Shown here: in pieces, positions 1 through 64,000 of the stretch
How positions within the stretch are numbered: the first letter of the stretch is position 1
Layout of the letters: every line of letters begins with the position of its first letter
Assembly (NCBI GenBank): GCA_964506245.1
Contig: CAZDKK010000018.1
Coordinates: forward strand, 973-64,972
From: an uncultured bacterium
GTDB taxonomy: Bacteria > Eisenbacteria > RBG-16-71-46 > CAIMUX01 > WJJG01
Reading direction: 5' to 3'
Length of the DNA stretch: 64,000 nucleotides
Position numbers and translations under genes: made by a program
The notes under the pieces: generated by a model
Databases searched by the model: none
Seen by the model: only the letters and a program-made list of their open reading frames with translations
What the model was told of the DNA's origin: nothing

Positions 1-1113
1 GTCGCCTCCCACTGGGGTGGAACGCGCAACGGGACGATCGTCCGCTGGCCCAAGGGGATCAAGGCGAATGGCCAGATCCGCAGCCAGTTCTGCCACGTGA
101 TCGACGTGGCGCCGACGATCCTGGAAGCGGCCGGCCTCCCGGAGCCGGCCTGCGTCAACGGCGTGCAGCAGAGTCCCCTGGAAGGGACGAGCATGCTCTA
201 CAGCTTCGAAGACGCCAAGGCGCCGGAGCGGCACGAGACGCAGTACTTCGAGATGTTCTGCAATCGCGGCATCTATCACAAGGGATGGAGCGCGGTGACC
301 CGGCATTCCACGCCGTTCATCCCCGTGGAGAAGCTGCTCCCCTTCGACGACGACGTGTGGGAGCTCTACGACGGCAGCAAGGACTGGACGCAGGCGCGCG
401 ACCTGTCGAAAGAGATGCCGGAGAAGCTCCATGAGCTGCAGCGGCTGTGGCTGATCGAAGCCACCAAGTACAACGTCCTGCCACTCGACGACCGCCGGAT
501 TGAGCGTTTCAACCCCGACCTGGCCGGGCGTCCCACCCTGGTCAAAGGTGACTCGCAGCTCCTCTTCGGCGGCATGGGCCGGCTGAACGAGAACTGCGTC
601 GTGGTCATGAAGAACAAGTCCTTTTCGATCACGGCCGAGGTGGAGGTGCCGCAGGCGGGCGCCGAGGGCATCATCCTCGCCCAGGGCGGGGCCTTTGGCG
701 GCCTGAGCCTCTATGCCAAAGGGGGAAAAGCGAAGTTCGCCTACAACCTCCTGGCCGTCAAGATCTTCACGATCGAAGCCAGCGAGCCCATCCCGGTCGG
801 CACGCACCAGGTGCGGATGGAGTTCGCCTACGACGGCGGCGGCCTGGCCGGGGGCGGCAACGTCGCGCTCTACTACGACGGCCGGAAGGTCGGCCAGGGC
901 CGCGTCGAGCAGACCGTGCCCATGCAGTTCTCCGCCGACGAGACGACCGATGTAGGCCGCGAAAGCGGCACGCCTGTCAGCCCCGATTACGACAGGAAGA
1001 CCAGTGTCTTTACGGGCAAGATCCACTGGGTACAGATCGACCTGGGCAAGGACGACCACGACCATCTGATCAGTCCGGAGGAGCGGCTGCGCGTGGCGAT
1101 GACGCGGCAATGA
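1..1113 (+). CDS. Arylsulfatase, C-terminal part (5'-truncated by window edge)
   Basis: Frame open from base 1: SHWGGTRNGTIVRWP...QFCHVIDVAPTILEAAGLP...QYFEMFCNRGIYHKGW...WELYD, plus a C-terminal LamG-like extension (KSFSITAEV...F..DETTDVG); typical of type I arylsulfatases. Confidence 0.9.
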   Translation, partial: VASHWGGTRNGTIVRWPKGIKANGQIRSQFCHVIDVAPTILEAAGLPEPACVNGVQQSPLEGTSMLYSFEDAKAPERHETQYFEMFCNRGIYHKGWSAVTRHSTPFIPVEKLLPFDDDVWELYDGSKDWTQARDLSKEMPEKLHELQRLWLIEATKYNVLPLDDRRIERFNPDLAGRPTLVKGDSQLLFGGMGRLNENCVVVMKNKSFSITAEVEVPQAGAEGIILAQGGAFGGLSLYAKGGKAKFAYNLLAVKIFTIEASEPIPVGTHQVRMEFAYDGGGLAGGGNVALYYDGRKVGQGRVEQTVPMQFSADETTDVGRESGTPVSPDYDRKTSVFTGKIHWVQIDLGKDDHDHLISPEERLRVAMTRQ

Positions 1114-1173
1114 GCGACCCGCGGCCGCGCGGGGAAACAGGTAGAGGAATCGAATCAGGAGGGAGGCCGTAAG

Positions 1174-2700
1174 ATGGCAGACAAGAAACCGAACATTCTC
1201 GTCCTGTATGGCGATGACATCGGCTGCTGGAACATCAGCTACAACAATCGCGGCCAGATGGGCTACCGGACACCGAACATCGACCGCATCGCCCAGGAGG
1301 GCATCGCGTTTACCGACTACTACGGGCAGCAGAGCTGCACGGCCGGCCGCGCTGCCTTCATCACCGGGCAGAATCCGATCCGCACGGGTCTGACGAAGGT
1401 CGGAGCGCCGGGACACAAGCTGGGCCTTATGGCGGAAGATCCAACGATCGCCGACCTGCTCAAGCCGCTGGGGTACGCGACCGCTCAGTTCGGCAAGAAC
1501 CACTTCGGAGACCTGAACGAGTACCTGCCCACCGTCCACGGGTTCGACGAGTTCTTCGGCAACCTCTACCACCTGAACGCGGAAGAGGAGCCCGAGGATC
1601 CGGACTACCCGAAGGACCCGAGGTATCGCCAGGCGATGGGCCCCCGCGGCGTGCTGCGCTGCTCCGCGACGGACCGGGACGATCCGACCGAGCAACCGCG
1701 TTGGGGCCGCGTGGGCAGGCAGAAGATCGAGGACACGGGCCCTCTGACCAAGAAGCGCATGGAGACCTGCGACGAGGAGTTCACCGAGGCGGCCCTCGAC
1801 TTCATCGACCGCGCCCACAAGGCGGGGAAGCCGTTCTTCGTCTGGTGGAACTCCACCGCGATGCACGTCTGGACCCACTGCGCCAAGAAGAACGAGGGGA
1901 AGAGTGGGCAGGGCTTCTACAATGACGTGATGGTGGCCCACGACGAGCTGGTCGGGAAGCTGCTGGCCAAGCTCGATGAGCTGGGCATCGCCGACAACAC
2001 CATCGTGGTCTACTCCACGGACAACGGCCCGCATTTCAACACGTGGCCGGACGCCGCGATCAGTCCCTTCCGCAGCGAGAAGAACACGAACTGGGAAGGC
2101 GGTTGGCGCGTGCCGGCGTTCGCGCGCTGGCCGGGCCACTTCAAGGCCGGCACCGTATTGAACGACATCGTCTGCCATCAGGATTGGCTGCCGACGCTGC
2201 TCGCGGCCGCGGGTGATCCTGAGATCAGTGCGAAGCTGCTGCAGGGCCACAAGGCCGGGGACAAGACGTTCAAGGTCCACATCGACGGCTACAACATGGT
2301 GCCGTATTTCTCGGGTCAGGCGAGGGAGAGCCCGAGGAAGTACTTCGCCTACGTGAACGACGACGGCCAGCTGGTGGCGATGCGCACGGGCGACTGGAAA
2401 GTCGTGTTCGACGAGCAGCGGGCGAAGCAGATGGCCTGCTGGTCCGATCCGTTCGTCCACCTGCGGCTGCCGAAGATCTTCCACCTGCGGCGGGATCCCT
2501 TCGAACGTGCCGACGAGAACTCCAATTCCTACTGGGACTGGGTGCTCAGCCACACGTTCATCATGGGGATGGCCGCGGCGGTCGTGACGACGCTGCTCAA
2601 GTCCCTGGGCGAGTTCCCGCCGCGGCAGAAGCCGGCAACCTTCAACTTGGACAGGGTCCTCGAGGAACTCCAGGAGGCCGCGGGAGGAAGACACCGCTAG
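1174..2700 (+). CDS. Arylsulfatase (formylglycine-type)
   Basis: KPNILVLYGDDIG, catalytic motif SCTAGRAAFITG (CxAxR), GKNHFGD, STDNG, EGGWRVP; RBS GGAGG upstream. Confidence 0.95.
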   Translation: MADKKPNILVLYGDDIGCWNISYNNRGQMGYRTPNIDRIAQEGIAFTDYYGQQSCTAGRAAFITGQNPIRTGLTKVGAPGHKLGLMAEDPTIADLLKPLGYATAQFGKNHFGDLNEYLPTVHGFDEFFGNLYHLNAEEEPEDPDYPKDPRYRQAMGPRGVLRCSATDRDDPTEQPRWGRVGRQKIEDTGPLTKKRMETCDEEFTEAALDFIDRAHKAGKPFFVWWNSTAMHVWTHCAKKNEGKSGQGFYNDVMVAHDELVGKLLAKLDELGIADNTIVVYSTDNGPHFNTWPDAAISPFRSEKNTNWEGGWRVPAFARWPGHFKAGTVLNDIVCHQDWLPTLLAAAGDPEISAKLLQGHKAGDKTFKVHIDGYNMVPYFSGQARESPRKYFAYVNDDGQLVAMRTGDWKVVFDEQRAKQMACWSDPFVHLRLPKIFHLRRDPFERADENSNSYWDWVLSHTFIMGMAAAVVTTLLKSLGEFPPRQKPATFNLDRVLEELQEAAGGRHR

Positions 2701-2718
2701 CGAACCGGAGGCCAGGAG

Positions 2719-3066
2719 ATGCACGAACTGGTCGCGATGGTGGCCGACGGCATCGAGGCTGTCGCCGTGGTGGTCATCGTGGGCGGTATCGTTTACGGTA
2801 TCGCCCGCTGTTTCATTGGCCGGGCCACGGAGCCAGGCCGGGCCTACAGGAATCTCAAGTTCCGGCTGGGGGCGTCCCTGTTGCTCGGTCTTGAGTTCCT
2901 GGTGGCCGGCGATATCATCCGCACGGTGGCGCTCAATCCAACGCTCGACAAGGTGGCGACCCTGGGCGTATTGATCGCCGTCCGCACGTTCCTCAGTTGG
3001 GCCCTGGTGGTGGAGATGGACGGACGCTGGCCGTGGCGGGCCAAAACCGAATCGGAGGGGAGGTGA
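2719..3066 (+). CDS. DUF1622-like small membrane protein
   Basis: LGASLLLGLEFLVAGDIIRTV...LGVLIAVRTFLSWAL..EMDGRWPW matches the DUF1622 pattern (from recall); RBS present. Confidence 0.8.
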   Translation: MHELVAMVADGIEAVAVVVIVGGIVYGIARCFIGRATEPGRAYRNLKFRLGASLLLGLEFLVAGDIIRTVALNPTLDKVATLGVLIAVRTFLSWALVVEMDGRWPWRAKTESEGR

Positions 3067-3072
3067 TCGCGT

Positions 3073-3468
3073 ACGGAAGAGCTGTTTTCCCGCTTCTTCG
3101 GGGATCTGCTGGGGCGGTTGAGCGGACCGATGCAGTTCCGTCTCGTCCTGCAGCCCGTGATGGCAGCCATCTTCGCCGTGCGTAGCGGGCTGAGAGATGC
3201 GCAGGGGGACAAGCCTCCCTATTTCTGGGCGATGTTCACGAACCCTGAGAGTCGCAAGGAGATGCTCCGCGACGGCTGGAAATCCGTCGGGCGCGTCTTC
3301 ATTTTCGGAATCGTCATGGATTCGATCTACCAGTTCATCGTCTTCCACCGCTTCTACCCCGTCGAGGCGCTCGTGGTCGCCGCCATACTGGCCATCATTC
3401 CCTACCTCTTGATCCGGGGCCCCGTGAACCGGCTCGCGCGAGGCAGGTCGAAGAGCACAGCCGCATGA
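3073..3468 (+). CDS. Conserved hypothetical membrane protein; probable start is ACG at 3073
   Basis: Protein-like frame EELFSRFFGDLLGRLSGPMQFRLVLQP begins right after a strong SD (GGAGGTGA, 3059-3066) and an ACG codon; about 3 hydrophobic segments. Confidence 0.65.
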   Translation, partial: TEELFSRFFGDLLGRLSGPMQFRLVLQPVMAAIFAVRSGLRDAQGDKPPYFWAMFTNPESRKEMLRDGWKSVGRVFIFGIVMDSIYQFIVFHRFYPVEALVVAAILAIIPYLLIRGPVNRLARGRSKSTAA

Positions 3469-3551
3469 GCACGAGAGGGAACGCGGTGCCCTTGCCGAGA
3501 CTCGCGGAGTGGCGGTTCCGCATAGCCGACGAGGAGGAGGCGTAGCGCTGC

Positions 3552-4679
3552 ATGCAAGCAGAAGGTCCCGCGCATGACGCCGGACGTGAAGCGATCACCC
3601 GGAGCGGGTATTGGCTGATCGTCATCTGGGCGGCGGCGATCCTGATTCTGTACATTGCGGTCGCGTTCTTGGGCGCGTCTCGTCTCCGGGAGTACGGCGC
3701 GCGAGCCAACAATCGGCTCCAGACCTTCCTCGCTGCGGCAACGGACGAGACCCCGGCCGCGCAACCGTCACCGGACACCTCGACCCCGGCGCCGGTGGCG
3801 GTCTACATCGGCGCGTATTTCAATCAGCTTCAAGATCTCTCCCTCGCGGGATCGAGCTGGAAGGTCGACTTCGACATCTGGTTCCGCTGGCACGGCGAGA
3901 CGGTGGATCCCGGCGAGCGTTTTCAGATCATCAACGGCGCGATCGAGTCGAAAGAGAAACGAGAGTCCTGCGTTCAGGGCGGGGAACGATATGAACGGTA
4001 TCGCGTACTGGCGCGGATCGTGACGCATTTCGACATGAGCCGAATGCCCTTCGGCGGCGGCGCGCTCGGCATTCAGATCGAGGACGGCAGAGACGGGGCC
4101 GATCGGTTGCGGTACGTCGCCGATGGCAGCGACATCGGCATCAATCCCGGCGCCGCCGCCCCCGGTTGGCGGATCGGGAAGGCCAAGGGCTACGTCACGA
4201 ACTATCGTTACCCGTCGCGCTTCGGCGACCCGCGGCTCGCGGAGGGGACATCGGACGTCCGTTCGCGGTACACGTTCGGCTTCTGGGGCGCCTCATCCGG
4301 CTGGGGTACATACACGAAGCTGTTTCAGACCCTCTTCCTGGCGGTCGCCATCGCGTTGATCGCCTTCTTCATCAAGCCGATTCACGTCGATCCGCGCTTT
4401 GGGCTCGGCATCGGCGCCGTCTTCGCAGCCGTCGGCAACAACATCTTCGCGGGGTTTTCGTTGCTGGGCGGGGAGGGCATCACACTCGCACAGATGGTCA
4501 ACGCCGTCGGGCTGATCACGATCTTCCTGACCATCATCCAGTCGGCAGTTTCGTTGTGGATCTTCGATTCCATGGGTCGCGAGCGCTTGTCCCGCGTCTT
4601 CGACCGCGTCTGCTTCGCGGCGTTTCTGGTTGGATACCTGGCTGTGAACCTTGCACTCCCGCTGGCGGCGGGGGGATGA
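3552..4679 (+). CDS. Prokaryotic pentameric ligand-gated ion channel (pLGIC/Pro-loop) homologue with extra N-terminal TM helix
   Basis: VYIGAYFNQL..L.....WKVDFDIWFRW (beta1-beta2), FDMSRMPF (Pro-loop), PGWRI, then four C-terminal hydrophobic helices incl. DPRFGLGIGAVFAAV (M2-like). Confidence 0.7.
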   Translation: MQAEGPAHDAGREAITRSGYWLIVIWAAAILILYIAVAFLGASRLREYGARANNRLQTFLAAATDETPAAQPSPDTSTPAPVAVYIGAYFNQLQDLSLAGSSWKVDFDIWFRWHGETVDPGERFQIINGAIESKEKRESCVQGGERYERYRVLARIVTHFDMSRMPFGGGALGIQIEDGRDGADRLRYVADGSDIGINPGAAAPGWRIGKAKGYVTNYRYPSRFGDPRLAEGTSDVRSRYTFGFWGASSGWGTYTKLFQTLFLAVAIALIAFFIKPIHVDPRFGLGIGAVFAAVGNNIFAGFSLLGGEGITLAQMVNAVGLITIFLTIIQSAVSLWIFDSMGRERLSRVFDRVCFAAFLVGYLAVNLALPLAAGG

Positions 4680-4815
4680 CGATCGCGAGGTTGGGCGGGG
4701 GCCGGTTGGCCGGTAGCATCCCCCCGCCCCCACCGGCCAGCGCAGCAGGCTGACCAGCGGCGCGCAGGCACCCGTGTCAGCCGCCGGCAAGAACCAGTGC
4801 GGCGAAACGCCCGAC

Positions 4816-4830
4816 TGGCGCTACAATTGC
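4816..4830 (+). promoter_or_regulatory. Possible sigma54 (-24/-12) promoter
   Basis: TGGCGCTACAATTGC = GG-N10-GC about 45 nt before the ATG at 4876; also contains TACAAT, so a sigma70 -10 is an alternative. Confidence 0.35.
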
Positions 4831-4875
4831 GTCGTGCGAACCGGGCGACGGTAACCCCTTTTCGGGAGGTTGGTC

Positions 4876-6537
4876 ATGGCATCTTGCCGGCGCGCGGCCC
4901 AGGGGCTCGGGCTCATCTTCACATTGGCGGTCAGCACCACGAGCGCGGCGCAGGCGGTCGACCTCGAGCCCGGTTGGCCGCAGGTCACGGGCTTCAGCGT
5001 GTCCCAGTCGGGCGTGGCGGCGCAGTTCGACACCGACCCGGAATGGGAGATCGGCATTGCCTCCCAGGACGGGTACGCCTACGTATTCAACCACGATGGC
5101 ACCATTCTCTCAGGCTGGCCGCGCTACATGGGGCCGGCCCTCTGGCCCGACCAGTACGCCTACTTCTGCTCCTCGCCCGCCGCGGTGGACCTCGATGAGG
5201 ACGGCCGGGACGAGCTCGTCGTCGGCAACTTCGACGGCCGGCTCTACGCCTTTCGCCGCGACGGCACCGCCATGCCCGGCTTCCCGGTCGCGCTCGCCTT
5301 CATGACCTTCTCGACCCCGGCCTGCGGCGACATCGACGGCGACGGCCGCCTCGAGATCGTGCTGGGCGACAACAATGGCTTCATCTATGCCTTCAACCAT
5401 GATGGCACGATCTGCTCCGGCTTCCCGTACTCGACGCCGTATGTGGTGCGCAATTCGGCAGCGCTGGGGGATCTCGACGGCGACGGGCTCGACGAGATCG
5501 CGATCACCGCGGACAACAGTTCCTACAACCTGGTGGTGCTGGACGGCAACGGCCAGATGATGCCGGGCTTCCCGCGGCTCATCGGCGTATCGGGGGCGGG
5601 CGCCTCGCCCAGCTTCGCAGATATCGACGCCGATGGCCGGCTCGACATCGTCATCGGGGCCCGCGATGGCACCCTCCACTGCCTGCGCGACGACGGCACC
5701 TACCTGCCCGGCTGGCCCATCGACGCCGGCTACTCGACCCACAGCTCGGCCGCGATCGCCAACCTCGACGCCGATCCCGAGCTGGAGTTCGTCCTCGGCA
5801 TGAACGACTCGCAGGTACGCGCCTACAACCACGACGCGACGCTGCTGCCCGGATGGCCGCAGGCGACCTCTTACTCGGTCTTCTCCTCGCCCTCCATCGG
5901 TGATCTGGACGGCGACGGTGCACTCGAGGTCGTGGTCGGAGAGAACACCGGCAAGGTCTACGCGTGGGAGATCGACGGCACACCGTTGCCCGGCTTCCCC
6001 CTCACCGACCCGACCTACACCATCTACTCCTCACCCCTGCTCGAGGATCTCGACCTCGACGGCCACCTCGAGCTGCTGGTGGGCTGCAATGACACGTGGA
6101 TCTACTGCTGGGATCTCGGGCCGGACACCTACAACCCGGACGGGTTGCCCTGGCCGAAGTGGCGCCGCCGCGCCGACAACGACGCGACCGTCCCGCTCAT
6201 CGACCCCGCATCGGTTCACGCGGCGGTCACCACGGGGCAGCGGCTCTCCGTCTGGCCCAATCCGATGTGCGCGACGGCGCACATCTCCTACCGACCGGCC
6301 GCACCTGGACCGGTAGTGCTGACCATCCACGACGCGCAGGGTCGTGCAGTGCGGCGGCTGGCGTCGGCCGCCACGGGGTGTGTGAGCGTGTCGACCGCCG
6401 GGGTGGCGGGCGCCGTCGCATCGCTCACCTGGGATGGGTGCGACGACCATGGTCGGTCCCTGCCCCACGGAATCTATCTGGTGCGCCTCCTGGCGGGGGA
6501 CGTGACGCAGACAGCGCGCGTGCTGGTGCTGCGGTAG
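4876..6537 (+). CDS. Secreted FG-GAP/VCBS repeat beta-propeller protein with C-terminal FlgD-Ig/T9SS-type-A-like domain
   Basis: Signal peptide; repeated SPA.(G/A)D(L/I)D.DG..EIV.G and GWP/GFP motifs; tail VWPNP...IHDAQGRAVRRL...WDGCDDHGRSLPHGIYLVRL...RVLVLR. Confidence 0.9.
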   Translation: MASCRRAAQGLGLIFTLAVSTTSAAQAVDLEPGWPQVTGFSVSQSGVAAQFDTDPEWEIGIASQDGYAYVFNHDGTILSGWPRYMGPALWPDQYAYFCSSPAAVDLDEDGRDELVVGNFDGRLYAFRRDGTAMPGFPVALAFMTFSTPACGDIDGDGRLEIVLGDNNGFIYAFNHDGTICSGFPYSTPYVVRNSAALGDLDGDGLDEIAITADNSSYNLVVLDGNGQMMPGFPRLIGVSGAGASPSFADIDADGRLDIVIGARDGTLHCLRDDGTYLPGWPIDAGYSTHSSAAIANLDADPELEFVLGMNDSQVRAYNHDATLLPGWPQATSYSVFSSPSIGDLDGDGALEVVVGENTGKVYAWEIDGTPLPGFPLTDPTYTIYSSPLLEDLDLDGHLELLVGCNDTWIYCWDLGPDTYNPDGLPWPKWRRRADNDATVPLIDPASVHAAVTTGQRLSVWPNPMCATAHISYRPAAPGPVVLTIHDAQGRAVRRLASAATGCVSVSTAGVAGAVASLTWDGCDDHGRSLPHGIYLVRLLAGDVTQTARVLVLR

Positions 6538-6598
6538 CGAACAACGCTTTCATGGGTGGCAGGCGGCACCCCAGGGAGTGCCGCCAGGACGATCCGCC

Positions 6599-7258
6599 AT
6601 GGGACTGGCCGAAGACGTAGCTCGCTACTACGCGGAGCGCGCGTCCGTCTACGATGAGACTGCCGGGTATGCCGACTCTGAAGCGGAGCGGCTGCGCGAT
6701 CCCATCAAGGCGCGATACCAAGATGCCTTCAGAGGTCACGCCGTTCTCGAGATCGCCTGCGGAACAGGATACTGGACGCGGGTCATCGCTGAGGTGGCCG
6801 CCTCGGTGCTCGCGGTCGACATCCATCCTGCGATGATCGCGCAGGCCAGTCAGCGATGCAGCCACTTGCGCAATGTCAGGTTTCAGACAGCGGATGCGTA
6901 TGTGCTCGACGGTGTGCCTGCCGGATTCAGTGCCGCTCTCGGAGTCTGGTGGTGGTCGCACGTGCCCCGGGAGCGCCTGGCGGCCTTCCTGGCGATCTTG
7001 CACAGCAAGCTCCGGACAGGTGCTCTCGTCCTGTTCGCCGACCAGCTACCGTGCGAAGGGTACCGGCACAGGCAAGACCCGCTGGGGAATACGCTCGAGC
7101 AACGCATGCTGCCGGACGGTCGCTCATTTGAGATCGTGAAGAACTTCCCGACAGAAGCAGAAGTTCGCCGTGTTCTGGCGGACAGCGCGCGCAATGTCGA
7201 GTACGTCCAGCGTCCAGGGGAGGGCAGCTGGAGCGTAACCTACACACTGGGACACTGA
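6599..7258 (+). CDS. Class I SAM-dependent methyltransferase
   Basis: YYAERASVYD, VLEIACGTGYWT (motif I), VLAVD, ADAY, KNFPT. Confidence 0.9.
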   Translation: MGLAEDVARYYAERASVYDETAGYADSEAERLRDPIKARYQDAFRGHAVLEIACGTGYWTRVIAEVAASVLAVDIHPAMIAQASQRCSHLRNVRFQTADAYVLDGVPAGFSAALGVWWWSHVPRERLAAFLAILHSKLRTGALVLFADQLPCEGYRHRQDPLGNTLEQRMLPDGRSFEIVKNFPTEAEVRRVLADSARNVEYVQRPGEGSWSVTYTLGH

Positions 7259-7276
7259 GGTCGCCCGTAAGGGCCA

Positions 7277-7310
7277 GGATGCCGCCCGCGCCGGGGCCGG
7301 GGCGGCATCC
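7277..7310. terminator. GC-rich inverted repeat between convergent genes (possible bidirectional terminator)
   Basis: GGATGCCGCCC (7277-7287) pairs with GGGCGGCATCC (7300-7310); no U-tract. Confidence 0.5.
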
Positions 7311-7323
7311 CCGAGCGCTGCGC

Positions 7324-8004
7324 TCACTTCACCTCGATCGTGGCCTTGAGGAGCGTGAGCGGCTCGGTCGGCTGGCCGTTCTTGCTGCCTGCCTGCTCGA
7401 GCTTCTTGAGCGTATCCATCCCTTCGACGATCTCGCCGAAGATGCTGTACTTGCCATCCAGCCATGGCGCAGGCGCGAAGGTGAGGAAGAACTGGCTTCC
7501 GTCGGTACCCGCCCCGGCGTTCGCCATCGAGAGCAGCCCGGGCTTGTCATGCCTCACGTTGGGGCTGAACTCGCCCTGGTATTTGTATCCGGGGCCTCCG
7601 GTTCCGGTACCGAGCGGGCATCCACCCTGGGCCATGAAGCCGGTGATCACCCGGTGGAACTTGGTCCCGTCGTAGAAGCCCATGCGCGTCAGGTAGATCG
7701 TGCTGGTCACGTGCATGGGCGCGATGTCCGGCCGGAACTTGACGGTGATCGGCCCCTTGTTCGTCTCGAGCTTCCAGAAGTAGCTCTTCCCGGGCGTGAA
7801 GGTGACGACCTCGGGCATGGGAATGTGCGTTCGCCACCCGTCCTGGGCCTTGTCGATCGCGGCCTTGGCGACCTGCGCGTCGATCTTCGCCAGCGTAGCG
7901 TCGGTGGGGCCGCTCTTGTCGGTCCCCGATGATGATCCCTGCTGGGCGGCCGCGGTCACGACCATCGCGCACGCGAGCAGCGTGGTGATCCAAATGGATG
8001 TCAT
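7324..8004 (-). CDS. Secreted cyclophilin-type peptidyl-prolyl cis-trans isomerase
   Basis: FYDGTKFHRVITGFMAQGGCP.GTGTGGPGY, LLSMANAG..TDGSQFFLT, WLDGKYSIFG; signal peptide; SD GGAGGA before the ATG at 8004. Confidence 0.95.
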   Translation of the reverse strand: MTSIWITTLLACAMVVTAAAQQGSSSGTDKSGPTDATLAKIDAQVAKAAIDKAQDGWRTHIPMPEVVTFTPGKSYFWKLETNKGPITVKFRPDIAPMHVTSTIYLTRMGFYDGTKFHRVITGFMAQGGCPLGTGTGGPGYKYQGEFSPNVRHDKPGLLSMANAGAGTDGSQFFLTFAPAPWLDGKYSIFGEIVEGMDTLKKLEQAGSKNGQPTEPLTLLKATIEVK

Positions 8005-8117
8005 CGATTCCTCCTGCTTCTCTGAGGTTGGGTCTGTCCATGTGACTGCGGGTGACTCTACCCGGCCTGCGCTCCCCCGGCAATGGCGATGGCAACCGCT
8101 GGGCGATGCCGCGAGGT

Positions 8118-8220
8118 CGACGAATGTGCACCGGAACTGCACTCCTCGCACGCGGACGCTTGACCCTCGACGGGCAAATGCGCCCGTCTCTACGTGCTCC
8201 TCGCGTGGCACGGTTCCTGC
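8118..8220 (+). promoter_or_regulatory. sigma54 promoter with paired upstream activator-like sites (copy 1)
   Basis: TGGCACGGTTCCTGC at 8206-8220; 13-bp sites CGACGAATGTGCA (8118-8130) and TGCACTCCTCGCA (8138-8150). Confidence 0.65.
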
Positions 8221-9074
8221 GCAGTTCACCTCCCGTCGGATGTCACCCCGGAACGTACGACGCATGATCACCGGCGCGCATCCACTTCGAACCCAGTGAT
8301 AGGACGATCGGAGACGACAATTATGTCAAGACGATCGCCCGACTGACCGGAGCTCGATCTGAGGACGCGGGGGCTCGCCACGCCGGCGGCACTGTATGCC
8401 GGCCGCCGCACCCGAGTTCCGGTAGCGTAGTGACACCGCCGACATCACCTAGGAGTGGTCCCGAAGTGCCCTGGCTCTGCGCCAGCCGCCTCTTGGCCGC
8501 GGCGGCAACTCGGCGAGCCATCGGGTGATAGTCACGCTTCTTCGGTCTGCCTCCTGGAACTTTCGTACTCCTGCATGAGTCGGCTCTGCTCGAAGCCCGG
8601 GCTCATGCCGCGGACTGCTCGCCGGAGCACCTCCGCCGGGACGTCCGGTAGGGGGACCGAACATCCCCCATGCCATGGCCTGCGCCTCTGAATCGCGCCT
8701 GCTCGACCACTGTTCTAGAGATCCGATTGTCACAACGTGTTGCATGCGCGGCGACATTCACAGGCGCGAACACACCTCGCCAGATGGAGCGCGGATCGAC
8801 AGCGCGGCGAGGAAGTCGCGAGGGTGGACGCGCGCGGGTCACAGCGACCCGCCCTTTGCGGCCGGAGTGCAGAAGTACGAAGGAACGACCGTGGGAGGCA
8901 GCCGGTACGATCCCGTTCCACTGCAGGGTGTGACTCTGCCCACCGGAAGCTCGAATGCGAGCTCCGCCCGGAAAAGAATGGACACAGGAGTGCCCTTGCC
9001 TCTTGAAGCTGGTCGTGCTACTCATGGATTGCTCCTGTCGCCCGCGGTTGAGTTCACAGTCTTGGGAGGTCGCA

Positions 9075-9773
9075 ATGCGTGCTCATATGAATGTACTCTG
9101 CATACTCTGCATGCCCGTCTGTGCCGAACTCGCACTTGCCCAAAGTGGGTACCCGGATCCGGAGCGTTCCGTCGTGAGTCCATTGGACAGCATGGCGTAT
9201 CCACGCTTCATCGGAACATCGTCTGAGGAGAACGACATCTTCTGCAGGGTCACGGTCACCGTGAACGATGAGTACGGGGCCCCGATCGCTGGAGCCTACG
9301 TATTCATCTACAGCGCGGAGAGCTGCTGCGAGGCCATTTGCCAGTGCAGCAACGCCGTTTTCGATGGGTACACCAACTCAAGCGGCACCATTGATCTCTA
9401 CTGGAAGAGGAATGGATGCTGCAACTACCCCGATGCGGGTCAAGTAGTTGCCTACTCCCCGACATACCCCAGCGCAGGTGTAGTGCTCAGGTCGGTCGAC
9501 ATGCTCGTCAGTCCTGATTTTGACGGTGCTGCTGGGAACTGCCAAACGGAGATCGAAGACTGGACGTTCTTCGGATCTCAATATGGAGAAGGACCCGGCA
9601 ACCCCAGTATCTGTTCCGACTACAACGGAGACGGGCGGGTGGGCCCGGGCGACTTGGTAGTTTTCGGATCGGCATGGGGATCTGTGTGCCCCCCCTATGA
9701 CACGCAGGAGGAGGCCGCCGCCTCTAGCGCCCGAGATTCTTGCGGAATGCCCGGAGCAAGGCGCGCTTGGTAG
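9075..9773 (+). CDS. Secreted Cys-rich protein with Ig-like region and two dockerin/EF-hand-like Ca-binding motifs
   Basis: SD GGGAGGT, signal peptide, VTVTVNDEYGAPIAGAYV, SPDFDG...EIEDWTFFG and SDYNGDGRVGPGDLVVFGSAW. Confidence 0.7.
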   Translation: MRAHMNVLCILCMPVCAELALAQSGYPDPERSVVSPLDSMAYPRFIGTSSEENDIFCRVTVTVNDEYGAPIAGAYVFIYSAESCCEAICQCSNAVFDGYTNSSGTIDLYWKRNGCCNYPDAGQVVAYSPTYPSAGVVLRSVDMLVSPDFDGAAGNCQTEIEDWTFFGSQYGEGPGNPSICSDYNGDGRVGPGDLVVFGSAWGSVCPPYDTQEEAAASSARDSCGMPGARRAW

Positions 9774-10248
9774 GTCGCTGTCGACGGTGCCGGCGGAGGG
9801 CACTTGATCGGGAGATCAAGAGGCATCGGACTCGGGCAGCCATGGCCAGGTGAACCGCGCTGGCCTCGCGCATGGGCCGCGAATGCGCCCCCTGCTTCGG
9901 CAAGAGCTTTCTGCCGTTCAAGATGGCTCGGGGGAAGGTCGCACGATTTCGACATAGCCTCAGGGGCATGCGGGTCGGGATGCTAACGGGGGTGCTCGCG
10001 CACGTCTTGACCTGGTCTTGCTGCAAGGGTCTTCATCGCATGCTGGCAGTGTGGCGATGCATACGAACGTCCTAGAGGTCACCTGCTTCTCTGAGCTTGA
10101 GGACGTCCTCGAGCCTGCAGGCTAATTGACCTGGCTGGCTCTGCGACAGTAGTAGGTAGGCCTGCCACTCAAGTGCCCGGCGGATCCGTGTACGCTGGCC
10201 GACCGCGCCAACCGGAAGGACGCCACGCTTGGCCCACACCGACACAGC

Positions 10249-10351
10249 TGTCGAATCCGCACACCGACTGCGCTCTCGGCACGCCCTCGTGCCCGGACAA
10301 GACCCCAAGTGCAGTCCCGCGCTCACGTGCGTCAACTGGCACGCTTCCTGC
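10249..10351 (+). promoter_or_regulatory. sigma54 promoter with paired upstream activator-like sites (copy 2)
   Basis: TGGCACGCTTCCTGC at 10337-10351; sites TGTCGAATCCGCA (10249-10261) and TGCGCTCTCGGCA (10269-10281). Confidence 0.75.
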
Positions 10352-10441
10352 CTCTACACCCCGCGGCGGGCGGTGCTCCCATCCTCCGGATCCTTGAGAC
10401 CAGGGCTCGCCCGCGAGGATGTCGACGGCAGGAGGTTTGCG

Positions 10442-11320
10442 ATGAGGACCAGGATCCAACCATGGGGCGGCCCAATGGGAGTCGGCCTGATGGCCGTCGC
10501 CCTCTGTGCTCTGTCAGCCGGCCTCGGCTGCGGGCCGGCCGAGCTCGAGAGCCGCTGGAGCGGAAGCGAGGTGCGGATCGATGGCGTGGGCACAGAGTGG
10601 GAAGGGCAGACGACCGACTACAGCGACCAGCACCTCGCGGTCGGTGTCCGCAACGACAACGAGCATCTCTACGCCGCGCTCTTCATCAGCGATCTGCGCC
10701 TGCAGGCCCAGGTGCTGACGCGCGGCCTGACGATCTGGTTCGATCCGTCCGGGCAGAAGCTCAAGACCTTCGGGATCCGCTGCCCCGCCGCACTGGCGGG
10801 GGACCAGGCCCACGAGTTCACCCGCACCCTGCTCGACGGCGGCGACGTCGACTCTCTGATCGACGCCTACAAGGTGCAGGCCGACCAGGTGCAGCTTCTC
10901 GGGGGCGAGAGTGACGCCGCCTCCCCGGTCCCCATGGGCGCGAGCGGAGTCGAGGTCGCCTTTGGAGTCTGCGGGGGTCTGCTGACGTACGAGCTCGAGG
11001 TGCCCCTGGCGCCCAGCGCATCGAACCCAACTGCTGCGATACGGGTGCAACCCGGCGGAAGCTTCAGCGTCGGGCTCGAGACCAGAGGCTCCTGGCGCGA
11101 GGGGATGCGGGGCGCAGGCCCAGGCGGCGCAGGTCCCGGCGGCGGGCCGGGCGGCGGACGCGGCCGAGGACCAAGCGGCAGTCCCCCGGCAGGTGGGCCC
11201 GGAGGCCCTCCACCTGGAGGGCCCGGCGGCTCCGGTGGCCGCGACGGCTCGCAAGGGGCTCCGCAGTGGCTGAGCCTCTGGGCGAAGATCCGCTTGAGCG
11301 CCGCACCATCCCCGAAGTAG
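10442..11320 (+). CDS. Hypothetical lipoprotein with Gly/Pro-rich C-terminal tail
   Basis: Lipobox-like AGLG-C; VRIDGVGTEW..., AVGVRNDNEHLY, GLTIWFD; low-complexity GPGG repeats near the C-terminus. Confidence 0.75.
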   Translation: MRTRIQPWGGPMGVGLMAVALCALSAGLGCGPAELESRWSGSEVRIDGVGTEWEGQTTDYSDQHLAVGVRNDNEHLYAALFISDLRLQAQVLTRGLTIWFDPSGQKLKTFGIRCPAALAGDQAHEFTRTLLDGGDVDSLIDAYKVQADQVQLLGGESDAASPVPMGASGVEVAFGVCGGLLTYELEVPLAPSASNPTAAIRVQPGGSFSVGLETRGSWREGMRGAGPGGAGPGGGPGGGRGRGPSGSPPAGGPGGPPPGGPGGSGGRDGSQGAPQWLSLWAKIRLSAAPSPK

Positions 11321-11328
11321 CCACCGTG

Positions 11329-11431
11329 TGCGGATTCCGCAGTCGGCTGCGGTTTTTGCCGTCGACTCCGGGAGTTCTAGGGATGTAACCTGTCATTCTG
11401 ATTGATGTTACTCGGAGGTACGGTTTCTGCA
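11329..11431 (+). promoter_or_regulatory. sigma54 promoter with paired upstream activator-like sites (copy 3)
   Basis: GGTACGGTTTCTGCA at 11417-11431 (GG-N10-GC); palindrome TGCGGATTCCGCA (11329-11341) and TGCGGTTTTTGCC (11348-11360); AT-rich spacer. Confidence 0.7.
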
Positions 11432-11502
11432 TCCTGAGCGGGCGACTGGAAGGTCATGCGACCTGAATTCGCCCCCGCGGGCGATCAGCAAGGAGAGCCA
11501 GC

Positions 11503-12828
11503 ATGCGGAAATGGTGGATCGCGGGCCTGGTGGTGGTGGCGGCTGCTGCGCTCGTGTGGGTATTCGTGATCCGCGGGCGCGGGGAGAAGGTCTCCTACCG
11601 CTTCGTCGAGGTCACGCGCGGCGACGTGCAGTCGGTCGTCTCCAGCACGGGAACGCTGCAAGCCACGACGACCGTCGAGGTCGGCACCCAGGTTTCGGGC
11701 AAGATCGCGGAGATCTACGTCGACTTCAACGACCACGTCGTGAAGGACCGACTCCTGGCGCGCATCGACCCGCTGATCCTCCAGCAGGAAGTGCGGGCCG
11801 CCGAGGCCAGCATGGAGCGCAATCAAGCCGAGTACGCCCAGGCTGTGCGCGAGTTTGAGCGCATCAACCGCCTCTACGAGCGCCAGGTGGCCACCGAGAG
11901 CGAGTACTCGACCGCGCAGTATCAGCGCGACGTGGCCCAGGCCTCGCTCAAGTCGTCGCAGATCAACCTCGAGCGGGCACGTCAGAACTTGAGCTACACG
12001 GAGATCCGTGCCCCGATCAACGGCGTCGTCGTGAATCGCGCGGTCGACGTCGGCCAGACGGTGGCTGCCAGCTTCTCGGCCCCGCAGCTCTTCCTCATCG
12101 CGGAGGACCTCTCGAAAATGGAGATCCTCGCCTCGGTCGACGAGAGCGACATCGGGAAGATCTACAAGGGGCAGCCCGTCGAGTTCACGGTCCAGGCCCA
12201 CCCGAACGATACCTTCTCCGGCATGGTCGATCAGGTGCGGCTGCAGTCCACCATCTCGGAGAACGTCGTCAACTACTCGGTCGTGATCGCCGTCGACAAC
12301 CAGGACGGGCGCCTCCTGCCCGCGATGACGGCCACGGTCGAGTTCATCATTGCGCAGGCCAAGGACGTGCTGAGAGTCCCGAACTCCGCCCTGCGCGTGA
12401 AGCCCACCGAGGAGATGGCGTCGGTTGTGCGGGCGCAGATGGCTGAGCGTCGGCAGCAGCGCGAGGCCCAGGGAGGGGCCGACGTGGCTCGCGCCGCGGG
12501 GGCCGGCGCGCCGGGCGGGGCGGACAGGGCCGGCGGCCAGCATGGCGCCAACCCGGGCACGGGCTGGGCCATGTCCGGCGCCGCCGCTGGTTCGAGGGGG
12601 CCGACGCTCCTGTGGTTCCTCGATGATAGCGGCAAGGCGACCGCGCGGCCCGTGCGCGCGGGGATCACCGACGGTCAGTACACCCAGATCGAGGGCCCCG
12701 CGGAGATCAAGGAGGGGCTGCAGGTGATCGCCGCCATCGTGGGCGGATCGAGCGCGACCACCCCAGCGACCAATCCCTTCCAGCAAACGCAGCAGCGGCA
12801 GGGCCCTCCCCCGCCTCCGGGCATGTAG
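11503..12828 (+). CDS. MacA-like periplasmic adaptor subunit
   Basis: N-terminal TM; GTLQATTTVEVGTQVSGKI, IRAPINGVV..R.VDVGQTVAASF.APQLF, VDESDIGKI, LLPAMTA, VPNSALR. Confidence 0.95.
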   Translation: MRKWWIAGLVVVAAAALVWVFVIRGRGEKVSYRFVEVTRGDVQSVVSSTGTLQATTTVEVGTQVSGKIAEIYVDFNDHVVKDRLLARIDPLILQQEVRAAEASMERNQAEYAQAVREFERINRLYERQVATESEYSTAQYQRDVAQASLKSSQINLERARQNLSYTEIRAPINGVVVNRAVDVGQTVAASFSAPQLFLIAEDLSKMEILASVDESDIGKIYKGQPVEFTVQAHPNDTFSGMVDQVRLQSTISENVVNYSVVIAVDNQDGRLLPAMTATVEFIIAQAKDVLRVPNSALRVKPTEEMASVVRAQMAERRQQREAQGGADVARAAGAGAPGGADRAGGQHGANPGTGWAMSGAAAGSRGPTLLWFLDDSGKATARPVRAGITDGQYTQIEGPAEIKEGLQVIAAIVGGSSATTPATNPFQQTQQRQGPPPPPGM

Positions 12829-12838
12829 GAGGGGCGCG

Positions 12839-13663
12839 ATGGCCACGCGGAACCTGACCAGGACACGGGGCATGGGCCCCGGAGACGGAATCGGAGTGCG
12901 GGGCACCGAACCTCAGCACGTCATCGAGGCGCGGGACCTCACGAAGGTCTACCGCATGGGGCACAACGAGGTCTGGGCCCTGCACGGCGTGACGCTCGAG
13001 GTCTCGCCCGGCGAAATGATCGCCATCATGGGGGCATCCGGATCGGGCAAATCGACGCTGATGAACATCCTGGGCTGCCTCGACCGGCCGACATCGGGCT
13101 CGTATCTGCTCGACGGCACCCGCGTGGAGCTGCTGGGCCGCAACGATCTGGCCGACATCCGCAATCGGAAGATCGGGTTCGTGTTCCAGACCTACAACCT
13201 GCTCGCGCGCACCAGTGCCCTGGACAACGTCGAGATTCCCCTGCTCTACGACCGGTCCGGCCAGCGGCTGGACACGCGCCGGCTGGCCGCGGAGGCGCTC
13301 GCACGCGTGGGGCTGGCGGATCGGGCCGCGCACGAACCCGGCGAGCTCTCGGGCGGCCAGCAGCAGCGTGTGGCCATCGCGCGGGCGCTGGTGACGCGGC
13401 CGGCGATCATCCTGGCCGACGAGCCGACCGGGAACCTGGACACGCACACCTCCATCGAGGTGATGGAGCTCTTCCAGACGCTCAACCAGGAGGGCGTCAC
13501 GCTGCTCATCGTCACCCACGAGCACGACATCGCTCAATACGCCAAGCGCATCATCGAGCTGCGGGACGGGCAGGTGGTCCGGGACGTGCCGGTCGAGAAC
13601 CGGCGCGACGCGGCCCGCGACGTCCGGCAGTTCAGAGGCGCCCAACCGGCAGGTGTGTCATGA
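12839..13663 (+). CDS. MacB/LolD-like ABC transporter ATP-binding protein
   Basis: Walker A GASGSGKS, signature LSGGQQQRVAIARAL, Walker B ILADEPTGNLD, VTHE. Confidence 0.95.
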   Translation: MATRNLTRTRGMGPGDGIGVRGTEPQHVIEARDLTKVYRMGHNEVWALHGVTLEVSPGEMIAIMGASGSGKSTLMNILGCLDRPTSGSYLLDGTRVELLGRNDLADIRNRKIGFVFQTYNLLARTSALDNVEIPLLYDRSGQRLDTRRLAAEALARVGLADRAAHEPGELSGGQQQRVAIARALVTRPAIILADEPTGNLDTHTSIEVMELFQTLNQEGVTLLIVTHEHDIAQYAKRIIELRDGQVVRDVPVENRRDAARDVRQFRGAQPAGVS

Positions 13664-14877
13664 AGTCGTTGACGCTGATCCGGATCGCCGGCCGCAGCAT
13701 CCTGAAGAACAAGATGCGCACGCTGCTCACCATGTTGGGGGTCATCATCGGCGTCGGCGCCGTCATCATGATGGTGGCGATCGGCGCCGGCGCCCAGAGT
13801 CAGATCGAGCAGCGCATCCGCGGCCTGGGCACCAACATGCTGGTCGTCACCCCCAGCTTCACCTCGCAGCAGGGCGTGAGCCAGGGGGCACAGAGCTTCA
13901 ACCGCCTCAGGCTGGACGACGCCGAGGCGATTCGCAACCAGGGCTTTCTGCTCGCCGCGGTCTCGCCTGTCATCATGACGCGCACGCAGGCGGTCAGCGT
14001 GCAGGGCAACTGGCGCACCTTTGTCTACGGCGTTCACCCCGACTACCAGACGATCCGCGACTGGAAAGTCGCGTCGGGCAGCTTCTTCACCACCACCGAC
14101 ACGCGCGGCATGCGGAAAGTCGTCGTGGTCGGCAAGACGGTCGCCAACGCGTTGTTTCCGGACGAGGATCCCGTCGGTCGCGAGATTCGGCTCCGGCACG
14201 TGCCCTTCACGATCATCGGGGTCCTGGAGTCCAAGGGGCAGACCGCGGGCGGGTCGGATCAGGATGACCTGATTCTGGCCCCCTACACCACCGTCAACAC
14301 CCGCCTCTCGGGCCACCAGTTCATCGCCCAGATCCTGGCCAGCGCCGTCTCGGCCGCCGAAATCCCAGCCGCCCAGGAGGAGATCCGCGCCATCATGCGC
14401 GACGCCCACGATCTCGGCGAGAACGAAGCCGACGACTTCCAGGTGCGCACCCAGGATGATCTGGCCGAGGCGGCTCAGGAGACGACGAAGGTGATGACGC
14501 TGCTCCTGTCCGCGATCGCCAGCATCTCCCTCCTGGTCGGCGGCATCGGGATCATGAACATCATGCTCGTCTCGGTGACCGAGCGAACGCGTGAGATTGG
14601 CCTGCGCCTCGCCCTGGGAGCCCGCGGCAGCGACGTGCTGACGCAGTTCCTGGTCGAGAGCGTGGTGATGAGCCTGACGGGCGGGTTGATCGGGGTGGCC
14701 GTGGGATTCGCCGGCAGCGCCCTGATTGGGGCCATCACCGGCTGGAGCACCGTGATCTCGCCCGCCACGGTGTTGCTCGCCCTGGTTTTCGCTGCCTCGG
14801 TGGGCATCTTCTTCGGCTACTACCCCGCTCGGCGGGCGGCCGCCCTCGATCCGATCGAGGCGTTGCGCTACGAGTAG
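13660..14877 (+). CDS. MacB-like ABC transporter permease
   Basis: RTLLTMLGVIIGVGAVI; FtsX-type C-terminus GGIGIMNIMLVSVTERTREIGLR.ALGA; PARRAA.LDPIEALRYE; ATGA overlap with the ATPase. Confidence 0.95.
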   Translation: MKSLTLIRIAGRSILKNKMRTLLTMLGVIIGVGAVIMMVAIGAGAQSQIEQRIRGLGTNMLVVTPSFTSQQGVSQGAQSFNRLRLDDAEAIRNQGFLLAAVSPVIMTRTQAVSVQGNWRTFVYGVHPDYQTIRDWKVASGSFFTTTDTRGMRKVVVVGKTVANALFPDEDPVGREIRLRHVPFTIIGVLESKGQTAGGSDQDDLILAPYTTVNTRLSGHQFIAQILASAVSAAEIPAAQEEIRAIMRDAHDLGENEADDFQVRTQDDLAEAAQETTKVMTLLLSAIASISLLVGGIGIMNIMLVSVTERTREIGLRLALGARGSDVLTQFLVESVVMSLTGGLIGVAVGFAGSALIGAITGWSTVISPATVLLALVFAASVGIFFGYYPARRAAALDPIEALRYE

Positions 14878-14892
14878 CGTGTGGGAGGAACG

Positions 14893-16239
14893 ATGACCGC
14901 AACCCGGCTGTTCACCGCGGCGATCCTGTACGCGGCGCTGATCTGCCCCGCGCTGGCCGGTGAGCCACGCACCATCACCTTCTCCGAGGCGATCGCGATC
15001 GCCCTCGAGCAGAACACCACGCTGCGCCGCACCGAGAACGAGACGGCCCTCGACCGCATCGGTGCGCGCCAGGCCGCTTTGAACTTCCTGCCCGACCTGC
15101 GCATGAGCGTCTCGGGTTCCCGCAGATACCAGTGGTGGTCCGACGACGTCACGGACTCGTCGGGCAGCGGCTCGTCGAGCAGCGGCTCGCTCAGCGCGGG
15201 CCTCTCCTCGGGTCTGACCCTGTTCGATGGGCTGGCCAACGTGGCGGAGTTGCGTGAGGCGCGGCTGAAGGAGGAAGCCGGGCGCAAGGAACTCGACCGC
15301 GCGCGCCAAACCGTCGTGTTCCAGGTGCTGACCGGGTACCTCGCCATGATCGAAGCACAGGAACAGCAGCGCGTGCGCGAGGAGAATCTCTCGGCCCAGG
15401 AAGACCAGGAGCGCGAGGTGCAGGCCCAGGTGGACGGCGGCACGCGCCCGATCTCCGACCTCTACCAGCAGCAGGCGAACGTGGCCGCAGCGCGGCTGGC
15501 CCTGGTCGAGGCGCGCCAGACGTACGAGATGAGCTGCATCGACCTCGTCCAACTGCTCCAGCTCGACCCCAAGGGAACCTACGTCTTCGAGGTGCCCCCG
15601 CTGCCGGAGGCCGAGCTGCAAGCACCGGAGCCGGACCTGGTGACGCTCCTCGACCGGGCGCTCGTCGGGCGACCCGATCTCGATGCCGCCACGATCCGCG
15701 AGGAGGCAGCCGGGCAGCGCGTGCGGATGGCCCGGGCGGGCTACTGGCCTTCGCTGTCGCTGTCGGCCGGCTACGGCGTCAGCTACAGCGACGCCAGCAG
15801 CGGCGACGTCTGGGACCAATTCGAGGATCGGCAGTCGGGCTCGCTCGGGTTGTCGCTCTCCTTGCCCCTGTTCGACCGCCTGACCACGCGCCACCAGGTT
15901 GAACAGGCCCGGATCAACACCGCCAATGCCCGGCTCACGTGCGCGGACTTGCGGCAGGAGGTCGCGCTGCAGGTGCGCCGCGCCGTGCTCGACGTGACCG
16001 CGGCGCGCGAGCAGCTGCGCGCGGCCGATGCCGGGGAACGCGCGGCGCGCCAAGCGCTCGCGGCCAATGAGGAACGCTACGCGGCCGGCGCATCGACGCT
16101 GTTCGAGGTGTCGCAATCGCGGGCCGACTGGGTGGCCGCGGCCAGCGAGCGCGTGCGCGCACGGTACAACCTCCTGTGGCAGGAACGGGTGCTCGAGTAC
16201 TACGTCGGCACCCTCGACCCCGCGGGCCGCCTGTCCTGA
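14893..16239 (+). CDS. TolC-family outer membrane efflux protein
   Basis: Signal peptide; ITFSEAIAIALEQN; YWPSLSLSAGY; LSLSLPLFD; two heptad-rich OEP repeats. Confidence 0.9.
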   Translation: MTATRLFTAAILYAALICPALAGEPRTITFSEAIAIALEQNTTLRRTENETALDRIGARQAALNFLPDLRMSVSGSRRYQWWSDDVTDSSGSGSSSSGSLSAGLSSGLTLFDGLANVAELREARLKEEAGRKELDRARQTVVFQVLTGYLAMIEAQEQQRVREENLSAQEDQEREVQAQVDGGTRPISDLYQQQANVAAARLALVEARQTYEMSCIDLVQLLQLDPKGTYVFEVPPLPEAELQAPEPDLVTLLDRALVGRPDLDAATIREEAAGQRVRMARAGYWPSLSLSAGYGVSYSDASSGDVWDQFEDRQSGSLGLSLSLPLFDRLTTRHQVEQARINTANARLTCADLRQEVALQVRRAVLDVTAAREQLRAADAGERAARQALAANEERYAAGASTLFEVSQSRADWVAAASERVRARYNLLWQERVLEYYVGTLDPAGRLS

Positions 16240-16247
16240 GGGTGCAG

Positions 16248-17591
16248 ATGCGATCGCAGGCGACAGAGGACGGCCGCGTGCCGAGGCGGGTCTTCTCCGA
16301 AGGCGTGTGGGCGCACTGGGGTTTGCTCGTGAGTGCGTTCGCGCTGGGTGGCGTGCTGATCCTGGCCTCTTGGTCCAACTACCAAGCCGCGCGCGACGCC
16401 ACCTACGCCCTCCACCTCGGCGAGACGCGGATCTTCGAGCGCGAGATCATGGGCGCACTGCACGACAACGACGACCTGCCCGAGCCGCGCGCGCTGCCCG
16501 CGGTCCTCGACAGCTTGCTCTCTCAGCTATCGAGCGATGGCCTGCGCTACCTGGCCATGCTCGATGCCGACGGCACCGTCTCCGCCGCGGCGGGCACGCC
16601 GCTGGGTGCACCCGGCGCAACCGCAGGCCAAGGGGACGAGCCGGGCCCGGCCATGAGCACCGTGGGATCGCGCGTGCGGGTCTCCTACTTCCGCCCGTGG
16701 ATCCCGCGCACCGGACAAGAGCGGCAGCCATCTCGGCAGCCCCCGCCGGAGGACGAGCCCCGGCGCGAGCGCCGGCACGGCGGCCTCGTCTTCGAGTTCG
16801 AGCCCCGGATCGCCATCCATCTCATGGACCGCGCCGGCCAGCTCCTGGCCTTCGGGTTGGCCGCGGCCGTGCTCATGATGTTCGTGGGGGCCGTCTCGTG
16901 GGGACTGTCGCGCCGCTACGAGCGCGCCATGCGCCGTCTCGAACACGAACGCCGCTTGAGCCTGCTCGGCGAGATGTCCGCCGTGCTGGCGCACGAGATC
17001 CGCAACCCGCTCGCGTCGCTCAAGGGCCACGCGCAGCTCCTGGCCGAGCGACTGCCCGCCGAGGGCAGCGATCGCGGTAAGGCCGAGCGTGTCGTTCGGG
17101 AGGCGTCGCGCCTCGAAGCGCTGACGACCGACTTGCTGGATTTTGTGCGCCTCGGACCGCTCGATCGCCAGCCGGCGGATCCTGCGGCGCTCTTGCGCCA
17201 AGCGGTCGAGGAGGTGGACGCGGAGGGCTTCGAGCTCGATCTGGCCGGCGCGCCTGATCGCTGGCTGGTCGACGGCCCCCGCCTGCACCAGGCCCTCACC
17301 AACCTGCTGCGCAACGCGCGGCAGTCCACGCCCCCGGGCGCTCGGAGACCGGTGGCGAGCATGGGCATCGCCGGCCGCGGCCTGTTCATCACCATCCGCG
17401 ATTTCGGCGACGGCCTGCCGAAGGGGAAGGAGGACCGTCTCTTCGACCCGTTTTTCACGACGCGGGCGAGCGGTACCGGCTTGGGGTTGGCGGTCGCGCG
17501 ACGAATCGTCGAGTTGCACAAGGGCGAGCTCACCGCGGCGAACCATCCGGAGGGCGGGGCGGTGTTCCAGGTGTCGTTGCCGGGCGAGTGA
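16248..17591 (+). CDS. Membrane sensor histidine kinase
   Basis: Two TM segments; H-box LAHEIRNPL; N-box NLLRNA; DFGDG; FDPFFTT..SGTGLGLAV. Confidence 0.95.
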   Translation: MRSQATEDGRVPRRVFSEGVWAHWGLLVSAFALGGVLILASWSNYQAARDATYALHLGETRIFEREIMGALHDNDDLPEPRALPAVLDSLLSQLSSDGLRYLAMLDADGTVSAAAGTPLGAPGATAGQGDEPGPAMSTVGSRVRVSYFRPWIPRTGQERQPSRQPPPEDEPRRERRHGGLVFEFEPRIAIHLMDRAGQLLAFGLAAAVLMMFVGAVSWGLSRRYERAMRRLEHERRLSLLGEMSAVLAHEIRNPLASLKGHAQLLAERLPAEGSDRGKAERVVREASRLEALTTDLLDFVRLGPLDRQPADPAALLRQAVEEVDAEGFELDLAGAPDRWLVDGPRLHQALTNLLRNARQSTPPGARRPVASMGIAGRGLFITIRDFGDGLPKGKEDRLFDPFFTTRASGTGLGLAVARRIVELHKGELTAANHPEGGAVFQVSLPGE

Positions 17592-17637
17592 AGTCACAGA
17601 ACCAAGGCGACGCTGACCGGGGAGTGAGGCCAGGCAC

Positions 17638-18969
<1,332 letters not shown>

Positions 18970-18971
18970 AC

Positions 18972-19000
18972 GGGGGGATGGAGCGCGCGCCCCATCCCCC
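18972..19000. terminator. Hairpin between convergent genes
   Basis: GGGGGATGG pairs with CCATCCCCC immediately after the regulator stop codon. Confidence 0.5.
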
Positions 19001-19066
19001 GCTGTGCGAGCTTTCGGACCCCGCCTCCTGCCGCGCCCGGCGGCGCGGGAGTCCGCGCTCGTCGGG

Positions 19067-22000
19067 TTACCGCACGACCAGCACCCGCGCCGACCGCTCG
19101 ACGATCTCGTCCGCCGCGCGCACGCGAGCCCGCGCCAGGTAGATGCCGCTTGGGTTCGACCGGCCGCCGTCCCACGTGTAAGCGTGGACGCCCGGCCCCT
19201 CGCTCCCCTGCTGCAGCACCGCCACCCGCCGGCCGGAGAAGTCGAACAGGCTGAGCTCGACCTCGGCCGCCGCCGGCAGGTCCAGCCGCACCGCCGCGCG
19301 CCCATCGCCCAGGGGCCGCGCCGACAGCGCCACGCTCGTAGGCACCGGCGGCTCGGGCGTGATCGGGTCTACCGGGACGATCGGGTCGGCACCCGGGTCG
19401 GGATTCGGATCTTCCCCGATCCCCGGCTCCTCCACGCTGCTCATGTCGGTCACGATCTCGATCTCGACCCGGTCGGCGTAGTAGTGCGTGATGTAGGTCC
19501 CGCTCACGCCCGGCGCGCCCGTTTCCAGCGTGAACTCGCCGCTGCGCGAGCCGCAGTTCAGGATCGTGAACCGCTGCCCGGTCACCGGGGTGTAGCCGCC
19601 CGCCGGTCGCACGACCAGCCGCCCGGAGAGGCTCGCCTGCCCGCTCACCTGCAGGTGGTCGAACTGGCCCGCGGTCGTGCCGCCGATCTCGACCCAGTAG
19701 GTGCCGTCGGCCGTCTGGGCATAGTCGCCCTGGATCGCCAGAGACCCGGTGGAGTTGGCCGTGGCGCCGGGGGCCATCCCGCCGCCGCACGTGACGTTGC
19801 CCTGCACTGTGCCGATCCCGCTCAGCGTACCACCGTTCACCGTCGCCGGACCGGGTGTGACAATGAGCGTGCCGTTGACGCTCGTGCGGCCGTAGTCGGC
19901 CTCGTCGTTGCCTGTTTGCGTGAAGGCGCCGTTGACCGTCACGGTCGAGCCCGCGCCGATCGTCAACCGGCCGGAGTCGACGGCCAGGTCGCCGGACGTG
20001 GTCAGGCTCGGCCCCCCGGTGAGGGCCAGATCGCCGGCCGACTTGATCCTGTTAAGCGAGGCCAGCACCAGGGTCGTCCCGTCGTCGCTGTAGAGGTTCG
20101 CGCTCGGGCCCTCGAGCAGAACCCGCGCGTCGAGCTGCTGGATGTTCGCGCCGAGCAGGCGCATCGTGCTATTGGGCCGCACGAGCCACGCCCCTCCGGT
20201 CAGCGTCCCGGAGGCGTAGTTGTTGATCGTGCTCGAGGTCCGGAAGACGCTCCCGCCGGTCGCTTCCGCGGTGCCGTTGTTGGTGAGGGTGGTCTGGACT
20301 TCCAGTCTGGCTCCGTTCTGGGCTCGCATGGTCCCGTAGTTGAACTTCTCCTGGTTGTGCAGCAGGAGCGTGCGCCCCGCTACATCTGCCAGGACCGTGC
20401 CGTAGTTCCGGAGATAGACCCCCACGACGCCGTCGCCGCGAATCGTGTGGCTGGCTGTTTGCGTGACCGACGCGTAGTAGTCTTCGAGCCGCGCGTCCCA
20501 CACATCCCCGGTGGTCTGCAGGACGATCTGACCGCTGCCGTCGAGCGTCTGACCATAGCCCGTGGCATAGAAGTAGGTATCGTCGCCGGTGTGATCCGAG
20601 TTGATCGTGACCGTCCCATTGTTCGTGAAGGAACACGTCATGAATACCTGCTGGCCCGCGTGGATATCCAGGCGTCCTTGATTCGTCACGTGGTCGAGGT
20701 ACGTGCCGCTGTAGCATTCCACCGCGCCGCCAGCCGCCGTCGCGAGGCTTCCCCCGTACACCCAGGTGCGAAGCAGCACCCGGCCCCCGTCGGCCAGCAG
20801 GAGGCCCGGCGCCTCCTGGTTGACCGGGTTGACGACGTTGAGCACGCCTCCCCCGGTTGCCTTGCACGTGGCATAGTTGTACAGGTTCTCGCACTGTAGC
20901 TGGAGCGTGCGGCCGTTGACGTCGGCGCTCACCAGGCCGTGGTTCCAGAGGTAGACGGTCACAACCCCCTCGCCGTGGATGGTGTGCCCCGCGCTTTGGA
21001 TCAGCGTGCCGTAGTACCCCTGGAGCCGCGCGTCCCAGATGTCGCTGCCTGACGTCTGCAGCAGAATGTCGCCGCTGCCCTGCAGATTGTGGCTGTAGCT
21101 GCTGACATAGAGGATGGCGTCGTTCCCGCTGGCCTCCGAGTTGACGGTGATCCGTTCGTTGTTTGTCGTCGTCGCACCCTGCAGCCAGAGCTGGCCTCCA
21201 CCGGCGATGGCGACCGGGCCCTGGTTCGTGACGTTGCGCAGCGTGCAGCCTCCTTGCAGGACGCGCAGGCGTCCGGCCTGAGTGCCATCCGCGAACGTCG
21301 TCCCGTTGTAGCAGTCGATCGTGCTCGTGCCGGTCGTCTCGAGCCGGCCGCCGGTCACCTCGCTCGCCAGCCGCACCGTGCCGCCGTCGGCCAGGATGCG
21401 CCCGGCAGCCCCCTGGGCGACCGGGGCGGTCACGTCGAGCGTGCCGCCGCCCACCGCCTGAAAGATCGCCTGGTTGTCCTTGCTGTCCTGGTAGATCCCC
21501 AGCGTGCGGCCGCTGACGTCGGCGCTGACCAGCCCGTAGTTGTTTAGGGTGATACCGACGACGCCCTCGCCGTGGATGGTGTGGCCAGCAGTTTGAACCA
21601 ATCTGCCATAGTAGGACGGCAGCCGGGCGTCCCAGATGTCGCCCCCGGAGGTCTGCAGGCGGATGTCGCCGCTGCCGTTGAGCGCCAGTCCGTAGTTCGC
21701 CACGTACAGGCAGGCGTCGTCGCCGCTCTGCTCCGGGTTGACCCAGATCGTCCCGTCGTTGGTGATTGCACTGCCGCACAGGAACGCCTGCTGCCCCGCT
21801 GGGACATGGAGCCGGCCCAGGGTGGTGATGTCATACAGCTGGCAGCCGGCCTGGCCCTCGATCACACCGTTGTGGTCCGAGTCGAAGGTGCCACCGGTGA
21901 CCGTGCCGCCATAGATGCGCACGATCCCCCCGTCGGCCAGGATGAGACCACTGCTGCCCTGGTTGACGGTGATGCCGTCCAGCCGCAGGATCCCGTTGTT

Positions 22001-22795
22001 GGTGGCGGCGAAAACACCGTTGTTGGTCTGCGTCTCATACGCGAGCGCCAGAACATGCCCGCTGTCGTCGGCGTCGATCCGCCCGGCATTGTGGGTGTCC
22101 AGCGTGATCCGGCCCGACCCGCGGATCGTGTGATCGGCCCCCTGGTACAGGGAGCCATAGTAGGGGGCGAGGTACGCCTCTTCCGGGTTGCCGTCGGTCT
22201 GAAGCACCAGCTCGCCCGGACCATCCAGCGCGCAGCCGTACCCCGAGATGTAGAGCCTGGCCGACCCGGTGCTCGGAAGCGAACCGACCCGAATCACGCC
22301 GCTATTGTGGGTACTGCCATTGGTGTAATACCAAACGTTGGTGGGCACGAGCAGCTGCCCCGTGGAGGCAAGCGTGAGCGCCCCCGCCAGGTACGCGTTG
22401 TGTCCCGCTAGGATCGTACCGCTGCTGTGCAGCCCCGCCGGTTGGTAGAGGTCCATGCGCCGATTGCCCAGGTTGAGCGTCGCCGCCACGTTGTTCTGGT
22501 CCAGCTGGTCGAAGCCCGCGTCGCTGTCGAGCGTGATCGTGTAGGCGCCCGATCCCGCAGGGATGATCGCGCTTTCCCCACTCTCGTTTGGAACGTCCTG
22601 CGGGTCCCAGTTGGAGGCGCTCCACCAGTTGCCCCCGCCCGGGTTGACCCAGGTGATGGTCTCGGCGCGAGATCCCCCCGTGCTGGTCACGAGCATCAGA
22701 CAGAGAATCGAGAGCGCCTGCGACCGCAGCGCGTCCCTCGTCCCCCGCCTCGCGTCCGTCCCGCTCCGCTCACTCGCCTTCGTGCAAGGGTGCAT
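19067..22795 (-). CDS. Large secreted beta-helix/autotransporter-passenger-like repeat protein with FlgD-Ig/T9SS-like C-terminal domain
   Basis: SD AAGGAGG; long signal peptide; [18 protein letters not shown]; four long internal repeats (D.WDARL..YY..(L/V).Q.A.HTI.G.GVV); acidic Pro-rich linker; tail [12 protein letters not shown]...WDGG...SGIYLAR...RVLVVR. Confidence 0.85.
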
Positions 22796-22906
22796 GTTGT
22801 CCTCCTTCGCTCACAGCGGGATGGCTCCCGCCCTGAATTCCTCTGCACCGGCCCTCGGGTGGCGGCCTACAGCACCTGCGCTGTCCGGCGCCACGCTTCG
22901 TCGGAC

Positions 22907-22940
22907 AGGATACGGAGGGAGCGTTACGCGAGCGTTACGC
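22907..22940 (-). promoter_or_regulatory. Perfect 11-bp tandem direct repeat over a putative -35 region
   Basis: GAGCGTTACGC x2 (22919-22940); minus-strand TATCCT (-10-like) at 22912-22907. Confidence 0.35.
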
Positions 22941-23170
22941 GGCGCCAGCCGCACCAGCCCCGGCGGGCGGAGATGCGGGCCGGCCACCGCGTCGGGGTTC
23001 TCACGCGCGACCCGTCGCAGGCTCGGGACGGGGGTTCCGCGCATCCGAACTGCGCCGTAAGCGATCCAGTTGGGGGAAAGCACGAGGGGTGCCTGCTGCG
23101 CCGGCGGCCCGCTCGCGAAGCGCGGCCTTGGGTCCCAGCGCAGGGTGCGCGGGCAAGGACTGGGGCAGCC

Positions 23171-24406
23171 TCAGCGGGGCTGGACGAGCACCGGGGGCGC
23201 GACGGCCGAGTCGCCTGCAGTGGATCGCGCCGAGTCGCCTGCGGCGGCCCCCGCCGAGTCGGGCGCCAGCGGAGCTCCCGGCTGCCCGCCGCCCGTCTCG
23301 CGCTGCCGCTGCGCCTGCATCAGGCGAAATCTCTCCATCCGTTCCTGGCGCTTCCTCTCGAGCATGGCATCGACCGCGCGCCGGCTGGCCTCGGTCGTGG
23401 CGGCCACCACGGCGGCCACGTGCGGGTCCTCGGGCCAGCTCGGATCCAGCGCCGGGGCCTGCCCGCTGAAGTCGACGATCTCGTTGCCGGGCGACACCAC
23501 CAGGTTCGTGACCGCGACCGCCACGCCGCGATCCCCCGAGCGATTCACGACGGCCCGGCCGAACTTGACCGGTTGCTCGTCGCGGTCCTGATGCGTGCCC
23601 GCCAGGATGACATCGATCTCGGGAATCGAGTCGGCGAAGGTCTGGATACTCACGTCGTCGAGGTGGCCGATCAGGACGAGGATGTCGGCCCTTTCCCGGG
23701 CCAGCCGCTTCGCCTCCGCCTCGTGGAGCACTCGCGCGGCCGGCGCCAGTTGCGCACCGGTGCCCTTCAGGAGCCGAGCCACCTCCCGCGTGGTCGCGAT
23801 CGGCGGCAGCACGCGCACCGCGCCCTGTGCTTCCCGCAACGCGGCGGTCGTGTTGCGCCCTTCGTCCAGGACGCTGAGGAAGCCGACGCGCACGCCGTCC
23901 ACCTCCACCACCCGGCAACGCGCGCCGACGGGCTTCCAATCCTCACCCGCGCGCCGCTCGACGTTGGTGGTGACGAGCGGCAGGGTCGATCCGAGCCCCA
24001 GCAGGCTGTCGGTCAGGGTCCACTCGGCAACCTCGTACTCGCCAAGGGCCACCGCGTCGTAGTTCAGGCGCTCCATTTCACGCCAGACCGCAACGCTCTC
24101 CCGCCACCGGACCGAACGCGTGGGGTGGAAGAATCCGCCGCCGTCGACCAGGAGGATGCGGCCCAGCGCGACGCGCTGGCTGTCGATGAAGGCGGCCCGC
24201 CGGGCCAGCCCACCCTTCTTGCCGTGTCAGCCGCAGGGGACGATCTCGCCCTGGAAGCAGCTCTGCGAGAGGATGTGGAGCGTGACGTTGTCCGCGCGCG
24301 GGACGCGCCCGTCCCCGCCCGACCGCAGCGCGCACCCGGCCAGCAGGGCGAGCATCGCCGCGGCCGCCGTGCGCATCCGCGCAGTGCAAGGCGCGGGGGC
24401 GCTCAT
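23171..24406 (-). CDS. UshA/5'-nucleotidase-fold (seleno)lipoprotein B; in-frame TGA at 24229-24227 read as Sec (C-G-U)
   Basis: ATG overlaps the upstream TGA; lipobox LAG-C; SQSCFQGEIVPCG*HGKKGGLARRAAFID..RILLVDGG continues in frame into ORF 23171..24076; 411 aa if read through. Confidence 0.85.
24179..24229 (-). other. Putative bacterial SECIS element (paralogue B)
   Basis: UGA followed by hairpin GAAGG..GGCCC-GGC-GGGCC..CCUUC; 51 nt identical to 25186-25236. Confidence 0.75.
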
Positions 24407-25464
24407 CACTGCTCCGACCCGGGCCGCTCGCGGCGTTGATTGCGCTCCCGGACCCGTCGCTCCCCCTCCGCCTTGGCCGACTCGGCCGCTTGCGCAACGG
24501 CCGCATCCTCGGCGTACTCGGGAACGAGCGTGAAGTTGAGGCCACCGAAATCGACGATCTGCCCCTCGGGGGAGATGATCAGGCGCGTCACCGAGACCAC
24601 CTGGCCGCGCGAACCGGACCGGTTGAGGATCGCGTCGCCGGCAGGCACCGGGCCGGTGTCCGCGGCCGTCATGTGCCCGCCCAGGATCACGTCCACGTCG
24701 GGCAGGAGCGACGCGTACTGCTCCATGGCCTGCGGATCGAGGTGTGCCAACAGCACGAGGACGTCGGTGCGTCCCCGGACCTCGGCCACCGCTTCCCGCA
24801 GGCTCTCTTCTGGCGGCAGCAGGCGGACGCGGTCGCCCGTGCTCCGGATCACGGTGGGGCTGAGTTGAGTGGGGCCAATCACGCCGAGGATGCCAACCCG
24901 GATCCCGTTGATCTCGATCAGCCGGTACCGTTCGCCCAGCTGCTGCCATTGGCCGTCGCGCAGCACCTCGACGTTGGTGCAGACCACCGGCAGGGGCGTG
25001 TGACGCATGAGGCTGTCGACGGTCTCCCACTGGCCGAATTCCAGCTCGCCCAGGGTCACCGCCTGATAGCCCGTGCGCACCATCTCGTTCCAGGTCAGAA
25101 CGCTCTCGAGGTAGTTGTCCCGGGCGTTGCGGTGGAGGAAGTCTCCCCCATCCACCAGGAGCAGCGGCCTCCCCTTGACCCGCGCGCTGTCGATGAAGGC
25201 GGCCCGCCGGGCCAGCCCACCCTTCTTGCCGTGTCACCCGCAGGGGACGACTTCACCCTGGAAGCAGCTCTGAGACGCGATGTACAGCTCGACGTTGGTG
25301 GGTCGCAGGCCCGAATCGACGCTCGGGCGCGCCCCCGAACCCGCGCAGCCGCCGAGCAGGAGCACGGCTGCCGAGACCGCGAGCAGGACCGCCCCGGCGC
25401 AGCCGCCCACGAGCAGCGCCCCGGCCCCCCGGCGAACCGGGCCCAGGAACCTGTGCATCTTCAT
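24406..25464 (-). CDS. UshA/5'-nucleotidase-fold (seleno)lipoprotein A; in-frame TGA at 25236-25234 read as Sec (C-G-U)
   Basis: SD GGAGGGGG; lipobox LGG-C; SQSCFQGEVVPCG*HGKKGGLARRAAFID..PLLLVDGGDF continues in frame into ORF 24406..25155; 352 aa if read through. Confidence 0.88.
25186..25236 (-). other. Putative bacterial SECIS element (paralogue A)
   Basis: TGACACGGCAAGAAGGGTGGGCTGGCCCGGCGGGCCGCCTTCATCGACAGC; G-rich apical loop starts about 25 nt after UGA. Confidence 0.75.
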
Positions 25465-25519
25465 GCTCTCCCCCTCCGGCAAGGAGCCTCCGATCGAGCC
25501 ACGGTCGCCTCGAGGCGCA

Positions 25520-27673
25520 TCACAGGTGGGTTGGACCTGGCGGCGCCCCGATGCTCTGCAGCATGCTGTCGATCACGGCCACCCGATCGGGACGCGACGC
25601 CTCCACGCGCCTGGCCTGCAGAAGAGTCTCGCGTGCGCGATCGTTCTCGCCCCGCTCGAAGAGCAGCCTGCCCAGCACGAACTGGACATCGGGGCTGTTT
25701 GGATCAATCGCCGCCGCCCGCGACAGCGTCGCGATGGCGCCATCGATGTCCTCCCCCTGCAGGTGCCAGATCCCGAGGTTGTAGAGCACCTTCGGGCTCT
25801 CGGGATCCAGTTCGACCGCTCGCTTGAAGTACGGTCCGGCTTCTTCGTGCTGCTTGTGGCGGCCGTAGATGATGCCCAGGGCGAGGAGCCCGGCAACGTT
25901 CGTCTCGTCGATTTCGAGCAGGCGCTTCAGGCAATCCTGCGCTCCGGCCGTGTCGTTCAACGCCTCCATGATCCAGGCCAACTCGTACAGCGCGGTCACC
26001 GCATGCGCCTGGAACTCGAGGATCGCCTCCGCATGGCGCCGGGCTCCCTCCAGGTCGCCCGCCGCCCGCTTGATGCGGCATAGGTAGAACTGGGCCTCTT
26101 CCTGCTCCGGATCGACCGCCACGCAGCGCTCGAAGTACTGCTGGGCGATGCGCGGATCCATCTTGAGCTGGAGCTGGGCCTTCCCCAAGTTGATCAGGGC
26201 CGCCGCATTGTCGGGATCGGCTAGGAGCACCTGTTCCAGCAGGCGTACGCCGTCGGTGGAATAGCCCATCCGCAGGTTCTCGGTCGCCACGCCGATCTGG
26301 TCGAACAGGTAGCGCATCTCGTGTGGATCGTTGAGACTTTGCACATCCTCGAGCGCCGAGGACACGCGGCTGACGCCGCGCCGCGCGCTTGCGAGGTACC
26401 CCAGCGAGGCCAGTTTCTGCAGGGTCTCGTTGTCCGCGGCGGCGACCGAGGCGCTCGCGTCCTCCGATGTCCAGCGCCGCATGGTCTCCGCGAGCTCCTC
26501 GGTGAGCCGTTCCACGGCCGCGGGCTCGCGTGCAGCCAGATCGTAGAGCTCTCCGGGATCCTCACCGACGCGGTAGTAGCGCGGCTTCGGCCCGTGGATG
26601 ATCTTCTCGTCCCCCAGGCGCAGGGCGCGCAGCGCTCCCCAACCGCACTGCAACTCGCCCACGAGCGATTCCATGTAGAGAGCCCGCGGGGCGCTCGCGA
26701 CCTGTTCGCCTCGGACCAGCGGGGCCAGCGACCGGCCCTGCACATCAGATGGGATCTCGATCCCGAGCAGGTCGAGAACCGTCGGCATGATGTCGACGGT
26801 GCCGGACAACTCCTCCAGGCGGAGACCGGCGGGCCCACCCGGCAGGCGGAAGATCAGCGGCACGCGCATGACGCTGTCGAAAACCAGCAGCGAGTGGGTG
26901 GGCTCGCCGTGCTCCATGAGCCCCTCGCCGTGGTCGGCCACGATGACGATGAGCGTGCGATCGTAGAGCTTCTGCTTCTTCAACTCGGCGAAGACGTGAC
27001 CGAGCTGTTCGTCGACGAAGGCGATCTCACCCGCGTAGGGCTCCGTGAACCGGCTGTGGTAAGGCTCGGGCGGGTTCACGGGCTGATGCGGATCGAAGTA
27101 GTGGAGCCACAGGAAGAAGGGCGCGGATCTCGACTTCCTGAGCCAATTCAGCGCGGAGCGGGTGACCAGGTTGGCCTTGCGTTCCTCGAATCCGAACTCG
27201 TTGGCTGCCCGCGTCTCTAGTTCGTCCCGCGACCAGCCCTCCGCGAGGTTGTCGTCATAGGTCGTGAATCCCTGATCGAGGTTGAAGCGTGAATCGAGCA
27301 CGAAGGCTCCGACCACCGCTCCGGTGTCATAGCCGGCGTCCTTCATGACCTCGGCCAGGGTCGTGACGTCCTCGCGCACGACGTAGGTGGAGTTGTCGCG
27401 CACGCCGTGGAAGATCGGGTAGGTCCCGGTCAGGATCGAGGTGTGAGACGGCAGGGTGATGGGATTGGTGCAGAAGGCCTTCTGGAAGAGCGCGCCCTCG
27501 GCCGCCAGCGCATCGATGTTGGGGGACGTGGGCTCGGCGTAGCCATAGCAGCCGAGTCGATCGGCGCGGGCGGTATCGATGGTCACCAACAGAACGTTCC
27601 ACCGGTCCTCGCGCGCGCAGCCGCATGCGAGGAGGAGCGCCAGGGCGGCGAGCGGTAGGCGGGAGCACTTCAT
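25520..27673 (-). CDS. Sulfatase-like hydrolase/transferase lipoprotein with C-terminal TPR repeats
   Basis: Lipobox LAC/ACG-C; NVLLVTIDTARADRLGCYG, PITLPSHTSILTG, FLWLHYFDPH, ADHGEGL.EHGE.TH; TPR-like helical repeats; ATGA overlap with the upstream gene. Confidence 0.9.
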   Translation of the reverse strand: MKCSRLPLAALALLLACGCAREDRWNVLLVTIDTARADRLGCYGYAEPTSPNIDALAAEGALFQKAFCTNPITLPSHTSILTGTYPIFHGVRDNSTYVVREDVTTLAEVMKDAGYDTGAVVGAFVLDSRFNLDQGFTTYDDNLAEGWSRDELETRAANEFGFEERKANLVTRSALNWLRKSRSAPFFLWLHYFDPHQPVNPPEPYHSRFTEPYAGEIAFVDEQLGHVFAELKKQKLYDRTLIVIVADHGEGLMEHGEPTHSLLVFDSVMRVPLIFRLPGGPAGLRLEELSGTVDIMPTVLDLLGIEIPSDVQGRSLAPLVRGEQVASAPRALYMESLVGELQCGWGALRALRLGDEKIIHGPKPRYYRVGEDPGELYDLAAREPAAVERLTEELAETMRRWTSEDASASVAAADNETLQKLASLGYLASARRGVSRVSSALEDVQSLNDPHEMRYLFDQIGVATENLRMGYSTDGVRLLEQVLLADPDNAAALINLGKAQLQLKMDPRIAQQYFERCVAVDPEQEEAQFYLCRIKRAAGDLEGARRHAEAILEFQAHAVTALYELAWIMEALNDTAGAQDCLKRLLEIDETNVAGLLALGIIYGRHKQHEEAGPYFKRAVELDPESPKVLYNLGIWHLQGEDIDGAIATLSRAAAIDPNSPDVQFVLGRLLFERGENDRARETLLQARRVEASRPDRVAVIDSMLQSIGAPPGPTHL

Positions 27674-29457
27674 CGGCTGCCAGCCTCCTGTCCGATCGGC
27701 GGCAGGTGGTCCTCGTAGATCTTGAGAGCGATGGACTCCAGAACCTTCTGCCGGATCTCGTTGGTCATCGTCTGGTAGTTGCGGCGCGCGTAGTTTTGGC
27801 GGACAAGTTCCTCGACCTCCTCGAAGGTCTTCTGTACGGGCGGCGTGTCCTTGATGAGCCGGACGATGATGATGCCCACATCCATGTAGCACAGACGCTC
27901 GGGATCGTAGACCTCGGCCATCTGGGCGTCCGCAACCTCCCCCTCCTTCAGCTTGTTGAGGATGGCGTGAAACCAGGGTCGCGGTGCCACGAGCCGGGTG
28001 ACGTCTTGGTTGTTGAGTCCCTCCATGCGGCCACCGTTGCTCGCGGAGTAGTGCTTGGAGTAGGTGCGCGCCAGCTCGGCAAAGTCCTCGCCGGCGCGAA
28101 TGCGGTCCACCAGGGCCTCGCCGCGCCGCAGGGTGCGCCAGAGAGGCTCACCCCCCTCCGGCTTCAGCAGGATCACGTCGAGATCCCGCGTGCGCAGGGT
28201 CTGGTAGCGCTGCTCGTTCTGCGCGAAGTACTCCCTGATCTCCTCTTCCGGAACCTCCGCGACGGCGCGCTGCAGACGCTCATCGAGAGCCCGCTGGTAG
28301 TTCACCTCGCGGACCGCTGCCTCGATCTGGACGGCCACGTCGGGGCGGTCCTGAAGGCCGAGTCGCTTGGCCTCCAGGGTCAGAAGCTGGCCCAGGGTGA
28401 CCTGGTCCAGGAACTTGTAGATGTTGGTGAAGACGTGCGCGTACAGATGCGACAGCTCGTGCTCACCCAGCGCGCTGCTCAGATCCTGGAGGGTGTAGCG
28501 CTGCCCCTCGATCGAGATGAGGGTCTCGTCACGCGGGATGAAAGGATCCTCCAGACGCTCGTAGTGCCGCTCGAGGCCGTGGCGGGGACCCACCTCCTCG
28601 ACGAATGCGCGCTGAGCCGCCGCGAGCTTGTCCGCATTCGCCCGGCGGCGGGCGAACTCGACCACGTCCTCGAACTTGCGGTCGAGGGCCGGCAAGCGCT
28701 CCATCATCTTGGCGATCTGGAAGCCGGTGGGGGTCTCGATGATGCCGCTGACCTCGTGGCGCTTGAGGTTCCAGACCCCCTTGATGAAGGAAGGGTGCAC
28801 GTCGTCCGTTGCGGCGAGTGTCAGCCACCCCCCGGAATTCGCGGTGGAGGACTGGGAGTGCTGGCGGGCCATCTCCTCGAAATCCGCCCCCTGCATGATC
28901 TGGCGGCGAAGCTCCTCGAGCCTCTGGCGCACCTTCTGCCGTTCGGGTTCGGGGACCGCCCCAACTTCAGCCCGCAGGAAGATGTACTGCACCCGCACCT
29001 TCTCAGGGTCCTTGTACTGCTCCGGATGCGAGTCGTACTGCTGGCGGATCTCCTCGGCGGTCGAGGCGATCTGGTCCCAGCCCAGCTCGTGCGTCATGGC
29101 CGTCTTCAGCACACCTGCCTCCGCCTGATTCAGGGCGGGCAGCATCGTGGGGTCTTCTTTCGGCGAGGGAGCCTCAGCGGCCAGGGCCTTGCGAATGGCG
29201 ATCTCCCGTATGTTCTCTATGCGCCAGTCGGCAGTGCCGCTCTCAGCCGGCGTGGGCCCTTGCCCGGCCGGGCCCGGCTGCGCTTGCTCCTTGGGGCGCT
29301 TGAAGGCGTCGAACTCGGCGCGGCGGACCTCGCCTTTCCGGAATGTGGCCAGAACCTGCGGATCCTTGGATGCGGCCGGCCTTCCGTCGCCGCCACATCC
29401 CATGCCCAAGGCCGGGCCGATGAGGAGAAGCCAGAGCCATGCGCCGGAACGCCGCAT
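27670..29457 (-). CDS. SurA/PrsA-like parvulin peptidyl-prolyl isomerase lipoprotein (two rotamase domains)
   Basis: Lipobox-like LGMG-C; VRVQYIFL...GADFEEMARQHS..STANSGGWL and GEDFAELARTYS..SASNGG; IIETPTGFQIAK. Confidence 0.85.
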   Translation of the reverse strand: MRRSGAWLWLLLIGPALGMGCGGDGRPAASKDPQVLATFRKGEVRRAEFDAFKRPKEQAQPGPAGQGPTPAESGTADWRIENIREIAIRKALAAEAPSPKEDPTMLPALNQAEAGVLKTAMTHELGWDQIASTAEEIRQQYDSHPEQYKDPEKVRVQYIFLRAEVGAVPEPERQKVRQRLEELRRQIMQGADFEEMARQHSQSSTANSGGWLTLAATDDVHPSFIKGVWNLKRHEVSGIIETPTGFQIAKMMERLPALDRKFEDVVEFARRRANADKLAAAQRAFVEEVGPRHGLERHYERLEDPFIPRDETLISIEGQRYTLQDLSSALGEHELSHLYAHVFTNIYKFLDQVTLGQLLTLEAKRLGLQDRPDVAVQIEAAVREVNYQRALDERLQRAVAEVPEEEIREYFAQNEQRYQTLRTRDLDVILLKPEGGEPLWRTLRRGEALVDRIRAGEDFAELARTYSKHYSASNGGRMEGLNNQDVTRLVAPRPWFHAILNKLKEGEVADAQMAEVYDPERLCYMDVGIIIVRLIKDTPPVQKTFEEVEELVRQNYARRNYQTMTNEIRQKVLESIALKIYEDHLPPIGQEAGSR

Positions 29458-29949
29458 GGCCCTTCGCGTGCTGCACGCAGTGGCGGCGCCAGAGCCGTCG
29501 TTCTTGACAGACAACATAAGCCTATCCCCTTCGAGTTTCCCTTGCGCGGCGCCGGGGCAGGAGATGAAGCCGAATCATCACCTCGGCGCGACGGCGGAGG
29601 AGCTGTTGACGGTACCATCTCCGCCTGGGCGCGGCCAGGTCAAACGACCGGGAAAGTAGTGCTCGGCCCCCGGTTACCGCTGCCGGCTGGGAGCTGGTTA
29701 CCCGCTCTCATCCCATAAGTTTCGGCCGCTTCGGGCCCAAGGTTATCTCCGCTTTAAGGCGCGGGGGGGCAGTGGCGAAGGGGAACGGCAGGTCGGGCGG
29801 CCAGCCGGGCGGAGAAAGGAGAAGGGCCCCGACAGCCCCGGAACCATCGATCATGGTTCCCGGACCGCGGAGCCCTCTACCGGTTTGGATCTCCCAGGCA
29901 CTAGGCCCGGGTGGACCCAAGTCCTTCTAGCCAGTCGCGAAGACTGAAA

Positions 29950-30603
29950 CTAGAACATGGCCTTGATCTGGCCCCAGCTCTGCAGCTCGGTGGGCGACGG
30001 AGCGTCCACGGAGACAGCCATGCACCAGTTGCCGGGGTAGCCGATGGACTCCATCGTGCCCCAGGAGCTCAGCCCGCACGACGGAGCCTTGATCCAGGAC
30101 GTGCCAGCGCTCGAGCTCTGGTCGAGGCCCCAACGGATACCGACGTTGGTCTGCGGCTGATTCTGGCCAAAGAAGAACCAGGGGTCGGAGACCACGATGG
30201 CCGGGCTGATGGCAGCCGTGTGGTTGCCAGCCGACCAGGGCATGCCAGCCTGACGACCGAACTCAACACCGGGCGCAGCGAAACCCGTCCAGCACACAAA
30301 GCTGAGCGCATTGATGTTGGGGGAAACGCTCGTGTAGATGTTGTACATGTGGCTGGTGATGCAGAACGGAGGCGTCGTCGTCGCCGTCACACCAACTGCC
30401 ACATCGTTCGGACCGCCGGAGGTCCCGGTGGGATTCGAGCAACCGATCCCGCGCTCGGGAATCAGGTCGCCCTGATACAGCATCTCAGGCCGGATCTGCG
30501 GTCCGCTGTACGGAACGCCCGACTGGCCCACCAGCGAGTGATCGGCGCCAGCGACGCCGGCCAGACACAGGATGCTCAGAATCGCAATGAACCCTTTGGA
30601 CAT
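29950..30603 (-). CDS. Secreted Cys-rich hypothetical protein, paralogue 1, C-terminal PTELQSWGQIKAMF
   Basis: SD GAAGGAGG; signal peptide; high similarity to 31137..31793. Confidence 0.85.
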   Translation of the reverse strand: MSKGFIAILSILCLAGVAGADHSLVGQSGVPYSGPQIRPEMLYQGDLIPERGIGCSNPTGTSGGPNDVAVGVTATTTPPFCITSHMYNIYTSVSPNINALSFVCWTGFAAPGVEFGRQAGMPWSAGNHTAAISPAIVVSDPWFFFGQNQPQTNVGIRWGLDQSSSAGTSWIKAPSCGLSSWGTMESIGYPGNWCMAVSVDAPSPTELQSWGQIKAMF

Positions 30604-31136
30604 TGTGAAGCCTCCTTCAAGCTGTGGGTGCATTGAACCACCGCAGATGCCGTGTGTGCATCGGGCCTCAGCCGCGATGAACGCACCGTGCATCGACAGC
30701 GGTCATTCTAGGAGATGACACTCCGGATGCCTTTTCCGCCTGCGGAGCGAGATGGTCGCAAGCGCCTGCTCGCGGATGGGCCTGCTCCCGAAGAACCCGT
30801 CCACCGCAGTCTGCCTGACCCTACGTCCCACTCCTGAGCCAGGACTGATTCCTGAGGCATCACCTCCTGTCGGGTCTCCCGCAGTCGGGCCTGTCGACCG
30901 CAGGACACCCTTGAGGGAATTGTAGCAGATCGGGGTGGGCCGGTGACAAACTAAAACCGCCGGGTGCGGTGGCTCTTTCCAGCCGGTTGTGGAACGAAGA
31001 TTGGTGGTCCGGCTACTGTAAGTCATTATCCCGAAAAAAGATACAAGAAAGAAGGAGCGGGCGCCGCGTTCACGACAGGCAAGTCCAAGCGGGCCAGCGT
31101 TCGGTTGGGGGGCTTCACCAATCTTCGCACCACAAC

Positions 31137-31793
31137 CTAGCGGAAACGGGCCTTGATCGAGCCCCAGCTCTGCAGCTCGGTCGGTGTCGTCCCGCCGACG
31201 GAGACGGCCATGCACCAGTTGCCCGGAAACCCGATCGAGTCGAGCGTGACGAACTGGCTGACCCCGCAGGCCGAGGCGCGGATGAAGGACTTGCCGGCGC
31301 TCGAGCCTGAATCGACCCCCCACCGCAGGCCGACGTCGGTCTGCGGCTGGTCCTGGCCGAAGAAGAAGCGGCGCTCGCTCAACGTGATGGGCGGCGAAAT
31401 GGCGACCGTGTGGCTGCCCTGGGTCCACGGAATCCCAGCCTGTCGGCCGGCCTCGGCACCCGGTGCGACAGTACCCCTCCAGCACACGAAGCTGAGGGCC
31501 GTGATGTTGGGGGAAACCTGCGTATACAGGTTGTAGAAATGGCTGGTGATGTTGAACGGCGGGGTGATAGCCGCTGTGACGCAGACGGCAACGGCATTCG
31601 GGCCGCCGGTGGCCCCGCCCCCGGTGGAGCAACCGATGCCAAACTCGGGATCCAAGTCGCCCTGGTAGAGCATCGCGGACTGCGTCATGGGCCCGCGGGC
31701 CGCAACGCCGCTCCGACCGAACCACCCGGCGTCCGCACCCGCGATTGCGGCTGTGCACAGGATGCACAGGACGGCAATGACCCCCTTGGGCAT
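31137..31793 (-). CDS. Secreted Cys-rich hypothetical protein, paralogue 2, C-terminal PTELQSWGSIKARFR
   Basis: SD GGGGAGG; signal peptide; shares MLYQGDL.PE.GIGCS, GGPN.VAV, ALSFVCW, FFFGQ.QPQT.VG.RWG.D, G(Y/F)PGNWCMAVSV with paralogue 1. Confidence 0.85.
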   Translation of the reverse strand: MPKGVIAVLCILCTAAIAGADAGWFGRSGVAARGPMTQSAMLYQGDLDPEFGIGCSTGGGATGGPNAVAVCVTAAITPPFNITSHFYNLYTQVSPNITALSFVCWRGTVAPGAEAGRQAGIPWTQGSHTVAISPPITLSERRFFFGQDQPQTDVGLRWGVDSGSSAGKSFIRASACGVSQFVTLDSIGFPGNWCMAVSVGGTTPTELQSWGSIKARFR

Positions 31794-32021
31794 GGAAAGC
31801 CTCCCTCAGGCTCCTCGTCCATGGAACTACAGCCAGAAGCGTGTGCTATCGGCATTGTTATCGGCGCTGCGGATCCAGCGCTGAACCAGCACCGGGGGCC
31901 ACGACCTCCCCCGCGCCTGCTCCCTGGCTGGAAGCAGCCCCCGGCAGGGAACCCAACACAAGGCCCCGTGTTGCACCGGGTTGCCGGGTTGATGGTTTGG
32001 GCTGCGCCGAATGGACTGGTC

Positions 32022-32030
32022 TGGTATGAT
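32022..32030 (+). promoter_or_regulatory. Extended -10 sigma70-like promoter
   Basis: TGGTATGAT about 110 nt before the ATG at 32138. Confidence 0.35.
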
Positions 32031-32137
32031 ACCCGTCCAGCCGGAGAGCGGCAGACGGGGACACGGCGATTCGGACGAGCTGTGGGTAGACTGCAGCTCG
32101 TCTTCAGCATTCGCAGGAAACCGCTGGAGGAGAGAAC

Positions 32138-33010
32138 ATGAAGCGCTGGGGGCTCTCGATGTGGCTTGCCGTCGTGGCGGCTGGCCTTCTCACCCTTTCG
32201 ACCGCTGCTGCCGATGACGGGGCCGCTCAGGCCTATCGGGAAGGCGAAGCGCTGCTCCAGCAGGCTCGCTTTGAAGAAGCCTTGGCCTCGTACGACCGCG
32301 CCGCGCAGCTCGATGCCGCGCGCCAGGAGTACCGCGAGGCCGCAGCGATTCTGAAGCGCGTGGTGCAACTGCGCGATCAGCTCACGGACGAGCCGGACCC
32401 GGCGCAGTGGGAACGCGTCGCGCGCGCGCTGCGCGCCTACTACCGGGGCGAGGGGATCTTGACCGCATCGCTCGCGCTCGACCGCCAGATCCACGAGCGC
32501 CTGGGCACCGCCGAGAGCGCCGAGATGCTCGCCGACACGCAGCTCGAGCTCGGCCAGACCGCCGAGGCCCGTGCGCTGCTGGCCGGGCGCACTGACCTCG
32601 ATGCGCGGCCCGGGGCCCGCCTGCTGCTGGGCATCGCGCAAGCCCGCGCGGGAGCGACGGCCGAAGCGCGGGCCATCGCGCAGGGTGTGGCGCTGCCGGC
32701 CGACGCGAGCGCGGAGGACCGCGTGCGGGCCGCGCGGCTCCAGGCCATCGTCGGGGACCGGACGCAGGCGCTGGCCCTGTTGGCCGCCGCGTTCGAGGCC
32801 ACGCCGCCCAGTCAGCTCGAAGCGGCCCGGGCGCGCGTGAAGGCCTGCCCCGACTTTGCCGGGCTCAACGGAGGCGAGGAGTTCGCCAAGGTCCTGGCCA
32901 CGCAGTCGAAGGTGGCGGAGTCGGGCTGCGGCAAGGCAAAGACGTGCGGCGGCTGCCCCAATCGCACCGCGTGCAGCAGTGCCTCGGCCGCAACAGCCAA
33001 GCCGAAGTAG
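32138..33010 (+). CDS. Secreted TPR/helical-repeat protein with C-terminal Cys cluster
   Basis: Signal peptide; TPR-like AYREGEALLQQARFEEALASYDRAAQLD; tail CGKAKTCGGCPNRTAC. Confidence 0.75.
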   Translation: MKRWGLSMWLAVVAAGLLTLSTAAADDGAAQAYREGEALLQQARFEEALASYDRAAQLDAARQEYREAAAILKRVVQLRDQLTDEPDPAQWERVARALRAYYRGEGILTASLALDRQIHERLGTAESAEMLADTQLELGQTAEARALLAGRTDLDARPGARLLLGIAQARAGATAEARAIAQGVALPADASAEDRVRAARLQAIVGDRTQALALLAAAFEATPPSQLEAARARVKACPDFAGLNGGEEFAKVLATQSKVAESGCGKAKTCGGCPNRTACSSASAATAKPK

Positions 33011-33086
33011 CCGAGGGCTCAGCACCTCGGCCAGGACAATCGATCGGATCTAGCCCGCGGGCACCGTGCGCCCTGGCGGGAGGCGC

Positions 33087-34241
33087 ATGCGCAGATCGCT
33101 GCAATTCGGCTTCCTGGCGCTGACGTTGGTCGCCGTCTTCATCGTGCGCGGCAGCGCCGAGCGCTGGTGCCCGTTCGGCGGCCTCGAGGCGCTCCACACC
33201 TACGCCACCGAGGGCAATCTGCCCTGCTCGCTCGGCGTCTCCAACTTCTACGTCCTCGGCGCGGTCCTGCTGATGACCCTGATCCTGCGCCGGGCGTTCT
33301 GCGGGTACATCTGCCCCATTGGCACCGTGTCGGACTGGGTGCGCCAAATCGCCGGGCGCGCGGGGTTGCGCCCCGTGCGGGTGAGCGCGGGCTGGGATCG
33401 GTGGCTGTCGTTCCTGAAGTACCCGATCCTGGGGCTCCTCTTGTGGCTGACCTATCGGGCGGGCGAGCTCATCTTCCGCGGATTCGATCCCTGCTATGCG
33501 CTCATCAGCCGGCACGGCGAGGACATCACCGCGTGGGCCTATGTCGTCTCGGGCGCAATCCTGGTCGCGAGCCTGGTGGTGGTCCTGCCCTTCTGCCGCT
33601 GGCTGTGTCCGCTGGCGGCCGCGCTGCAGCCCTTCTCGCGCGTCGGCCTCGCCCGGGTGCGTCGCGACGAGGCGGCCTGCACCGACTGCGGGCGGTGTGC
33701 GGCGGCGTGCCCGATGCGGATCCCGGTGGATCGGGTCCGGGAGGTGACCGAGGCGCGCTGCACGGCCTGCCACTCGTGCGTCGATGCCTGCCCGGTCGTT
33801 CGCCCGCGCGCGCCGCTCGCGTGGGGCCCGCCCGCGCGCTGGGGACGCGCCTGGCCGCGCGGGATCCTGGCCGCCGTCCTCCTGGCGCTCGTCGGCGCAG
33901 CGGTGGCCGCGGCGCTGTTCAGCCCGATGCCGTCCTTCACCTACGAGCGCGGGGAACGCCCGGGCGCCGTCTCGACCTTGGACCTGCAGGTGGGTGACCT
34001 CACCTGCCGCGGTCGCGCGAACCTGCTGGTCTACTTCCTCGACCGCGATGACGAGCTGGCCCTGCCCGGCTACCTGAGACTCGAAGCCTGGCCCGCCCCT
34101 GGGAGCGGGCGGGCGCGCATCAGCTTCGATGCGACCCGCTGCGACGATGCGCGCGTGCGGCAGGCGATCACCGAGCCCTACTTCAACCTCGCGCAGAACC
34201 AGTGGCACGCATCGCCCTTCGTGATCGAGAGAGGGCGCTAG
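33087..34241 (+). CDS. NapH/MauN/YccM-like membrane 4Fe-4S protein with C-terminal HMA-like domain
   Basis: WCPFGG, FCGYICPIG, FCRWLCPL, CTDCGRCAAACP, CTACHSCVDACP; LDLQVGDLTCRG (HMA-like). Confidence 0.85.
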   Translation: MRRSLQFGFLALTLVAVFIVRGSAERWCPFGGLEALHTYATEGNLPCSLGVSNFYVLGAVLLMTLILRRAFCGYICPIGTVSDWVRQIAGRAGLRPVRVSAGWDRWLSFLKYPILGLLLWLTYRAGELIFRGFDPCYALISRHGEDITAWAYVVSGAILVASLVVVLPFCRWLCPLAAALQPFSRVGLARVRRDEAACTDCGRCAAACPMRIPVDRVREVTEARCTACHSCVDACPVVRPRAPLAWGPPARWGRAWPRGILAAVLLALVGAAVAAALFSPMPSFTYERGERPGAVSTLDLQVGDLTCRGRANLLVYFLDRDDELALPGYLRLEAWPAPGSGRARISFDATRCDDARVRQAITEPYFNLAQNQWHASPFVIERGR

Positions 34242-34999
34242 TCAGCCCGCGGCTTGCGCGCGCGGACGACCAATCGGCCCGCGCGCTGATCGTACGGCTC
34301 CCCGGCCAGGCTCCCGAAGACGTGCACATCCGCAAAGCCGCAGGAGCGCAAGAGCGCGGCCAGCTCTGTGCCGGTGTAGAGCCGGTGGCCGAAGCAGAAC
34401 TCCTCCTGGCGACCGTCACGGATGAGGATCCAGCGGTTGTCGATCCAGCCCCAGTCCGGCGCCAGCCGGCGCTCCTGGAGCAGGATGGACCCATCCTCTT
34501 CCTGATCCCACTGCCGTTCGCGGAAGATCCGCGCCAGGACCTCGCGCCCCATCAGCTCGAGCAGAATGGCGCCGCCCGGTTTGAGGGAGGCGAAGGCGTG
34601 CTCGAGCACAAGCCGGTCCTCCGCCGGATCCTCGAAGTACCCGAACGAGGTGAACATGCTGAGGACCGCGTCGAAGGCCTCGGCGCGCACGAAGCGGCGC
34701 ATGTCCTCGATGACAAGCTCCACGCTGAGGCCCTCCGCCTCGGCCTGCGCCCGGGCGCGGGAGACGTACTCCACCGTGCGATCGACGCCCGTCACCGCAT
34801 ACCCGCGGCGCGCCAACTCGAGGCTGTGGCGGCCGGGGCCGCAGCACAGGTCGAGCACGCGCGCGCCGGGTTGGAGCTCGAGCAGCGCGAGCAGCAGGTC
34901 CGTCTGCTCGGGCGTGATCGCCTGGCGCTGCTCGCCAAAGAAAACCGGCGCGAGCGCGCTCCAGAAACGGTCGTTCTCGAACCATGGCTTCGCATTCAT
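34238..34999 (-). CDS. Class I SAM-dependent methyltransferase
   Basis: VLDLCCGPGRHSLELARRGY.VTGVD, EDMRRF, FDAVLSMFTSFGYF, LKPGG. Confidence 0.92.
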   Translation of the reverse strand: MNAKPWFENDRFWSALAPVFFGEQRQAITPEQTDLLLALLELQPGARVLDLCCGPGRHSLELARRGYAVTGVDRTVEYVSRARAQAEAEGLSVELVIEDMRRFVRAEAFDAVLSMFTSFGYFEDPAEDRLVLEHAFASLKPGGAILLELMGREVLARIFRERQWDQEEDGSILLQERRLAPDWGWIDNRWILIRDGRQEEFCFGHRLYTGTELAALLRSCGFADVHVFGSLAGEPYDQRAGRLVVRARKPRAD

Positions 35000-35120
35000 A
35001 TCCCGGTTCCTCCTTCGTCCGGACTCCCGCGATGCAACGCTGTCGGATCGCCCCAGTTTGACCAGGCTTCGCCCTGGGGGGCAGCGCGTTTCACACCCGG
35101 ACCGCCGCGGGATGTTGGGA

Positions 35121-35150
35121 TTGAGGCCCGCCCCGCGCCGGTGCTACGAT
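35121..35150 (+). promoter_or_regulatory. sigma70-like promoter
   Basis: TTGAGG-N18-TACGAT with TG extension, 50 nt before the ATG at 35201. Confidence 0.4.
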
Positions 35151-35200
35151 GCCCGGCTCACGCACTCGACCTGCCCGGCGACGCGGGTGGATGAGGGCCC

Positions 35201-36832
35201 ATGGACGACGCAGAGCAGATCGCACCCCGACGCAGGGGATCCTCTCGCAGCGACGCGCCCGGGTCGACGTCGATCGAGTCACGCCTGCGCCACGCGCCGT
35301 ACTTCATCTTTCCCGACGGCTCCAATCGCGACGAGGTCTACGACCTGGGCCGGCTCTTCCTCGATCTCACCGTCGAGACCCTGGCCGGCGCCGGCCGCCG
35401 CCCGCTCCTGCCCCCCAACGGCTCGGCGCCCGAGGTCGACCGCGGCGGTCCCGTGCCCGCGGACTACCGCCCGCCGCGCGCGGGGCGCCCGGCGCAGGAA
35501 CTGGTCGAGCTCATCCGCGAACGGGTGCTCGACCGCGTCATGAACGTGGCCCACCCCGGGTACGTGGGTCACATGGACACCCTGCCCAGCGCGATCGGCG
35601 CGTTCTCCGAGATGCTCACCTCGGCCCTCAACAACAACATGCTCTGCTGGGAGATGTCGCCGGTCTTCACCGAGATGGAGGCACGCCTGCTCAACTGGGT
35701 GACGCGTGCGATCGGCTGGCCGGCCGCAGAGCCGGGCGATGCGGCGCCGGTGCCCACCGGCTTCCTGGTGAGCGGGGGCAGCCTCGCCAACCTCTCGGCC
35801 ATGCTGGCCGCGCGCAATGTGATGTGCGGCCCGGCCTTTCGCGAGCGGGGCCTCGGGGCCGCACCCGGTCCCCCGGTGATCCTCGCCTCCGAGGAGGTCC
35901 ACTACTCGCTCGACAAGATCGTCAACATCTTGGGTTTCGGCGCACAAGGCCTGGTGCGCGTGGAGACCGACGAGCAGCTACGCCTGAGGCCGGCTGCCCT
36001 GCAGGACGCGATCCGCCGCGTGCGGGCTCAAGGGCACTGGCCCTTCGCGGTCGTGGGCATTGCCGGCACAACCGTGACCGCCGCCGTCGATCCGCTGGAG
36101 GCCATCGGCCGGATCGCACGCGCCGAGGGTCTCTGGTACCACGTCGACGCGGCCTACGGTGGCTCGTTGCTCGTCTGCCCGCACGATCGCGGCGGCGATG
36201 CGCGCGCGCTGCTGCGGGGGATCGAGCTGGCCGACTCGGTCACCTTCAACCCGCAGAAGTGGCTCTTCGTGCCGAAGGTCTGTGCCGGCGTCTTCTTCCG
36301 CGACAGCCGGCGGATCTCCGACGCGGTGCGCCAGATGTTCCCCTACGGCGCTTTGGGCAACGGGGACGTGGCGGATCCGCGCCGCAACGTGGGTGAGTAC
36401 ACGATCCAGGGCACGCGGCACGTGGATGTGCTGAAACTCTGGCTCACCCTCGAGCACTTCGGCCTCGATCTGCTGGCCGAACTGATGACCGACTCGCTGG
36501 CGCGGGCGCGCACGCTCGCCGAACGCATCGTCCGCGAGCCCGAGCTCGAGCTCATGTCGCCCCCCCAGCTCAACATCGTCTGCTTCCGCTATCGGCCGGC
36601 GGGCCTCGACCCCGAGCGCGACGCGGCGGCCCTCGATCGGCTGCAGGTCGATCTGCACGCGGCCATGGGCGTGCGCGGGCCGGGGTGGATCTCGATCCCC
36701 CGCCACCGCGGCCGGCGCTGGCTGCGGATGGTGGTCCTCCACCCGCTGGCGCGCGCAACGCTCCTGGACCGGATTCTCGACGAGGTGCTCGCGCGCGGCC
36801 GCCAGGTCGCGTCGCGTGCGCGTCCCGCCTAG
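35201..36832 (+). CDS. Group II PLP-dependent amino-acid decarboxylase
   Basis: YVGHMD, LNNNML.WEMSP, GFLVSGGSLANL, HYSLDK, AGTTVT.AVDPL, YHVDAAYGG, DSVTFNPQKWLFVP (PLP-Lys). Confidence 0.92.
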   Translation: MDDAEQIAPRRRGSSRSDAPGSTSIESRLRHAPYFIFPDGSNRDEVYDLGRLFLDLTVETLAGAGRRPLLPPNGSAPEVDRGGPVPADYRPPRAGRPAQELVELIRERVLDRVMNVAHPGYVGHMDTLPSAIGAFSEMLTSALNNNMLCWEMSPVFTEMEARLLNWVTRAIGWPAAEPGDAAPVPTGFLVSGGSLANLSAMLAARNVMCGPAFRERGLGAAPGPPVILASEEVHYSLDKIVNILGFGAQGLVRVETDEQLRLRPAALQDAIRRVRAQGHWPFAVVGIAGTTVTAAVDPLEAIGRIARAEGLWYHVDAAYGGSLLVCPHDRGGDARALLRGIELADSVTFNPQKWLFVPKVCAGVFFRDSRRISDAVRQMFPYGALGNGDVADPRRNVGEYTIQGTRHVDVLKLWLTLEHFGLDLLAELMTDSLARARTLAERIVREPELELMSPPQLNIVCFRYRPAGLDPERDAAALDRLQVDLHAAMGVRGPGWISIPRHRGRRWLRMVVLHPLARATLLDRILDEVLARGRQVASRARPA

Positions 36833-36883
36833 CGGCGCGCGCGGGCCGGTCAGGATCGCTGCGACGGGTCGAGCCCGCGGGAC

Positions 36884-37702
36884 CTACCTCCGCTGGGTGC
36901 GGAACGCGTGCGCGGCGCTGACCAGCGAGGCAAAGAGCCGCCGGATGGGGAGCAGCGCCTGCAGGTCCTCGGGGTGGAACTGCACGCCGATCAGGTACCG
37001 CTCGTCGTGCGGATCGGCCGCCTCCACCGCCTCGATGATCCCGTCCGGCGCCCACGCCGACGCCGCCAGACCGTCCCCGAGCAGATCGATGGCCTGATGG
37101 TGGATGCTGTTGGTGGTGAGCGTCGTGCAGCCGAGGATGCGCGCCAGGCGGCTTTCGGGGGCGATCCGGATCTCATGCGCGGGGTGATCCCGCGGGGCGG
37201 GCGACTTGAAGTAGTGCTCGCCCGCCTCCGGCCGCTGGCTGGCGATGTCCTGGATGAGCGTTCCCCCCATGGCCACGTTCAGCACCTGGATCCCGCGGCA
37301 GATCGCCAACACGGGGACGCGCGTTGCGCGGATGAGATCGAGCAGGCCCATCTCCATGCGATCGCGCTCCGCGTCGGCGGGGCCGCACTGCGGGTGGCGC
37401 TCCTGGCCGAAGAAGGAGGGGTCGAGATCCCCGCCCCCCGTGAGGAGGATGCCGTCGAGCTCGAGCGGCGGGACGGCCGTCGGGGTCGCGGGATCGCGGA
37501 AGTAGAGCTGCACCTCCTCGGCGGCGCCGGGCGCGAGGGCCACGGGCACGCCGCCGGCGTGGCGCACGGCGGTGAAGTACGTGCGGTTCATGCCGTAGCG
37601 CGGCAGGTGATGGTCCTTCTCCGGCTCATCGAGCATCAGCGTCACGCCGATGCGCGGCCGCGCCCAGACCTGCGCGCGCTCCCCCGCTCCCGCTGAAACC
37701 AT
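36884..37702 (-). CDS. Gamma-glutamyl-gamma-aminobutyrate hydrolase family (peptidase C26, PuuD-like)
   Basis: GILLTGGGDLDP..FG, LAICRGIQVLNVAMGGTLIQD, NSIHHQAI, DGIIEAVE, GVQFHPE. Confidence 0.92.
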   Translation of the reverse strand: MVSAGAGERAQVWARPRIGVTLMLDEPEKDHHLPRYGMNRTYFTAVRHAGGVPVALAPGAAEEVQLYFRDPATPTAVPPLELDGILLTGGGDLDPSFFGQERHPQCGPADAERDRMEMGLLDLIRATRVPVLAICRGIQVLNVAMGGTLIQDIASQRPEAGEHYFKSPAPRDHPAHEIRIAPESRLARILGCTTLTTNSIHHQAIDLLGDGLAASAWAPDGIIEAVEAADPHDERYLIGVQFHPEDLQALLPIRRLFASLVSAAHAFRTQRR

Positions 37703-37928
37703 CTGCCTTCCCTCCTGGCTGGCCGCTCACCGAATCGGCCCGGCACGTCACCGGCGACCTGACCGGCCGCCTCGCGGCGCCCTGCCCCCGAAGATCGGTC
37801 CGGCCAGGGTAGACCATTCATGGCGGGTGCGCAAAGCGGCCACCGGGCTCATCATGGGCTGGATCCGGGACGAGGGATGGGGGTGAATAGCGGCGGGATG
37901 ATCGCGCTCACCCCGCAAGGAGGCCGAT

Positions 37929-38531
37929 ATGCAGTGCACACATGCTCCCGCGATGTGGCCCGCCCGCAGGCGCCGCTGGTTCCTGCCCGCCCTGTGGGGC
38001 GCCATGGCGCTGGTCATCGCGGGCGCGGGCTGCTCCCGCGTGGCCGTGGAAGCTACCGCGGACCCACGGGCGAACTTCTCGACCTACACGAGCTTCGCCT
38101 TCCTGCCCAAGGGCGGCGTGACCGGCCCCCCGCAGGACGTGCCGCGCCGGCTGCGCGCGACGCTTGACCCGCTCTACCATGCCTACGTGCAGGAGGCCGT
38201 GACCCGCGACCTCACCGCCAAGGGACTGGTGCTCGCGAAGGACCGCGACGAGGCCGATCTGCTGATCGCCTACCGAACGGTGGTCGGGGACCGCGTCGAT
38301 GTCTCCCCGCCCATCTACGGCGTCGGCTGGCGTGGCTACGTCCACGTGGCTGAGCCGGGATATGTGCACTGGTACAAGGAAGGCACCCTGGTGATCGAGT
38401 TCATCGACCGCCAGGGCGAGTACCTGGTTTGGCGCGGTGTCGGCGTGGGCGCGATGCGCGACATGCGCCCGGGCGAGGATCTGATGGCCGCGGTCGGGGA
38501 AATCCTGGCGCAATTCCCGCCCGCGCAGTAG
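37929..38531 (+). CDS. DUF4136-like lipoprotein
   Basis: SD AAGGAGG; lipobox AG-C; DPRANFSTYTSFAF, ADLLIAY, YKEGTLVIEFID....LVWRG. Confidence 0.85.
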   Translation: MQCTHAPAMWPARRRRWFLPALWGAMALVIAGAGCSRVAVEATADPRANFSTYTSFAFLPKGGVTGPPQDVPRRLRATLDPLYHAYVQEAVTRDLTAKGLVLAKDRDEADLLIAYRTVVGDRVDVSPPIYGVGWRGYVHVAEPGYVHWYKEGTLVIEFIDRQGEYLVWRGVGVGAMRDMRPGEDLMAAVGEILAQFPPAQ

Positions 38532-38576
38532 CCCTCTGCGCAGAGGCCCCCCGCGCAGTAGCCTTCTGCGAGAGGC
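38521..38576. repeat. 30-bp-period tandem duplication containing a stop codon and a palindrome
   Basis: CCGCGCAGTAGCCCTCTGCGCAGAGGC (38521-38547) vs CCGCGCAGTAGCCTTCTGCGAGAGGC (38551-38576). Confidence 0.8.
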
Positions 38577-38579
38577 TCG

Positions 38580-41252
38580 CTACGGCGCCGGCCAACCGGG
38601 GAAGATGTACTCGACCTGACGTACCGCGTAGGCGCGAGGATAGGCGTGGCGGTTCGTGAAGGTGACCTCGATGCGCAACGGTCCGCTCGACCGCACGCAA
38701 CCCCTCGCGAACCGGGCGCTCATCTGGCGCAGGTCGGTGGTGACCGGCAGCGCCGACCGGCAGTCGTTCCTCGCGTTTGTGGCCACCTCGAGCCCCAGCA
38801 GCGTTGAGGCCTCCTGCGCGCAACCGGTGAGCTTGACCTCCACCCCGCAGCAGCGCGTGTCCAGATCGAGCCCTTGGCCGGAGGCGAGCGCCGGGAAGAA
38901 GCTCGCCGTGAGGTCGTCGTCCGGGCGGAGGATGAGGGCGCTGCCGTCGGCGGGCAGCCAGGCGGGCGATCCGATCTGGTGCGTCTCCTCGGCGTCGAAG
39001 ACGAGGTCGACCCGCCCGCTCCACAGCGGGTTGTTGGTGTGCGCCACCCAGCCGCCACCCTCGGCGGCGAAGCTCAGGTAGACCGACGCGCGGATCTCGA
39101 AGTCGGCCGCGCTCGTGTCGGCCGCCAGCGAGGTCAAGTCGGTCACGGCGATTCGGTAGCCGGTGCCCGCACCGGCGCAGGGCTGAGGCTCCCACGCGAA
39201 GCGGCCGGTGTTGGCGGCGACGGCTGCGAGGGTCTGGCAGAGCACGCCGCCGTGCAACAGGTCGATGCGCACCTGCTCGCCGCACGTGGCGGAGGGATCC
39301 CAGGTGATGAATTCCTCGCTGCCGCTCACGAGCGACTCGCCCCCGTCGGGCCAGAGCAGGTCGAGCTCGCACGCGTCGAGGATCGAGAAGGGCCCGTAGC
39401 TCTGATCGACCCCGGTGCCGCCCGGCTCCGTGATGCGGATTCGATAGCCGGCCTCATGCCCACCCACCTGCTGCGCCCGCCAGTCGAAGCGGCCGGTGTT
39501 GGGGGCCGCCGAGGCGAGCTGGGCGCAGAGCACGCCATCGCGCAGCAGGTCGATCGCGACGACCTCGGCGCAGGCCCCGGTCGGCAGCCAGTTGACCGTC
39601 TCGACGCGCCCGGCGACCCACGCCTCGCCCCCGTTCGGCGCGTAGAGCCGCAGCGCGCAAGCCCCCTCGATCGCAAAGGTCCCGGGGCTCTCCCCTCCCC
39701 GGCCGCTGGCCAGGTCGGTGACGCGCACGCGATAGCCGGCCGTGGCGGACCCGCATCGCTCGGCGATCCAGGCGTAGCTGCCGCTGTTGGGGACGCCCGT
39801 GGCGATGGTGCGGCAGACGGCGCCCGCCCGCAGCAGATCGATCGCCACCGGCCCGTTGCAGGTGCCCGCGCGCAGCCAGGTGATCTCCGCCCTGGCGCCC
39901 TCGAGCAGCACCTCGCCGCCCTGGGGTGCGGTCACCGTGATGGCGCAGGGTTGGAAGATCGAGAAGCTGCCGTCGCTCGCGTCCGCGGCGCCGCTGGTGA
40001 GGTCGGTCACGCGGATGGCGTAGCCGTCTGGCTGGCCGCTGCACTGGCTGGCGGTCCAGATGAAGGTGCCGGTGTTCGGCGTGGCGGCCGAGATCGTCTG
40101 GCAGGGGCTTCCCGCGCGCAGAAGGTCGATCGCCACCAGCTCCCCGCAGGCGCCCTCCCAGTCCCAGCTGATCAGGTAGGGCTCGCCGGCCGCCCACGTC
40201 TCGCCGCCGTTCGGGAAAACCAGCGCGGGCGCGCACGAATCGCCCGCCTCGAGGATGCTGAAGGGCCCGTCGCTTTCATCCGAAGCGCCCCCGGCCGTGT
40301 CGGTGACGCGGATGAAGTACCCCTCGCTCGCCTCCCCCAGGCGGTGCGCGACCCAGGCGTGGCTCCCGTCGTTCGGCACGCCCGCGGCGATCAGCTCCTG
40401 CAGAGATGCGCTCGGATGGACCAGCGTGAGGTCGACCGTCGGCCCGCACGTGGTCGCGCTCTCCCACGTGATCGTGTGGATGCGACCCTCGACCCAGCGC
40501 TCGCCCCCGTTGGGCGCGAGCAGGGTCACGCTGCACGGGGCGGGCGGGAGGCCCAGCAGGGTGAGGTTGCAGTTGTTCTCGTCCCAGGCGCCGCTCGCTA
40601 GGTCGGTGACGCGAATCCGGTACTGGGTCGAGTCGGATGAACAGGGGCAGACGACCCAGTCGAACGATCCGTCGTTCGGCGTCACCTCGGTCACGCACCG
40701 GCAGGGCTCCGAGTTCTGGATCAGCTCGATCATCACCGTGCCGCCGCACAAGATGCCTTCGCTGCTCCAGGCGATGTGCATGACCTGGCCCTCGATCCAC
40801 ACGCGGTCGCGGTCGGGCTCGGTCACCTGGACCGTGCAGTCCGAACTCGGAATCGCCACGGTGAAGGGCTGGTCGCTCACATCCAGCGCGGTGGAGGCGG
40901 CGTCGCTCACGCGGATCTGGTAGCCGGTCGTGTCCTGGCCGCAGACCGTGCAGGTCCAGTCGAAGGTGCCGGTGTTGGCAGCCGAGTTGGCGATGATCGT
41001 GCAGACCTGACCGCCCCGCAGCAGGGCAATGTCGACGGTGGAGCCAATGCCCTCGGTGAGCCAGGTGATCGTCTGGATGCTGCCGGCCTGCCAGCTCTCG
41101 CCGCCGTTCGGGGCGATCACGGTGACCTCGCGCAGCTCGCCATCGCCGAAGTGGGACACGGGCTGCAGCCGCTCTTCTTCCAGGCAGCCGCAGGCCAGCG
41201 CGATGGCCATTGCGGGAGCCAACCGCAGCGCGGCCTTGCATGGGCGTGACAT
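38580..41252 (-). CDS. Surface lipoprotein with seven tandem Ig-like (Kre9/GPI-anchored-like) domains
   Basis: Lipobox LAC/ACG-C; seven repeats of P(N/D/Q)GGE.W..G....I.W ... IDLL..G..C..IA....N.G...W ... GY.IRVTD....D.SD..F.I. Confidence 0.85.
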   Translation of the reverse strand: MSRPCKAALRLAPAMAIALACGCLEEERLQPVSHFGDGELREVTVIAPNGGESWQAGSIQTITWLTEGIGSTVDIALLRGGQVCTIIANSAANTGTFDWTCTVCGQDTTGYQIRVSDAASTALDVSDQPFTVAIPSSDCTVQVTEPDRDRVWIEGQVMHIAWSSEGILCGGTVMIELIQNSEPCRCVTEVTPNDGSFDWVVCPCSSDSTQYRIRVTDLASGAWDENNCNLTLLGLPPAPCSVTLLAPNGGERWVEGRIHTITWESATTCGPTVDLTLVHPSASLQELIAAGVPNDGSHAWVAHRLGEASEGYFIRVTDTAGGASDESDGPFSILEAGDSCAPALVFPNGGETWAAGEPYLISWDWEGACGELVAIDLLRAGSPCQTISAATPNTGTFIWTASQCSGQPDGYAIRVTDLTSGAADASDGSFSIFQPCAITVTAPQGGEVLLEGARAEITWLRAGTCNGPVAIDLLRAGAVCRTIATGVPNSGSYAWIAERCGSATAGYRVRVTDLASGRGGESPGTFAIEGACALRLYAPNGGEAWVAGRVETVNWLPTGACAEVVAIDLLRDGVLCAQLASAAPNTGRFDWRAQQVGGHEAGYRIRITEPGGTGVDQSYGPFSILDACELDLLWPDGGESLVSGSEEFITWDPSATCGEQVRIDLLHGGVLCQTLAAVAANTGRFAWEPQPCAGAGTGYRIAVTDLTSLAADTSAADFEIRASVYLSFAAEGGGWVAHTNNPLWSGRVDLVFDAEETHQIGSPAWLPADGSALILRPDDDLTASFFPALASGQGLDLDTRCCGVEVKLTGCAQEASTLLGLEVATNARNDCRSALPVTTDLRQMSARFARGCVRSSGPLRIEVTFTNRHAYPRAYAVRQVEYIFPGWPAP

Positions 41253-41427
41253 CCCCGCGCCCTCCTCATGTTCGGGCGGCGGCCGCGTCCTCGGCCACTC
41301 GTCCTCCTGCCTGCGGATCCTGGACGAGGCCCGGCAGACAGGTGGTCCTTCTCAACCAATCTCGGCCGAGGGACGGCGCACCTTGAGGTTGGGACGGGAA
41401 GGGACGAAGGGCCTGGATCTGGCGGGA

Positions 41428-42105
41428 TCAGCGCAGGTCAACGACGCTGTTCATGATCGACAGGTTGCGGCCGGCGCAGACGAAGAGCTTGCGCTGGCTG
41501 CGATCGTCCGTGGGCACAAAGGGGCCCCACGGGCCCGTCGCCAGGCGGTCCAGGAACCGCGCGACCTGAGCCTCGGTGCCGCAAGCTCGCAGGTCCACGT
41601 GGTACGGGGGGAAGCAGGGCCCGGTCGTGTGCGCGAGGAGCGAGCGCTCGGCCAGCGCCAGGCCGCAGGAGTCGATCCGCGCGCCCACGGCCTCGACCGC
41701 CGCTACCCACTCGGAGTCCGCGAGGGGCGCAACCGACCCGACCTGCGCGAAGAGCGGCGTGTCGACGCCCAGCCGCTCGCACGCGGGTCCGCCTCGGGGC
41801 CCCTCGCCCGGGGCGAGCAACTCGACCAGCGCGGCTTGCGCGGCGCTGTCGGAGAAGGCAGCCAATCCGTACGCGCGCTCGGTCGTCTGGCACCCCCCCA
41901 CACGCATGACCGGACCCTCCGGTGGCGGGCTCGCGCCGCGGCCGGCGTCCCGGCTGCCGCCCGCCGCGAGCGCGGGCAGCGCGGCCAGGGTGAGCGCGAG
42001 GGCGATCCGGGCGGGGCGCGCAATCGGCACCCGCCGAGCGCGACGGGGGATTGCCACGCGCCGAGCCCGGTGGGCCATCGGTGCATGTCGCCGCGGGGAC
42101 ATCAC
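41428..42105 (-). CDS. Hypothetical secreted protein with six Cys
   Basis: GTGA overlap with the upstream gene; hydrophobic signal IALALTLAALPALA; exact start uncertain. Confidence 0.55.
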   Translation of the reverse strand: MMSPRRHAPMAHRARRVAIPRRARRVPIARPARIALALTLAALPALAAGGSRDAGRGASPPPEGPVMRVGGCQTTERAYGLAAFSDSAAQAALVELLAPGEGPRGGPACERLGVDTPLFAQVGSVAPLADSEWVAAVEAVGARIDSCGLALAERSLLAHTTGPCFPPYHVDLRACGTEAQVARFLDRLATGPWGPFVPTDDRSQRKLFVCAGRNLSIMNSVVDLR

Positions 42106-45100
42106 CGTTTCTCCAGTTCCTCCTGCACCTCGAGGGCGCGCTCGTACGCGCGCCGCACCAGTGGGTCAGCTTCATCCTGCATCCGCAGGCGCAAGAAGTC
42201 GAGGGTCGGATCGCCGCCCAGGATCGCCAGGCCCTCGACCGCGGCGGCGCGGGCGGGCGCGTTGCCCATCGCCCAGGGGCCGTCCAGGGCGGCCATGAGC
42301 GTGCGGCGCGCCAGGCCCCGCGCTTCGACGGCGCGCTCGCCGGTCGAGTCGCGCAGCGCGGCCGCGAGGACACCGAGGGTGTGGAGCGCGATCCGGCGCT
42401 GCCCGGCCAGAGACCCGGCGCCGTTCAGCTCCGCGCAGAGCGGCGCGATCGATGACGCGCCGAAGCTGCGTAGCACCTCGCGGGCCGCGGCGCGTACCGT
42501 GAAGACGGGGTCGCCCAGCAGCGTGACGAACTGCGGCACGGAGGTCGAGTCCTTGAGGTCGCGCAGCGCGCCGACCGTCACGATGCGCCGGCGCTCGAGC
42601 GGATCGCGCAGGAAGGGCCGGAGCGCGGGGGCCGACTCGGGCTTGCCGATCATCCCGAGCGCCCCGATGAGCTGCGTCCAGCGCCGCTCCTGCTTGCGGT
42701 CGCGCAGCATCGCCTCCATCGGCGCGCGGGCCTCGGCCCGCTTCAGGTTCCCGAGCAGGCTGATGACATTGCGCTGCGTCTGTGGGATGTCCGACGCGAG
42801 CAGCGGCAGCACGCGCGCGGCGAAGGAGTCGGGGTAGGCCTTCGACAGATCCTCGATCGCCCGGTATTCGAGACTCTCGCGCGTCGACAGCTTCTCGGCC
42901 ACCACGTAGTCGACGGCGGGAATGCCCTTGGTGACGAGCGCCTTGCGGGCGCGGGCGACCTTCTCGCGCGCGCTGCCGACTTCCCAGATCGACGCGGTCT
43001 TGAACAGCTCCTCGACCGTGCGGGCCGAGTCCTGCGCGGTGAGCACGATCTCCGGCACGACCTCGCCCGGGAAGACGACGTCGCGGTCGAGGTCGATCCC
43101 GGCGCCGTAGGCCTGCTGGCACCAGACGGCGCCGTCCGCCCCCGGCGAGTTCGCGGGGTAGGTGTCGCGGCCCTCGAGGTCGAGGAAGATGCCGGCGCCG
43201 CAGAAGCCCCGGGCCCAGGTCAGGCTGCCCTGTCCCCCACCGTACGTCGCGTAGAAGTCGTCGCCCTGCTCGTCGATGAGGATGGCCGAGGAGTTGGTGA
43301 TGCTGAAGCCGTGGGCCGCGTCGGTCATGTAGTAGTCGCGGCCGCCCTCGTCGAGCAGCATGCCGACGGAGAGATCGTGCGCCGTGCCTTGGACCACGCC
43401 GTTCTTGGAGATGTACTGGTCGTCGCCGCCGCGGTCCCACAGCGAGCCGATCGCCAGGTGGATGCCGGCGCCCTGCCCGTACTGCGTCTCGAGGTAGCGG
43501 TCGTTGCCCCCCCCGTCGAAGAGGAAGCCCAGCGCGTACCAGTAGGCTGCGCCCTGGGCGTAGACCTCGGCGTCGTAGTAGTCGTTGCCTGCTTCGTCGA
43601 TCAGGATCCCGACACCGCCCGCGGCGCGCGGGCGGAAGCCGATCGAGAAGCCCTGCGACAGGGACTGGAAATCGTGCGGCAGGAGCGGCGTGTGCAGGTA
43701 GCGCCCTCCGGACCGGTAGGTGTCGTTCCCCTCGCGATCGTAGAGCAGGCCGGCGCCGAAGGTGGACGCGAAGCCCTGCGACTGGCGCGCGCAGATGTAG
43801 GTGTCGTTCTCGTCGTAGCGCAGCGGGCGCGCGCCCGTGCCCGGCACGGCGATCAGGCCGGCGTCGAAGGCGCGGTCGGGCTCGAGCTCGGGGCCGGGCG
43901 GCGCGTCGGGTCCGCAGTCGGAGATGAGCACGCCGAGCCCGAAGGCGCCCGAGCCCTGCGCGAGGTTGCGGCCCTCGAAGAGGTCCGCGCCCGCGCCGTC
44001 GTAGAGCAGGCCCGCGCCGAAGAAGCCGGCGCCGCAGCTCCCGTCCTCGCCGCGGTAGATGTCGTCGCCCGCAAGGTCGAGCAGCGCGGCGATGCCCAGC
44101 ACCGCGCCGCCGATCGCGTAGGAGCGCTCGCGCGCCTCGTAGAGGTCGTCGCCGGCGAGGTCCACCACCGCCGACAGCGGCCGCAGGAGGGTGCCCACGG
44201 CCGAGGCCGCGCGGCCGCGGTAGACGTCGTCGCCGCCGGGCTCGATCAGGAAGGCGATCTTGTCGAGCGCGCTGGCCTCGTAGACGTTGGGTCCCGGGCC
44301 GCCGACCACGAAGAGGCCCCATGGCGTTTCGGTCGCCATGGTGATCGGGCCGGCGATGCCCTCGAAGCCGAGCGACGCGGGCGGGAGCTGGATGCCACGG
44401 CTGCCCGCGGCGAGGGCTGCCAGGCCGTTCCAGAAGCCCCGCGTGGCGCGCGTGAGCGCTACGCGGTCGAGCTTGACAGCCAGATCGAGGAGCAGGTCCT
44501 CGTCGACCTCAACCGTCGTGTCGACGGGCGCGCCGCGCTCGAAGTGCAGGCTCCCCTTGCGCGCCTTCTCGGCCGGCTCCTCCCAGTTGCCCCAGACCGC
44601 GGGGGCGAGGATGAGGAGGTTCTGGCGGTCCGTGTCGGTGAGCCGGCGGAAGGCCTGCGCGAGGTCTTGGTCGGCCGCGCGGGCACAGGCGAGGAAGGCG
44701 TCTAAGCGCTGTTCGAGGTCGACACCCTCGGCGTAGACGCGCCCGGCCTCGGCCTCGCGGCCGGGCCAGGGCCCGGGCGGCAGGGCGCGATCGTCGGGCG
44801 CGTCGATGAGGCGCGCGAGCTCGGCCGACACCGCGGCCGGGTCGTTCACCGCTGCGCGCAGGTTCGCCAGCGTCTCGGTCTGCCATCCGGGCAGGCGCAG
44901 CGGGTCGTTCAGGATTTCCTCGATCAGCGCCAGGCGGAAGGTGTCGTCCTCGGCATAGAGCTTGTCGAAGCCGAGCTCGGCCGGGGCGATGTCGAGGTCG
45001 TCCAGGGCGCGCAGGAGCGTCGCGGCGGCGAGCGAGTCGAGGCCGGGGACGGCGGTGGCCCCCGGTGCGCGCGGGGCGGGCGGGCTCGCGGCTGGAGCAG

Positions 45101-45218
45101 CGCCGGCGGGCGGGACGCCTGCCGCGGGAGCGATCACGGCCGCGCTGATCGAGCCAATCAGAAGCGCGAGCAGCAAAATGGCTGCGAAGGTTCTGCGATT
45201 CATCGAGACGATGTCCAT
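42102..45218 (-). CDS. Secreted protein with about 12 D-x-x-G-x-D-x-Y repeats and C-terminal HEAT repeats
   Basis: SD GGAGAG; signal peptide; VDLAGDDLY, LDLAGDDIY, YDREGNDTY, IDEAGNDYY, FDGGGNDRY, WDRGGDDQY etc.; HEAT-like LL.DP...VR.AA...L. Confidence 0.85.
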   Translation of the reverse strand: MDIVSMNRRTFAAILLLALLIGSISAAVIAPAAGVPPAGAAPAASPPAPRAPGATAVPGLDSLAAATLLRALDDLDIAPAELGFDKLYAEDDTFRLALIEEILNDPLRLPGWQTETLANLRAAVNDPAAVSAELARLIDAPDDRALPPGPWPGREAEAGRVYAEGVDLEQRLDAFLACARAADQDLAQAFRRLTDTDRQNLLILAPAVWGNWEEPAEKARKGSLHFERGAPVDTTVEVDEDLLLDLAVKLDRVALTRATRGFWNGLAALAAGSRGIQLPPASLGFEGIAGPITMATETPWGLFVVGGPGPNVYEASALDKIAFLIEPGGDDVYRGRAASAVGTLLRPLSAVVDLAGDDLYEARERSYAIGGAVLGIAALLDLAGDDIYRGEDGSCGAGFFGAGLLYDGAGADLFEGRNLAQGSGAFGLGVLISDCGPDAPPGPELEPDRAFDAGLIAVPGTGARPLRYDENDTYICARQSQGFASTFGAGLLYDREGNDTYRSGGRYLHTPLLPHDFQSLSQGFSIGFRPRAAGGVGILIDEAGNDYYDAEVYAQGAAYWYALGFLFDGGGNDRYLETQYGQGAGIHLAIGSLWDRGGDDQYISKNGVVQGTAHDLSVGMLLDEGGRDYYMTDAAHGFSITNSSAILIDEQGDDFYATYGGGQGSLTWARGFCGAGIFLDLEGRDTYPANSPGADGAVWCQQAYGAGIDLDRDVVFPGEVVPEIVLTAQDSARTVEELFKTASIWEVGSAREKVARARKALVTKGIPAVDYVVAEKLSTRESLEYRAIEDLSKAYPDSFAARVLPLLASDIPQTQRNVISLLGNLKRAEARAPMEAMLRDRKQERRWTQLIGALGMIGKPESAPALRPFLRDPLERRRIVTVGALRDLKDSTSVPQFVTLLGDPVFTVRAAAREVLRSFGASSIAPLCAELNGAGSLAGQRRIALHTLGVLAAALRDSTGERAVEARGLARRTLMAALDGPWAMGNAPARAAAVEGLAILGGDPTLDFLRLRMQDEADPLVRRAYERALEVQEELEKR

Positions 45219-45810
45219 CGTGTTCTCTCCCGGATCGGAGCGCGAGGTCCGAGGCTCATGAAACCCCACGGCTGCTGACAGCACCGCTTGGTGCAGAGCC
45301 GGAGTCGTGTGGCGAGGCCCGAGCCCGCGGCCGACATCGCGGAACCTGCAACGAGTCGCTCCCAGATGCAAGCAGATAGAGCAGATAGAGCGGCATCCGC
45401 ACGAACGGGATGGGCGTGAGGAGCATGGTTGGCGATGAGCGCGCCCTGTTGGGTGTACTCATCACCCATCTCACCCTGCATGGTCACATCTTCGGCGCGA
45501 TCTGCTCGTAGCACTTTGAACCGTCACTCCTCACTTCCCTCGCGCTGTCGAGGGCTTTCATTGAGCACCTTCCCCTCGCGAAGTGCGGATGCGATGAATG
45601 AGCAGCAGCACCGGGACCTGGCATCGCGCCGGGTGGCCGCGAGAACCAGTTGCCTGTCCTGAGTCCACACTTCTCCTCGGCGCCTGCACTCCACCTCGAC
45701 ATCACTCGCAGAATGTGGCTCAATCTCCCCGTTGGCATGCTGGTTCTTGTGAAGCGATGCGGGGCAGGCCTCCGACACACGAACGGAGACCACCGAGTCA
45801 TGCGACATAG

Positions 45811-48066
45811 ATGAACGAACATCGAGCAGGCAGGGCACACCGTTTGACTGTGCATATTCAAGCCATGACGCGGCCCCGGGTGACCCCTCTTGGGGGCCAG
45901 GGATCTGGGCGAGCGCGTCCCGCGCGAGGCCTGTCACCTGGTCAACATGCGGTACCAGCCTTCGTCCCCGTCTGGCTGGGGACGTTCCTCGTCTGGTTGG
46001 GGTGGGCATGCCCTGCCGTCGCCACGACAACCATCCCATGCGGCGACGAAGCCACGTTGATCGTGAACGGCGATGGAACGGCGAGTGTTCGTACGGGGCA
46101 CGATGGACCGGGACTCGAGATGGCAGGTTGGTCACTCGATACGGATCAGGGAACCATCCGTCTGGCTGACCTCGTCCCCAGCGTCGCGGCGGAGGAGAGG
46201 ACCGACAGCTCGATCGTCCGGATCCTGGCGGGGGGCGAGCGGGTCGCCGTGGCTCTGACCTACACCGCCTTCCCCGCGAGACGGGAGCTGCGTATAGCGC
46301 TCGAGGTCGATTACCTGCAGTCGTGCGAACTTACGCGTGGCGGTCTGGACGTCGAATTCGATCCAGCTTTGGTGCTCTACCGAGGCCCGCACGCGATCGT
46401 CTGCCGCGACGCTGCCCGCAACCAGCAGCAGACGCTCTACACACAACGAGCGATTCTGGCGGTAGACCAGGCCCGCGGCCGCGCGTTCTGCGTGCACGGG
46501 CTGCACCATGGGGCACTCGGGGTAGAACTGCTCTCGGAAGACGGCTTCCTCTTCTACGATGGCGAAGCTCACTGCACCGTGTTGAGGCGACCGACCTACG
46601 AGGAGGTCGGGGAGCACCGCTCGACCCGCCGGGAGGCCGGCGCGCACGATGTGATGAAGGTGCTTCTGGCACTGGACCCCGATCGGCCCACCGCCTGGAT
46701 CAACACCTTCCCCGGCGCCTGCCCGGCGGCCTTCACCCTGGTCGACGACGCCGACGGCGAAAGGCGCGAGCTGCTGCTGGCCGCCTACTACGGGGCGTCC
46801 GACACGGCAAGCGCTGGTTTCCGTCGGGGTGGTCTGTTGGGCCACGGCCTCGAGACGACACGCACGATCTTCGCCAACTCCCGGCTATACGACGTCTGGG
46901 ACCGCTTGCAGGCTGATGGCGTGGAGATCGCTCTGCACACGCCGACTGGCCAGGCAGACTCTGCGGGTCTGACCGCCGAGTGTCTGGCGGAGCTTGTACC
47001 CCGTTACCGAATCCGCCAGTGGGTCGACCATGCCGTCTCGGGCAACCCGGAGGACCTCAACTTCCGCGGCAGCTACCCGCCGGACGATAATCCCTTCTAC
47101 GTCCTGGATCTGCTGGAGGAGTACCACTTTGATTACGCGTGGGTGGAAGGCAACATGTTCCGCGGCTTCGACGCCTTCCGCGATCGCCGTGAGCTTCCGC
47201 ACCACCTCGACGCCGTCGATGATCCAGGGGTGCCGGGGCAGTTGCTCGTCTACGGTCGGGGTGGTGGCGTCTTCTTTGAGAACTACTGGAGCTGTATGCG
47301 GGATGTCGTGACACCCCCCGCATTGGAGGAGCTGACGCTCACGGCCGGCCTGGCGGTTCTCTACACACACATGTGCCTCGTGCGGTACCATGGCGCGGAC
47401 GTGGGGTACCTCGAGCAGGATGGAGACACGTGGGTGGTCAAGCCGGAGGCAGAGGAGCTTCTCTCGCTATTGGAGCAGCGCAAGGATGCGGGGGAGCTCT
47501 GGGTCGCTCCGGCTGCCACGATCTTCGATCGGTTGCGGGCCATCGACTCGCTGGTTCTGACAGACTTGGGGGATCTCCCTGACGGCCGCGCAGCAATGCG
47601 CTTGTCGAATAGAGGGGCGCTCCCCCTCGAGGATTTGGGCGTCTACCTGCAGAATTGCACTTCGATTTCGATTGGCGGTCGGCCGGTCACACCGACCGAT
47701 GGGGGATGGATCACTGTCCCAAGGTTGGATGCCGGGGCTGAGATCCTGATCGAAGCTCGGCCACTATTTCCGGCCGGGGCCGTAGGTCGCATCGTAGCTC
47801 TGCCCAATCCGTGCCGGGGAGCTTCCGGGTTGTACTTCGAGCTCTCTCCCGACGAGGCCGATGGGACCGAACTGGAGGTCCAGATCCAGGACTGCCTCGG
47901 ACGGGTACTATGGGGGGGCAGTCCCCACGAGGTCGGCCCGGGCCGATTCCGGGTCGAGTGGGACGGACGCGATGCTCGCGGTCGGCCCGTCCCGTCGGGG
48001 CGCTACTGGGCCCACCTGCTCCCGACGACCCGGTCGCGAATCGCCGCGATCATGCTGGTACGTTGA
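45811..48066 (+). CDS. Secreted protein with polysaccharide-deacetylase/glycoside-hydrolase-like barrel and FlgD-Ig/T9SS-like C-terminal domain
   Basis: Signal segment ending CPAVA; FTLVDDADG, GVEIALHT, WVDHA, LAVLYTHM; tail LPNPC...IQDCLGRVL...WDGRDARGRPVPSGRYW...IMLVR; start may be 45865 or later. Confidence 0.7.
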   Translation: MNEHRAGRAHRLTVHIQAMTRPRVTPLGGQGSGRARPARGLSPGQHAVPAFVPVWLGTFLVWLGWACPAVATTTIPCGDEATLIVNGDGTASVRTGHDGPGLEMAGWSLDTDQGTIRLADLVPSVAAEERTDSSIVRILAGGERVAVALTYTAFPARRELRIALEVDYLQSCELTRGGLDVEFDPALVLYRGPHAIVCRDAARNQQQTLYTQRAILAVDQARGRAFCVHGLHHGALGVELLSEDGFLFYDGEAHCTVLRRPTYEEVGEHRSTRREAGAHDVMKVLLALDPDRPTAWINTFPGACPAAFTLVDDADGERRELLLAAYYGASDTASAGFRRGGLLGHGLETTRTIFANSRLYDVWDRLQADGVEIALHTPTGQADSAGLTAECLAELVPRYRIRQWVDHAVSGNPEDLNFRGSYPPDDNPFYVLDLLEEYHFDYAWVEGNMFRGFDAFRDRRELPHHLDAVDDPGVPGQLLVYGRGGGVFFENYWSCMRDVVTPPALEELTLTAGLAVLYTHMCLVRYHGADVGYLEQDGDTWVVKPEAEELLSLLEQRKDAGELWVAPAATIFDRLRAIDSLVLTDLGDLPDGRAAMRLSNRGALPLEDLGVYLQNCTSISIGGRPVTPTDGGWITVPRLDAGAEILIEARPLFPAGAVGRIVALPNPCRGASGLYFELSPDEADGTELEVQIQDCLGRVLWGGSPHEVGPGRFRVEWDGRDARGRPVPSGRYWAHLLPTTRSRIAAIMLVR

Positions 48067-48150
48067 GAAACAGGCTCCGCTGGCAGAGGGCCCGTGTAGC
48101 AGGAATCGGCGCCCTGGGAACGGCAAAAAGGGCCATGGAGCCGTAACGCC

Positions 48151-49644
48151 GTGGACATCCTGGCGATTCATCCGCAGGAGCCCGAGCGAGCGGTCTTCGA
48201 GAAGATGCCGCCCCTGGGCATGCTGTGGATTGCGGGTGAGCTGCGCAAGGCCGGCTACGAGGTTGCCTTCTACGACCAGCAGGTCGATGAGCGCACACCC
48301 GAGGAGATCGTGCGTGCCGCTCGACCGCGCTTGGTTCTGATCGGAGGCACGACCCACAGCCGCTTCGCATCCTTCGCCGCGGCGCGGGCCGTCAAGCAGG
48401 TGGATCCCAGCGCGCTGGTTGTCTACGGCGGCCCCCACGCCTCCTTCACCGCGCCGGACACGCTCACCCACATCACCGAGATCGACATCGTCGCCCATGG
48501 CGAGGGCGAGGAGACGGCGCTCGAGCTGGCAGAGTGGGCGCTGCGCGGCGCAGGCCGACCCGAGGACCTCGGGCGTATCCGGGGCATCTCCTATCGTCGG
48601 GACGGCCAGGTGGCTCGCACGCCGGATCGGCCACCCATCGCCGACCTCGACCGGCTGGGCCCGCCCGCGCGCGACCTCGTTCCCCTCGATCGCTACGCCA
48701 TGCAGATGGACTACCTCAGTCGCCCCGGCGCGTCGGTGGTGAGCGCCCGAGGGTGTCCGATCCTGTGCACGTTCTGCTCCGCGGCGGCCATGTTCGGGCG
48801 AACCTACCGCACGCGCACGCCGGCCCTGGTGGTGGACGAGATCGAGGGCCTGCTCGCCCAGGGCGCCGAGGGCATCAAGATCTTCGACAGCACCTTCACG
48901 CTGAGTCGCCGTCACGTGGAGGAGTTCTGCGACGAAATCAAGAGGCGCGATCTGCGCTTCCCCTGGGAGTGCGAGATCCGGGTCGGATCGGTCGACAAGG
49001 TGCTGCTGGCGAAGATGCAGGTCGCCGGCTGCTACTACATCGACGTCGGCATCGAGTCGGGTTCCCAGCGCGTGCTGGATGAGTGCGTCGGCAAACGGAT
49101 TTCACTCGGCGATGCCCGCCGGACGCTGGAGTGGGCGCGCGAGCTGGGTCTCCTCGCCAAGGTCTTCTACACGGTCGGCCACCCCGGAGAGACATTTGCC
49201 GAGGGTTTGCGGACCCTCGCCTTCATGGCCCGCACGCGCCGGAGCACGCGGCTCCAGGCCTGCCGGATCGGCGTCAAGGTCTATCCCGGAACGCAGGTCG
49301 CGGACTACGCCGAACGCAAGAAACTCATGCCCCCAGGCTTCCGGTGGTCGGCTCCGTATGATAACGAGGACAATCGCGCGCTGCTGAGCGAGCTCGACAC
49401 CGTGCCCGTGTTGATCCAGCCGCAGCTAGGGCTGCGCGAGCTGCGACGGCTGCGCGTGCTGTTTCTGCTGATGCGCTCGTTCTCCGCGCGGTATCTGTTC
49501 GCCAAGGTGGGAGCACTGCTGCGCGGCGAAGGGCTGCCGGAGAATGCGCGCGCGCTTCTGCGCGGGAGGGCGGGAACGCCCCGAGGACCCAGCGATCAGG
49601 GTCGCACAGATCCACCCGCGGGCAGATCGCCGGCGAGGGAATAG
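48151..49644 (+). CDS. B12-binding radical SAM enzyme (class B methyltransferase-like)
   Basis: PPLGMLWIAGEL, VVYGGPHAS, DIVAHGEGE, SARGCPILCTFC, DSTFT, GIESGSQRVL. Confidence 0.93.
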   Translation: MDILAIHPQEPERAVFEKMPPLGMLWIAGELRKAGYEVAFYDQQVDERTPEEIVRAARPRLVLIGGTTHSRFASFAAARAVKQVDPSALVVYGGPHASFTAPDTLTHITEIDIVAHGEGEETALELAEWALRGAGRPEDLGRIRGISYRRDGQVARTPDRPPIADLDRLGPPARDLVPLDRYAMQMDYLSRPGASVVSARGCPILCTFCSAAAMFGRTYRTRTPALVVDEIEGLLAQGAEGIKIFDSTFTLSRRHVEEFCDEIKRRDLRFPWECEIRVGSVDKVLLAKMQVAGCYYIDVGIESGSQRVLDECVGKRISLGDARRTLEWARELGLLAKVFYTVGHPGETFAEGLRTLAFMARTRRSTRLQACRIGVKVYPGTQVADYAERKKLMPPGFRWSAPYDNEDNRALLSELDTVPVLIQPQLGLRELRRLRVLFLLMRSFSARYLFAKVGALLRGEGLPENARALLRGRAGTPRGPSDQGRTDPPAGRSPARE

Positions 49645-49723
49645 TCTTGTGGAGTCGACTTGCGACCGATTGGCAGTGTGGCTGCGTGCTATCGTGACAG
49701 GAAGTCCATGGGGTATTTCGGGA

Positions 49724-52381
49724 ATGGCGTTTCCGGGCCCGCAGTTCCGCTCCGTCGCCGTGGAGATCGCGGTCGGCTTCGCGCTCGCGGCCTCCGTCGC
49801 GGCCGCGGCATTCGAGTGGCCGCTGCGCATCAACTGCGGCGGCGAGGCGCTCGAGCTGGACGGCGGCGGCGCGTACCTGGCCGACGTCCCCTACGACGCG
49901 GCGCGCGGTTTCGGCTACCTTGACGGCGAGGCGTTCGAGAGCCGCATCCGCGTCGGCGTCGGCGGCACGGCCGTCCCGGACCTCTACCTCACTGAGCGCG
50001 TTGGCTCCTTCACGTACCGCTTCGATCTCCCCCCGGGCGAGTACGTCCTCACGCTGCGCCTGGCTGCGATCCTGAACCATGGAGAGTGTCTCGGCCGCTT
50101 TGACATCGCGCTGGGCGCGCAGCTCCTGGCCGATAGCATCGACCTGGCGGCGCGCGCTCCGCGGGGCTATGCGCAGGACCTGCGCTTCATCGTGATGAGC
50201 ACCGGCGGGCCGGCATCGATCCACTTCCCGGCCGCGCTGGGGCAGGCCGAACTGGCCGGCATCGAACTGGAACCGTTCCCGGCCGACCTCCCCGATCCCG
50301 AAGGGGTGGAGGGACTGGAGGCCTGGTCCTGTCCCGGGGGCGTGTTCCTGCACTGGGACGCGCCGTATCCCGAACGGATTCTTGCCTTCCGGCTCTGGCG
50401 CGCGCCCGGCGCGGGCGGAGACTTCGCCGAACTGCTCCAGTGCGCCGGCCTGATGCAGCGCTACTGGGACGGCGACGTGCAACCCGGGGTGACCTACCGG
50501 TACCGCGTTGCCAGCGTCGATCTCCTCGGGCGTGAAAGCGAGGCATCGGAGGTAGATCGGCTGACGTCGCTTCCCCTCGATGGAAGCCGCCAACCGACCT
50601 TCGATCTGCGGATCGATCCCGACAGCCTGCGACTCATCCTCGGGGATCCCTTTCGGGAGCATTGGGTCCGCGCGCAAATCCTGGTTCCCGAGGGCGGCGC
50701 GCAGGACATCCGCATCCGCGTGCGCGGCGACGCTTCGCGCTACTCGCAGAAGAAGTCGTTCAAGGTCAAGTTCCTGAAGGGCGGATCCTACGCCGGCCGC
50801 GACATCCTGAACCTGGTTTGGAAGAACGAGCCGACCTTCCAGCGCGAGGCCCTGGCAGCGGCCGTCTTCCGCTGGGGCGGTGTGCACGCCGCGGGGGTCG
50901 ACTTCCTGCATCTGACCATGAACGGACGCGACCAGGGCCTGTACTACCGCATCGAGCAGATCGATGATCAGTACCTACAAGCGCGAGGCTGGGACCGCAC
51001 CGGGCCGCTCATCGAAGTCGAGGGTGGCAACATGGACCTCCTGCCCGATTCAGAAGCATACGCCCGCGCCTACGATCGCAAGACGGGTGACGAAGACGAC
51101 CTGTCGCCATTCATCGAACTGGTCGAGACCGTCAACCTGACCGACGCCACCGCCTTCCCCGAGACCATCTGGGACGCGCTGGACGTCGAGGAGTTTCTCG
51201 ACTGGTACGCGCTCATCGTTCTCATGGTCGACTACGACATCACCCGCGGAAACCACTACTTCTTCAGACCGTCCGCGGGAGGACGGTGGCGCATCTTGCC
51301 CTGGGACAACGAGCTGTCCTTCTCACACCGGCTCGCCCTGGACATGCCCCTCGACCTCGGGGCGGAGGGCAGCGAGCGGGAGCTCCCGGCCGGACCGAAC
51401 CGCCTGATCACGCGGATCCTCGACGTGGAGGGCTTCCGCCGCCTGCACGCCATGAAGCTCAGTCTCCTGCTCTCCGAGGTCTTCACGGAGGAACGCCTGC
51501 TGGCCGCCATTGACAGCCTCTTCGAAGCCGTGCGCGAGGATGCGATGCGCGACCACCGCAAGTCGACCTGGGAGGACAACGAGGCGTTCTTGGACGAGGT
51601 GGACAATCTGCGCCGGTTCGTTGTCTGGCGTCGCACATTCGTACAAGAACAGCTGCCTGCCTGGGCTCCGCCCCGCGAGGACCTGCGCTTCAGTGAACTC
51701 TCCGTGCAGCCCGACGGTACGGGTTTCGTCGAGTTGCACAATCCAACCAGTGAATCGCAAGCGCTCGGGGTGCTGCTCCTGACCGACCGCCCATTCATCG
51801 GCACGCAGACTACCTGGCGACCGGGTGGGGGGACGCTGGCGCCGGGCGGTCACCTGGTGATCGGCCTAGGGAGTGGATCGGCGCTGGGCCGCGCGGTTGC
51901 ACCATTCCGTCCGCCGGGCGCTGGGCGTTGCCTGGCCCTCTTCCGCGAACGGGCGGGGGAATTCGAACTCCTCGATGTGGTCTCGTGGCCCGCCTTCCTG
52001 GCCGACGGGACCCTGGTGCAGCAGGGCGGGTCGGGACGATCGTGGGCGGTGATGGACTGGCCCACGCCCGGATGGGACCCCGGACCCGCGTCCGACGGCC
52101 GGCTCCCGGATCTGCAGCGCGCCGCAGTGCGCCCCCAGCCGGCCCGGGGGTCGGTGCTCCTGCTGGGCACCCTGGAGCAGGCGGGCGAGTGCCAGCTCGA
52201 TCTCTTCGACGTGCAAGGCCAGCGGGTGCGGCGGCTGCTCTGCGGCTGGATGCCGGAGGGGACCTTCGCGATTCCCTGGGACGGTCTGAGTCAGGCGGGT
52301 CATCCGGCTACCAGCGGCGTCTACTTCGCGCGCCTGGCCGGGTCGCATGGTCCGCCCGCTCGCGTGGTCCGCGTGCGCTGA
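49724..52381 (+). CDS. CotH-family kinase with malectin, FN3, lamin-tail-like and FlgD-Ig/T9SS-like domains
   Basis: LRINCGG...YLAD (malectin); LHWDAP (FN3); IRVRGDASR..QKKSFKVKF, GLYYRIEQID, DYD...GNHYF, ILPWDNELSF (CotH); FSEL...FVELHNP (LTD); WDG...SGVYFARL...RVVRVR. Confidence 0.9.
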   Translation: MAFPGPQFRSVAVEIAVGFALAASVAAAAFEWPLRINCGGEALELDGGGAYLADVPYDAARGFGYLDGEAFESRIRVGVGGTAVPDLYLTERVGSFTYRFDLPPGEYVLTLRLAAILNHGECLGRFDIALGAQLLADSIDLAARAPRGYAQDLRFIVMSTGGPASIHFPAALGQAELAGIELEPFPADLPDPEGVEGLEAWSCPGGVFLHWDAPYPERILAFRLWRAPGAGGDFAELLQCAGLMQRYWDGDVQPGVTYRYRVASVDLLGRESEASEVDRLTSLPLDGSRQPTFDLRIDPDSLRLILGDPFREHWVRAQILVPEGGAQDIRIRVRGDASRYSQKKSFKVKFLKGGSYAGRDILNLVWKNEPTFQREALAAAVFRWGGVHAAGVDFLHLTMNGRDQGLYYRIEQIDDQYLQARGWDRTGPLIEVEGGNMDLLPDSEAYARAYDRKTGDEDDLSPFIELVETVNLTDATAFPETIWDALDVEEFLDWYALIVLMVDYDITRGNHYFFRPSAGGRWRILPWDNELSFSHRLALDMPLDLGAEGSERELPAGPNRLITRILDVEGFRRLHAMKLSLLLSEVFTEERLLAAIDSLFEAVREDAMRDHRKSTWEDNEAFLDEVDNLRRFVVWRRTFVQEQLPAWAPPREDLRFSELSVQPDGTGFVELHNPTSESQALGVLLLTDRPFIGTQTTWRPGGGTLAPGGHLVIGLGSGSALGRAVAPFRPPGAGRCLALFRERAGEFELLDVVSWPAFLADGTLVQQGGSGRSWAVMDWPTPGWDPGPASDGRLPDLQRAAVRPQPARGSVLLLGTLEQAGECQLDLFDVQGQRVRRLLCGWMPEGTFAIPWDGLSQAGHPATSGVYFARLAGSHGPPARVVRVR

Positions 52382-52652
52382 TATCGCGGCGCCTGCGAGG
52401 TGGAGTTGACTCCCCACCCGCCTGTGCCCAGACTCCGGTGCAACGGCTCCCAGGCGAGTGTCACTTCGGATCAGTAGGCCAACGACGTGACCGATCTAGG
52501 CGAAAGACTGATCCCGCGCAGTCGACCTGCAACCAGGTGACTCCACCTCGCTCGGATCCTTGACGACCGGTGGACTTGGGGGTTCGGATCTTGACCTGCC
52601 CGGAACCCCTCCCGCATTCTGCCGGAGCTCCGGGGCGACGCCGCCGGGCAGG

Positions 52653-54044
52653 ATGCAGGTCATGCGAATCAGCGACGTTTCGTACAAGCCGTTCGATGCC
52701 GTGATCGCCCTCATGGTCCTCACGGGCATCGCCGGTCTGGTCGCTTTCGGGATGGTGATGCTGGCCCACCCCGAGCGATCCCTCTGCTCCGGGGACGTGG
52801 CCTACGTGCGGATGGCCCGCACGATCACCGCGGAAGGCCCGCTCTGCCTCGAATCCGCGACCGGCTCCCCTGAGCTGCACCGCACGCCCGGCTACCCCCT
52901 CTTCCTCGCGGCGGTGGCGCCGTGGCGCGGGATGGGCGGTTTGCGGCTGCTGCTCATGCTGCAGGCCCTGCTGACCCTCGGCACAGCAGTGCTGCTGACG
53001 GATACCGCCCGTTGTTGGTGCGGGCCCGAACGCGGGCGGAAGCCGCTGGTGGCGGGCGCCTTGTGGCTTTCGAACCCCGCCGTGCTCGTTCTGGCATACC
53101 AGGTACTCAGCGAGATCCTGTTTGTCTTCCTGCTGGTCCTATCCCTGTGGGTGTTCGTGCGCGGCCTGCGCACGCGACAGCGCTGGTCGCCGGCGCTGGC
53201 AGGGATGTCCCTGGGTGCATCGATTCTCGTGCGGCCGATCGGATTGGTCCTGATCCCGGCTGCTGTGGGTGCGTGGGTTGTCGGCACCCGGCGCACCCGA
53301 TCCGCGGGCGAGGCCGTGCCGCCGCGAATGGATGCTCCCGCCGTACGACGCGGTCATCTCATCCCATGGATCGCTGGCGTGGCCGTGCTGCCCGGACTCT
53401 GGTTGTTGCACAACGGCGTCGACCACGGCTACTGGGGCATCTCCAAGACCGGTGTCTCCTTCGCCTATTCCGCCTACGGTGAGCCGTACCTGGCGGCACG
53501 CGTCCGGACGGAGGGGCTGAACGCCTACGACACCGGGGAAGTCGCGGCCGGGGGCGCGCTGACTGCGGTGGCGAGCAGCATTCTCAAGCACCCCGGGGCC
53601 TTCGCGCGGACCTGGCTGGAGGGCGCGTTCATGACCGCGCTGGGGCCCGGGGAGTGGACCATGCGCAGGGCGCTGCTGGGCGAGCTGGCCACTCGTCCCG
53701 GAACGCCGTTGTCGGTCACCACCATCTCCCAATCCGACCAAGGCCTCGTGTTCGAGACCGGGACGATCACCGGGGATGTGAAACCGCAGCCCCGCACACC
53801 CACCGTCTATCTGCTCGTCCTGTGGAGTGTCGCTGTGACGGCCGTCACCTACATCGCCGCCCTGAAAGGCGCGGTCGCCGGACTGCGCCGTCGTGACCCG
53901 TTGGCCGCCTTCTGCGTGCTGGCCATCCTGTTACTGCTGGTGGGATCCTCCGGGTACCAAGCGCACGCGCGATTCCGCGTGCCGATGATTCCCTATCTCA
54001 CCTTGCTGGCAACACTGGCACGACCCCCAGCGCGCCACCTCTGA
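52653..54044 (+). CDS. GT-C fold (ArnT/GT39-like) membrane glycosyltransferase
   Basis: GDVAYVRMA, RTPGYPLFLA, LSEILFVFL, ILVRPIG, ARFRVPMIP; many TM helices. Confidence 0.8.
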   Translation: MQVMRISDVSYKPFDAVIALMVLTGIAGLVAFGMVMLAHPERSLCSGDVAYVRMARTITAEGPLCLESATGSPELHRTPGYPLFLAAVAPWRGMGGLRLLLMLQALLTLGTAVLLTDTARCWCGPERGRKPLVAGALWLSNPAVLVLAYQVLSEILFVFLLVLSLWVFVRGLRTRQRWSPALAGMSLGASILVRPIGLVLIPAAVGAWVVGTRRTRSAGEAVPPRMDAPAVRRGHLIPWIAGVAVLPGLWLLHNGVDHGYWGISKTGVSFAYSAYGEPYLAARVRTEGLNAYDTGEVAAGGALTAVASSILKHPGAFARTWLEGAFMTALGPGEWTMRRALLGELATRPGTPLSVTTISQSDQGLVFETGTITGDVKPQPRTPTVYLLVLWSVAVTAVTYIAALKGAVAGLRRRDPLAAFCVLAILLLLVGSSGYQAHARFRVPMIPYLTLLATLARPPARHL

Positions 54045-54262
54045 GGCCGGAACCGATCTTTGATCCCTCGCTCCCCAGACGCTCGCCACAGATCGGAGGT
54101 TCAACAGCGAGGCCGCGCTCGCCGGCCGTCCGCAGCGGCATCCGTGCATGGCCCTGCACAGGTCGCGCGCACTAGTCCAGAATCGGCATGGCAGGGATCC
54201 GGCAGCCAGTCTCGCCAGTGACCCTGCGCGTGGATACGCCGCCGTAGCACCTTCGCCGCACC

Positions 54263-55582
54263 TCACCCCACCCCGTACCGCCTCTTCAGCCGGAACCCGT
54301 CCTTGACCGCCTCGCGCTCCAGCTCCTCGCGAAAGCCGGGGTGAGCGATCTGCACGAGCTTCTCGGCGCGCTTGCCGAAGGGCAGGCCCGCCAGGTCGAC
54401 CGCGCCGTACTCGGTGACGACCCAGGAAACGTCACCCTGGCTGGTCACCACCCCGGCTCCCTCGGGCAGCCGCGGCACGATGCGCGAGATGCGCTTGCCG
54501 CCGATCGTGGCGGTGGAGGGCAGCGTGATCACCGGCTTGCCGCCCGGGCTCAGCGATGCGCCGCGGATGAAATCGACCTGCCCGCCCAGGCCGCTGTAGA
54601 ACTGCCCGCCGCGGATCGAGTCGGAGCAGACCTGGCCCTTCAGATCGATCTGGAGGGCCGCGTTGATCGCCACGACCTTGGGGTTCTGGGCGATGTTGAA
54701 GATGTGGTTCGTGTAGGAGGCCGGCATGAGCTGGATGCCCGGGTGGCCGTCGGCCCACTTGTACAGCTCCTGAGAGCCCATGATGAAGCTCGAAACGGAG
54801 CGACCGGTGTCGATCTTCTTGAGGCTGTTGTCGACCGCGCCGCATTCCATCAGGGCCATCATGCCGGTGGAAACCATCTCGGAATGGATGCCCAGGTGTT
54901 TGCGGTCGCGGACAAACCTCAGTACCGCGTCGGGGATCGCGCCGATCCCCATCTGCAGGGTCGAGCCGTCCTCGATGAGGTCGGCAACGAACTTCGCCAC
55001 GCGCGTGCTGACCTCATCCTCCCCGTGCTGCTCGAGCGTCAGCAGCGGGCGGTCGACCTCGACGAAGGCGTCGATCTCGTCCTCCCGCAGCAGGGTTTCC
55101 CCGAAGGTGAACGGCATCTGCTTGTTCACCTCGACGATCACCCGCTTGGCGGTGCGGGCGGCGTCGAGGTTGATGTCGACGCAGACCCCCAGGCTGAAGA
55201 AGCCGCGGTGGGGCGGCGAGACCTGCAGCAGCGCGATGTCGAGGCCGTTCGCCTGCATGGCGCGCGGGACGTTGCTCAGGTGGATGGGGATCGCGTAGGC
55301 GCGCCCCTCGTTCTGCGCCTGGCGCACGTTGGGCCCGGTGAAGTACGCGTAGTGGGTGAAGGACTCCGTGTACTCGGGCTTCACGTAGGGTGCGGACTCA
55401 TCCGTCGTGCCGAGGGTGAGGATGTGGTAGACCTCGACGTCGCGCAGCTCGGGGGCGCGGCGCGTCATGGCCTGGACGAGCCCCACCGGCACGGCCCCAC
55501 CCGATCCGACGAACACCTTGTCCCCGGAGCGGATCATCCGGACCGCTTCGTCGGCGCTCATGACCTTCGAACTGGGCAACAT
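54263..55582 (-). CDS. Acetyl-CoA hydrolase/CoA-transferase family protein (4-hydroxybutyrate CoA-transferase-like)
   Basis: FSLGVCVD, VIVEVNKQMP, IEDGSTLQMGIGAIPDAV, LGIHSEM, AINAALQIDL.GQVCSD, SGLGGQVDFIRGA, VVTEYG. Confidence 0.95.
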   Translation of the reverse strand: MLPSSKVMSADEAVRMIRSGDKVFVGSGGAVPVGLVQAMTRRAPELRDVEVYHILTLGTTDESAPYVKPEYTESFTHYAYFTGPNVRQAQNEGRAYAIPIHLSNVPRAMQANGLDIALLQVSPPHRGFFSLGVCVDINLDAARTAKRVIVEVNKQMPFTFGETLLREDEIDAFVEVDRPLLTLEQHGEDEVSTRVAKFVADLIEDGSTLQMGIGAIPDAVLRFVRDRKHLGIHSEMVSTGMMALMECGAVDNSLKKIDTGRSVSSFIMGSQELYKWADGHPGIQLMPASYTNHIFNIAQNPKVVAINAALQIDLKGQVCSDSIRGGQFYSGLGGQVDFIRGASLSPGGKPVITLPSTATIGGKRISRIVPRLPEGAGVVTSQGDVSWVVTEYGAVDLAGLPFGKRAEKLVQIAHPGFREELEREAVKDGFRLKRRYGVG

Positions 55583-55659
55583 GACTCCTCCTGACCTCGT
55601 TCTGGACCCTTACGGGACTCTGCCCAGACTCTCTCGGGACTCTCTCGGGGCTCTCTTGG
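55583..55659. repeat. Seven degenerate 10-12-bp tandem units running into the RBS of the CoA-transferase
   Basis: GACTCCTCCT GACCTCGTTCTG GACCCTTACGG GACTCTGCCCA GACTCTCTCGG GACTCTCTCGG GGCTCTCTTGG. Confidence 0.7.
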
Positions 55660-55919
55660 GAGCCGTCCCGCGCCTCTGCGAGGGTCCGGCGCCGCGGTGC
55701 CGCTCGACGGCGTCCGCAAGCGCCCCACGATCAGCCGGTGAGTCTAGCCGTCGCTGGGGCCCACAACAACGTCGATCGGCCCGGTGGATGGAGGTAGAAT
55801 CCCGCTCCGGCGCCGTCTGAAATCAGGCAACAGGCTGGGGATGCACCTATTCTTGCGATGCGCTTCGGACGTCCCCGACGGTGCGAAGCCCGGCGGCAAT
55901 CCGGTCCGGGTGGACCTTT

Positions 55920-55934
55920 TGGCAGAGCCCTTGC
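55920..55934 (+). promoter_or_regulatory. Possible sigma54 promoter for the outer-membrane receptor gene
   Basis: TGGCAGAGCCCTTGC (GG-N10-GC with TTGC) 31 nt before the ATG at 55966. Confidence 0.55.
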
Positions 55935-55965
55935 CGGGCGGGATCTCAGACTGAAAGGAGTGACC

Positions 55966-58803
55966 ATGACCGGAGGGCCGATCCGACACGCCGTCCACAC
56001 CGCAACCGCCGGGGCGCTGCGCGCGCTGGCGGCGGGGGCGATCGCCACTCTCCTGCTCTGGTCGGGCGCGCAGGCCGCGACCGGCAACCTGCGTATCGTC
56101 GCGCCGTCCGACGGCAGCCTCACCCTCACCCACTCCGGCGGCTGGTCGCGCACGCTGGCCTTCGCCTCGGGCGAGAACACACTGTGGGACCTGCCGGCCG
56201 GTACCTACACGGTGACCGCCGGCGGCTCGGCGGCGGCCTCTACCGCGGTCACTATCTGGGATGGCCTCACGACGCGGATCGACATCGACCCGACGTCCAA
56301 GGGCGCAACCGTGCAAGCGAGCCCGGACGACGCCGTGGGCGCCGTTCTGCTCCTCGCCCCCGCCATCACGCGAGCCTTGCCAGGCGATCTCGAGACCCTG
56401 CTCGCCGGGCTCGATACGCACGTGCGCTGGCGCCCCGGCGCCGAGCTGGGAGACCTGTCGCTCGACATCCCGACCGAACGGCGGGAGATCCTGGCCGGCC
56501 AGCGCGAGGTGGCCGGGCCGATCGCGATCAGCTCCTCGTCCCTCGGGCCTCAGGCCGGCGCGGGGCTGTGGCAGATCACGCCCGCGAGCCCTCTCTCGGC
56601 GACGGGCCACAGCTCCCTCCTCGCCGCCACGGTGACGGGGGTGACGACCGAGGGGGTCGAGGTGAGCGCGCACGGCGCGCTGCCGGAGACACGGCCGCTG
56701 GGGGTCGTCACGCGCGGGTGGATATCGGGCCGCTTCTCGCACCTCGGCGATGCCAGCCCCCGCTCCGCCAGCGATGGGGTGCTCCCCCACAACGAGGCGG
56801 ACATCCTCGACCTCGTCGCGCGCGCGGAGCTGGGCGACGCGACGACCAGGCTCCTGCGCGCCGGGTCGGGGCAGGCCAGCACGGAGGGGAACCGGTGGGG
56901 ACTGGCCTGTGACCTGGCCGCCCGCGGCTGGCAGCGCGATCACTTCCTCCAGGAGTATCTCGAGAACAAAGACCACGCGCCCTTCGAGGAAACAGCGCTC
57001 TTCAAGGGCCGCGCGGGGCTGACGCGCCGCTTCGGGTCAGACACCTCGGTCGAGCTGTCGCTCGGCTACGGGCGCTATCTCACCTGGATCGGCGACGGGC
57101 TGTACAAGAAGAACCTCCCCGACTACGGACGCCCCCCGGTGGGTGGCGAGGCCGACACGTTGATCTACTGGCCGGACGGCTCGGACCCGCTCCAGCCGGC
57201 GCACATCTTCGAGTACTTCGGCCGCAAGTACACGAAGACCTGGACGGCGGGCCTCGACGCGCGCCGCGCGGTGAGCGACCGCACGCTGCTCGGACTGCGC
57301 GGGGAGAACAGCTTTCACACCTACCGCCGTTACGAGCACTTCTATCCGCTCGATACCTGGATTGCCGACCCTCAGGTGGCTTACGGCAAGACGCTGGCCA
57401 TCGGCTACGACCGCATGGGGGAAGAGGCCGGGGACGGCGACTACGATCCCGGTCGGGCCCGGTCGGGGCGCGCGGGCGTGTGGCTCAGGCACGCGCTGAG
57501 CGATCGGCTGCGCGTCGACCTGGAACTGGGCGCGCACTGGCTCGCCTGCGACGACTCCGCGCTGGTCTCGACCGCGGAGCCGCTGCTGGCGGGCAGCAGC
57601 ACCGAGGCGCTCGACGCCGAAGACCTGCGGCCGGCCGATGCGGTCATCGACCCCGAAGCGCGCCTGGCCGCCCGCTGGGGCGGCACGGGGGGCGGCCGCC
57701 TGTGGGTCGTGGGCTCCCGCCGGATGATCGATCCGCCGCTCGAGGCGCTCTTCTCGCCGCGCGCGTTCCTGACCGACGCGGCCAACAAGGAGGGCGTGCT
57801 GGGCAACCCCGCGCTCGAGCCCGAGAAGGAGCTGGGGGTCGAGGTGGGCGGCGCGAGACCCTTCACGCTGGCGGGACGGACATGGACCGGGCAGGCGGCG
57901 GCCTACGCGGGTTGGCTCAGCGACGCGATCTCGATGACCGGCGCCGACCTGGGTCCGCTCCCGGGCACGACGAGCGGGCAGCGGCTGGTCGTCCCGACCT
58001 ACGTCAACGGCGGGGCACTGCGCCGCTACGGACTGCACCTGGACGCGACCACCGGGGACGTGAGCGGCCGCTGGTGGCTGCGGCTGGCCTACGACCTCGG
58101 CCGCATCGAGAGCGACAGCTACGAACCTCCGCTGCTCGACAGCCGCTGGCTCGATCCAGACCACCCGCAGGGCGAGTACGAATCGGAGGGCCTGGCCAGC
58201 TCGCGGGGCGGGATCTACGACGGATTGAACGACGACAACGGGCTGGATGAGGGCACCTACCGCGCCTCCAACTACGATCGCCCGCACCAGCTCAGTCTGG
58301 CGCTCATTCTCCCCCAGCAGGAGAAGCCCCGCTACACGGACTGGTTCACCGCGGTCACGAGCGGCTGGACCAAGTCGGTGGTGCTGCGCTTCGAGTCCGG
58401 CCAGCCCTTCACCCAGACCGGCATCTACGATGCCGGCGTGTTGGCCGAGCGCGTCGATGGGGTGCTGGTGTTGCGCGACATTCCGCTGGCGGATGCGGAG
58501 CGGAACGGCGAGCGGATGCCGGCGCGCATGACGATCGACGTCGGACTGACGCGCACGCTGATGATCCGATCGCGGGCCGTGCTCTTCCGGATCGAGGCGC
58601 TCAATCTCCTGGGCTCCAAGAACGCCGAGGCGGTCTACCGCGCCACGGGCGAGCCCGACGAAGACGGCTACATTGACTACTACGGTCTGGCCGGGCTGCC
58701 GGCCGGATTGACCGAGGAGCAGTACAGCGCGCGGATCACCGACCCCAACCACTACAGCCGACCCTTCCAGCTCCGGGCCGGGGTGAGCCTGCAGCTCTAT
58801 TAG
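55966..58803 (+). CDS. TonB-dependent-receptor-like outer membrane beta-barrel with N-terminal PEGA/carboxypeptidase-regulatory-like domain
   Basis: SD AAAGGAG; signal peptide; DLPAGTYTVT; GNPALEPEK..GVEVG; NYDRPHQLSL; FRIEALNLL; C-terminal PFQLRAGVSLQLY. Confidence 0.8.
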   Translation: MTGGPIRHAVHTATAGALRALAAGAIATLLLWSGAQAATGNLRIVAPSDGSLTLTHSGGWSRTLAFASGENTLWDLPAGTYTVTAGGSAAASTAVTIWDGLTTRIDIDPTSKGATVQASPDDAVGAVLLLAPAITRALPGDLETLLAGLDTHVRWRPGAELGDLSLDIPTERREILAGQREVAGPIAISSSSLGPQAGAGLWQITPASPLSATGHSSLLAATVTGVTTEGVEVSAHGALPETRPLGVVTRGWISGRFSHLGDASPRSASDGVLPHNEADILDLVARAELGDATTRLLRAGSGQASTEGNRWGLACDLAARGWQRDHFLQEYLENKDHAPFEETALFKGRAGLTRRFGSDTSVELSLGYGRYLTWIGDGLYKKNLPDYGRPPVGGEADTLIYWPDGSDPLQPAHIFEYFGRKYTKTWTAGLDARRAVSDRTLLGLRGENSFHTYRRYEHFYPLDTWIADPQVAYGKTLAIGYDRMGEEAGDGDYDPGRARSGRAGVWLRHALSDRLRVDLELGAHWLACDDSALVSTAEPLLAGSSTEALDAEDLRPADAVIDPEARLAARWGGTGGGRLWVVGSRRMIDPPLEALFSPRAFLTDAANKEGVLGNPALEPEKELGVEVGGARPFTLAGRTWTGQAAAYAGWLSDAISMTGADLGPLPGTTSGQRLVVPTYVNGGALRRYGLHLDATTGDVSGRWWLRLAYDLGRIESDSYEPPLLDSRWLDPDHPQGEYESEGLASSRGGIYDGLNDDNGLDEGTYRASNYDRPHQLSLALILPQQEKPRYTDWFTAVTSGWTKSVVLRFESGQPFTQTGIYDAGVLAERVDGVLVLRDIPLADAERNGERMPARMTIDVGLTRTLMIRSRAVLFRIEALNLLGSKNAEAVYRATGEPDEDGYIDYYGLAGLPAGLTEEQYSARITDPNHYSRPFQLRAGVSLQLY

Positions 58804-59486
58804 CGCCGGCGGATCGAGCCGATCCCCGAGACGTTCTCCCGGGTCTGCGCGGGGTCGCCGGTGTATGTGATCGAACCGCAGCCCGAGACGCGCCCGTCGA
58901 AGCGCTCGGTCGCGTGCACACGCACGCTTCCGGTCCCGGAGAGCTGGACGTCGGCTTCTTGCGCGATGAGATCGCGGGCGTCGATGTCGCCCGCACCCAT
59001 CAGATGGATGTCGAGCCTCTCCACCGTACCCTGCAGCTCGAGGCTGGCCGCGCCGCGCAGCTCGTACTCGAAGGCGCCTCCCGCCAGGCCGCGCACGTCG
59101 ATGTCCGCGGCGCCGTTGACGGTGATCCCGGTGAGCGCCGGCATCGCGATGCGCACGCGGCACGATTCGTCGGCGTCGAGGTCCTCTTCGCAATCGAGGA
59201 CGAGCGTTCCGCCGCGCACGTCGGTCCGGATGAGGTCGATGAGGTTGTCATCGTAGGTCAGCTCGACCGCGAGGGCGGGGCCGACGGTGATCTCGAGGTC
59301 GAAGGCGCATTCCACCCGGATCTCGTCGAAGCCCGCCACGTCGCGCACCTGGCTGATGCGATCGCCCGAGCCCTCGATCCGGTCGCGGTCGTCGCCGCGA
59401 TCGTGCTGGTGGCGATGGGCCCCGGCGGTGCCACACAGCCCGAGGCACACCAGGCCCATGCAGAGGATCTGACTGAGAGCGCTCAT
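58800..59486 (-). CDS. Head GIN domain (DUF2807) protein
   Basis: SD GGGAGG; signal peptide; IEGSGD..SQVRDVAGFDEI, YDDNLIDLI.T.V.GGTL, LMGAGDIDA.DL, SGCGSITYTGDP. Confidence 0.9.
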   Translation of the reverse strand: MSALSQILCMGLVCLGLCGTAGAHRHQHDRGDDRDRIEGSGDRISQVRDVAGFDEIRVECAFDLEITVGPALAVELTYDDNLIDLIRTDVRGGTLVLDCEEDLDADESCRVRIAMPALTGITVNGAADIDVRGLAGGAFEYELRGAASLELQGTVERLDIHLMGAGDIDARDLIAQEADVQLSGTGSVRVHATERFDGRVSGCGSITYTGDPAQTRENVSGIGSIRRR

Positions 59487-59532
59487 TCCCACCTCCCATG
59501 AACGGCTGACGATCGAGGGACGGCTCAGCCTC

Positions 59533-59594
59533 GGCCCAGTCGTGCGAGCGGGTCTGGCCGTGCGCGTGGGGCCGGTCGTGCGAGCGGGTCCGGC
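59533..59594. repeat. Two hairpin units with an identical 14-nt loop, 36-bp period
   Basis: GTCGTGCGAGCGGGTC at 59539-59554 and 59575-59590, each flanked by its own complementary stem. Confidence 0.75.
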
Positions 59595-59782
59595 TCCCCC
59601 AGAGATCGACGCCCGTCCCGCCCAGAGTGTTTGAACCGACCTTGCCCGCCGAGGTGCGGAATGGGCTTGCCGCGACCGGATCCAGCGGGGTAGTCCTTGG
59701 CCGGTCGCAGGCCCGGGAACCCTGGCCGGCCCGCGGAGGGGTCAGGTGCATTCCGGAAGGCCCGGGGGAGCAAGGGAAGCAA

Positions 59783-62446
59783 GTGCAGCCGCTGGAACAA
59801 GATTCGCTGTCCGCGGGGATCGAGGCGCTCCTACCGCTCGTGACCCAGCCCGGACGTTACCTGGGCACCGAGATCGGCATCCTGCGCCGGCCGTGGTCTG
59901 CCGATCGGGTGCGCTGGCTCCTCATCCTGCCCGACGTCTACGAGATCGGCATGAGTCACCAGGGCCTGCGCATCCTCTACGACATCCTGAACCGCCGCGA
60001 CGATGCCCTGGCCGAGCGCGCCTTCGCCCCCTGGATCGACATGGAGGCGCGGATGCGCGAGCGCGGGCTGCCGCTCTTCTCGCTCGAGAGCCGCCATCCC
60101 GCGCGCGAGTTCGACGTCATCGGCTTCTCGCTCCAGTACGAGCTCCTGGCGACCAACATCCTCAACCTGCTCGACCTCTCCGGGATCCCCTTGCACAGCT
60201 CGGAGCGCGGCGAGGGCGACCCGCTCATCGCGGCCGGCGGACCCGGCACGGGGAACCCCGAGCCGCTGGCCGACTTCATCGACTTCTTCCTGGTGGGCGA
60301 TGGCGAGGACATGGTGGGCACCCTCACCGCCACGCTGCAGGCGACGCGCGGCCGGTCGCGCAGAGACCGCCTCCTTGCGCTCGCCCGCCTCCCCGGCGTC
60401 TACGTGCCGCGCTTCTACGAGCCCATCCTGGAGGGCGGCCGGCAGGCCGGCGTGCGCGCGCGCGAGGATGTGCCTCTGCCGGTGCGCCGCACCTACGTGC
60501 GCGATCTCGAGGCGGCGCCCTATCCGCTGCGACCGATCGTGCCGCTCATCGAGGCCGTACAAGATCGCCTCACCCTCGAGATCCAGCGCGGCTGCACGCA
60601 GGGCTGCCGCTTCTGCCAGGCCGGCAGCTTCTACCGCCCGGTGCGCGAGCGCTCCCCCGCGCGGCTGGCCGATCTGATCGCGGCCGGACTGCCGGCGACC
60701 GGCTGGAGCGAGGTGAGCCTCTCGTCGCTCTCGAGCGCCGACTACTCGCAGATTGCGCCGCTGGCGCGGGCGCTCACCGACGTCCTCGCCCACCGGCGGG
60801 TGGGCTTGAGCTTCTCGTCGCTGCGCGTCGACACCTTCAGCGTGGAGCTGGCCGAGCTGGTCGCGCGCGTGCGCAAGACCGGCTTCACCTTCGCCCCCGA
60901 GGCGGGCACGCAGCGATTGCGCGACGTGATCAACAAGCGCGTGAGCGATGCGGACCTGCTCGCCTCGGTCGAGGCCGCCTACGCGCGGAGCTGGCGGAAT
61001 GTGAAGCTCTACTTCATGGTCGGCCTGCCCACCGAAACCGACGAGGACCTGGACGGCATCGCCGCGCTGGCCGAGCGGATCCGCGAGATCGGCCGCCGGC
61101 ACGGTGCGGGCAGCCGGGTCACGGTGAGCGTGGGCGGCTTCGTGCCCAAGGCGCACACGCCCTTCCAGTGGGAGGCCTTCGCCGGGCGGGAGGCGCTGCA
61201 CGAGAAGATCGCCCGGCTGCGCGCGAGCGTGCACACGCGCTTCTCACCGCTCAAGTGGCACGACCCGGATGTCTCGACCATCGAGGCGGTGCTCTCGCGC
61301 GGGGACCGGCGGACGGGGGCGGCGATCGAGGCCGCCTGGCGGTCGGGCGGGCGTTTCGATGGCTGGGGCGATCACTTCGACCTCGCCCGCTGGGAGGAGG
61401 CCCTGCGAGCGACGGGGATCGACCCGACGCTCGCGACCGGCGCGCTCGATCCGGATCAGGGGCTGCCCTGGGATCACATCGACCTGGGTGTCGAGCCGGG
61501 CTTCCCGCGGGCGGAGCGCGACCGGGCGCTGCGGGGGGCAACGACCGCGGACTGTCGCGACGGGCGCTGCCACGGGTGCGGCCTGCCGTGCGGCAGCGCG
61601 CGCGCCTTGGCGCCCGAGCTGGACGCGGCTGCCTGGGACCGGCTGCGCGCCGAACTCGCCGCGGCGCTGGGCGACACGGTGCGCGGCCCGGGAAACGCGC
61701 CACGCGGGAAGGGCGGCGCGACACCCGTGCCGACGGGGCCGCCGCGCGGCGAGGATCTGGTGATCCGCCGCCGGATCCTCTTTGCCAAGACCGGCCGATT
61801 GCGCTTCATCTCCCATCTCGAGATCGGGCGGCTCCTGACGCGGATCCTGCGCATGGCGGGCTGGCCTCTCGCCTTCAGCGCCGGTCACAATCCCCTCCCG
61901 CGGATCGCCTACGGCCCGCCGCTCCCGCTCGGCGTCGAAGGTGAGCGCGAGCTCTTCGACATCCGGCTGACCGAGCCCTGGAACGATGACCTGCTCGGCG
62001 CGGCGAATCGCTGCGCGCCCGAGGGGCTCGCCTTTCTGGCCAGCGCGGAGATCCCGGCCGGCTCGCCGAGCCTGGCCGCGGCGGCGGTCACGGCGGAGCA
62101 CCGGGTCACGGTGCCGGCGGATCTGGCGGCGCGCGCGCACCGCGAGGGGCGGATCGATGCCTTTGCGGCGGCCGCTCACGTGCCCCTGCTCAAGGCGGGC
62201 AAGGGCCGCCAGCGCACGATCGACCTGAAACGGTGCGTCACCCGCCTCGCGTGGGGCCCGCCGGAAGCCGCCGCGTCCGACCTGCTGCGGCTGGCACTTC
62301 TGCTCCAGGAGCCCGCCGGGCACGTCGCGGGGCCCTTCCCGGTGCTGCGCGAGGTGTTCAAGTGGAGCGAGGAGGAGCTGGCCCGCTGTCGCACGGTGCG
62401 AGAGCGTCTGCTGGATTCGGACGGCCGACCCCTCGACGGGCAGTGA
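59783..62446 (+). CDS. TIGR03960-family B12-binding radical SAM protein fused to a TIGR03936/DUF2344-like domain
   Basis: PGRYLGTE, PDVYEIGMSHQGL, IGFSLQYEL, EIQRGCTQGCRFCQAG, TFAPEAGTQRLR, FVPKAHTPFQW; C-terminal FAKTGRLRFISHLE, HNPLPRIAYGPPLPLG. Confidence 0.93.
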   Translation: MQPLEQDSLSAGIEALLPLVTQPGRYLGTEIGILRRPWSADRVRWLLILPDVYEIGMSHQGLRILYDILNRRDDALAERAFAPWIDMEARMRERGLPLFSLESRHPAREFDVIGFSLQYELLATNILNLLDLSGIPLHSSERGEGDPLIAAGGPGTGNPEPLADFIDFFLVGDGEDMVGTLTATLQATRGRSRRDRLLALARLPGVYVPRFYEPILEGGRQAGVRAREDVPLPVRRTYVRDLEAAPYPLRPIVPLIEAVQDRLTLEIQRGCTQGCRFCQAGSFYRPVRERSPARLADLIAAGLPATGWSEVSLSSLSSADYSQIAPLARALTDVLAHRRVGLSFSSLRVDTFSVELAELVARVRKTGFTFAPEAGTQRLRDVINKRVSDADLLASVEAAYARSWRNVKLYFMVGLPTETDEDLDGIAALAERIREIGRRHGAGSRVTVSVGGFVPKAHTPFQWEAFAGREALHEKIARLRASVHTRFSPLKWHDPDVSTIEAVLSRGDRRTGAAIEAAWRSGGRFDGWGDHFDLARWEEALRATGIDPTLATGALDPDQGLPWDHIDLGVEPGFPRAERDRALRGATTADCRDGRCHGCGLPCGSARALAPELDAAAWDRLRAELAAALGDTVRGPGNAPRGKGGATPVPTGPPRGEDLVIRRRILFAKTGRLRFISHLEIGRLLTRILRMAGWPLAFSAGHNPLPRIAYGPPLPLGVEGERELFDIRLTEPWNDDLLGAANRCAPEGLAFLASAEIPAGSPSLAAAAVTAEHRVTVPADLAARAHREGRIDAFAAAAHVPLLKAGKGRQRTIDLKRCVTRLAWGPPEAAASDLLRLALLLQEPAGHVAGPFPVLREVFKWSEEELARCRTVRERLLDSDGRPLDGQ

Positions 62447-63386
62447 GCACGAGCGCGCCCAAGCCGAAGGCGACCGTGGTGAGCAGGCTGGCTTCGATCC
62501 CGAACTCCCCGCCGGTCCACGCTCGCGGTCCCCTGACCTGCACCGAGGCGAGCCCCTCGAACACCATGCCGCTGCAGGGCAGGGAGAGCAGCACGAGCGC
62601 GCCGTTCCAGACGCCGTGGAGTCCGGCGGCTGCCCAGACCGATGAGCGGGCGCGCAGGAGGGCAAGAAACACCCCGATCACCGTGATGCCAAGAAACGCG
62701 AGCGGCCCGGCGCCCGGGTTCAGGCCGTGCACGAGGCCGAAGAGCAGCCCGCTGCCCGCGGCCGCCGCGGCGAGCCCGCGCCACTGCGCCAGGTTGCGCA
62801 GCACGTAGCCGCGGAAGATCACCTCCTCGCCGCCGCCCTGGAGGAACGCGGCAGCGAGCGCGATCGCCGTCGCTTGTACAGCCGGCGCCCAACCCCCGGC
62901 GGCGGCCGGCCCCCATCCCGTCCAGCGCACCCAGCCTGCAACGGTCCCCGCCACCAGCAGCAAACCCCGGAAGCCCGCCCCCAGCGCGCAGCCCAGCGCG
63001 AACTGCGCCAGGCTCGACCCGCGGCGGCCGCGCCCCGCCGGGCCCCCCGCGGGCTGTGCATCCATGCCGCTTTCCGCCCGGACGGCGTCGGGCCGCGGGG
63101 CACGGGGCGGCAGCGGGCCCGACAGGAGCTCGCGCCAGCCGCAATGATCCCAGCGCCGCAGAAAGAGGTGCGTGACCGCGAGCTCGACGGGAACGATCAG
63201 CAGACCTGCAAACAGCAGATCCATCAGCGTGGACGTTCCGCCCCCCGGGGCCTCGAGGCCGAGCCCCTCGCCCCACAGGACCCCGAGCAAGAGGGAGACG
63301 AGGAGGACGATCACGAGATACGCCAGCGCGCGTGCCAGGGGGCGGCCGGGGCTCGGTGCAGCGCTGACTTCCACACCCGCCTCCAT
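62358..63386 (-). CDS. CPBP-family intramembrane glutamic endopeptidase (CAAX protease/Abi)
   Basis: GGGEEVIFRGY, FGLVHG, HGVWN, TGGEFGIEAS; multiple TM helices; start uncertain. Confidence 0.85.
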   Translation of the reverse strand: MEAGVEVSAAPSPGRPLARALAYLVIVLLVSLLLGVLWGEGLGLEAPGGGTSTLMDLLFAGLLIVPVELAVTHLFLRRWDHCGWRELLSGPLPPRAPRPDAVRAESGMDAQPAGGPAGRGRRGSSLAQFALGCALGAGFRGLLLVAGTVAGWVRWTGWGPAAAGGWAPAVQATAIALAAAFLQGGGEEVIFRGYVLRNLAQWRGLAAAAAGSGLLFGLVHGLNPGAGPLAFLGITVIGVFLALLRARSSVWAAAGLHGVWNGALVLLSLPCSGMVFEGLASVQVRGPRAWTGGEFGIEASLLTTVAFGLGALVLTARRGVGRPNPADALAPCDSGPAPPRST

Positions 63387-63432
63387 GCGTCCCGGGGGCC
63401 GTTCGCGGTTCCGCCGGTCCACCTGGCGCCGC

Positions 63433-64000
63433 TCAGGGCAGGAACTGCTTCGGATTGGCGAGCTTGGCCGGCAGATACTCCTCGATCACGTAGTTCAACC
63501 CCCACTTGGCGAGGGCCTGCTGCTCGGCGCGCACCCCCATCTTGATCAGCATCTCCAGCGCCTTGGCCCACGGCTTGTGCTCGCGGAAGAAGGGATCGTT
63601 CTTCAGGGCGTCGCGCGCGCGCTTGACGTCGACCTCCTTCAGCGGGTGCGTGGGCAGCTTGTAGTCCTTGATATCCTGCGGCGTCACGCCCAGGAAGCGG
63701 GCCGCGGGCGCGCAGAAGAACTGGTTGATGTGGGCCGCGTTGCCCGAGCCGACCTTCAGCGTTCGGTAGATGTTGGAGATGCCGTAGGGATCGCAATCGA
63801 CGAAGGCGTAGATCGGGATCCGGGCCTGCTCCGAGAGCCGCCGGACGAAGCGCCGCGTCGAGCGCGTCGGCACGCCGCTCATGCTGACCAGGATGCAGCC
63901 GGCCTTCTTCCAGAACTTGTGGCTCTGCAGCCGCTGGAACATACCGCCCGTCTCGATCGCCAGGATGAACTTGGCCTTGGTCTCGAAGGATAGGTGCTCC
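63433..64000 (-). CDS. top6A: DNA topoisomerase VI subunit A (Spo11-like), 5'-truncated by window edge
   Basis: TOPRIM: ILAIETGGMFQRL, GVPTRSTRRF, FVDCDPYG..IY..LKVGS; C-terminal RAEQQAL...G..Y...YLP. Confidence 0.93.
   Translation of the reverse strand, partial: EHLSFETKAKFILAIETGGMFQRLQSHKFWKKAGCILVSMSGVPTRSTRRFVRRLSEQARIPIYAFVDCDPYGISNIYRTLKVGSGNAAHINQFFCAPAARFLGVTPQDIKDYKLPTHPLKEVDVKRARDALKNDPFFREHKPWAKALEMLIKMGVRAEQQALAKWGLNYVIEEYLPAKLANPKQFLP

Follow-up and report, generated by a model that had tools for sequence, protein, structure and literature searches.

The question raised by this locus is which protein would act through the paired 13-bp dyads that precede three sigma-54-type promoter cores in the window (the whole stretch of DNA analysed, 64,000 nucleotides), and which genes it would control. 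A sequence-only reading had proposed that the three promoters form a mini-regulon of the local two-component system. From the comparisons reported here, we regard the dyads (consensus TGCGGAWTCCGCA, TGC-N7-GCA) as putative enhancer sites of the NtrC-family regulator encoded at 17638-18969, with a probability of roughly 75%. The promoter elements are as follows.

8118-8150, plus strand: putative enhancer of promoter 1, with CGACGAATGTGCA at 8118-8130 and TGCACTCCTCGCA at 8138-8150, 20 bp apart
8206-8221, plus strand: sigma-54 -24/-12 core of promoter 1, TGGCACGGTTCCTGC (in full TGGCACGGTTCCTGCG), GG at 8207-8208 and GC at 8219-8220
10249-10281, plus strand: putative enhancer of promoter 2, with TGTCGAATCCGCA at 10249-10261 and TGCGCTCTCGGCA at 10269-10281, 20 bp apart
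10337-10352, plus strand: sigma-54 core of promoter 2, TGGCACGCTTCCTGC (in full TGGCACGCTTCCTGCC), GG at 10338 and GC at 10350-10351
11329-11360, plus strand: putative enhancer of promoter 3, with TGCGGATTCCGCA at 11329-11341 and TGCGGTTTTTGCC at 11348-11360, 19 bp apart
11416-11431, plus strand: sigma-54 core of promoter 3, AGGTACGGTTTCTGC (in full AGGTACGGTTTCTGCA), GG at 11417-11418 and GC at 11429-11430

All three cores named beforehand (8206, 10337 and 11417) are present, the third starting at 11416 with its GG at 11417. Their GG and GC are exactly 10 nt apart in a TGGCAC-N5-TTGC-like context. Those at 8206 and 10337, which agree with each other at 14 of 15 bases, are the top matches of the whole window to TGGCAC-N5-TTGC, with 9 of its 11 specified positions, and the core at 11416 carries a GGTAC/CTGC variant that recurs in the relative L005, where a GGTAC-type core (TGGTACGACTTCTGCA) stands behind a site pair and ahead of the kinase-regulator operon. 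The six predicted sites were recovered as pairs spaced 20, 20 and 19 bp apart, in line with the 19-20 bp claimed, and the 57-bp gap from the end of the downstream site to the GG is exact at every one of the three promoters. Transcription from a sigma-54 promoter starts about 12 nt after the GC and needs RpoN together with an activator ATPase; no rpoN gene was found in the 64-kb window. Measured from the GG, the site centres are about 63 and 83 bp upstream, which places them at roughly -88 and -108 relative to the predicted start. The arrangement is that of a UAS, with at least two dyad-symmetric sites about 80-150 bp from the predicted start that are kept with regulator orthologues. Enhancers of sigma-54 activators normally lie 80-150 bp upstream (PMC4987338) and site-to-promoter distances are typically below 100 nt (PMC4641369); the sites here fit both.

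Site strength was measured with a weight matrix derived exclusively from sites in other genomes, which was run over both strands of the window (about 128,000 positions). The relatives' sites had been located with the consensus from the present window, so their own matrix scores are partly circular. The two highest scores in the window, 20.5 bits at 11329 and 16.2 bits at 10249, belong to the distal sites of promoters 3 and 2; the site at 11329 is a perfect palindrome. Under the same matrix, the sites at 11348 and 10269 reached 9.5 bits (rank ~26) and 6.1 bits (rank ~120), and those of promoter 1 at 8118 and 8138 are weak (3.4 and 2.2 bits, ranks ~289 and ~449). The description of the sites as TGC-N7-GCA-like is therefore generous for promoter 1. 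A 20-bp pair with both members scoring at least as high as the promoter-1 sites occurs at 2 of 63,968 positions.

Downstream of promoters 2 and 3 lie the following genes.

10442-11320, plus strand: p4, a lipoprotein of 292 aa assigned to no family; CBM9/DOMON-like beta-sandwich, Gly/Pro-rich linker
11503-16239, plus strand: tripartite ABC efflux pump genes (Pfam MacB_PCD, FtsX, ABC_tran, HlyD_D23, OEP)
11503-12828, plus strand: pump adaptor
12839-13663, plus strand: pump ABC ATPase
13660-14877, plus strand: MacB_PCD/FtsX permease
14881-16239, plus strand: outer-membrane factor
16176-17591, plus strand: sensor histidine kinase (HisKA, HATPase_c)
17638-18969, plus strand: NtrC-family response regulator and sigma-54 activator, the last gene of the operon

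The promoter-2 core sits about 90 nt ahead of the start codon of p4, a protein in which neither LTXXQ nor Metal_resist was matched. The genes for the adaptor, the ABC ATPase, the MacB-type permease, the outer-membrane factor, the kinase and the regulator follow promoter 3 as one closely packed operon. All four components of a MacB-type tripartite exporter are thus encoded, in a gene order common to L003, L006, L008, L009 and L014. The kinase has two membrane segments and a periplasmic domain of about 150 aa, and its real start may be the ATG at 16248. ZraS was its top-scoring named family (160.6 bits vs a cut-off of 479), and a metagenome scan with the kinase returned one close relative, L092 (87% identity), whose contig begins within the kinase gene and contains no promoter. 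The regulator comprises Response_reg (REC), Sigma54_activat (AAA+), AAA_lid_14 and HTH_8 (C-terminal Fis-type HTH) domains, and its translation contains ITDLRMPG (Asp52), a Walker A motif, LFLDEI and GAFTGA, so that it has the full set of NtrC-type features (REC Asp, Walker A/B, GAFTGA, Fis-type HTH). Among solved structures, Aquifex NtrC1 entries are nearest to it. It stayed under every named NCBIfam equivalog cut-off tried (NtrC, AtoC, ZraR, PEP-CTERM regulator and NtrX), with 428 bits vs 714 for AtoC, 409 vs 558.6 for NtrC, 404 vs 503 for PEP_resp_reg and 349.2 vs 760 for ZraR. No other sigma-54 activator gene occurs in the 64-kb window. Because the regulator is the last gene of the operon that starts at promoter 3, autoregulation is predicted, as the sequence-only reading had it; operons of orthologues are likewise preceded by sites.

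In the mechanism that we infer, the membrane kinase would sense a periplasmic or envelope signal and phosphorylate Asp52 of the regulator. Dimers of the regulator would fill the two sites, one centred ~88 and the other ~108 bp ahead of the start, with about two helical turns between the centres, and would assemble there into an active AAA+ ring. This ring would reach sigma-54 RNA polymerase at the -24/-12 core via a short DNA loop, and ATP hydrolysis would open the promoter. The output of promoter 2 would be p4; promoter 3 would drive the operon of pump, kinase and regulator and so close a positive autoregulatory loop. Promoter 1 would act as a weaker duplicated copy from which a long leader is transcribed towards an orphan ORF, p3. 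The features around promoter 1 are listed here.

7960-8030, minus-strand gene: 5' end and ribosome-binding region of a cyclophilin gene, with a degenerate copy at 10029-10099
9075-9773, plus strand: p3, an orphan ORF of 232 aa, rich in Cys and low in G+C, whose start resembles a signal peptide
9099-9134, no strand assigned: fourth strong site pair, TGCATACTCTGCA at 9099 (12.9 bits) and TGCCGAACTCGCA at 9122 (13.0 bits)

The inferences of the sequence-only reading are supported by comparative evidence, but promoter 1 has no evident target for about 0.85 kb. This gene-free stretch falls in a segment (8005-9074) with neither codon periodicity nor a credible ORF. An Rfam scan of 7000-12000 (E up to 1) matched no RNA family, which leaves promoter 1 without any known riboswitch or sRNA behind it; in tblastx, 8005-10441 gave low-complexity noise only when compared with all loci. 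The sole candidate target of promoter 1 is p3, in which GC3 exceeds GC1 and GC2 in the central part only. It has no homologue but itself among 5.8 billion proteins and no credible family in a Pfam search with E up to 5. The degenerate cyclophilin copy at 10029-10099 (score 41; shuffles 20 +/- 2.4) indicates that promoters 1 and 2 belong to a duplicated segment, and the identical layout of the two promoters was at least partly inherited via this local duplication.

Promoter 1 could accordingly be read as a decaying by-product of the duplication, leaving promoters 2 and 3 as the only regulated targets, a reading to which we give real weight while thinking it somewhat improbable. Consistent with decay, 7960-8290 is collinear with 10029-10441, degenerate cyclophilin 5' end included, and the sites reach 3.4 and 2.2 bits at promoter 1 but 16.2 and 6.1 bits at promoter 2. 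The lack of codon periodicity or a credible ORF in 8005-9074, the orphan status and atypical composition of the next ORF, p3, and the absence of a p4 pseudogene (p4-family profile against six frames of 8200-10441) point the same way. Nevertheless, the identity between the copies sits in the functional elements (88% in the core and 69% for each site), whereas the 55-nt spacer is at the background level of 31%. The spacer has kept its exact length despite a 62-nt indel just upstream, and no terminator-like site was found on the plus strand between promoter 1 and p3. Identity concentrated in the functional elements, together with a kept distance, suggests continued selection on the elements and on their distance alike. 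Contigs of four runs over 7000-12500, at low depth, gave identical sequence or fragments and no informative promoter-1 variant; the 'joints' reported for these contigs are supported by 22-24 letters only.

The sites at 9099 and 9122 have a spacing of 23 bp and fall within the first codons of p3; they rank third and fourth in the window. Only poor matches to a canonical sigma-54 core (scores 13.5-15) were found near them on either strand. A GG-N9-GC element seen by eye 60 bp 3' of this pair (TGGCGTATCCACGCT, GG at 9194) has the wrong spacing and was not counted. An NtrC-like version of the promoter-1 enhancer (TGCACCGGAACTGCA, 8127-8141) was also rejected, being 15 rather than 17 bp long with a poor right arm.

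The case for the local regulator as binder comes from comparison of orthologue loci (60-78% identity to the regulator; Eisenbacteria-like bacteria, Gemmatimonadota, Myxococcota and Acidobacteriota) with 66 control loci (1.05 Mb) whose sigma-54 activators are different ones (42-48% identity). With the strict threshold, site pairs numbered 17 in 237 kb of orthologue loci (14/18 loci) and 0 in the control loci, and a consensus-based scan without input from the relatives agreed with this contrast. In orthologue loci, tandem TGCGGAWTCCGCA-like sites followed by a sigma-54 core stand upstream of the kinase-regulator operon whatever its other genes. Pair and core were seen there in L003, L005, L007, L008, L010, L013, L014, L015, L018 and L019; L011 has a single strong site, and L067 has a pair 166 bp ahead of a core, in an ambiguous gene order. 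Four orthologue loci have no pair: L009 and L017, both of which are cut off upstream, and also L012 and L016. Pair and core also precede p4 or pump genes in L003, L005, L006 and L087. Homologues of p4 with a matching site-pair and core arrangement occur in L003, L005 and L087, the last of which was left out of the matrix; there, TGCGGTATCCGCA-N7-TGCGGGATCCGCA stands upstream of TGGCACGCCTGTTGCC at a distance of exactly 57 bp. At the p4 promoter of L006, a canonical GG-N10-GC is missing from the expected place. The 'identical geometry' is confined to the closest clade, in which the offset is 55-58 bp; elsewhere it ranges from 43 to 166 bp. Across all loci, the offsets were too few and too scattered for phasing on the helix.

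It is improbable that another protein encoded elsewhere, activator or repressor, binds the dyads while the local regulator uses different sites. The visible part of the genome is only 64 kb, and the outer TGC...GCA arms resemble the NtrC enhancer TGCACC(A/T)4TGGTGCA (PMC4987338), so related regulators might cross-recognise them. Yet the motif tracks the orthologous kinase-regulator pair in at least three phyla, even in L007, L015 and L018, where pump and p4 are absent and the sites lie directly before the kinase gene. It is absent, at the strict threshold, from the 66 other-activator loci, and also from distant p4 homologues under ECF-sigma or OmpR-type control. Moreover, the orthologues have a distinctive recognition helix in common (GNRR..AAE.LGIG.RTLY.KLKRY), which differs in other activators. 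The earlier choice of the 17638 regulator as candidate binder is therefore supported: it is a complete activator, the only one in the window, and the motif follows its orthologues and is missing from controls.

At promoter 3, a terminator-like hairpin at 11337-11352 with T5 lies inside the enhancer, overlapping its second site (3b), 17 nt past the p4 stop codon. The hairpin, CCGCAG-UCGG-CUGCGG followed by U5, is predicted at -18.9 kcal/mol, and site 3b could be just the T-run of a p4 terminator. That the paired sites are merely this intrinsic terminator and no enhancer is nonetheless very improbable. The z-score is only -1.75, with 6/200 shuffles folding equally well, and tandem palindromic sites yield such a hairpin by construction. 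Furthermore, L003, L006 and L014 have two good sites at the equivalent position without a T-run, and 11329 is the top site of the window. Terminator and enhancer roles are also compatible. A combined scenario, which we consider unlikely, is that promoter 1 and the 9099-9134 pair form an activator-dependent non-coding leader or RNA of ~0.85 kb controlling p3 and that the palindromic promoter-3 enhancer doubles as the p4 terminator; if so, one DNA element before promoter 3 would end one transcript and activate the next.

The elements were also tested as a composite, defined by a core score of 16 or more, a site spacing of 19-21 bp and an offset of 56-58 bp. The window contains 3 instances, which are those of promoters 1 to 3 on the plus strand. 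In 300 simulations of first-order Markov sequence, the expectation was 0.01 per 128 kb and the maximum was 1. Although about 100 GG-N10-GC cores scoring at least 16 are expected by chance in the window, and neither the third core nor the promoter-1 sites stand out on their own, the composite count and its retention in independent genomes but not in controls refute, as far as sequence statistics allow, a chance or compositional artefact of G+C-rich sequence.

Among known systems, NtrB-NtrC/glnAp2 of enteric bacteria is alike in having a two-component sigma-54 activator of REC-AAA+-Fis-HTH type, at least two dyad sites on one helix face ~80-150 bp upstream of a -24/-12 promoter, a regulator gene within the regulated operon, and outer TGC...GCA arms (PMC4987338). 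The NtrC operator is, however, the 17-bp TGCACC(A/T)4TGGTGCA (PMC4987338), unlike the 13-bp TGCGGAWTCCGCA with its GGA/TCC inner arms; the regulator falls short of the NtrC cut-off (409 vs 558.6 bits), the predicted targets are a pump and a lipoprotein rather than nitrogen assimilation, and the kinase is membrane-bound and has a periplasmic domain. In ZraS-ZraR/zraP of E. coli and Salmonella (envelope and zinc stress), too, the kinase sits in the membrane and has a sensor in the periplasm, and the sigma-54 response regulator switches on both its own operon and a separately transcribed gene for an exported envelope protein (PMC4987338), as predicted here. Kinase and regulator are far under the ZraS and ZraR cut-offs (160.6 vs 479; 349.2 vs 760), the promoters are tandem rather than divergent, p4 is CBM9/DOMON-like and not of the ZraP/CpxP-type LTXXQ fold, the pump is predicted to be co-transcribed with kinase and regulator, and no metal link is evident here. 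MacAB-TolC shares the periplasmic adaptor, MacB_PCD/FtsX permease, ABC ATPase and outer-membrane factor. Here, ATPase and permease are separate polypeptides, the outer-membrane factor is inside the operon, and control by a sigma-54 two-component system is predicted; the MacA and MacB equivalog cut-offs were not reached, and the pump is MacB-type, not an E. coli MacAB orthologue. Activator regulons of Desulfovibrio vulgaris, described by comparative genomics (PMC4641369), resemble the present one in an autoregulated activator and a conserved dyad upstream of sigma-54 promoters, with most sites within ~100 nt of the promoter, but differ in lineages, regulator family and motif. Full-text searches found no description of the present motif.

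The circuit type is ordinary, with a textbook architecture that leaves the understanding of sigma-54 activation unchanged, but the regulator family is unstudied. For an NtrC-family two-component system that is uncharacterised and common to mostly uncultured lineages (Eisenbacteria-like bacteria, Gemmatimonadota and Myxococcota), the analysis offers a testable operator (tandem TGCGGAWTCCGCA) and a minimal regulon. The latter is made up of the operon of the system itself, the MacB-type efflux pump and the CBM9/DOMON-like lipoprotein. The motif could be used for regulon annotation in metagenome-assembled genomes. A 2025 survey reported sigma-54 promoters enriched ahead of FtsX-like permeases and named no regulator or operator (PMC12316311); the present system would put a candidate regulator to that sigma-54/FtsX-type ABC link.

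One further element lies between the enhancer and core of promoter 3.

11385-11411, plus strand: dyad GTAAC-N17-GTTAC, ending 5 nt before the promoter-3 GG

By eye, no canonical IHF site (WATCAANNNNTTR) was seen on either strand of the promoter-3 spacer. The GTAAC-N17-GTTAC dyad was found at pump-operon promoters only, recurring at the equivalent position in L003 and L006.

Three sigma-54 cores lie in the window, each preceded by two 13-bp sites resembling TGC-N7-GCA. All three cores and all six sites were found in the sequence where the sequence-only reading had placed them:

8206, + strand, promoter 1 core, TGGCACGGTTCCTGC
8118, promoter 1 distal site, CGACGAATGTGCA
8138, promoter 1 proximal site, TGCACTCCTCGCA
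10337, + strand, promoter 2 core, TGGCACGCTTCCTGC
10249, promoter 2 distal site, TGTCGAATCCGCA
10269, promoter 2 proximal site, TGCGCTCTCGGCA
11416, + strand, promoter 3 core, AGGTACGGTTTCTGC
11329, promoter 3 distal site (3a), TGCGGATTCCGCA
11348, promoter 3 proximal site (3b), TGCGGTTTTTGCC

The two sites of a pair are 20, 20 and 19 bp apart at promoters 1, 2 and 3, respectively, and the second site indeed ends 57 bp before the GG at all three. The site centers fall at approximately -88 and -108 relative to the predicted start, and both are covered by the usual enhancer range of 80–150 bp (PMC4987338). They are about two helical turns apart, a spacing that would suit cooperative assembly of an AAA+ ring. 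With a weight matrix trained exclusively on sites from other genomes, the top two scores among approximately 128,000 window positions were those of the distal sites at 11329 (20.5 bits) and 10249 (16.2 bits). Their proximal partners scored lower (9.5 bits at promoter 3 and 6.1 bits at promoter 2), and the promoter-1 sites were weak (3.4 and 2.2 bits). A composite of a core scoring at least 16, two sites 19–21 bp apart and an offset of 56–58 bp was present three times in the window, each time at one of these promoters; Markov sequence would give 0.01 occurrences per 128 kb. Third and fourth in the matrix ranking of the window are the sites at 9099 and 9122 (12.9 and 13.0 bits), a pair 23 bp apart within the first (signal-peptide) codons of p3, an orphan ORF. 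No canonical sigma-54 core stands on either side of this 9099–9134 pair; 60 bp downstream of it there is a GG-N9-GC, TGGCGTATCCACGCT, with its GG at 9194.

Promoter 2 is followed after approximately 90 nt by p4, a lipoprotein gene (10442–11320), and promoter 3 after approximately 70 nt by a tightly packed operon:

11503, membrane-fusion adaptor gene, first in the operon
12839, ABC ATPase gene
13660, MacB_PCD/FtsX permease gene
14881, outer-membrane factor gene
16176, histidine kinase gene
17638, regulator gene

The kinase has a periplasmic domain of approximately 150 residues between two membrane segments. The 17638 regulator comprises REC, Sigma54_activat, AAA_lid and HTH_8 domains and carries Asp52, Walker A, GAFTGA and a Fis-type helix-turn-helix; its nearest solved structures are Aquifex NtrC1 entries. 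Besides this gene, no second sigma-54 activator gene was found within the 64 kb. The G+C content of the window is 68.7%, and sludge metagenomes yield contigs identical to it.

Loci around the closest p4 homologues have the same architecture. In L003, where the gene order is that of the window, site pairs and cores precede the p4 homologue as well as the adaptor gene. A pair and core also precede the adaptor gene in L006, an Eisenbacteria bin; in L005 they precede p4 and, separately, an operon of a small gene, kinase and regulator. In L087, the locus with the closest p4 homologue, which was left out of the matrix training, TGCGGTATCCGCA-N7-TGCGGGATCCGCA ends exactly 57 bp before TGGCACGCCTGTTGCC. 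The p4 promoter of L006 (1518–1640) has two good sites and TTGGCAT 57 bp downstream, with the -12 GC missing, which is either a non-canonical core or a sequence error. Furthermore, a scan with the regulator protein, limited to one genome per species, returned 80 loci. Fourteen of these, from Gemmatimonadales, Longimicrobiales, several Myxococcota and one Acidobacteriota bin, encode regulator orthologues at 60–71% identity with kinases at 40–57%; the remaining 66, whose generic activators are 42–48% identical, served as the control set. The orthologue loci have one or two strong TGC-N7-GCA sites 43–166 bp before a good sigma-54 core, upstream of the kinase-regulator operon except in L067, where gene order is ambiguous. 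Pump genes come first in that operon in L008 and L014; in L010, L011, L013 and L019 it is led by a gene for a secreted protein or lipoprotein, and in L007, L015 and L018 by the kinase gene.

A scan with the palindrome from the sequence-only reading as reference, and hence independent of the relatives, recovered none in the 66 control loci; every strong pair accompanied by a core was in the window, L003, L005, L006 or an orthologue locus. When relatives were scanned with the matrix at a strict threshold, the orthologue loci (237 kb) gave 17 pairs, spread over 14 of 18 loci, and the control loci (1.05 Mb) gave none. Distant p4 homologues under an ECF sigma factor or OmpR-type systems lack the motif, so that the motif goes with the regulator rather than with its target gene. 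A common helix-turn-helix signature, GNRR..AAE.LGIG.RTLY.KLKRY, unites the orthologues; the control activators have different ones. Co-occurrence of a motif with a regulator is the usual comparative criterion for the operator of an autoregulated activator (approach of PMC4641369). The observation is thus real, and the interpretation first offered for it, with the 17638 regulator as the candidate binder of the sites and autoregulation of its operon, is the best explanation on the comparative sequence evidence.

The identical geometry extends to the close clade only. The second site-to-GG offset is kept at 55–58 bp in the close clade (the window, L003, L005, L006, L087 and L014), but not across more distant orthologue loci (43, 45, 51, 54, 54, 69, 76, 79 and 166 bp). 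Likewise, site spacing is 19–21 bp in the close clade and 18–34 bp overall. Because the offsets vary in this way, we regard the fixed 57 bp as a feature of the clade rather than of the regulator family at large.

Shared descent also accounts for part of the likeness of promoters 1 and 2. Segments 7960–8290 and 10029–10441 align collinearly (local score 41, versus 20 ± 2.4 in shuffles), and the alignment takes in a degenerate copy (10029–10099) of the neighboring cyclophilin gene's 5' end (gene at 7324–8004). Promoters 1 and 2 are therefore paralogous, with their common geometry partly inherited. Identity between them is 68% in the cyclophilin 5' end, 69% in each site and 88% in the core; the 55-nt spacer is at background level (31%), and its length is kept exactly despite a 62-nt indel just upstream. 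As identity is concentrated in functional elements, promoter 1 is arguably still under selection, and it is probably active. The next gene after it is the low-G+C p3 (9075–9773). What speaks against activity is that the approximately 1.07 kb ahead of p3 (8005–9074), an unusually long non-coding stretch for a compact bacterial genome, showed no codon periodicity, credible ORF, p4 remnant or Rfam match. This stretch and p3 lie in the 1.7 kb between the duplicate copies, an arrangement resembling an insertion of foreign DNA accompanied by duplication of the flanking promoter region.

At promoter 3, the inner arms of the pair (right of 3a and left of 3b; 11337–11357) form a hairpin followed by T5, 17 nt past the p4 stop codon, which scores as terminator-like. 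Since tandem palindromes make such hairpins by construction, this element may serve two roles, both ending the p4 transcript and acting as an enhancer of the next promoter. A further dyad, GTAAC-N17-GTTAC (11385–11411), ends 5 nt before the promoter-3 GG. It has counterparts in the same position upstream of the pump operons in L003 (10928–10954, with GTTAG) and L006 (2877–2903) and only three further matches in 1.55 Mb; the p4 promoters lack it. A second regulator or factor, or a bending protein, may bind there. Short tandem repeats, GTGCCTGATCCAGGG-like and then GGGCTTCATCCGGA-like units, lie in the L003 leader (10975–11100) that separates the pump-operon promoter from the adaptor gene.

The p4 protein matched no Pfam or NCBIfam family, and its homologues are unnamed proteins of Eisenbacteria, Latescibacteria and other candidate phyla. 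Its predicted structure (mean pLDDT 79) best matched family-9 carbohydrate-binding modules together with the DOMON-like subunits found in nitrite oxidoreductase and in ethylbenzene dehydrogenase, at E about 1e-5 and TM 0.3–0.45. By these matches p4 is a beta-sandwich of ligand-binding type that is exported and has a Gly/Pro-rich linker; in the unnamed lipoprotein family of p4 and its homologues P0002–P0052, the last strand of the CBM9/DOMON-like fold follows this long linker. In several candidate phyla the homologues adjoin envelope-related regulators, MacB-type pumps or TonB-dependent receptors. The neighborhood of a Latescibacteria homologue (an ECF sigma factor, a Metal_resist/LTXXQ protein and a MacB-type pump) fits an envelope-related role.

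In mode of action, the system may be likened to NtrBC at glnAp2 and to ZraSR with zraP, and the circuit is of a well-known kind whose mechanism is not surprising. It belongs to neither system, as the 17638 regulator scores under the curated cut-offs of AtoC, NtrC, ZraR and all other named equivalogs. Moreover, the NtrC operator is 17 bp long, compared with 13 bp here, and a ZraP-type target is absent. Sigma-54 promoters ahead of FtsX-like permeases were reported in a 2025 survey, which named no regulator (PMC12316311). Our full-text literature search found no description of the TGC-N7-GCA motif, and no characterized sigma-54-controlled MacAB-type system was found in the literature. As a putative operator, the motif can help to annotate the regulons of uncultured lineages. 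Elsewhere in the window, 4870–6537, 19067–22795 and 49544–52381 encode large secreted proteins (FG-GAP, CotH/malectin and others) with a C-terminal FlgD_ig-type domain; the same domain ends secreted proteins of the relatives L005, L089 and L090, and seems to serve for sorting or anchoring and to be typical of the lineage.

Follow-up and report, generated by a model that had tools for sequence, protein, structure and literature searches.

UshA-like selenoproteins with a CxU motif have been listed as a kind since 2008 (PMC2398784, PMC9312934, PMC13188914; NCBIfam NF041198). Curation treats the family as selenoproteins (PMC13188914), and a "family 2" of UshA-like selenoproteins (NF049981) is listed with the motif CxxU (PMC13188914). 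Two proteins of the CxU kind are encoded in the DNA analysed here, a stretch of 64,000 nucleotides from an uncultured member of the Eisenbacteria (the window), where they lie in a 12.7-kb run of genes that are all found on the minus strand (31793 to 19067) and, as real genes do, have a high GC content at third positions. Judging from sequence and gene neighbourhoods, the run likely consists of two extracytoplasmic modules, each conserved independently of the other and placed side by side in a lineage-specific manner, with an unrelated surface protein after them. Module A (31793–25520) consists of a WGxIK protein, a parvulin lipoprotein and a Thr-nucleophile alkaline-phosphatase-superfamily/TPR lipoprotein, and module B (25464–23171) is a pair of lipoprotein selenoproteins in tandem, both UshA-like with the CxU motif. 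This pair directly follows module A in the window lineage, where the two are probably transcribed together. The greater novelty lies with the module A trio, whose jelly-roll protein is unannotated and has an invariant PVEL tail.

An earlier note on this DNA had described the parvulin, sulfatase-TPR and two selenoprotein genes (Sec1 and Sec2) as tightly coupled, with lipobox-like starts and extracytoplasmic products, and this description holds. The parvulin stop and the sulfatase start share an ATGA overlap (27673–27670), the sulfatase-TPR gene is separated from Sec1 by 55 nt (25519–25465), and the Sec1 stop overlaps the Sec2 start in a TGATG (24408–24404). When N-termini were compared to a PROSITE-PS51257-style lipobox pattern (usual Cys range 15–35), all four proteins matched and the signal peptides of their orthologues were found to end likewise in Cys; neither of the two WGxIK proteins nor the large surface protein matched. 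The matches fall at Cys21 in the parvulin, Cys17/19 (LLAC) in the sulfatase-TPR protein and Cys25 in Sec2 (a canonical LAGC; Cys15 if the start is Met11), while Sec1 matches at Cys40, beyond the usual range, its upstream VGGC at Cys22 failing the pattern due to Arg12. A gap of 375 nt separates Sec2 from the large repeat-rich surface protein (19067–22795, 1242 aa), for which the C-terminal domain claimed previously was recovered as a FlgD_ig match just above cut-off (27.7 bits vs. 27). A homologue of this protein was not found beside either module in other loci, bar one match to the C-terminal domain in locus L006, and it is a co-oriented neighbour outside both conserved modules.

Module A holds two WGxIK genes, WG2 (31137–31793, 218 aa, ending ...PTELQSWGSIKARFR) and WG1 (29950–30603, 217 aa from the ATG at 30603, with the reading frame open to 30693), whose products share 65% sequence identity. 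WG2, a predicted secreted beta-sandwich with an SPI-type signal, had no match in Pfam or NCBIfam, and Pfam domains were found in none of the 80 clusters of WG1 homologues (about 217–230 aa). In the AF2 model of WG1 (pLDDT 79), residues 40–200 form a beta-sandwich and the tail (204–217) is of low confidence; fold matches were weak, the best being the lectin-like domain of Cwp84 (TMq 0.5–0.56). The C-terminal tail is invariant as P-[VT]-E-L. Two Cys are invariant in the family alignment and a second Cys pair co-varies, suggesting one or two disulfides. The model points to a small secreted jelly-roll protein, present in one or two copies in module A.

The second member of the trio is a parvulin-type PPIase lipoprotein of the PrsA/SurA/PpiD-like type (27670–29457, ~595 aa). 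Its identification in the earlier note was confirmed by a PF00639 match of 86 bits, in two stretches, and the closest solved proteins and structures are PrsA and SurA. The third (25520–27673) combines an alkaline-phosphatase-superfamily ("sulfatase") domain (PF00884, 167 bits) with a C-terminal region matching many TPR families.

In module B, Sec1 (24406–25464, 352 aa) is an UshA-like lipoprotein with the motif SQSCFQGEVVPCG-U-HGKKGGLARRA, and Sec2 (23171–24406, 411 aa) is its lipoprotein paralogue (44–46% identity) with a low-complexity C-terminal tail. Both match UshA_like_PCGU; in Pfam, Sec1 scores just under the Metallophos cut-off (21 vs. 21.5 bits) and Sec2 has no match. The scaffold appears to be the N-terminal (metallophosphoesterase) fold of 5'-nucleotidases in a degenerate form, with a P-C-G-U loop as its invariant element. 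Among the 5'-nucleotidase metal motifs, Sec1 partly retains GGD, the motif IV His and GGH, GNHE has become GExE, and the second paralogue, where degeneration is strongest, also lacks the bridging Asp and His residues. The first metal motif (D-x-H) is inferred to be lost, with SQSCFQG in its place, an equivalence made by inspection that lies outside the hhalign and phmmer alignments. Given this degeneracy, canonical dimetal hydrolase activity is unlikely. The pair may function as a Cys/Sec redox centre in the periplasm rather than as a phosphoesterase. Its electrons would come from carriers such as the multihaem cytochrome c domains fused to relatives (P0022, Cys form; L114, Sec form) or, in other Eisenbacteria, the neighbouring DUF362-ferredoxin; the window itself contains no DUF362 gene.

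Two TGA codons interrupt these genes, at codon 77 of Sec1 (25236–25234) and codon 60 of Sec2 (24229–24227), and they might be read as real stops, in split or decaying genes or through sequencing errors, instead of as Sec codons. In line with such a reading, neither tRNA-Sec nor selA, selB, selC or selD lies within the window, a SECIS match in Rfam was not found, and the fold energy of the hairpin downstream, as a single sequence in a GC-rich context, is no better than that of shuffles. It is opposed by the TGA being present, at the same codon, in 68 of 68 copies of the family that have the C-x-U motif; these come from many genomes, and the coding sequence is conserved before and after the TGA. 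The two TGAs are the only in-frame stops in the 39 window genes, and TGA is the commonest true stop (21/39), so the genome does not recode it globally. The hairpin (GGC.GGCCC-GGC-GGGCC GCC) starts 19 nt after the U of the UGA in Sec1 (25198–25217) and has the same sequence in Sec2 (24191–24210), the 51 nt after the TGA being identical between the genes. It was recovered in the RNAalifold consensus, with the core stem paired in all 63 distinct family sequences and with compensatory changes (double changes such as GC-to-UA) at synonymous sites; the sequence itself encodes the conserved GGLARRA peptide. Pairing was seen in 91.9% of cells compared to 85.7% after shuffling and covariation was 0.235 compared to 0.134, with the observed value reached in 0 of 500 shuffles. 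Along with the curation of the family cited above, this leaves the real-stop explanation with hardly any probability. The hairpin is read as a SECIS element through which Sec would be inserted, and Sec1 and Sec2 are, on these sequence grounds, taken to be true selenoproteins, as the earlier note had proposed; its statement that no such pathway had been described was wrong for them, as the catalogued kind shows. They form a short, Eisenbacteria-specific branch of that kind.

The same note had joined the four lipoproteins into a single periplasmic machine that would mature or modify exported proteins. The tight coupling in the window and the shared lipoprotein-type signals favour such a machine, as does the sulfatase-to-Sec1 junction, which elsewhere occurs only in L100 and L101, short metagenome contigs of close relatives (sulfatase identity to the window 69–76%). 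The lack of co-occurrence in other genomes, which had been set beforehand as the refuting test, speaks strongly against it. When neighbourhoods were anchored on the selenoprotein, about 12 independent loci were seen to carry DUF362-ferredoxin and selenoprotein genes without parvulin or sulfatase, a pair or single copy following DUF362+4Fe-4S (L001/2, L003/4/L094, L005/L090, L006, L007, a JGI contig, L091/92, L093, L096, L112, L113 and L124) and the tandem pair being conserved in L001, L003, L005/L090, L006, L091 and L094. Contexts in the wider selenoprotein family differ greatly, e.g. with LptD upstream or as cytochrome fusions. When they were anchored on the sulfatase-TPR or the WGxIK protein, the module A trio was seen to recur in seven other loci from Eisenbacteria, Thermoanaerobaculia and unclassified MAGs, with no selenoprotein beside it in the six screened (L008, L010 and L011, and by their gene tables L087, L170 and L171). 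A single four-gene machine is therefore quite improbable and at the family level largely refuted: the parvulin/sulfatase-TPR part stands as a recurring unit, adjoining in L008, L010, L011 (twice), L087, L089, L170 and L171, and the selenoproteins form a separate module. Among 79 sulfatase-TPR loci, drawn from several phyla, 19 have a parvulin-like gene on the same strand no more than 1.5 kb away. A functional link in the window lineage is conceivable, since the modules are packed like one operon and the junction is kept at 69–76% sulfatase identity. Module A might also not be dedicated, the parvulin being a general foldase, the sulfatase-TPR protein a phosphate-scavenging or lipid-modifying phosphoesterase and the WGxIK protein an abundant secreted protein upstream by chance. 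Adjacency of parvulin and sulfatase-TPR genes without any WG gene is found in many phyla (e.g. L048, L063); L088 has a WG gene beside a TPR-less sulfatase and no parvulin. Terminator-like hairpins follow WG2 (30956–30970, with a T-run) and WG1 (29825–29845, with a T-rich tail, before the parvulin gene), suggesting separate transcription, but these come from a consensus scan only and such sites are no more numerous here than expected from shuffled sequence. Against chance stands the orthologous sulfatase-TPR subclade, where WG is present in every locus with enough flanking sequence, even in L089, where the order has changed to parvulin, sulfatase-TPR, WG and the WG homologue is only 33% identical. 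L011 has two complete trios in tandem, duplicated and co-diverged, the second WG-like protein being very divergent (hhalign probability 89%, E 2e-6) with its PVEL tail kept. Repeated chance adjacency is moreover unlikely in a family as rare as WG, which forms 130 clusters (50% identity) in a set of 1.84 billion proteins. We thus regard a non-dedicated module A as unlikely, and the WGxIK proteins, which the earlier note had treated as flanks, are core members of the parvulin/sulfatase module across recurring loci. In L087 a VKOR-DsbA fusion adjoins WG, and in L089 a 66-aa ORF, left out of the selenoprotein screen, does so.

In the working proposed for module A, the WGxIK protein would be exported by Sec and oxidised, and at the membrane surface the parvulin would serve it as foldase or holdase. 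A partner, which may be the PVEL tail, would dock on the TPR domain of the sulfatase-TPR protein. The Thr-phosphoesterase domain could then add or remove a phospho-ester group on the WGxIK protein or on an envelope polymer bound by it.

Compared to PrsA, SurA and PpiD, the window parvulin has the same arrangement of parvulin domain(s) between chaperone-like regions, and is lipoprotein-anchored as is PrsA, but it falls under every equivalog cut-off and sits in a dedicated cassette with the Thr-phosphoesterase-TPR protein. The genes for the PEP-CTERM/exosortase accessory proteins EpsD (PPIase) and PrsT (TPR lipoprotein) likewise lie together, beside those for secreted proteins with a short conserved C-terminal motif. 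In contrast, the window proteins score far lower in TIGR02925 (27.7 vs. 108.9) and TIGR02917 (91 vs. 312), exosortase was found in none of the examined loci, and the PVEL tail has neither a transmembrane helix nor a basic cluster. The sulfatase-TPR protein shares fold and overall sequence with formylglycine-dependent type I sulfatases (it matches many sulfatases in the PDB at E 1e-25 to 1e-35). Since their defining C/S-x-P-x-R is replaced by T-L-P-S-H and the DD metal motif reads DT, it is predicted not to be a sulfatase in the enzymatic sense; T-x-P-[SA]-H is conserved across about 90 homologues, which bears out its earlier description as "Thr-type". The T-x-P-x-H nucleophile motif is shared with nucleotide pyrophosphatase/phosphodiesterase (NPP; PF01663, matched above cut-off at 58.7 bits) and with the other Thr-nucleophile alkaline-phosphatase-superfamily enzymes LtaS, EptA and PafA. 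The window protein differs from these in its best overall match (PF00884), its lipoprotein anchor in place of transmembrane helices and its C-terminal TPR domain of about 250 aa.

The selenoproteins share a homologous N-terminal domain with the dimetal phosphoesterases of the 5'-nucleotidase/UshA/SoxB type (2z1a, E 2.5e-15; SoxB model, 53 bits), from which they differ in the GExE replacement. NF049981 also describes short UshA-like selenoproteins (262-position model), but the window motif is CxU and the scores are 35–38 bits vs. a cut-off of 140, over the motif region only. With the NF041198 kind (the COG0737 UshA-like selenoprotein of Zhang & Gladyshev 2008) they have in common the P-C-G-U followed by GGLARRA, the 5'-nucleotidase-type N-terminal fold, the extracytoplasmic location and the TGA with a downstream hairpin. 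They score far under its cut-off (99 bits for Sec1 and 79.5 for Sec2 vs. 275) and are distinguished by a length of about 350–410 aa without the 5'-nucleotidase C-terminal domain (PF02872), by an Eisenbacteria-specific SQSCFQGE signature, and by being always lipoproteins, usually in tandem pairs and usually next to DUF362-ferredoxin.

The genes of the run were recovered with a third-position-GC filter from a window of approximately 69% GC, and all lie on the minus strand: two WG proteins, named for their WGxIK motif (WG2, 31793–31137; WG1, 30603–29950), a parvulin (29457–27670), a sulfatase-TPR protein (27673–25520), the selenoproteins Sec1 (25464–24406) and Sec2 (24406–23171), and a 1242-aa surface protein (22795–19067). 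Homologues bearing the name Candidatus Eisenbacteria suggest this phylum for the window. The tight coupling of the four genes from parvulin to Sec2 that an earlier note had described was borne out: both overlaps (ATGA and TGATG) and the gap of 55 nt are present in the sequence. The lipobox-like signals assigned to the same four genes likewise held, as a PROSITE PS51257-style pattern matches all four N-termini and the orthologues agree, and the four products are thus putative lipoproteins; the lipobox Cys of Sec1 is found at position 40, outside the usual 15–35 range of the pattern. In the Sec1 signal peptide (window 25345–25464), the hydrophobic segment appears to be duplicated, and Cys22 and Cys40 seem to mark two lipobox-like GGC sites where orthologues have one. 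The pattern matched neither the WG proteins, whose signals are of the SPI type, nor the large surface protein. The latter contains approximately four internal repeats of around 190 aa, and a C-terminal FlgD_ig domain is its sole Pfam match. Each of the two WG genes of the window has a terminator-like hairpin after it (consensus match only). A promoter search found no sigma-70-like sites, and sigma-54 consensus matches were not above chance (19 observed vs 20.5 expected).

This operon-like packing in one genome hinted at a four-part machine, and the earlier note had proposed that the parvulin, the sulfatase-TPR protein, Sec1 and Sec2 together mature or modify proteins in the periplasm. Comparison of approximately 25 loci instead revealed two independently travelling modules: module A, comprising a WG protein, the parvulin and the sulfatase-TPR protein, and module B, the tandem selenoproteins. 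The expected co-occurrence of the four genes elsewhere was not found, with the modules standing apart in around 19 loci. Loci anchored on the selenoproteins encode a divergent GATase_4-FlgD_ig gene followed by a DUF362+Fer4 gene and a selenoprotein pair (Sec-a and Sec-b), and the DUF362+Fer4 gene precedes the selenoproteins in L001/2, L003/4, L005, a JGI contig, L006 and L007, and also in L090, L091/92, L093, L094, L096, L112, L113 and L124. No parvulin or sulfatase is encoded in these loci, and no DUF362 gene in the window. Outside the window, a sulfatase-TPR gene directly followed by Sec1 was seen only in L100 and L101, both short contigs from close relatives, with 76% and 69% identity, respectively, to the sulfatase-TPR protein of the window and 69% and 83% identity to its Sec1. 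As the junction is confined to these two contigs, the window arrangement belongs to a sub-lineage, and it is for this lineage only that the single machine could still apply, which we consider very unlikely. Two modules joined in one lineage is the best reading of the data.

With the sulfatase-TPR protein as anchor, 79 genome loci were collected. The loci of its closest orthologues (52–59% identity; L008, L010 and L011) all show the order WG, parvulin, sulfatase-TPR, and a search anchored on the WG protein found the trio in L087, L170 and L171. In L089 the order is changed, with the WG gene (only 33% identity) following the sulfatase-TPR gene, and in L088 the WG gene adjoins a sulfatase gene lacking the TPR region. 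A 226-aa gene after the sulfatase-TPR gene of L171, considered as a second WG copy, proved unrelated to WG by BLASTP. L011 encodes two complete cassettes in tandem (5945–15260), in which a very divergent WG-like protein (10548–11318) comes before the second parvulin/sulfatase-TPR pair; this protein keeps the CG, G.W and PVEL elements and has the C-terminus ...VPVELLGVSID. A parvulin-like gene on the same strand within 1.5 kb was found in 19 of the 79 loci, from Acidobacteriota, Fermentibacteria, Verrucomicrobiota and Gammaproteobacteria. The trio, though rare, shows robust conservation in Eisenbacteria and Thermoanaerobaculia, and the pairing of parvulin and phosphoesterase-TPR reaches several other phyla.

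The sulfatase-TPR protein matched PF00884, many TPR families and PF01663 in Pfam. The formylglycine motif C/S-x-P-x-R is absent, T-L-P-S-H being aligned to S-G-P-S-R of 7p24, and the DD motif of sulfatases reads DT. Both T-x-P-[SA]-H and DTxRAD are kept in around 90 homologues, so that the "Thr-type" assignment of the earlier note could be confirmed. With ITLPSH at residue 72 and a PF01663 score of 58.7 bits (cut-off 23), the protein has the features of NPP-like enzymes with a Thr nucleophile (alkaline-phosphatase superfamily); on these motifs, it is a predicted hydrolase or transferase of phospho-esters and not a type I sulfatase. The foldase call for the parvulin was also upheld (PF00639 Rotamase, 86.4 bits vs cut-off 21.7, two stretches). 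This protein is closest to PrsA and SurA, and scores below the NCBIfam equivalog cut-offs for PpiD (49.9 vs 493), SurA (38.5 vs 394) and PrsA (33 vs 343).

Neither WG protein matched anything in Pfam or NCBIfam. The family is a rare one: a set of 1.84 billion proteins contained 130 clusters of it at 50% identity. Larger secreted proteins with DUF4215, P-domain, CARDB and FlgD_ig can also have the WG core as their C-terminal module. Most WG homologues are located on contigs of around 0.9–1.5 kb, which may just mirror the short median of the collection or could alternatively reflect assembly breaks at multiple paralogues or high coverage. Two Cys are invariant in the alignment, and a second Cys pair is present or absent together; the gene immediately 5' of WG in L087 (5724–7499) encodes a VKOR-thioredoxin-DsbA fusion, consistent with the formation of disulfides in the WG protein. 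The predicted structure has a confident beta-sandwich core (pLDDT 79) and a low-confidence C-terminal tail, and a fold search with the model gave no match at E < 1e-3 and generic jelly-roll/lectin-like similarity only. An invariant P-[VT]-E-L opens the tail, which terminates in SWGxIKxxF(R) in some homologues (those named Eisenbacteria among them) and in x-F-x-V-[ED] in others, including the one named Thermoanaerobaculia. A link to the PEP-CTERM/exosortase system was considered because the UniRef name of one WG homologue says "PEP-CTERM", and was rejected: TIGR02925 (EpsD) gave 27.7 vs 108.9 and TIGR02917 (PrsT) 91.3 vs 312.2, and by eye the WG tail has no transmembrane stretch.

Export and folding of the WG protein are the most likely task of module A, which may in addition perform a phospho-ester step on this protein or on something that it binds; we hypothesize that the TPR domain docks the PVEL tail. 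A more elaborate proposal, which we regard as unlikely, is an undescribed, cargo-specific periplasmic cassette in which the TPR domain would capture the PVEL tail of the jelly-roll cargo and the alkaline-phosphatase-superfamily domain would install or remove a phospho-ester substituent (e.g. phosphoethanolamine or phosphoglycerol), with the parvulin holding the cargo meanwhile; in the window lineage, the selenoprotein pair would have joined the same transcript to serve as a redox partner. Modification of the WG protein by the enzyme, if real, would be of a kind new for periplasmic proteins; failing that, module A would be ordinary envelope housekeeping.

Several other gene sets surround the run. 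A 290-aa secreted TPR-like protein with a C-terminal Cys cluster, CGKAKTCGGCPNRTAC, is encoded on the plus strand at 32138–33010, followed by a NapH/MauN-type membrane polyferredoxin (33066–34241, plus strand; TIGR02163 75 bits, below the cut-off), and the two could form a periplasm-facing electron-delivery pair approximately 8 kb from the selenoproteins. On the other side, an efflux operon of the MacAB-TolC type (HlyD, ABC ATPase, MacB/FtsX permease and OEP), with genes for a histidine kinase and a sigma-54-dependent response regulator after it (11503–18969), stops just before the gene of the large surface protein. Further away (48151–54044), the gene for a B12-binding radical SAM protein precedes those for a surface protein with Malectin, CotH kinase and FlgD_ig domains and for a PMT_2-type glycosyltransferase.

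Sec1 and Sec2 each contain one in-frame TGA, and these are the sole in-frame stops among the 39 genes of the window. TGA is also the commonest genuine stop (21/39), which rules out global TGA recoding and shows the genetic code to be standard. In the databases, every Sec1 homologue was annotated as a truncated ORF beginning after the TGA; reading through the stop yielded 11 full-length copies from six genomes, all with TGA and all sharing the invariant block SQS[CS]FQGE..PCG-U-HG..GGLARRA. A metagenome scan brought the C-x-U copies to 68, with TGA in 68/68. No selA, selB, selC, selD or tRNA-Sec was found within the 64-kb window, where no tRNA was found at all, and a literature search on Eisenbacteria and selenocysteine returned nothing relevant. 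The C-terminal tail of Sec2 is of low complexity with GDSA-type repeats, and a 24-nt tandem repeat of 2.4 copies (23205–23261) lies within its coding sequence.

The 51 nt following the TGA are identical between Sec1 and Sec2, and the flanks differ at synonymous sites. RNAalifold predicted a hairpin, GG[C/U].GGCCC-GGC-GGGCC[G/A]CC, starting 19 nt after the U of UGA, with a 5-bp core stem paired in 63/63 distinct family sequences. Double changes among these sequences turn one pair from GC into UA, CG or AU, a second pair from CG into UA seven times, and a pair of the lower stem from CG into UA thirteen times; in the copies inspected, they are co-occurring synonymous codon changes. The covariation score was 0.235 vs 0.134 for shuffled alignments, with the observed value reached by 0/500 shuffles. 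Searches of Rfam gave no SECIS or other RNA family, at the gathering threshold or with E up to 10. The single-sequence fold energy downstream of the TGAs was no better than for shuffles of this GC-rich sequence, and it is comparative data that support the hairpin. We take this conserved, covarying hairpin to be the SECIS element, and the GGLARRA peptide encoded in it is probably constrained by it as well.

Both selenoproteins share homology with the metallophosphoesterase domain found at the N-terminus of 5'-nucleotidases (2z1a, E 2.5e-15; SoxB model, 53 bits). When aligned to a canonical family member, GE.EF replaces GNHEF, and the GGD Asp and two His are retained in Sec1-type copies and gone from Sec2-type copies (DGGG, GYL and GTHQ). 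SQSC probably stands where the first D-x-H motif was, in a region outside the alignments. Related PCG[C/U] domains are fused to multihaem cytochromes c (Cytochrome_C554 and NapC/NirT-like domains), in a Cys form in the homologue P0022 (EPCGC) and in a Sec form in L114 (7142–8443). These fusions and the recurrent DUF362-4Fe-4S neighbour, both electron-carrier partners, point to redox chemistry and would favour a Cys/Sec redox centre over a hydrolase. Module B would accordingly be a pair of periplasmic redox selenoproteins on a degenerate phosphoesterase scaffold. In a distant selenoprotein branch (L102, L103, L106, L108, L111, L114, L126, L129, L133 and L134), the gene lies directly downstream of one for an LptD-like outer-membrane protein, and the motif Cys is lost in some copies (P[VITS]G-U).

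When compared to known systems, the trio of module A combines known enzyme and chaperone families with one unannotated protein family and is, as far as our searches show, undescribed as a cassette; a literature search on Thr-nucleophile alkaline-phosphatase enzymes with TPR found nothing relevant. UshA-like CxU selenoproteins were first listed in 2008, in the GOS analysis (PMC2398784), and again in reviews from 2022 (PMC9312934) and 2026 (PMC13188914), with no function assigned. Sec1 and Sec2 scored 99.4 and 79.5 bits with NF041198, "UshA-like (seleno)protein, PCGU", both below the curated cut-off of 275 and aligned to positions 23–271 only of the 519 in the model. The full UshA architecture comprises a metallophosphoesterase N-domain and a 5'-nucleotidase C-domain, whereas Sec1 (352 aa) and Sec2 (411 aa) have the N-domain alone, neither matching PF02872. 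Family 2 of the UshA-like selenoproteins (NF049981; 35.2 and 38 bits, below the 140-bit cut-off) carries a CxxU motif (PMC13188914), in contrast to the CxU (PCGU) motif with TGA-encoded Sec, VPCG-TGA-HG, found in Sec1, Sec2 and every orthologue. Sec1 and Sec2 are genuine selenoproteins that form a new subfamily of the catalogued UshA-like kind, and this short, lipoprotein, tandem-paired subfamily with its well-supported SECIS offers a clean test case for the function of the whole group.

Follow-up and report, generated by a model that had tools for sequence, protein, structure and literature searches.

Two adjacent genes in the window, by which we mean the whole stretch of 64,000 nucleotides that was analysed, are each interrupted by a single in-frame UGA, and we consider it probable, at roughly 0.85 and judging from sequence and conservation, that both codons encode selenocysteine (Sec). 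The genes, A and B, are co-directional on the reverse strand. The read-through coding sequence of gene A (24406..25464) has 352 codons, from an ATG at 25464 to a stop TGA at 24408-24406, and that of gene B (23171..24406) begins with an ATG at 24406, or alternatively with one at 24376, and closes with a stop TGA at 23173-23171. The limits of the stretch 23171-25464 are thus the stop codon of gene B at one end and the start codon of gene A at the other. The stop of A and the ATG of B overlap in the sequence TGATG, and a Shine-Dalgarno-like run, GGAGGGGGAG, lies immediately upstream of the ATG of gene A. The candidate Sec codons were located on the reverse strand at 25234..25236 in gene A, where Sec would be residue 77 of a UshA-like protein within the motif P-C-G-U-H-G, and at 24227..24229 in gene B. 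Translation of both genes reproduced exactly the peptides quoted in the initial annotation, ...SQSCFQGE(V/I)VPCG-TGA-HGKKGGLARRAAFID, with one in-frame TGA in each. That annotation had also remarked that the ORF track splits the genes into a short leader and headless frames. The mechanical ORF list agrees, dividing gene A into an 82-aa leader ORF (25234..25482) and a 249-aa headless ORF (24406..25155) and giving gene B as a 301-aa headless ORF (23171..24076).

The two paralogues are 100% identical over the 51 nt from the TGA onward, whereas column identity averages 74% across their full alignment, gene B carrying an extra insertion of about 30 aa and a low-complexity tail. Orthologues of gene A at two other loci (L001 and L008) were 75-76% identical to it, B-type orthologues were present at four (L001, L005, L008 and L014), and the tandem arrangement of the pair is kept at 9 other loci. 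We found no conserved neighbours of the pair in the window, and no neighbour there indicates a substrate. In each of the 24 additional homologues that could be read as DNA, which come from 17 other contigs and mostly form tandem pairs, this codon was also TGA; the TGA shared by A and B is therefore far beyond chance. All 26 of the 26 clade members, old paralogues in the neighbour-joining tree included, have the TGA, and no Cys form occurs within the clade. The proteins diverge down to about 42-50% identity, with the TGA and both of its flanks still conserved. Both flanks evolve as coding sequence, and in gene A the GC3 is 0.85-0.92 on either side of the TGA. Because the 24 codons upstream of the UGA vary at synonymous sites in the ordinary way and their peptide is conserved, this part must be translated in frame with the part downstream. 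Only PCG[U/C]xG and GGLARR were invariant everywhere. A scan of the window and the related loci for further in-frame TGAs flanked by coding signal turned up no genes outside this family.

A hairpin resembling a bacterial SECIS element follows the UGA in both genes, at 25197..25218 in gene A and, with identical sequence, at 24190..24211 in gene B (both on the reverse strand). It reads GGGC[U]GGCCC-GGC-GGGCCGCCU and at the same time encodes G-L-A-R-R-A-A. The RNAalifold consensus shows 9 bp, with a U bulged out of the 5' strand and a triloop beginning with G; the hairpin spans 16-40 nt past the UGA, with the loop at +29 to +31. Pairing holds in 99.5% of the cells when pairs are counted in the alignment, and the loop varies only at the two positions after the invariant G. 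Covariation was confined to one pair, 31-46 (C-G in 17 sequences, U-A in 4 and U-G in 2), and probably reflects two events. The synonymous sites of the hairpin region are almost frozen: for conserved residues with four- or sixfold degenerate codons, the mean codon entropy was 0.40 bit at codons +1 to +12 versus 1.38 elsewhere (Mann-Whitney p = 3.6e-6), and the conserved peptide itself also limits change at most positions of the hairpin. A Cys-form relative (L018) writes GGLARRA as GGA GGT CTC GCG CGA CGG GCG, without the hairpin. In single-sequence folding, shuffles of this GC-rich sequence reached folding energies just as good (z-scores of -0.33 to +0.49). No Rfam model matched anywhere in the window at gathering thresholds, and near the genes only chance-level miRNA and snoRNA matches appeared at E <= 10, there being no model for this hairpin. 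The initial annotation had proposed Sec insertion at a shared codon, and both the conservation of the UGA in coding context and the hairpin downstream of it bear this out.

For a comparison with the SECIS of Escherichia coli fdhF, we took its features to be a bulged U, a loop with G and the spacing of bacterial SECIS elements. The present hairpin is like it in lying downstream of the UGA, in the 5' bulged U and in an apical loop that starts with G, and differs in having an upper stem of 5 bp with a triloop instead of 3 bp with a tetraloop, and a loop about 6 nt farther from the UGA. UGA-CAC-GGC (U-H-G) is common to fdhF and the present genes, by coincidence or not.

The expected relatives with Cys at the TGA column were also found. 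The column is Cys in PCGC (P0022), NCGC (L018) and TCGC (L024), in PC[DV]C (L045 and L086) and in CGCH (P0163, P0174, P0179 and P0185), and the full-length Cys forms are single proteins. In sister families, represented by P0022 and L024, the domain is fused to a multihaem cytochrome c, which suggests that the CxC/CxU centre takes part in electron transfer.

By pattern, both products begin with an export signal: the signal peptide of gene A (25345..25464, reverse strand) ends in the lipobox L-G-G-C, with Cys40 lying 37 residues before Sec, and that of gene B (24332..24406, reverse strand) ends in L-A-G-C. Compared with the pattern [LVI][ASTG][GAS]C, the lipoboxes read LLLGGC in A and LLAGC in B. 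Of the 25 tabulated homologues, 21 have a credible lipobox Cys at a distance of 31-37 residues upstream of Sec, again as a pattern match, and neither protein contains a CxxCH motif. The earlier description of the pair as two lipoproteins with no CxxCH cytochrome fusion thus fits the patterns in both.

The part after the TGA is predicted to be the N-terminal domain of the 5'-nucleotidase/SoxB fold. An AF2 model of the 275 residues after the UGA (pLDDT 87) had 5'-nucleotidases and SoxB as its best Foldseek matches, with a TM-score of about 0.77 normalised to the query, in agreement with the UshA/5'-nucleotidase-like fold assigned initially, and a PDB profile search matched 5'-nucleotidases at E = 1e-25. 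The motifs of an ordinary phosphoesterase are largely lost. DxH is absent, with SQSCFQGE...PCGU in its place; GNHE has become G-E-x-E, as GE(L/Y)E; the aspartate of GD is variable and is Gly in gene B; and the C-terminal nucleotidase domain PF02872 is absent from both proteins. Gene A reached 21 bits against the cutoff of 21.5 for Metallophos, and gene B had no match. We rejected a canonical nucleotidase function because the proteins have neither motif I nor motif III and no C-terminal domain.

We suggest that A and B would be co-transcribed and translationally coupled through the TGATG overlap, and that each product may be exported as a lipoprotein whose core is the calcineurin-like domain found at the N-terminus of 5'-nucleotidase/SoxB proteins. 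The single in-frame UGA of each mRNA would be recoded to Sec, the hairpin that also encodes GGLARRAA presumably serving as a bacterial SECIS that recruits SelB with Sec-tRNA. Sec would then belong to the invariant P-C-G-U-H-G loop, which lies after strand beta-1 and ahead of the GGLARR helix and in the alignment takes the DxH metal-binding position of ordinary family members. Since the usual phosphoesterase ligands are either missing or not constant, the catalytic centre is perhaps Cys-Gly-Sec(-His), likely a redox-active selenenylsulfide with a periplasmic substrate, rather than that of a dimetal nucleotide hydrolase. We give this redox mechanism about an even chance.

A different role for the selenium is possible but rather unlikely in our opinion, namely that Sec is a metal ligand. 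The C-G-U-H loop would take the place of metal site 1 and bind a soft metal together with the ligands of site 2, giving a SoxB-like hydrolase that acts on, for example, a sulfur- or selenium-oxyanion adduct. With the ligand numbering of UshA that we assume (D84, H217, H252 and N116), the type-A proteins indeed retain four ligands equivalent to metal site 2, in VDGGD, LLAH and GGH for D84, H217 and H252 and with Glu for N116 in LGE. An invariant His directly follows Sec, and SoxB is both among the best structural matches and the second-best NCBIfam match. However, conservation of these ligands breaks down within the Sec clade. Gene B, besides its Gly for the GD aspartate, lacks the histidine of GGH, four other members (L017, L010a, L003b and L002b) each miss at least one ligand, and the Cys form P0022 misses most. 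Invariance everywhere is limited to the Sec/Cys loop and GGLARR. The SoxB model itself gave 54 bits for a cutoff of 550.

Two further explanations dispense with selenocysteine altogether. UGA might be read through by a near-cognate tRNA (Trp or Cys) or have been reassigned in this lineage, which appears quite improbable to us. Pfam and NCBIfam scans of about 35 genes found no selA, selB or selD within the 64 kb window, and neither tRNA-Sec nor any other tRNA gene lies in it, observations that would suit such a reading; 17 related loci that were scanned contained no tRNA genes of any kind. The hairpin could in principle stimulate read-through of this sort as well. Against this, genes in the window most often end with TGA, the stop of 18 of 31 genes with A and B among them; the code is therefore not reassigned, and we rejected that possibility. 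Moreover, the lack of any other in-frame UGA in the scan of the window and related loci, Cys at the same column in homologues as in the classic Cys/Sec signature, and a hairpin with the bulged-U and G-loop architecture and the spacing of bacterial SECIS elements such as that of fdhF all speak for Sec. Hardly credible is the alternative that the TGAs are genuine stops, leaving either pseudogenes or a small lipopeptide followed by a separately initiated cytoplasmic enzyme. It would agree with the annotation of all 21 database homologues as N-truncated, and in some relatives the Leu codon of GGLARR is TTG, which gene callers use as a start. But the codon is CTG in the window, neither a start codon nor a ribosome-binding site is conserved after the TGA, and the TGA and its flanks are conserved across all 26 genes in spite of their divergence. 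Judged by the strand-then-GGxARR order of canonical 5'-nucleotidase relatives, strand beta-1 and the signal peptide both appear to come from the upstream piece. A headless product would then have neither, and the full-length Cys forms exist as one protein. We rejected pseudogenes and two separate ORFs on the grounds of this conservation, the missing restart codon and the beta-1 strand and signal peptide encoded upstream. Sec encoded by the two UGAs stays our main reading.

This reading has consequences for annotation, because the 21 database homologues and the genes of the window are all called N-truncated "5'-nucleotidase" or hypothetical, and the annotated products are without the signal peptide and what is probably the active site. 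Neither curated NCBIfam model captures the clade, and a new model would correct the whole of it. Our literature search found no report linking Eisenbacteria with selenium or selenoproteins; should the Sec machinery be confirmed, this candidate phylum would join the users of selenocysteine. A hydrolase scaffold with decayed metal ligands and an invariant Cys-x-Sec-His loop could also be a tractable case in which to study why Sec is indispensable. The UshA-like family has stayed uncharacterised since 2008, and the clade of A and B may offer a route to its role.

Among proteins of known structure and function, SoxB (TIGR04486; PDB 2WDC, 4UWQ) and UshA/CD73 (PDB 1USH, 2Z1A, 4H2I) have the same N-terminal calcineurin-like fold as A and B, and share with them the GGxAR helix and a periplasmic or extracellular location, which for A and B is predicted. 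A and B differ in having Sec/Cys instead of metal ligands and in being without DxH, GNH and the C-terminal substrate-binding domain. The SoxB model TIGR04486 gave 53.6 bits for A and 38.5 bits for B, and the UshA model gave 25 bits for a cutoff of 600.

UshA-like CxU selenoproteins have been described since 2008 (PMC2398784, PMC9312934, PMC13188914), and these reports together with NCBIfam confirm the initial statement that such families occur in selenoproteome surveys. In the GOS and Sargasso surveys, a COG0737 'UshA-like' family was loosely defined by a COG match and a motif (PMC2398784, Zhang & Gladyshev). A and B resemble that family in UshA/5'-nucleotidase homology, in CxU and in the occurrence of both Sec and Cys forms, features to which the comparison is confined, and none of the papers in the library searched connects that family with Eisenbacteria. 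They combine C-G-U with matches to the UshA-like, SoxB, UshA and NadN models of NCBIfam, in the PDB profile search and in Foldseek, and in this sense belong to the family as it was defined.

Two NCBIfam models come closer, NF041198, named 'UshA-like protein, CxU', and NF049981, the CxxU type (both in PMC13188914). NF041198 (UshA_like_PCGU) was the best NCBIfam match, at 99.4 bits for A and 79.5 bits for B, below its cutoff of 275 and over model positions of about 23-271 of 519 only. It shares with A and B the P-C-G-[U/C] followed by GGLARR, the N-terminal 5'-nucleotidase-like domain and the interchange of Sec and Cys. Its C-terminal third (about 348-517), which A and B do not have, is a multihaem cytochrome c; P0022 matches positions 348-517 of the model and carries PF13435. 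A and B are further unlike NF041198 in being predicted lipoproteins and a tandem pair. NF049981 (UshA-like selenoprotein family 2) matched only in the N-terminal motif region, at 35.2 and 38 bits for a cutoff of 140; like A and B it is a stand-alone domain with no cytochrome, and its spacing is C-x-x-U in place of C-x-U. The C-R-A-U genes of a second Sec family in our set (L035 and L039) are probably of this type. They have Sec just upstream of GG(M/L)ARR, followed in the same place as in A and B by a similar hairpin, GCCCGGCGGG (GCC CGG CGG GUC).

It is conceivable, though we hold it only tentatively and think it somewhat doubtful, that A and B define a third UshA-like family, obligately Sec-containing, specific to the Eisenbacteria type and made up of tandem paralogues. 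In such a family the dimetal site would have been rebuilt as Cys-Gly-Sec-His, making a periplasmic selenoenzyme whose chemistry, redox or with a Sec-ligated metal, would be new to this fold, and the SECIS would lie within the most conserved peptide motif. Because their scores are far below both NCBIfam cutoffs, A and B appear from their sequences to be an Eisenbacteria-type branch of the described UshA-like selenoprotein group that current annotation models miss.

The two genes lie on the minus strand, and gene B (24406-23171) immediately follows gene A (25464-24406), with the stop of A overlapping the ATG of B as TGATG. The frame of gene A spans 352 codons, is interrupted once, by a TGA at 25236-25234, and closes with a TGA at 24408-24406; the internal TGA of gene B is at 24229-24227. 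Their translations, MKMHRF...LLLGGC...NVELYIASQSCFQGEVVPCG-TGA-HGKKGGLARRAAFIDS... for A and MSAPAP...MLALLAGC...NVTLHILSQSCFQGEIVPCG-TGA-HGKKGGLARRAAFIDS... for B, bear out every detail of the two TGA-interrupted peptides described in the initial annotation, and in the mechanical ORF list each gene is likewise broken into a leader ORF and a headless one. A GGAGGGGGAG run stands 5' of the gene A ATG, and the upstream co-directional gene (25520-27892), coding for a sulfatase and TPR protein, ends 55 nt from gene A. The long antisense ORFs opposite A and B, at 22427-24439 (+; 670 aa) and 24436-25827 (+; 463 aa), failed a GC3-based coding filter and yield mirrored tblastn matches to related loci; they are apparently shadow ORFs of GC-rich sequence rather than genes.

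A protein search with the read-through query gave 21 close homologues, all N-terminally truncated and starting at or just past GGLARR. When DNA of the relatives was taken from genome and metagenome collections, TGA was found at the same codon in 23 further genes at 16 loci, each time between ...SQSCFxGExxPCG and HGxxGGLARRA, and once more in a gene at a contig edge (locus L013). The tandem pair is present in 9 of the 16 loci. All TGA forms made up one clade in an NJ tree, where the type of window B groups with L001b, L005b, L008b and L014 as an old paralogue and the other second copies have separate origins. The source names of the relatives P0010, P0016, L002 and L007 point to Candidatus Eisenbacteria.

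Pseudogenes are a poor explanation of this pattern, because the TGA is kept across homologues and both of its flanks are coding. Two split genes would also be a poor one: the 24 codons 5' of the TGA show ordinary synonymous variation (GAA 12 vs GAG 11; TGC 17 vs TGT 7; four Arg codons at one site) under a conserved peptide, so these codons are translated in frame with the downstream part. Reassignment of UGA in the genetic code also explains little, since genes of the window end in TGA more often than in any other stop codon (18 of 31, A and B included), and a scan of the window and related loci found no further in-frame TGA flanked by coding signal 5' and 3'. We consider that the UGA of A and B is very probably recoded to Sec, with a probability of about 0.85-0.9 as judged from sequence comparison. 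The Sec insertion proposed in the initial annotation is supported by the TGA at the same codon in relatives, by a hairpin and by Cys at this column in distant relatives. The main caveat is that no Sec machinery was found within the 64-kb window.

The DNA of A and B has a mean column identity of 74%, yet it is 100% identical over 51 nt starting at the TGA. RNAalifold of 23 distinct sequences gave one consensus hairpin 16-40 nt past the UGA, GGGC[U]GGCCC-G(G/U)(C/A)-GGGCC(G/A)CCU, made of 9 pairs with a bulged U in the 5' arm and a triloop whose first base is always G. Of its cells, 99.5% are paired, against 44-65% after sliding the 3' partners. At pair 31-46, 17 sequences have C-G, 4 have U-A and 2 have U-G; where it is U-A, the Leu codon has changed synonymously and the partner change turns Ala into Thr. 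The remaining variation is confined to the two loop positions past the G. Because this stretch also encodes GGLARRAA, codon choice was measured at conserved residues with four- or six-fold degeneracy: across codons +1 to +12 the mean entropy was 0.40 bit, vs 1.38 bit at 43 such sites elsewhere in the gene (p = 3.6e-6). All 24 sequences use GGG for the Gly at +6, whereas GGC dominates elsewhere. The weak points are that the single-sequence folding energy was no better than that of shuffles, the sequence being 69% GC, and that Rfam gave no match. The bulged U, the G-first loop and the loop position some 26-28 nt past the UGA fit bacterial SECIS elements such as that of fdhF. Two controls support a SECIS role: in the Cys form L018 the GGLARRA codons (GGA GGT CTC GCG CGA CGG GCG) make the stem impossible, and a separate Sec-containing family (L035 and L039) forms a comparable hairpin, GCC CGG CGG GUC, in the corresponding position.

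Cys was expected where the TGA sits, and it occurs there in more distant relatives: as EPCGCTG in P0022, which has a C-terminal cytochrome; as CGC-like forms in L018 and P0152-type proteins; as TCGC in L024, together with CxxCH repeats; and as PC[DV]C in L045, L046 and L086. An exhaustive profile search added many representatives with [DT]CGCH, e.g. P0163 (itself a lipoprotein), P0174, P0179 and P0185. The 8 top matches of this search were all N-truncated, and the first full-length Cys form stood at rank 10 (P0152, E = 5e-62). Inside the Sec clade, Sec is never swapped for Cys. The homologues thus clearly have Cys or TGA at this column, contrary to the second refuting outcome named in the initial annotation. 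Some relatives of about 385 aa (P0156, P0160, P0162, P0164-P0166 and P0171) have annotated N-termini beginning directly past the GGLARR position (MIDSL..., MDTLK...), a likely signature of further unrecognised Sec-split genes of another subfamily.

Upstream of the pair the window encodes the sulfatase-TPR protein, and downstream of it a secreted protein of 1242 aa that ends in a FlgD-Ig domain; neither neighbour is conserved at other loci. At 10 loci outside the window, the UshA-like selenoprotein gene(s) are immediately preceded, at 66-366 nt and in the same orientation, by a gene for a cytoplasmic DUF362 protein into which a 2x[4Fe-4S] ferredoxin motif is inserted (L001:7923-9365, L002:8049-9497, L008:4274-5458, L010:3079-4233, L017:4523-5764, L012:1863-3005, L007:7250-8779, L005:7213-9357, L003:7191-8264 and L006:1162-2241, all +); no homologue of it occurs anywhere in the 64-kb window. 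The TGA-interrupted UshA-like gene of the separate family (L035:5812-6852 and L039:1119-2285; ...YLDPCRA-TGA-GGKEIGGMARR, C-x-x-U) comes from a low-GC organism, has a similar GCCCGGCGGGUC hairpin and is probably of the NF049981 'family 2' type. Its downstream neighbour in L039 encodes an HdrD-like CCG/[4Fe-4S] protein (2292-3620). These Fe-S neighbours are weak hints of redox biology.

Elsewhere in the window, four large secreted proteins share the FlgD-Ig-like C-terminal domain, at 4855-6537 (+), 19067-22795 (-), 45811-48066 (+) and 49472-52381 (+): a FG-GAP propeller, the repeat protein of 1242 aa that directly follows gene B, one protein with no assignment, and a protein combining CotH kinase and malectin. 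The domain is also found in neighbours at related loci (L008 1256-4180; L018 3-986) and may be a lineage-specific sorting domain. Three sulfatase-family genes lie at 1-2700 (+) and 25520-27892 (-), the latter fused to a long TPR region and not a conserved neighbour in other loci. There are two B12-binding radical SAM proteins, at 48100-49644 (+) and 59510-62446 (+), the second a TIGR03960 and TIGR03936 fusion (673 bits). The gene cut off by the end of the window (63433-63999, -) codes for DNA topoisomerase VI subunit A (Spo11-like; NF003337, 274 bits), which is uncommon among bacteria but a typical archaeal enzyme.

For the 275 residues past the UGA, the AlphaFold model (pLDDT 87) matches the N-terminal domain found in 5'-nucleotidases and SoxB; the TM-score is about 0.77 when normalised to the query and about 0.4 when normalised to the ~500-residue targets. 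A PDB profile search was concordant and, together with NCBIfam, agrees with the UshA-like, 5'-nucleotidase-like domain assigned initially. A and B are also candidate lipoproteins without CxxCH, as described earlier: their predicted signal peptides end in a lipobox by pattern match, LLLGGC in A and LLAGC in B, as do those of 21 of 25 tabulated homologues, with the putatively lipid-anchored Cys 31-37 residues before the Sec.

In the mechanism that we propose, the UGA would be read as Sec, steered by the downstream hairpin, to give a full-length exported lipoprotein; comparison of the relatives makes this recoding step well supported. The C-G-U(-H) loop, at the position of metal site 1, might then form a redox-active selenenylsulfide centre in the periplasm, to which we give roughly even odds. 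We favour it because nothing but this loop is universally conserved and because sister families carry the domain joined to cytochromes. The main rival is a Sec-ligated metal site in place of a redox pair, for which speak the resemblance of A and B to SoxB and the four ligands of site-2 type that type A has kept. Because the tandem arrangement is conserved and the two genes are translationally coupled, A and B may well work together, perhaps as a heterodimer with B as the more degenerate partner.

Canonical nucleotidase activity is unlikely. In place of the DxH motif of 5'-nucleotidases and SoxB, A and B have SQSCFQGE...PCGUHG, and in place of GNHE they have G-E-x-E; the aspartate of GD varies and is Gly in gene B, only type A retains the two later histidines, and there is no C-terminal substrate-binding domain. 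P-C-G-[U/C]-x-G and GGLARR are invariant across the Sec clade and P0022. Pfam Metallophos was borderline in A and absent in B. The top NCBIfam match was NF041198 'UshA-like (seleno)protein, PCGU' (A 99 and B 80 bits vs a cutoff of 275), only over the first half of the model; the second half is a multihaem cytochrome domain, as P0022 shows, whereas A and B have no CxxCH. NF049981 scored 35 bits for A and 38 for B vs a cutoff of 140, and the SoxB, UshA and NadN models matched more weakly still. As the initial annotation had stated, UshA-like selenoprotein families were already reported: 'COG0737, UshA-like, CxU' has been on selenoprotein family lists since the GOS survey (PMC2398784), and recent reviews include it along with NF041198 and NF049981 (PMC9312934, PMC13188914), so A and B belong to a known kind. 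Within it they are a distinct clade, which fails both curated models, has no cytochrome domain, and is probably lipid-anchored, tandemly duplicated and, it seems, obligately Sec.

Follow-up and report, generated by a model that had tools for sequence, protein, structure and literature searches.

A probable bacterial SECIS element, overlain by a putative gene-conversion patch, in tandem UshA-like genes of an uncultured Eisenbacteria bacterium

Results

Two tandem genes on the minus strand of the window, by which we mean the whole 64-kb stretch of DNA analysed here, each carry an in-frame UGA. Gene B (24406–25464), defined by its translation and a codon alignment, has 352 codons, with the UGA as codon 77 (25234–25236) in the motif V-P-C-G-U-H-G, where it aligns with the Cys of CGC homologues. 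Its paralogue gene A (23171–24406), placed by the codon alignment, has 411 codons, with the UGA as codon 60 (24227–24229). The stop codon of gene B and the ATG of gene A overlap by one base (TGATG), which suggests a single operon with translational coupling of the two genes. Inspected by eye, gene B has a predicted lipoprotein-type signal peptide (lipobox LLLGGC, Cys40), and a lipobox can also be predicted from the sequence of gene A (LLAGC, Cys25).

The best NCBIfam match of both genes was NF041198 (UshA_like_PCGU), with 99.4 bits for gene B and 79.5 bits for gene A, although neither reached the cut-off of 275 bits and the match covered only model positions 23–271 of 519. The P-C-G-U (CxU) motif of this UshA-like domain is present in both genes as VPCG-U-HG. 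Gene B also matched Pfam Metallophos (E = 5e-4), and its closest relative of solved structure is the Thermus 5'-nucleotidase 2z1a. NF049981 (UshA_like_Sel_2), a 262-position model of short UshA-like selenoproteins, matched only weakly over the N-terminal region (38 and 35 bits; cut-off 140), and its listed motif is CxxU, whereas the window proteins have CxU.

The feature that first drew attention to the pair, in a sequence-only reading of this DNA, was a tract said to be identical in the two paralogues from the UGA onwards. The tracts (24179–24229 in gene A, 25186–25236 in gene B, both minus strand) do match at 51 of 51 positions, starting at the in-frame TGA and extending by no further base on either side. 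Elsewhere the paralogues share 45% protein identity and, outside the tract, 57.7% DNA identity (542 of 939 aligned nucleotides); the second-longest identical run is 17 nt. Just upstream of the TGA the codon alignment holds all three synonymous differences listed in that reading (GGC/GGT, GAG/GAA and GGC/GGG, gene A first), together with TCG/TCT and one replacement (ATC/GTC). The TGA and the next 16 codons show no difference, and divergence returns at codon +17 (CAG/GCG), again as had been claimed. As the two genes use the same codon at 75 of 135 identical degenerate amino acids, 16 consecutive matches have a probability of about 8e-5, amino-acid identity given. The exact 51-mer is the family consensus and occurs at two further sites (L001+4144 and L094+391).

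The tract contains a hairpin at nt 20–39, counted from the U of the UGA (24191–24210 in gene A, 25198–25217 in gene B, both supported by folding, conservation and covariation). Its sequence in gene B is GGC-U-GGCCC-GGC-GGGCC-GCC: three base pairs, a bulged U23 (24207 and 25214), five base pairs and a triloop of the form G-(G/U)-N, here GGC (24199–24201 and 25206–25208). ViennaRNA builds the fold of the whole tract on GGCCC-GGC-GGGCC, at -17.0 kcal/mol for the 51 nt and -13.2 kcal/mol for the 20-nt core by itself. This is the upper stem that the sequence-only reading had drawn. The lower stem that it had added, GAAGG/CCUUC, is neither the minimum-free-energy pairing nor conserved: it is broken in 5–11 of 31 sequences, with 82.6% of cells paired, no compensatory change and shuffles doing as well. 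Nor do we claim the pairing of nt 16–19 with 42–45 at the base of the minimum-free-energy fold, which varies without consistent compensation. Dinucleotide shuffling gave folds of equal or greater stability in 116 of 200 cases (z = +0.22), so the stability of the 51-nt fold is not used as evidence.

We compared 36 related UGA sites, which comprise 28 distinct 51-mers; one alignment used 31 sequences. TGA is present at all 36 sites and so is the hairpin, at nt 20–39 with no length variation, and nt 20–39 are nearly frozen, third codon positions included. Synonymous pairwise diversity at four- and six-fold codons drops to 0.15 over codons +1 to +12, compared with 0.54 downstream (Mann-Whitney p = 3.6e-6). 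The proposal that a SECIS constrains the RNA over 51 nt thus holds close to the UGA, where the constraint is real, but not over the full length, as the constraint reaches only to about nt 39–42 and not to nt 51. Free synonymous variation breaking the hairpin in orthologues, which the same reading had named as evidence against a SECIS, was not seen: the synonymous sites of the core are frozen over the 28 distinct 51-mers. Among these the loop is GGC in 26, GUA in one and GUC in one, and the bulged U is invariant.

Covariation across orthologues had been suggested as a further check, and it was found at one pair. The states of pair 22–37 are C-G in 19 sequences, U-A in six, U-G in three and C-A in none (Fisher test, p = 1.1e-4), and the U-A states are spread over four or more separate branches or loci. 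Pair 24–36 is G-C in 26 and G-U in two. For the alignment of 31 sequences the proportion of paired cells is 95.7%, and slid registers give 41–65%; the observed covariation score was reached by only nine of 500 shuffles. Five of the eight core pairs show no variation and are uninformative on pairing because they never vary, so that the covariation evidence is that of a single pair. The wobbles G24-U36 and U22-G37 keep the pairing only in sense-strand RNA.

At each of the 36 sites the reading frame, high GC3 and the motifs SQSCFQGE.VPCG and HG..GGLARR run across the UGA, and purifying selection acts both before and after it. Aligned with the UGA, P0022 has the Cys of EPCGC, and the short forms P0035, P0041, P0052, P0055 and P0056 have CGC. 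Codon use in the Cys form was compared in three genes, one of which has the identical motif. This homologue, a gene of 68% G+C, writes GGLARRAA as GGA GGC CTC GCC CGC CGC GCC GCG, from which the hairpin cannot form. All close database homologues begin after the UGA, and their contigs show an ORF of 54–59 amino acids followed by the main ORF. TGA serves as a normal stop codon here and ends 19 of the 36 high-GC3 ORFs of the window; the TGAs at 1111 and 3064, in back-to-back high-GC3 ORFs, are likewise ordinary stops between neighbouring genes.

A search of the window and of 16 loci gave no tRNA-Sec. Neither Pfam scans of 30 ORFs of the window nor the locus flanks that were scanned yielded selA, selB or selD. 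At gathering thresholds Rfam matched nothing in the window, and between 24100 and 25300 no SECIS family matched even at E values up to 10. Our literature search found nothing that joins Eisenbacteria with selenocysteine.

The sequence-only reading had also expected the hairpin to serve as a lineage-specific seed for other selenoproteins. It did not do so here, as no further selenoprotein gene was found with it in the window or in 94 loci. The pattern GGCCCGKNGGGCY matched three times in the window against 0.32 expected, at the two UGA sites and at 41523–41535 (the match in gene A is 24194–24206). The match at 41523–41535, like extra matches in L006 and L091, has no upstream UGA and is attributed to chance.

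Gene conversion had been named as an alternative cause of the identity, and for the outer parts of the tract it is probably the right one. In a neighbour-joining tree gene A falls inside the A clade, yet from nt -11 to nt +45 relative to its UGA (24185–24240, minus strand) all five clade-informative sites have the B-clade state, whereas the rest of the gene has 154 A-like and 34 B-like sites (a B-like background of 34/188, also given as 34/204). We take this interval as the minimal putative patch. It is flanked by A-like sites at nt -14 and -15 (24243–24242) and at nt +52 and +53 (24178–24177), and since the gene is A-like on both sides an assembly chimera across the shared 51-mer was rejected. 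The closest orthologues of gene A differ from the B-type tract at 4–10 nt, while the tract of gene A itself lies 0–3 nt from the B type and 5–10 nt from its own clade, which points to conversion as the probable source of the outer identity. At the protein level the five sites correspond to three conservative replacements (I/V, R/K and V/I) that could be convergent, and correction for about 200 possible run positions leaves p at about 0.03.

Discussion

The conserved hairpin most likely makes the ribosome read the UGA as selenocysteine in both genes. Our overall reading, to which we give a probability of about 0.82, is that these are tandem and probably co-translated genes for UshA-like CxU lipoproteins, with a bacterial SECIS 3' of each UGA directing Sec insertion, and that a short patch of gene conversion from B into A is laid over the signal. 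SECIS constraint and conversion would then act together on the 51-nt identity.

On this reading the two genes would encode short UshA-like lipoproteins of the metallophosphoesterase fold with a Cys-Gly-Sec motif, and the mRNA directly 3' of each UGA would carry the SECIS, with the first base of its triloop 25 nt past the UGA. E. coli fdhF provides the analogy: SelB-GTP-Sec-tRNA(Sec) would attach to the apical hairpin, through the G/U of the loop and the bulged U, while the UGA is in the A site; Sec would go in and termination would be avoided. Between the UGA and about nt 42, SECIS function would leave little room for synonymous change and would in this way explain the inner part of the identity. 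The other identical positions (nt 4–15 and 40–51, and probably a few upstream codons) may have come with a patch of about 57–66 nt, copied from paralogue B to paralogue A in this lineage.

The hairpin fits the published bacterial SECIS model, as the sequence-only reading had supposed in placing a G-starting apical loop about 25 nt after the UGA. The model allows a loop of 3–9 nt, an upper stem of 4–16 bp, a G in the first two loop positions (usually G[G|U]N), a UGA-to-loop spacing of 16–37 nt and a minimum free energy of at most -7.5 kcal/mol (PMC13188914). Set against this consensus, as used by bSECISearch (PMC13188914), the window hairpin has a 3-nt loop, an upper helix of 5 bp (8 bp with the lower three), a G-(G/U)-N loop in every variant, a spacing of 25 nt (nt 4–28) and the folding energies given above for core and tract, with no structural difference. 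The model is permissive, and in a genome of 70% G+C the fit alone is weak evidence.

The layout is that of E. coli fdhF (formate dehydrogenase H), whose SECIS has been studied more than any other in bacteria. Folded in the same way, the fdhF element is GGU-U-GCA-GGUC-UGC-ACC, with three base pairs, a bulged U, three base pairs and a loop that starts with GG. Here the consensus is GG(C/U)-U-GGCCC-G(G/U)N-GGGC(C/U)-(G/A)CC. Both are coding-region hairpins directly 3' of the UGA, with three base pairs below a single 5'-side bulged U and, above it, a helix capped by a small loop whose first bases are GG; the U22-A37 variants even share the lower helix (GGUUG...CACC), and both mRNAs begin UGA CAC GGC (Sec-His-Gly). 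In E. coli the bulged U and the G/U of the loop contact SelB. The two differ in that the window hairpin has five G-C upper pairs rather than three, a loop of 3 nt (or 5 nt with 4 bp) rather than 4, a start at nt 20 rather than 15 and a loop from nt 29 rather than 22. It also lacks a conserved extended lower stem, and it belongs to another protein family in another phylum.

Could the identity come from recent gene conversion alone, around a hairpin with no function in RNA? The patch supported for the flanks and a fold no more stable than its shuffles would agree with this, but synonymous sites of the core are frozen in 28 distinct sequences drawn from many contigs, among them loci such as L007, L009, L012 and L016 that have only one copy on the DNA examined. 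The covariation and the sense-strand G-U pairs also speak against it, as does the Cys-form gene without the hairpin, and we regard it as highly improbable. Slightly less credible still is that the conservation reflects nothing more than an invariant peptide, HG..GGLARRA, under strong codon bias or selection for translational accuracy. The peptide is (nearly) invariant, and GCC and CGG are frequent in this high-G+C genome. However, other invariant Gly, Ala, Arg, Leu and Pro positions of the same genes have synonymous diversities of 0.5–0.7, the choice between CUG and UUG for Leu follows a G/A change between Ala and Thr 15 nt away, and the Cys form writes the same peptide with CGC CGC, GGA GGC and CTC.

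A palindrome GGCCCG-N-CGGGCC that lies in the coding region by chance, as a protein binding site or repeat acting in DNA, is the least likely reading of all. It would suit the near-perfect inverted repeat and the excess of the motif in the window, where it occurs three times, but two of the three matches are the UGA sites and the third (41523) has neither a UGA nor the conserved context. The G24-U36 and U22-G37 variants pair in RNA of one strand only, and the position relative to the UGA is fixed at all 36 sites. It is also very doubtful that the UGA is a real stop in split or decaying genes, or that it encodes another amino acid in a variant code. Gene callers do break every homologue at the UGA, and no Sec machinery was seen in the window or the scanned flanks. 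Against a stop stand the continuity of frame, GC3 and motifs over the UGA at every site, with purifying selection on both sides, and the alignment with Cys; and a codon that ends 19 of 36 window ORFs is not a general sense codon.

Neither the probable SECIS described here nor the type of selenoprotein in which it lies is new in kind. UshA-like (COG0737) CxU selenoproteins were first listed in the GOS selenoproteome (PMC2398784). The window proteins share with the NF041198 family the N-terminal UshA/SoxB-like domain of metallophosphoesterase type, with P-C-G-U followed by GGLARR. They differ in being short (352 and 411 amino acids) predicted lipoproteins and tandem duplicates, and they lack the multihaem cytochrome c domain to which, in the relative P0022, the C-terminal half of the NF041198 model corresponds. 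None of the 36 related sites is a Cys orthologue. The tract differs at no position in the window pair and at one in the L094 pair, whose proteins are 50% identical. These genes may represent a third, as yet unmodelled, short UshA-like PCGU family, made up of exported lipoproteins that have neither the cytochrome nor the 5'-nucleotidase domain at the C-terminus, confined to Eisenbacteria-type bacteria, always with Sec and usually in tandem pairs. In such a family the SECIS might be kept uniform by selection together with recurrent short-patch conversion centred on the recoding signal. We offer this tentatively, at somewhat short of even odds.

Perfect identity between paralogues can mislead. 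With what is probably a small conversion patch lying over the signal, the 51-nt match overstated the RNA constraint. The finding opens no new question in selenium biology, but it gives an uncultured phylum a well-supported SECIS, backed by 36 sites, covariation and a Cys-form control. On this reading every database homologue of the two genes is mis-called as an ORF of 54–59 amino acids and an N-truncated protein, and their correct annotation is now indicated. The SECIS layout of E. coli would be in use far outside the Proteobacteria, with a spacing that is 5 nt longer.

The element that follows the in-frame UGA of genes A and B is best read as a bacterial SECIS built like that of E. coli fdhF, and the two genes as short UshA-like selenoprotein genes of the CxU kind. 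A SECIS at this place had been the main idea of an earlier sequence-only reading, and it is borne out by family-wide synonymous constraint, one covarying base pair, a Sec/Cys alignment and a Cys-form control.

The gene pair and its relatives

The two genes lie in tandem on the minus strand, B from 25464 to 24406 (352 codons) and A from 24406 to 23171 (411 codons). They overlap in TGATG (24404-24408), where the stop of B and the ATG of A have one base in common, which suggests a single, translationally coupled operon. B and A each have a sole in-frame TGA, at 25234-25236 and 24227-24229 respectively. From there on the 51-nt tracts (25186-25236 and 24179-24229) are the same at every position, with no further matching base at either end. 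This identity, and the synonymous differences just 5' of the TGA, had been described before; direct comparison and codon alignment confirm both. Elsewhere the two genes are 57.7% identical in DNA, the second-longest identical run is 17 nt, and the proteins share 45% identity. As only 75 of the 135 identical amino acids also have the same codon, 16 same-codon matches in succession are improbable (P ~ 8e-5, taking amino-acid identity as given).

Genome and metagenome scans plus contig look-ups gathered 36 related sites with the pattern ...SQSCFQGE.VPCG-TGA-HG..GGLARRA..., comprising 28 distinct 51-mers. All 36 have TGA and none has a Cys codon in its place. Several relatives are recorded as Candidatus Eisenbacteria, and most genomes with these genes have the tandem two-copy arrangement. 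TGA is the normal stop of 19 of the window's 36 high-GC3 ORFs, so the in-frame TGA is not explained by a variant genetic code. More distant short-form homologues (326-356 aa) have C-G-C opposite the C-G-U of the window genes, in the alignment a classical Sec/Cys pair. Some short-form homologues (P0032, P0039, P0043 and P0046) show neither CGU nor CGC at that position (e.g. TCSRYTCQGGLARRA, or lack any Cys), so the pair is not universal across the wider family.

The hairpin and its conservation

Counting the U of UGA as nt 1, nt 19-39 are nearly invariant in a 31-sequence alignment, third codon positions included, with the consensus GGG (C/U)UG GCC CG(G/U) (C/A)GG GC(C/U) (G/A)CC. The conserved hairpin has three lower pairs (G20-C39, G21-C38, (C/U)22-(G/A)37), a bulged U23, five upper pairs (G24-(C/U)36, G25-C35, C26-G34, C27-G33, C28-G32) and a loop at nt 29-31, which is GGC in 26 of the distinct 51-mers and GUA and GUC in one each. 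Two G24-U36 wobbles aside, all variation within nt 24-36 is confined to the loop. Pair 22-37 covaries among the 28 distinct 51-mers (C-G 19, U-A 6, U-G 3, C-A 0; Fisher p = 1.1e-4), and its U-A state turns up on four or more distinct branches or loci (the L003/L005/L006 clade, L014, L091 and L013). At nt 22 the change is synonymous (Leu); at nt 37 it exchanges Ala and Thr. On the opposite strand the G-U pairs at 24-36 and 22-37 would turn into A-C mismatches, so it is the sense RNA that has the structure. In this register 95.7% of cells in the alignment are paired; shifting the partners by 1-3 columns lowers this to 41-65%. The lower stem GAAGG/CCUUC, which the sequence-only reading had included, does not belong to the conserved element: 82.6% of its cells are paired, four of its five pairs are disrupted in 5-11 sequences each, and the 31 sequences show no compensatory change in it.

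We measured pairwise synonymous diversity wherever a conserved amino acid has a 4- or 6-fold degenerate codon. Codons +1 to +12 gave 0.15 and those from +14 on 0.54 (Mann-Whitney p = 3.6e-6), with no synonymous variation at Gly+6, Ala+8 and Ala+12; other invariant Gly, Ala, Arg and Leu positions of the same proteins had diversities of 0.5-0.7. Diversity is regained at codons +15 to +18 (0.42-0.58), which puts the constrained zone between the UGA and about nt 39-42. The nucleotide-level constraint proposed for the whole tract thus holds over this inner part and not over the outer part to nt 51.

The Cys-form homologue P0035 (L096/L097), whose gene is 68% G+C, encodes ...CGC RSMPK GGLARRAA..., with GGLARRAA written as GGA GGC CTC GCC CGC CGC GCC GCG, and the SECIS hairpin cannot form in it. 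The hairpin is also absent from two more Cys forms, in which the motif differs in sequence. This control, of three genes only, sets the RNA signal apart from both the peptide and codon bias.

The bSECIS model (PMC13188914) has four requirements: a loop of 3-9 nt on an upper stem of 4-16 bp; a G within the loop's first two positions, as a rule G[G|U]N; a UGA-to-loop spacing of 16-37 nt; and a minimum free energy of -7.5 kcal/mol or lower. The element agrees with all four, with a 3-nt loop on a 5-bp upper helix (8 bp counting the part below the bulge), a loop of GGC, GUA or GUC across the distinct 51-mers, a spacing of 25 nt and a core energy of -13.2 kcal/mol. The model is permissive, the fit carries little of the case, and in a gene of 70% G+C shuffled versions of the tract fold just as well (z = +0.22). 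It is therefore the UGA sites and their Sec/Cys alignment, hairpin conservation, synonymous constraint and the Cys control that carry the argument. Rfam gave no family matches.

The E. coli fdhF SECIS (L095; fetched sequence UGACACGGCCCAUCGGUUGCAGGUCUGCACC...) has the core GGU-U-GCA-GGUC-UGC-ACC, in which a bulged U sits between two 3-bp helices and the loop begins GG. The window element is laid out in this way too, except that its G-C upper helix is longer, its loop has 3 nt and its hairpin starts at nt 20 rather than nt 15. Variants with U22-A37 have the lower helix GGUUG...CACC in common with fdhF. UGA CAC GGC (Sec-His-Gly) opens the fdhF element and both window tracts (24221-24229 and 25228-25236) alike, and exactly these nine bases stand in 25 of the 28 distinct 51-mers; the His codon fixes the C that follows the UGA.

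The core motif had been proposed as a seed for other selenoproteins. It occurs three times in the window, twice at the UGA sites; the third copy (41523-41535, minus, GGCCCGTGGGGCC) lies in the frame ...ATGPWGPF... with no UGA upstream, a chance match in G+C-rich DNA. Extra matches in the related loci L006 and L091 are unconnected with any UGA. The TGAs at 1111 and 3064, between back-to-back high-GC3 ORF pairs, separate ordinary adjacent genes; at 1111-1113, between two same-frame arylsulfatase-like genes (1-2700, plus), an ordinary stop is followed by a new start (MADKKPNILVLYGDD). No more selenoprotein genes came to light in the window or in the 94 loci scanned, and no tRNA-Sec or sel genes were found in the window or the flanks of the related loci.

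Probable gene conversion and the extent of the identity

Local gene conversion, offered earlier as an alternative to the SECIS, probably contributes the outer part of the 51-nt identity, and the SECIS itself stands. A neighbour-joining tree of the protein sequence C-terminal to the tract places window A inside an 'A clade', together with L014, L001+5263, L008+5200 and L004+5206, and groups window B with L001+4144, L008+4111 and L004+4072 (the B clade). Over the 51 nt, window A has 0, 0, 1 and 3 differences from the B clade and 5, 7, 7 and 10 from its own; other A-clade members differ from the B clade at 4-10 positions. Where the consensus bases of the two clades differ, window A follows the A clade at 154 sites in the remainder of the gene and the B clade at 34. 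Between nt -11 and +45 there are five such sites, every one in the B state, flanked by A-state sites at -14/-15 and +52/+53. The simplest reading, which we hold with moderate confidence, is that a conversion patch some 57-66 nt long, with the recoding signal at its centre, was copied from B into A; one later change, GGC/GGG directly before the TGA, would have followed. Convergence at the five sites is possible, as they come to three conservative amino-acid changes; a run of five has a probability of ~1e-4 uncorrected and ~0.03 allowing for possible run positions. In the ten other two-copy genomes the paralogues are 1-15 nt apart over the 51 nt. The L094 pair (391 and 1479) differs at 1 of 51 nt, yet has 50% protein identity, which hints that conversion patches around the SECIS may recur.

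Protein family and neighbourhood

In relatives (L088, L090, L091, L092 and two JGI contigs) a gene with DUF362 and 4Fe-4S ferredoxin domains lies directly upstream of the UshA-like pair and adjoins the gene of a large GATase_4/FlgD_ig protein. Its place in the window is taken by a sulfatase-TPR gene (25520-27892), and a redox partner may be conserved elsewhere. A FlgD Ig-like domain ends several large predicted secreted proteins of the window (4855-6537, 19067-22795 and 49472-52381), a set comprising an FG-GAP repeat protein, a repeat protein of 1242 aa encoded immediately downstream of gene A, and a CotH/malectin protein. In relatives, too, this C-terminal domain turns up beside the UshA-like genes. 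The partial ORF at the window's end (63433-63999, minus) has a match (E = 4e-61) to the Toprim domain of topoisomerase VI subunit A/Spo11, seldom seen in bacteria.

The top NCBIfam match of A and B is NF041198 ('UshA-like (seleno)protein', UshA_like_PCGU), at 79.5 and 99.4 bits, far under the cut-off of 275; NF049981 (UshA-like selenoprotein family 2) gives 35-38 bits against a cut-off of 140, and Pfam a marginal Metallophos match. In the closest relative with a solved structure, the Thermus 5'-nucleotidase 2z1a, the canonical N-D-T-H metal motif aligns with S-Q-S-C of the window proteins, whose P-C-G-U loop is N-terminal to a conserved GG.ARR. UshA-like (COG0737) CxU selenoproteins were already listed in the GOS selenoproteome analysis (PMC2398784), and a 2026 review (PMC13188914) includes them. 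The window proteins are short forms of this PCGU kind, because they match the N-terminal half only of the 519-position NF041198 model; P0022 (516 aa, with EPCGC aligned to PCGU) matches both halves, its C-terminal half being a multihaem cytochrome domain. Read by eye, A and B have predicted lipoprotein signal peptides (LLAGC and LLLGGC).

A short ORF followed by an N-truncated called gene is the usual mark of a selenoprotein gene split by the gene caller. All 21 close homologues in the protein database start downstream of the UGA, with an ORF of 54-59 aa directly ahead of the called gene wherever their contigs were readable. SelB would bind, and Sec be inserted, at A and B, and the entire family (P0002-P0021; loci L088-L094) is misannotated because gene calls treat the UGA as a stop.
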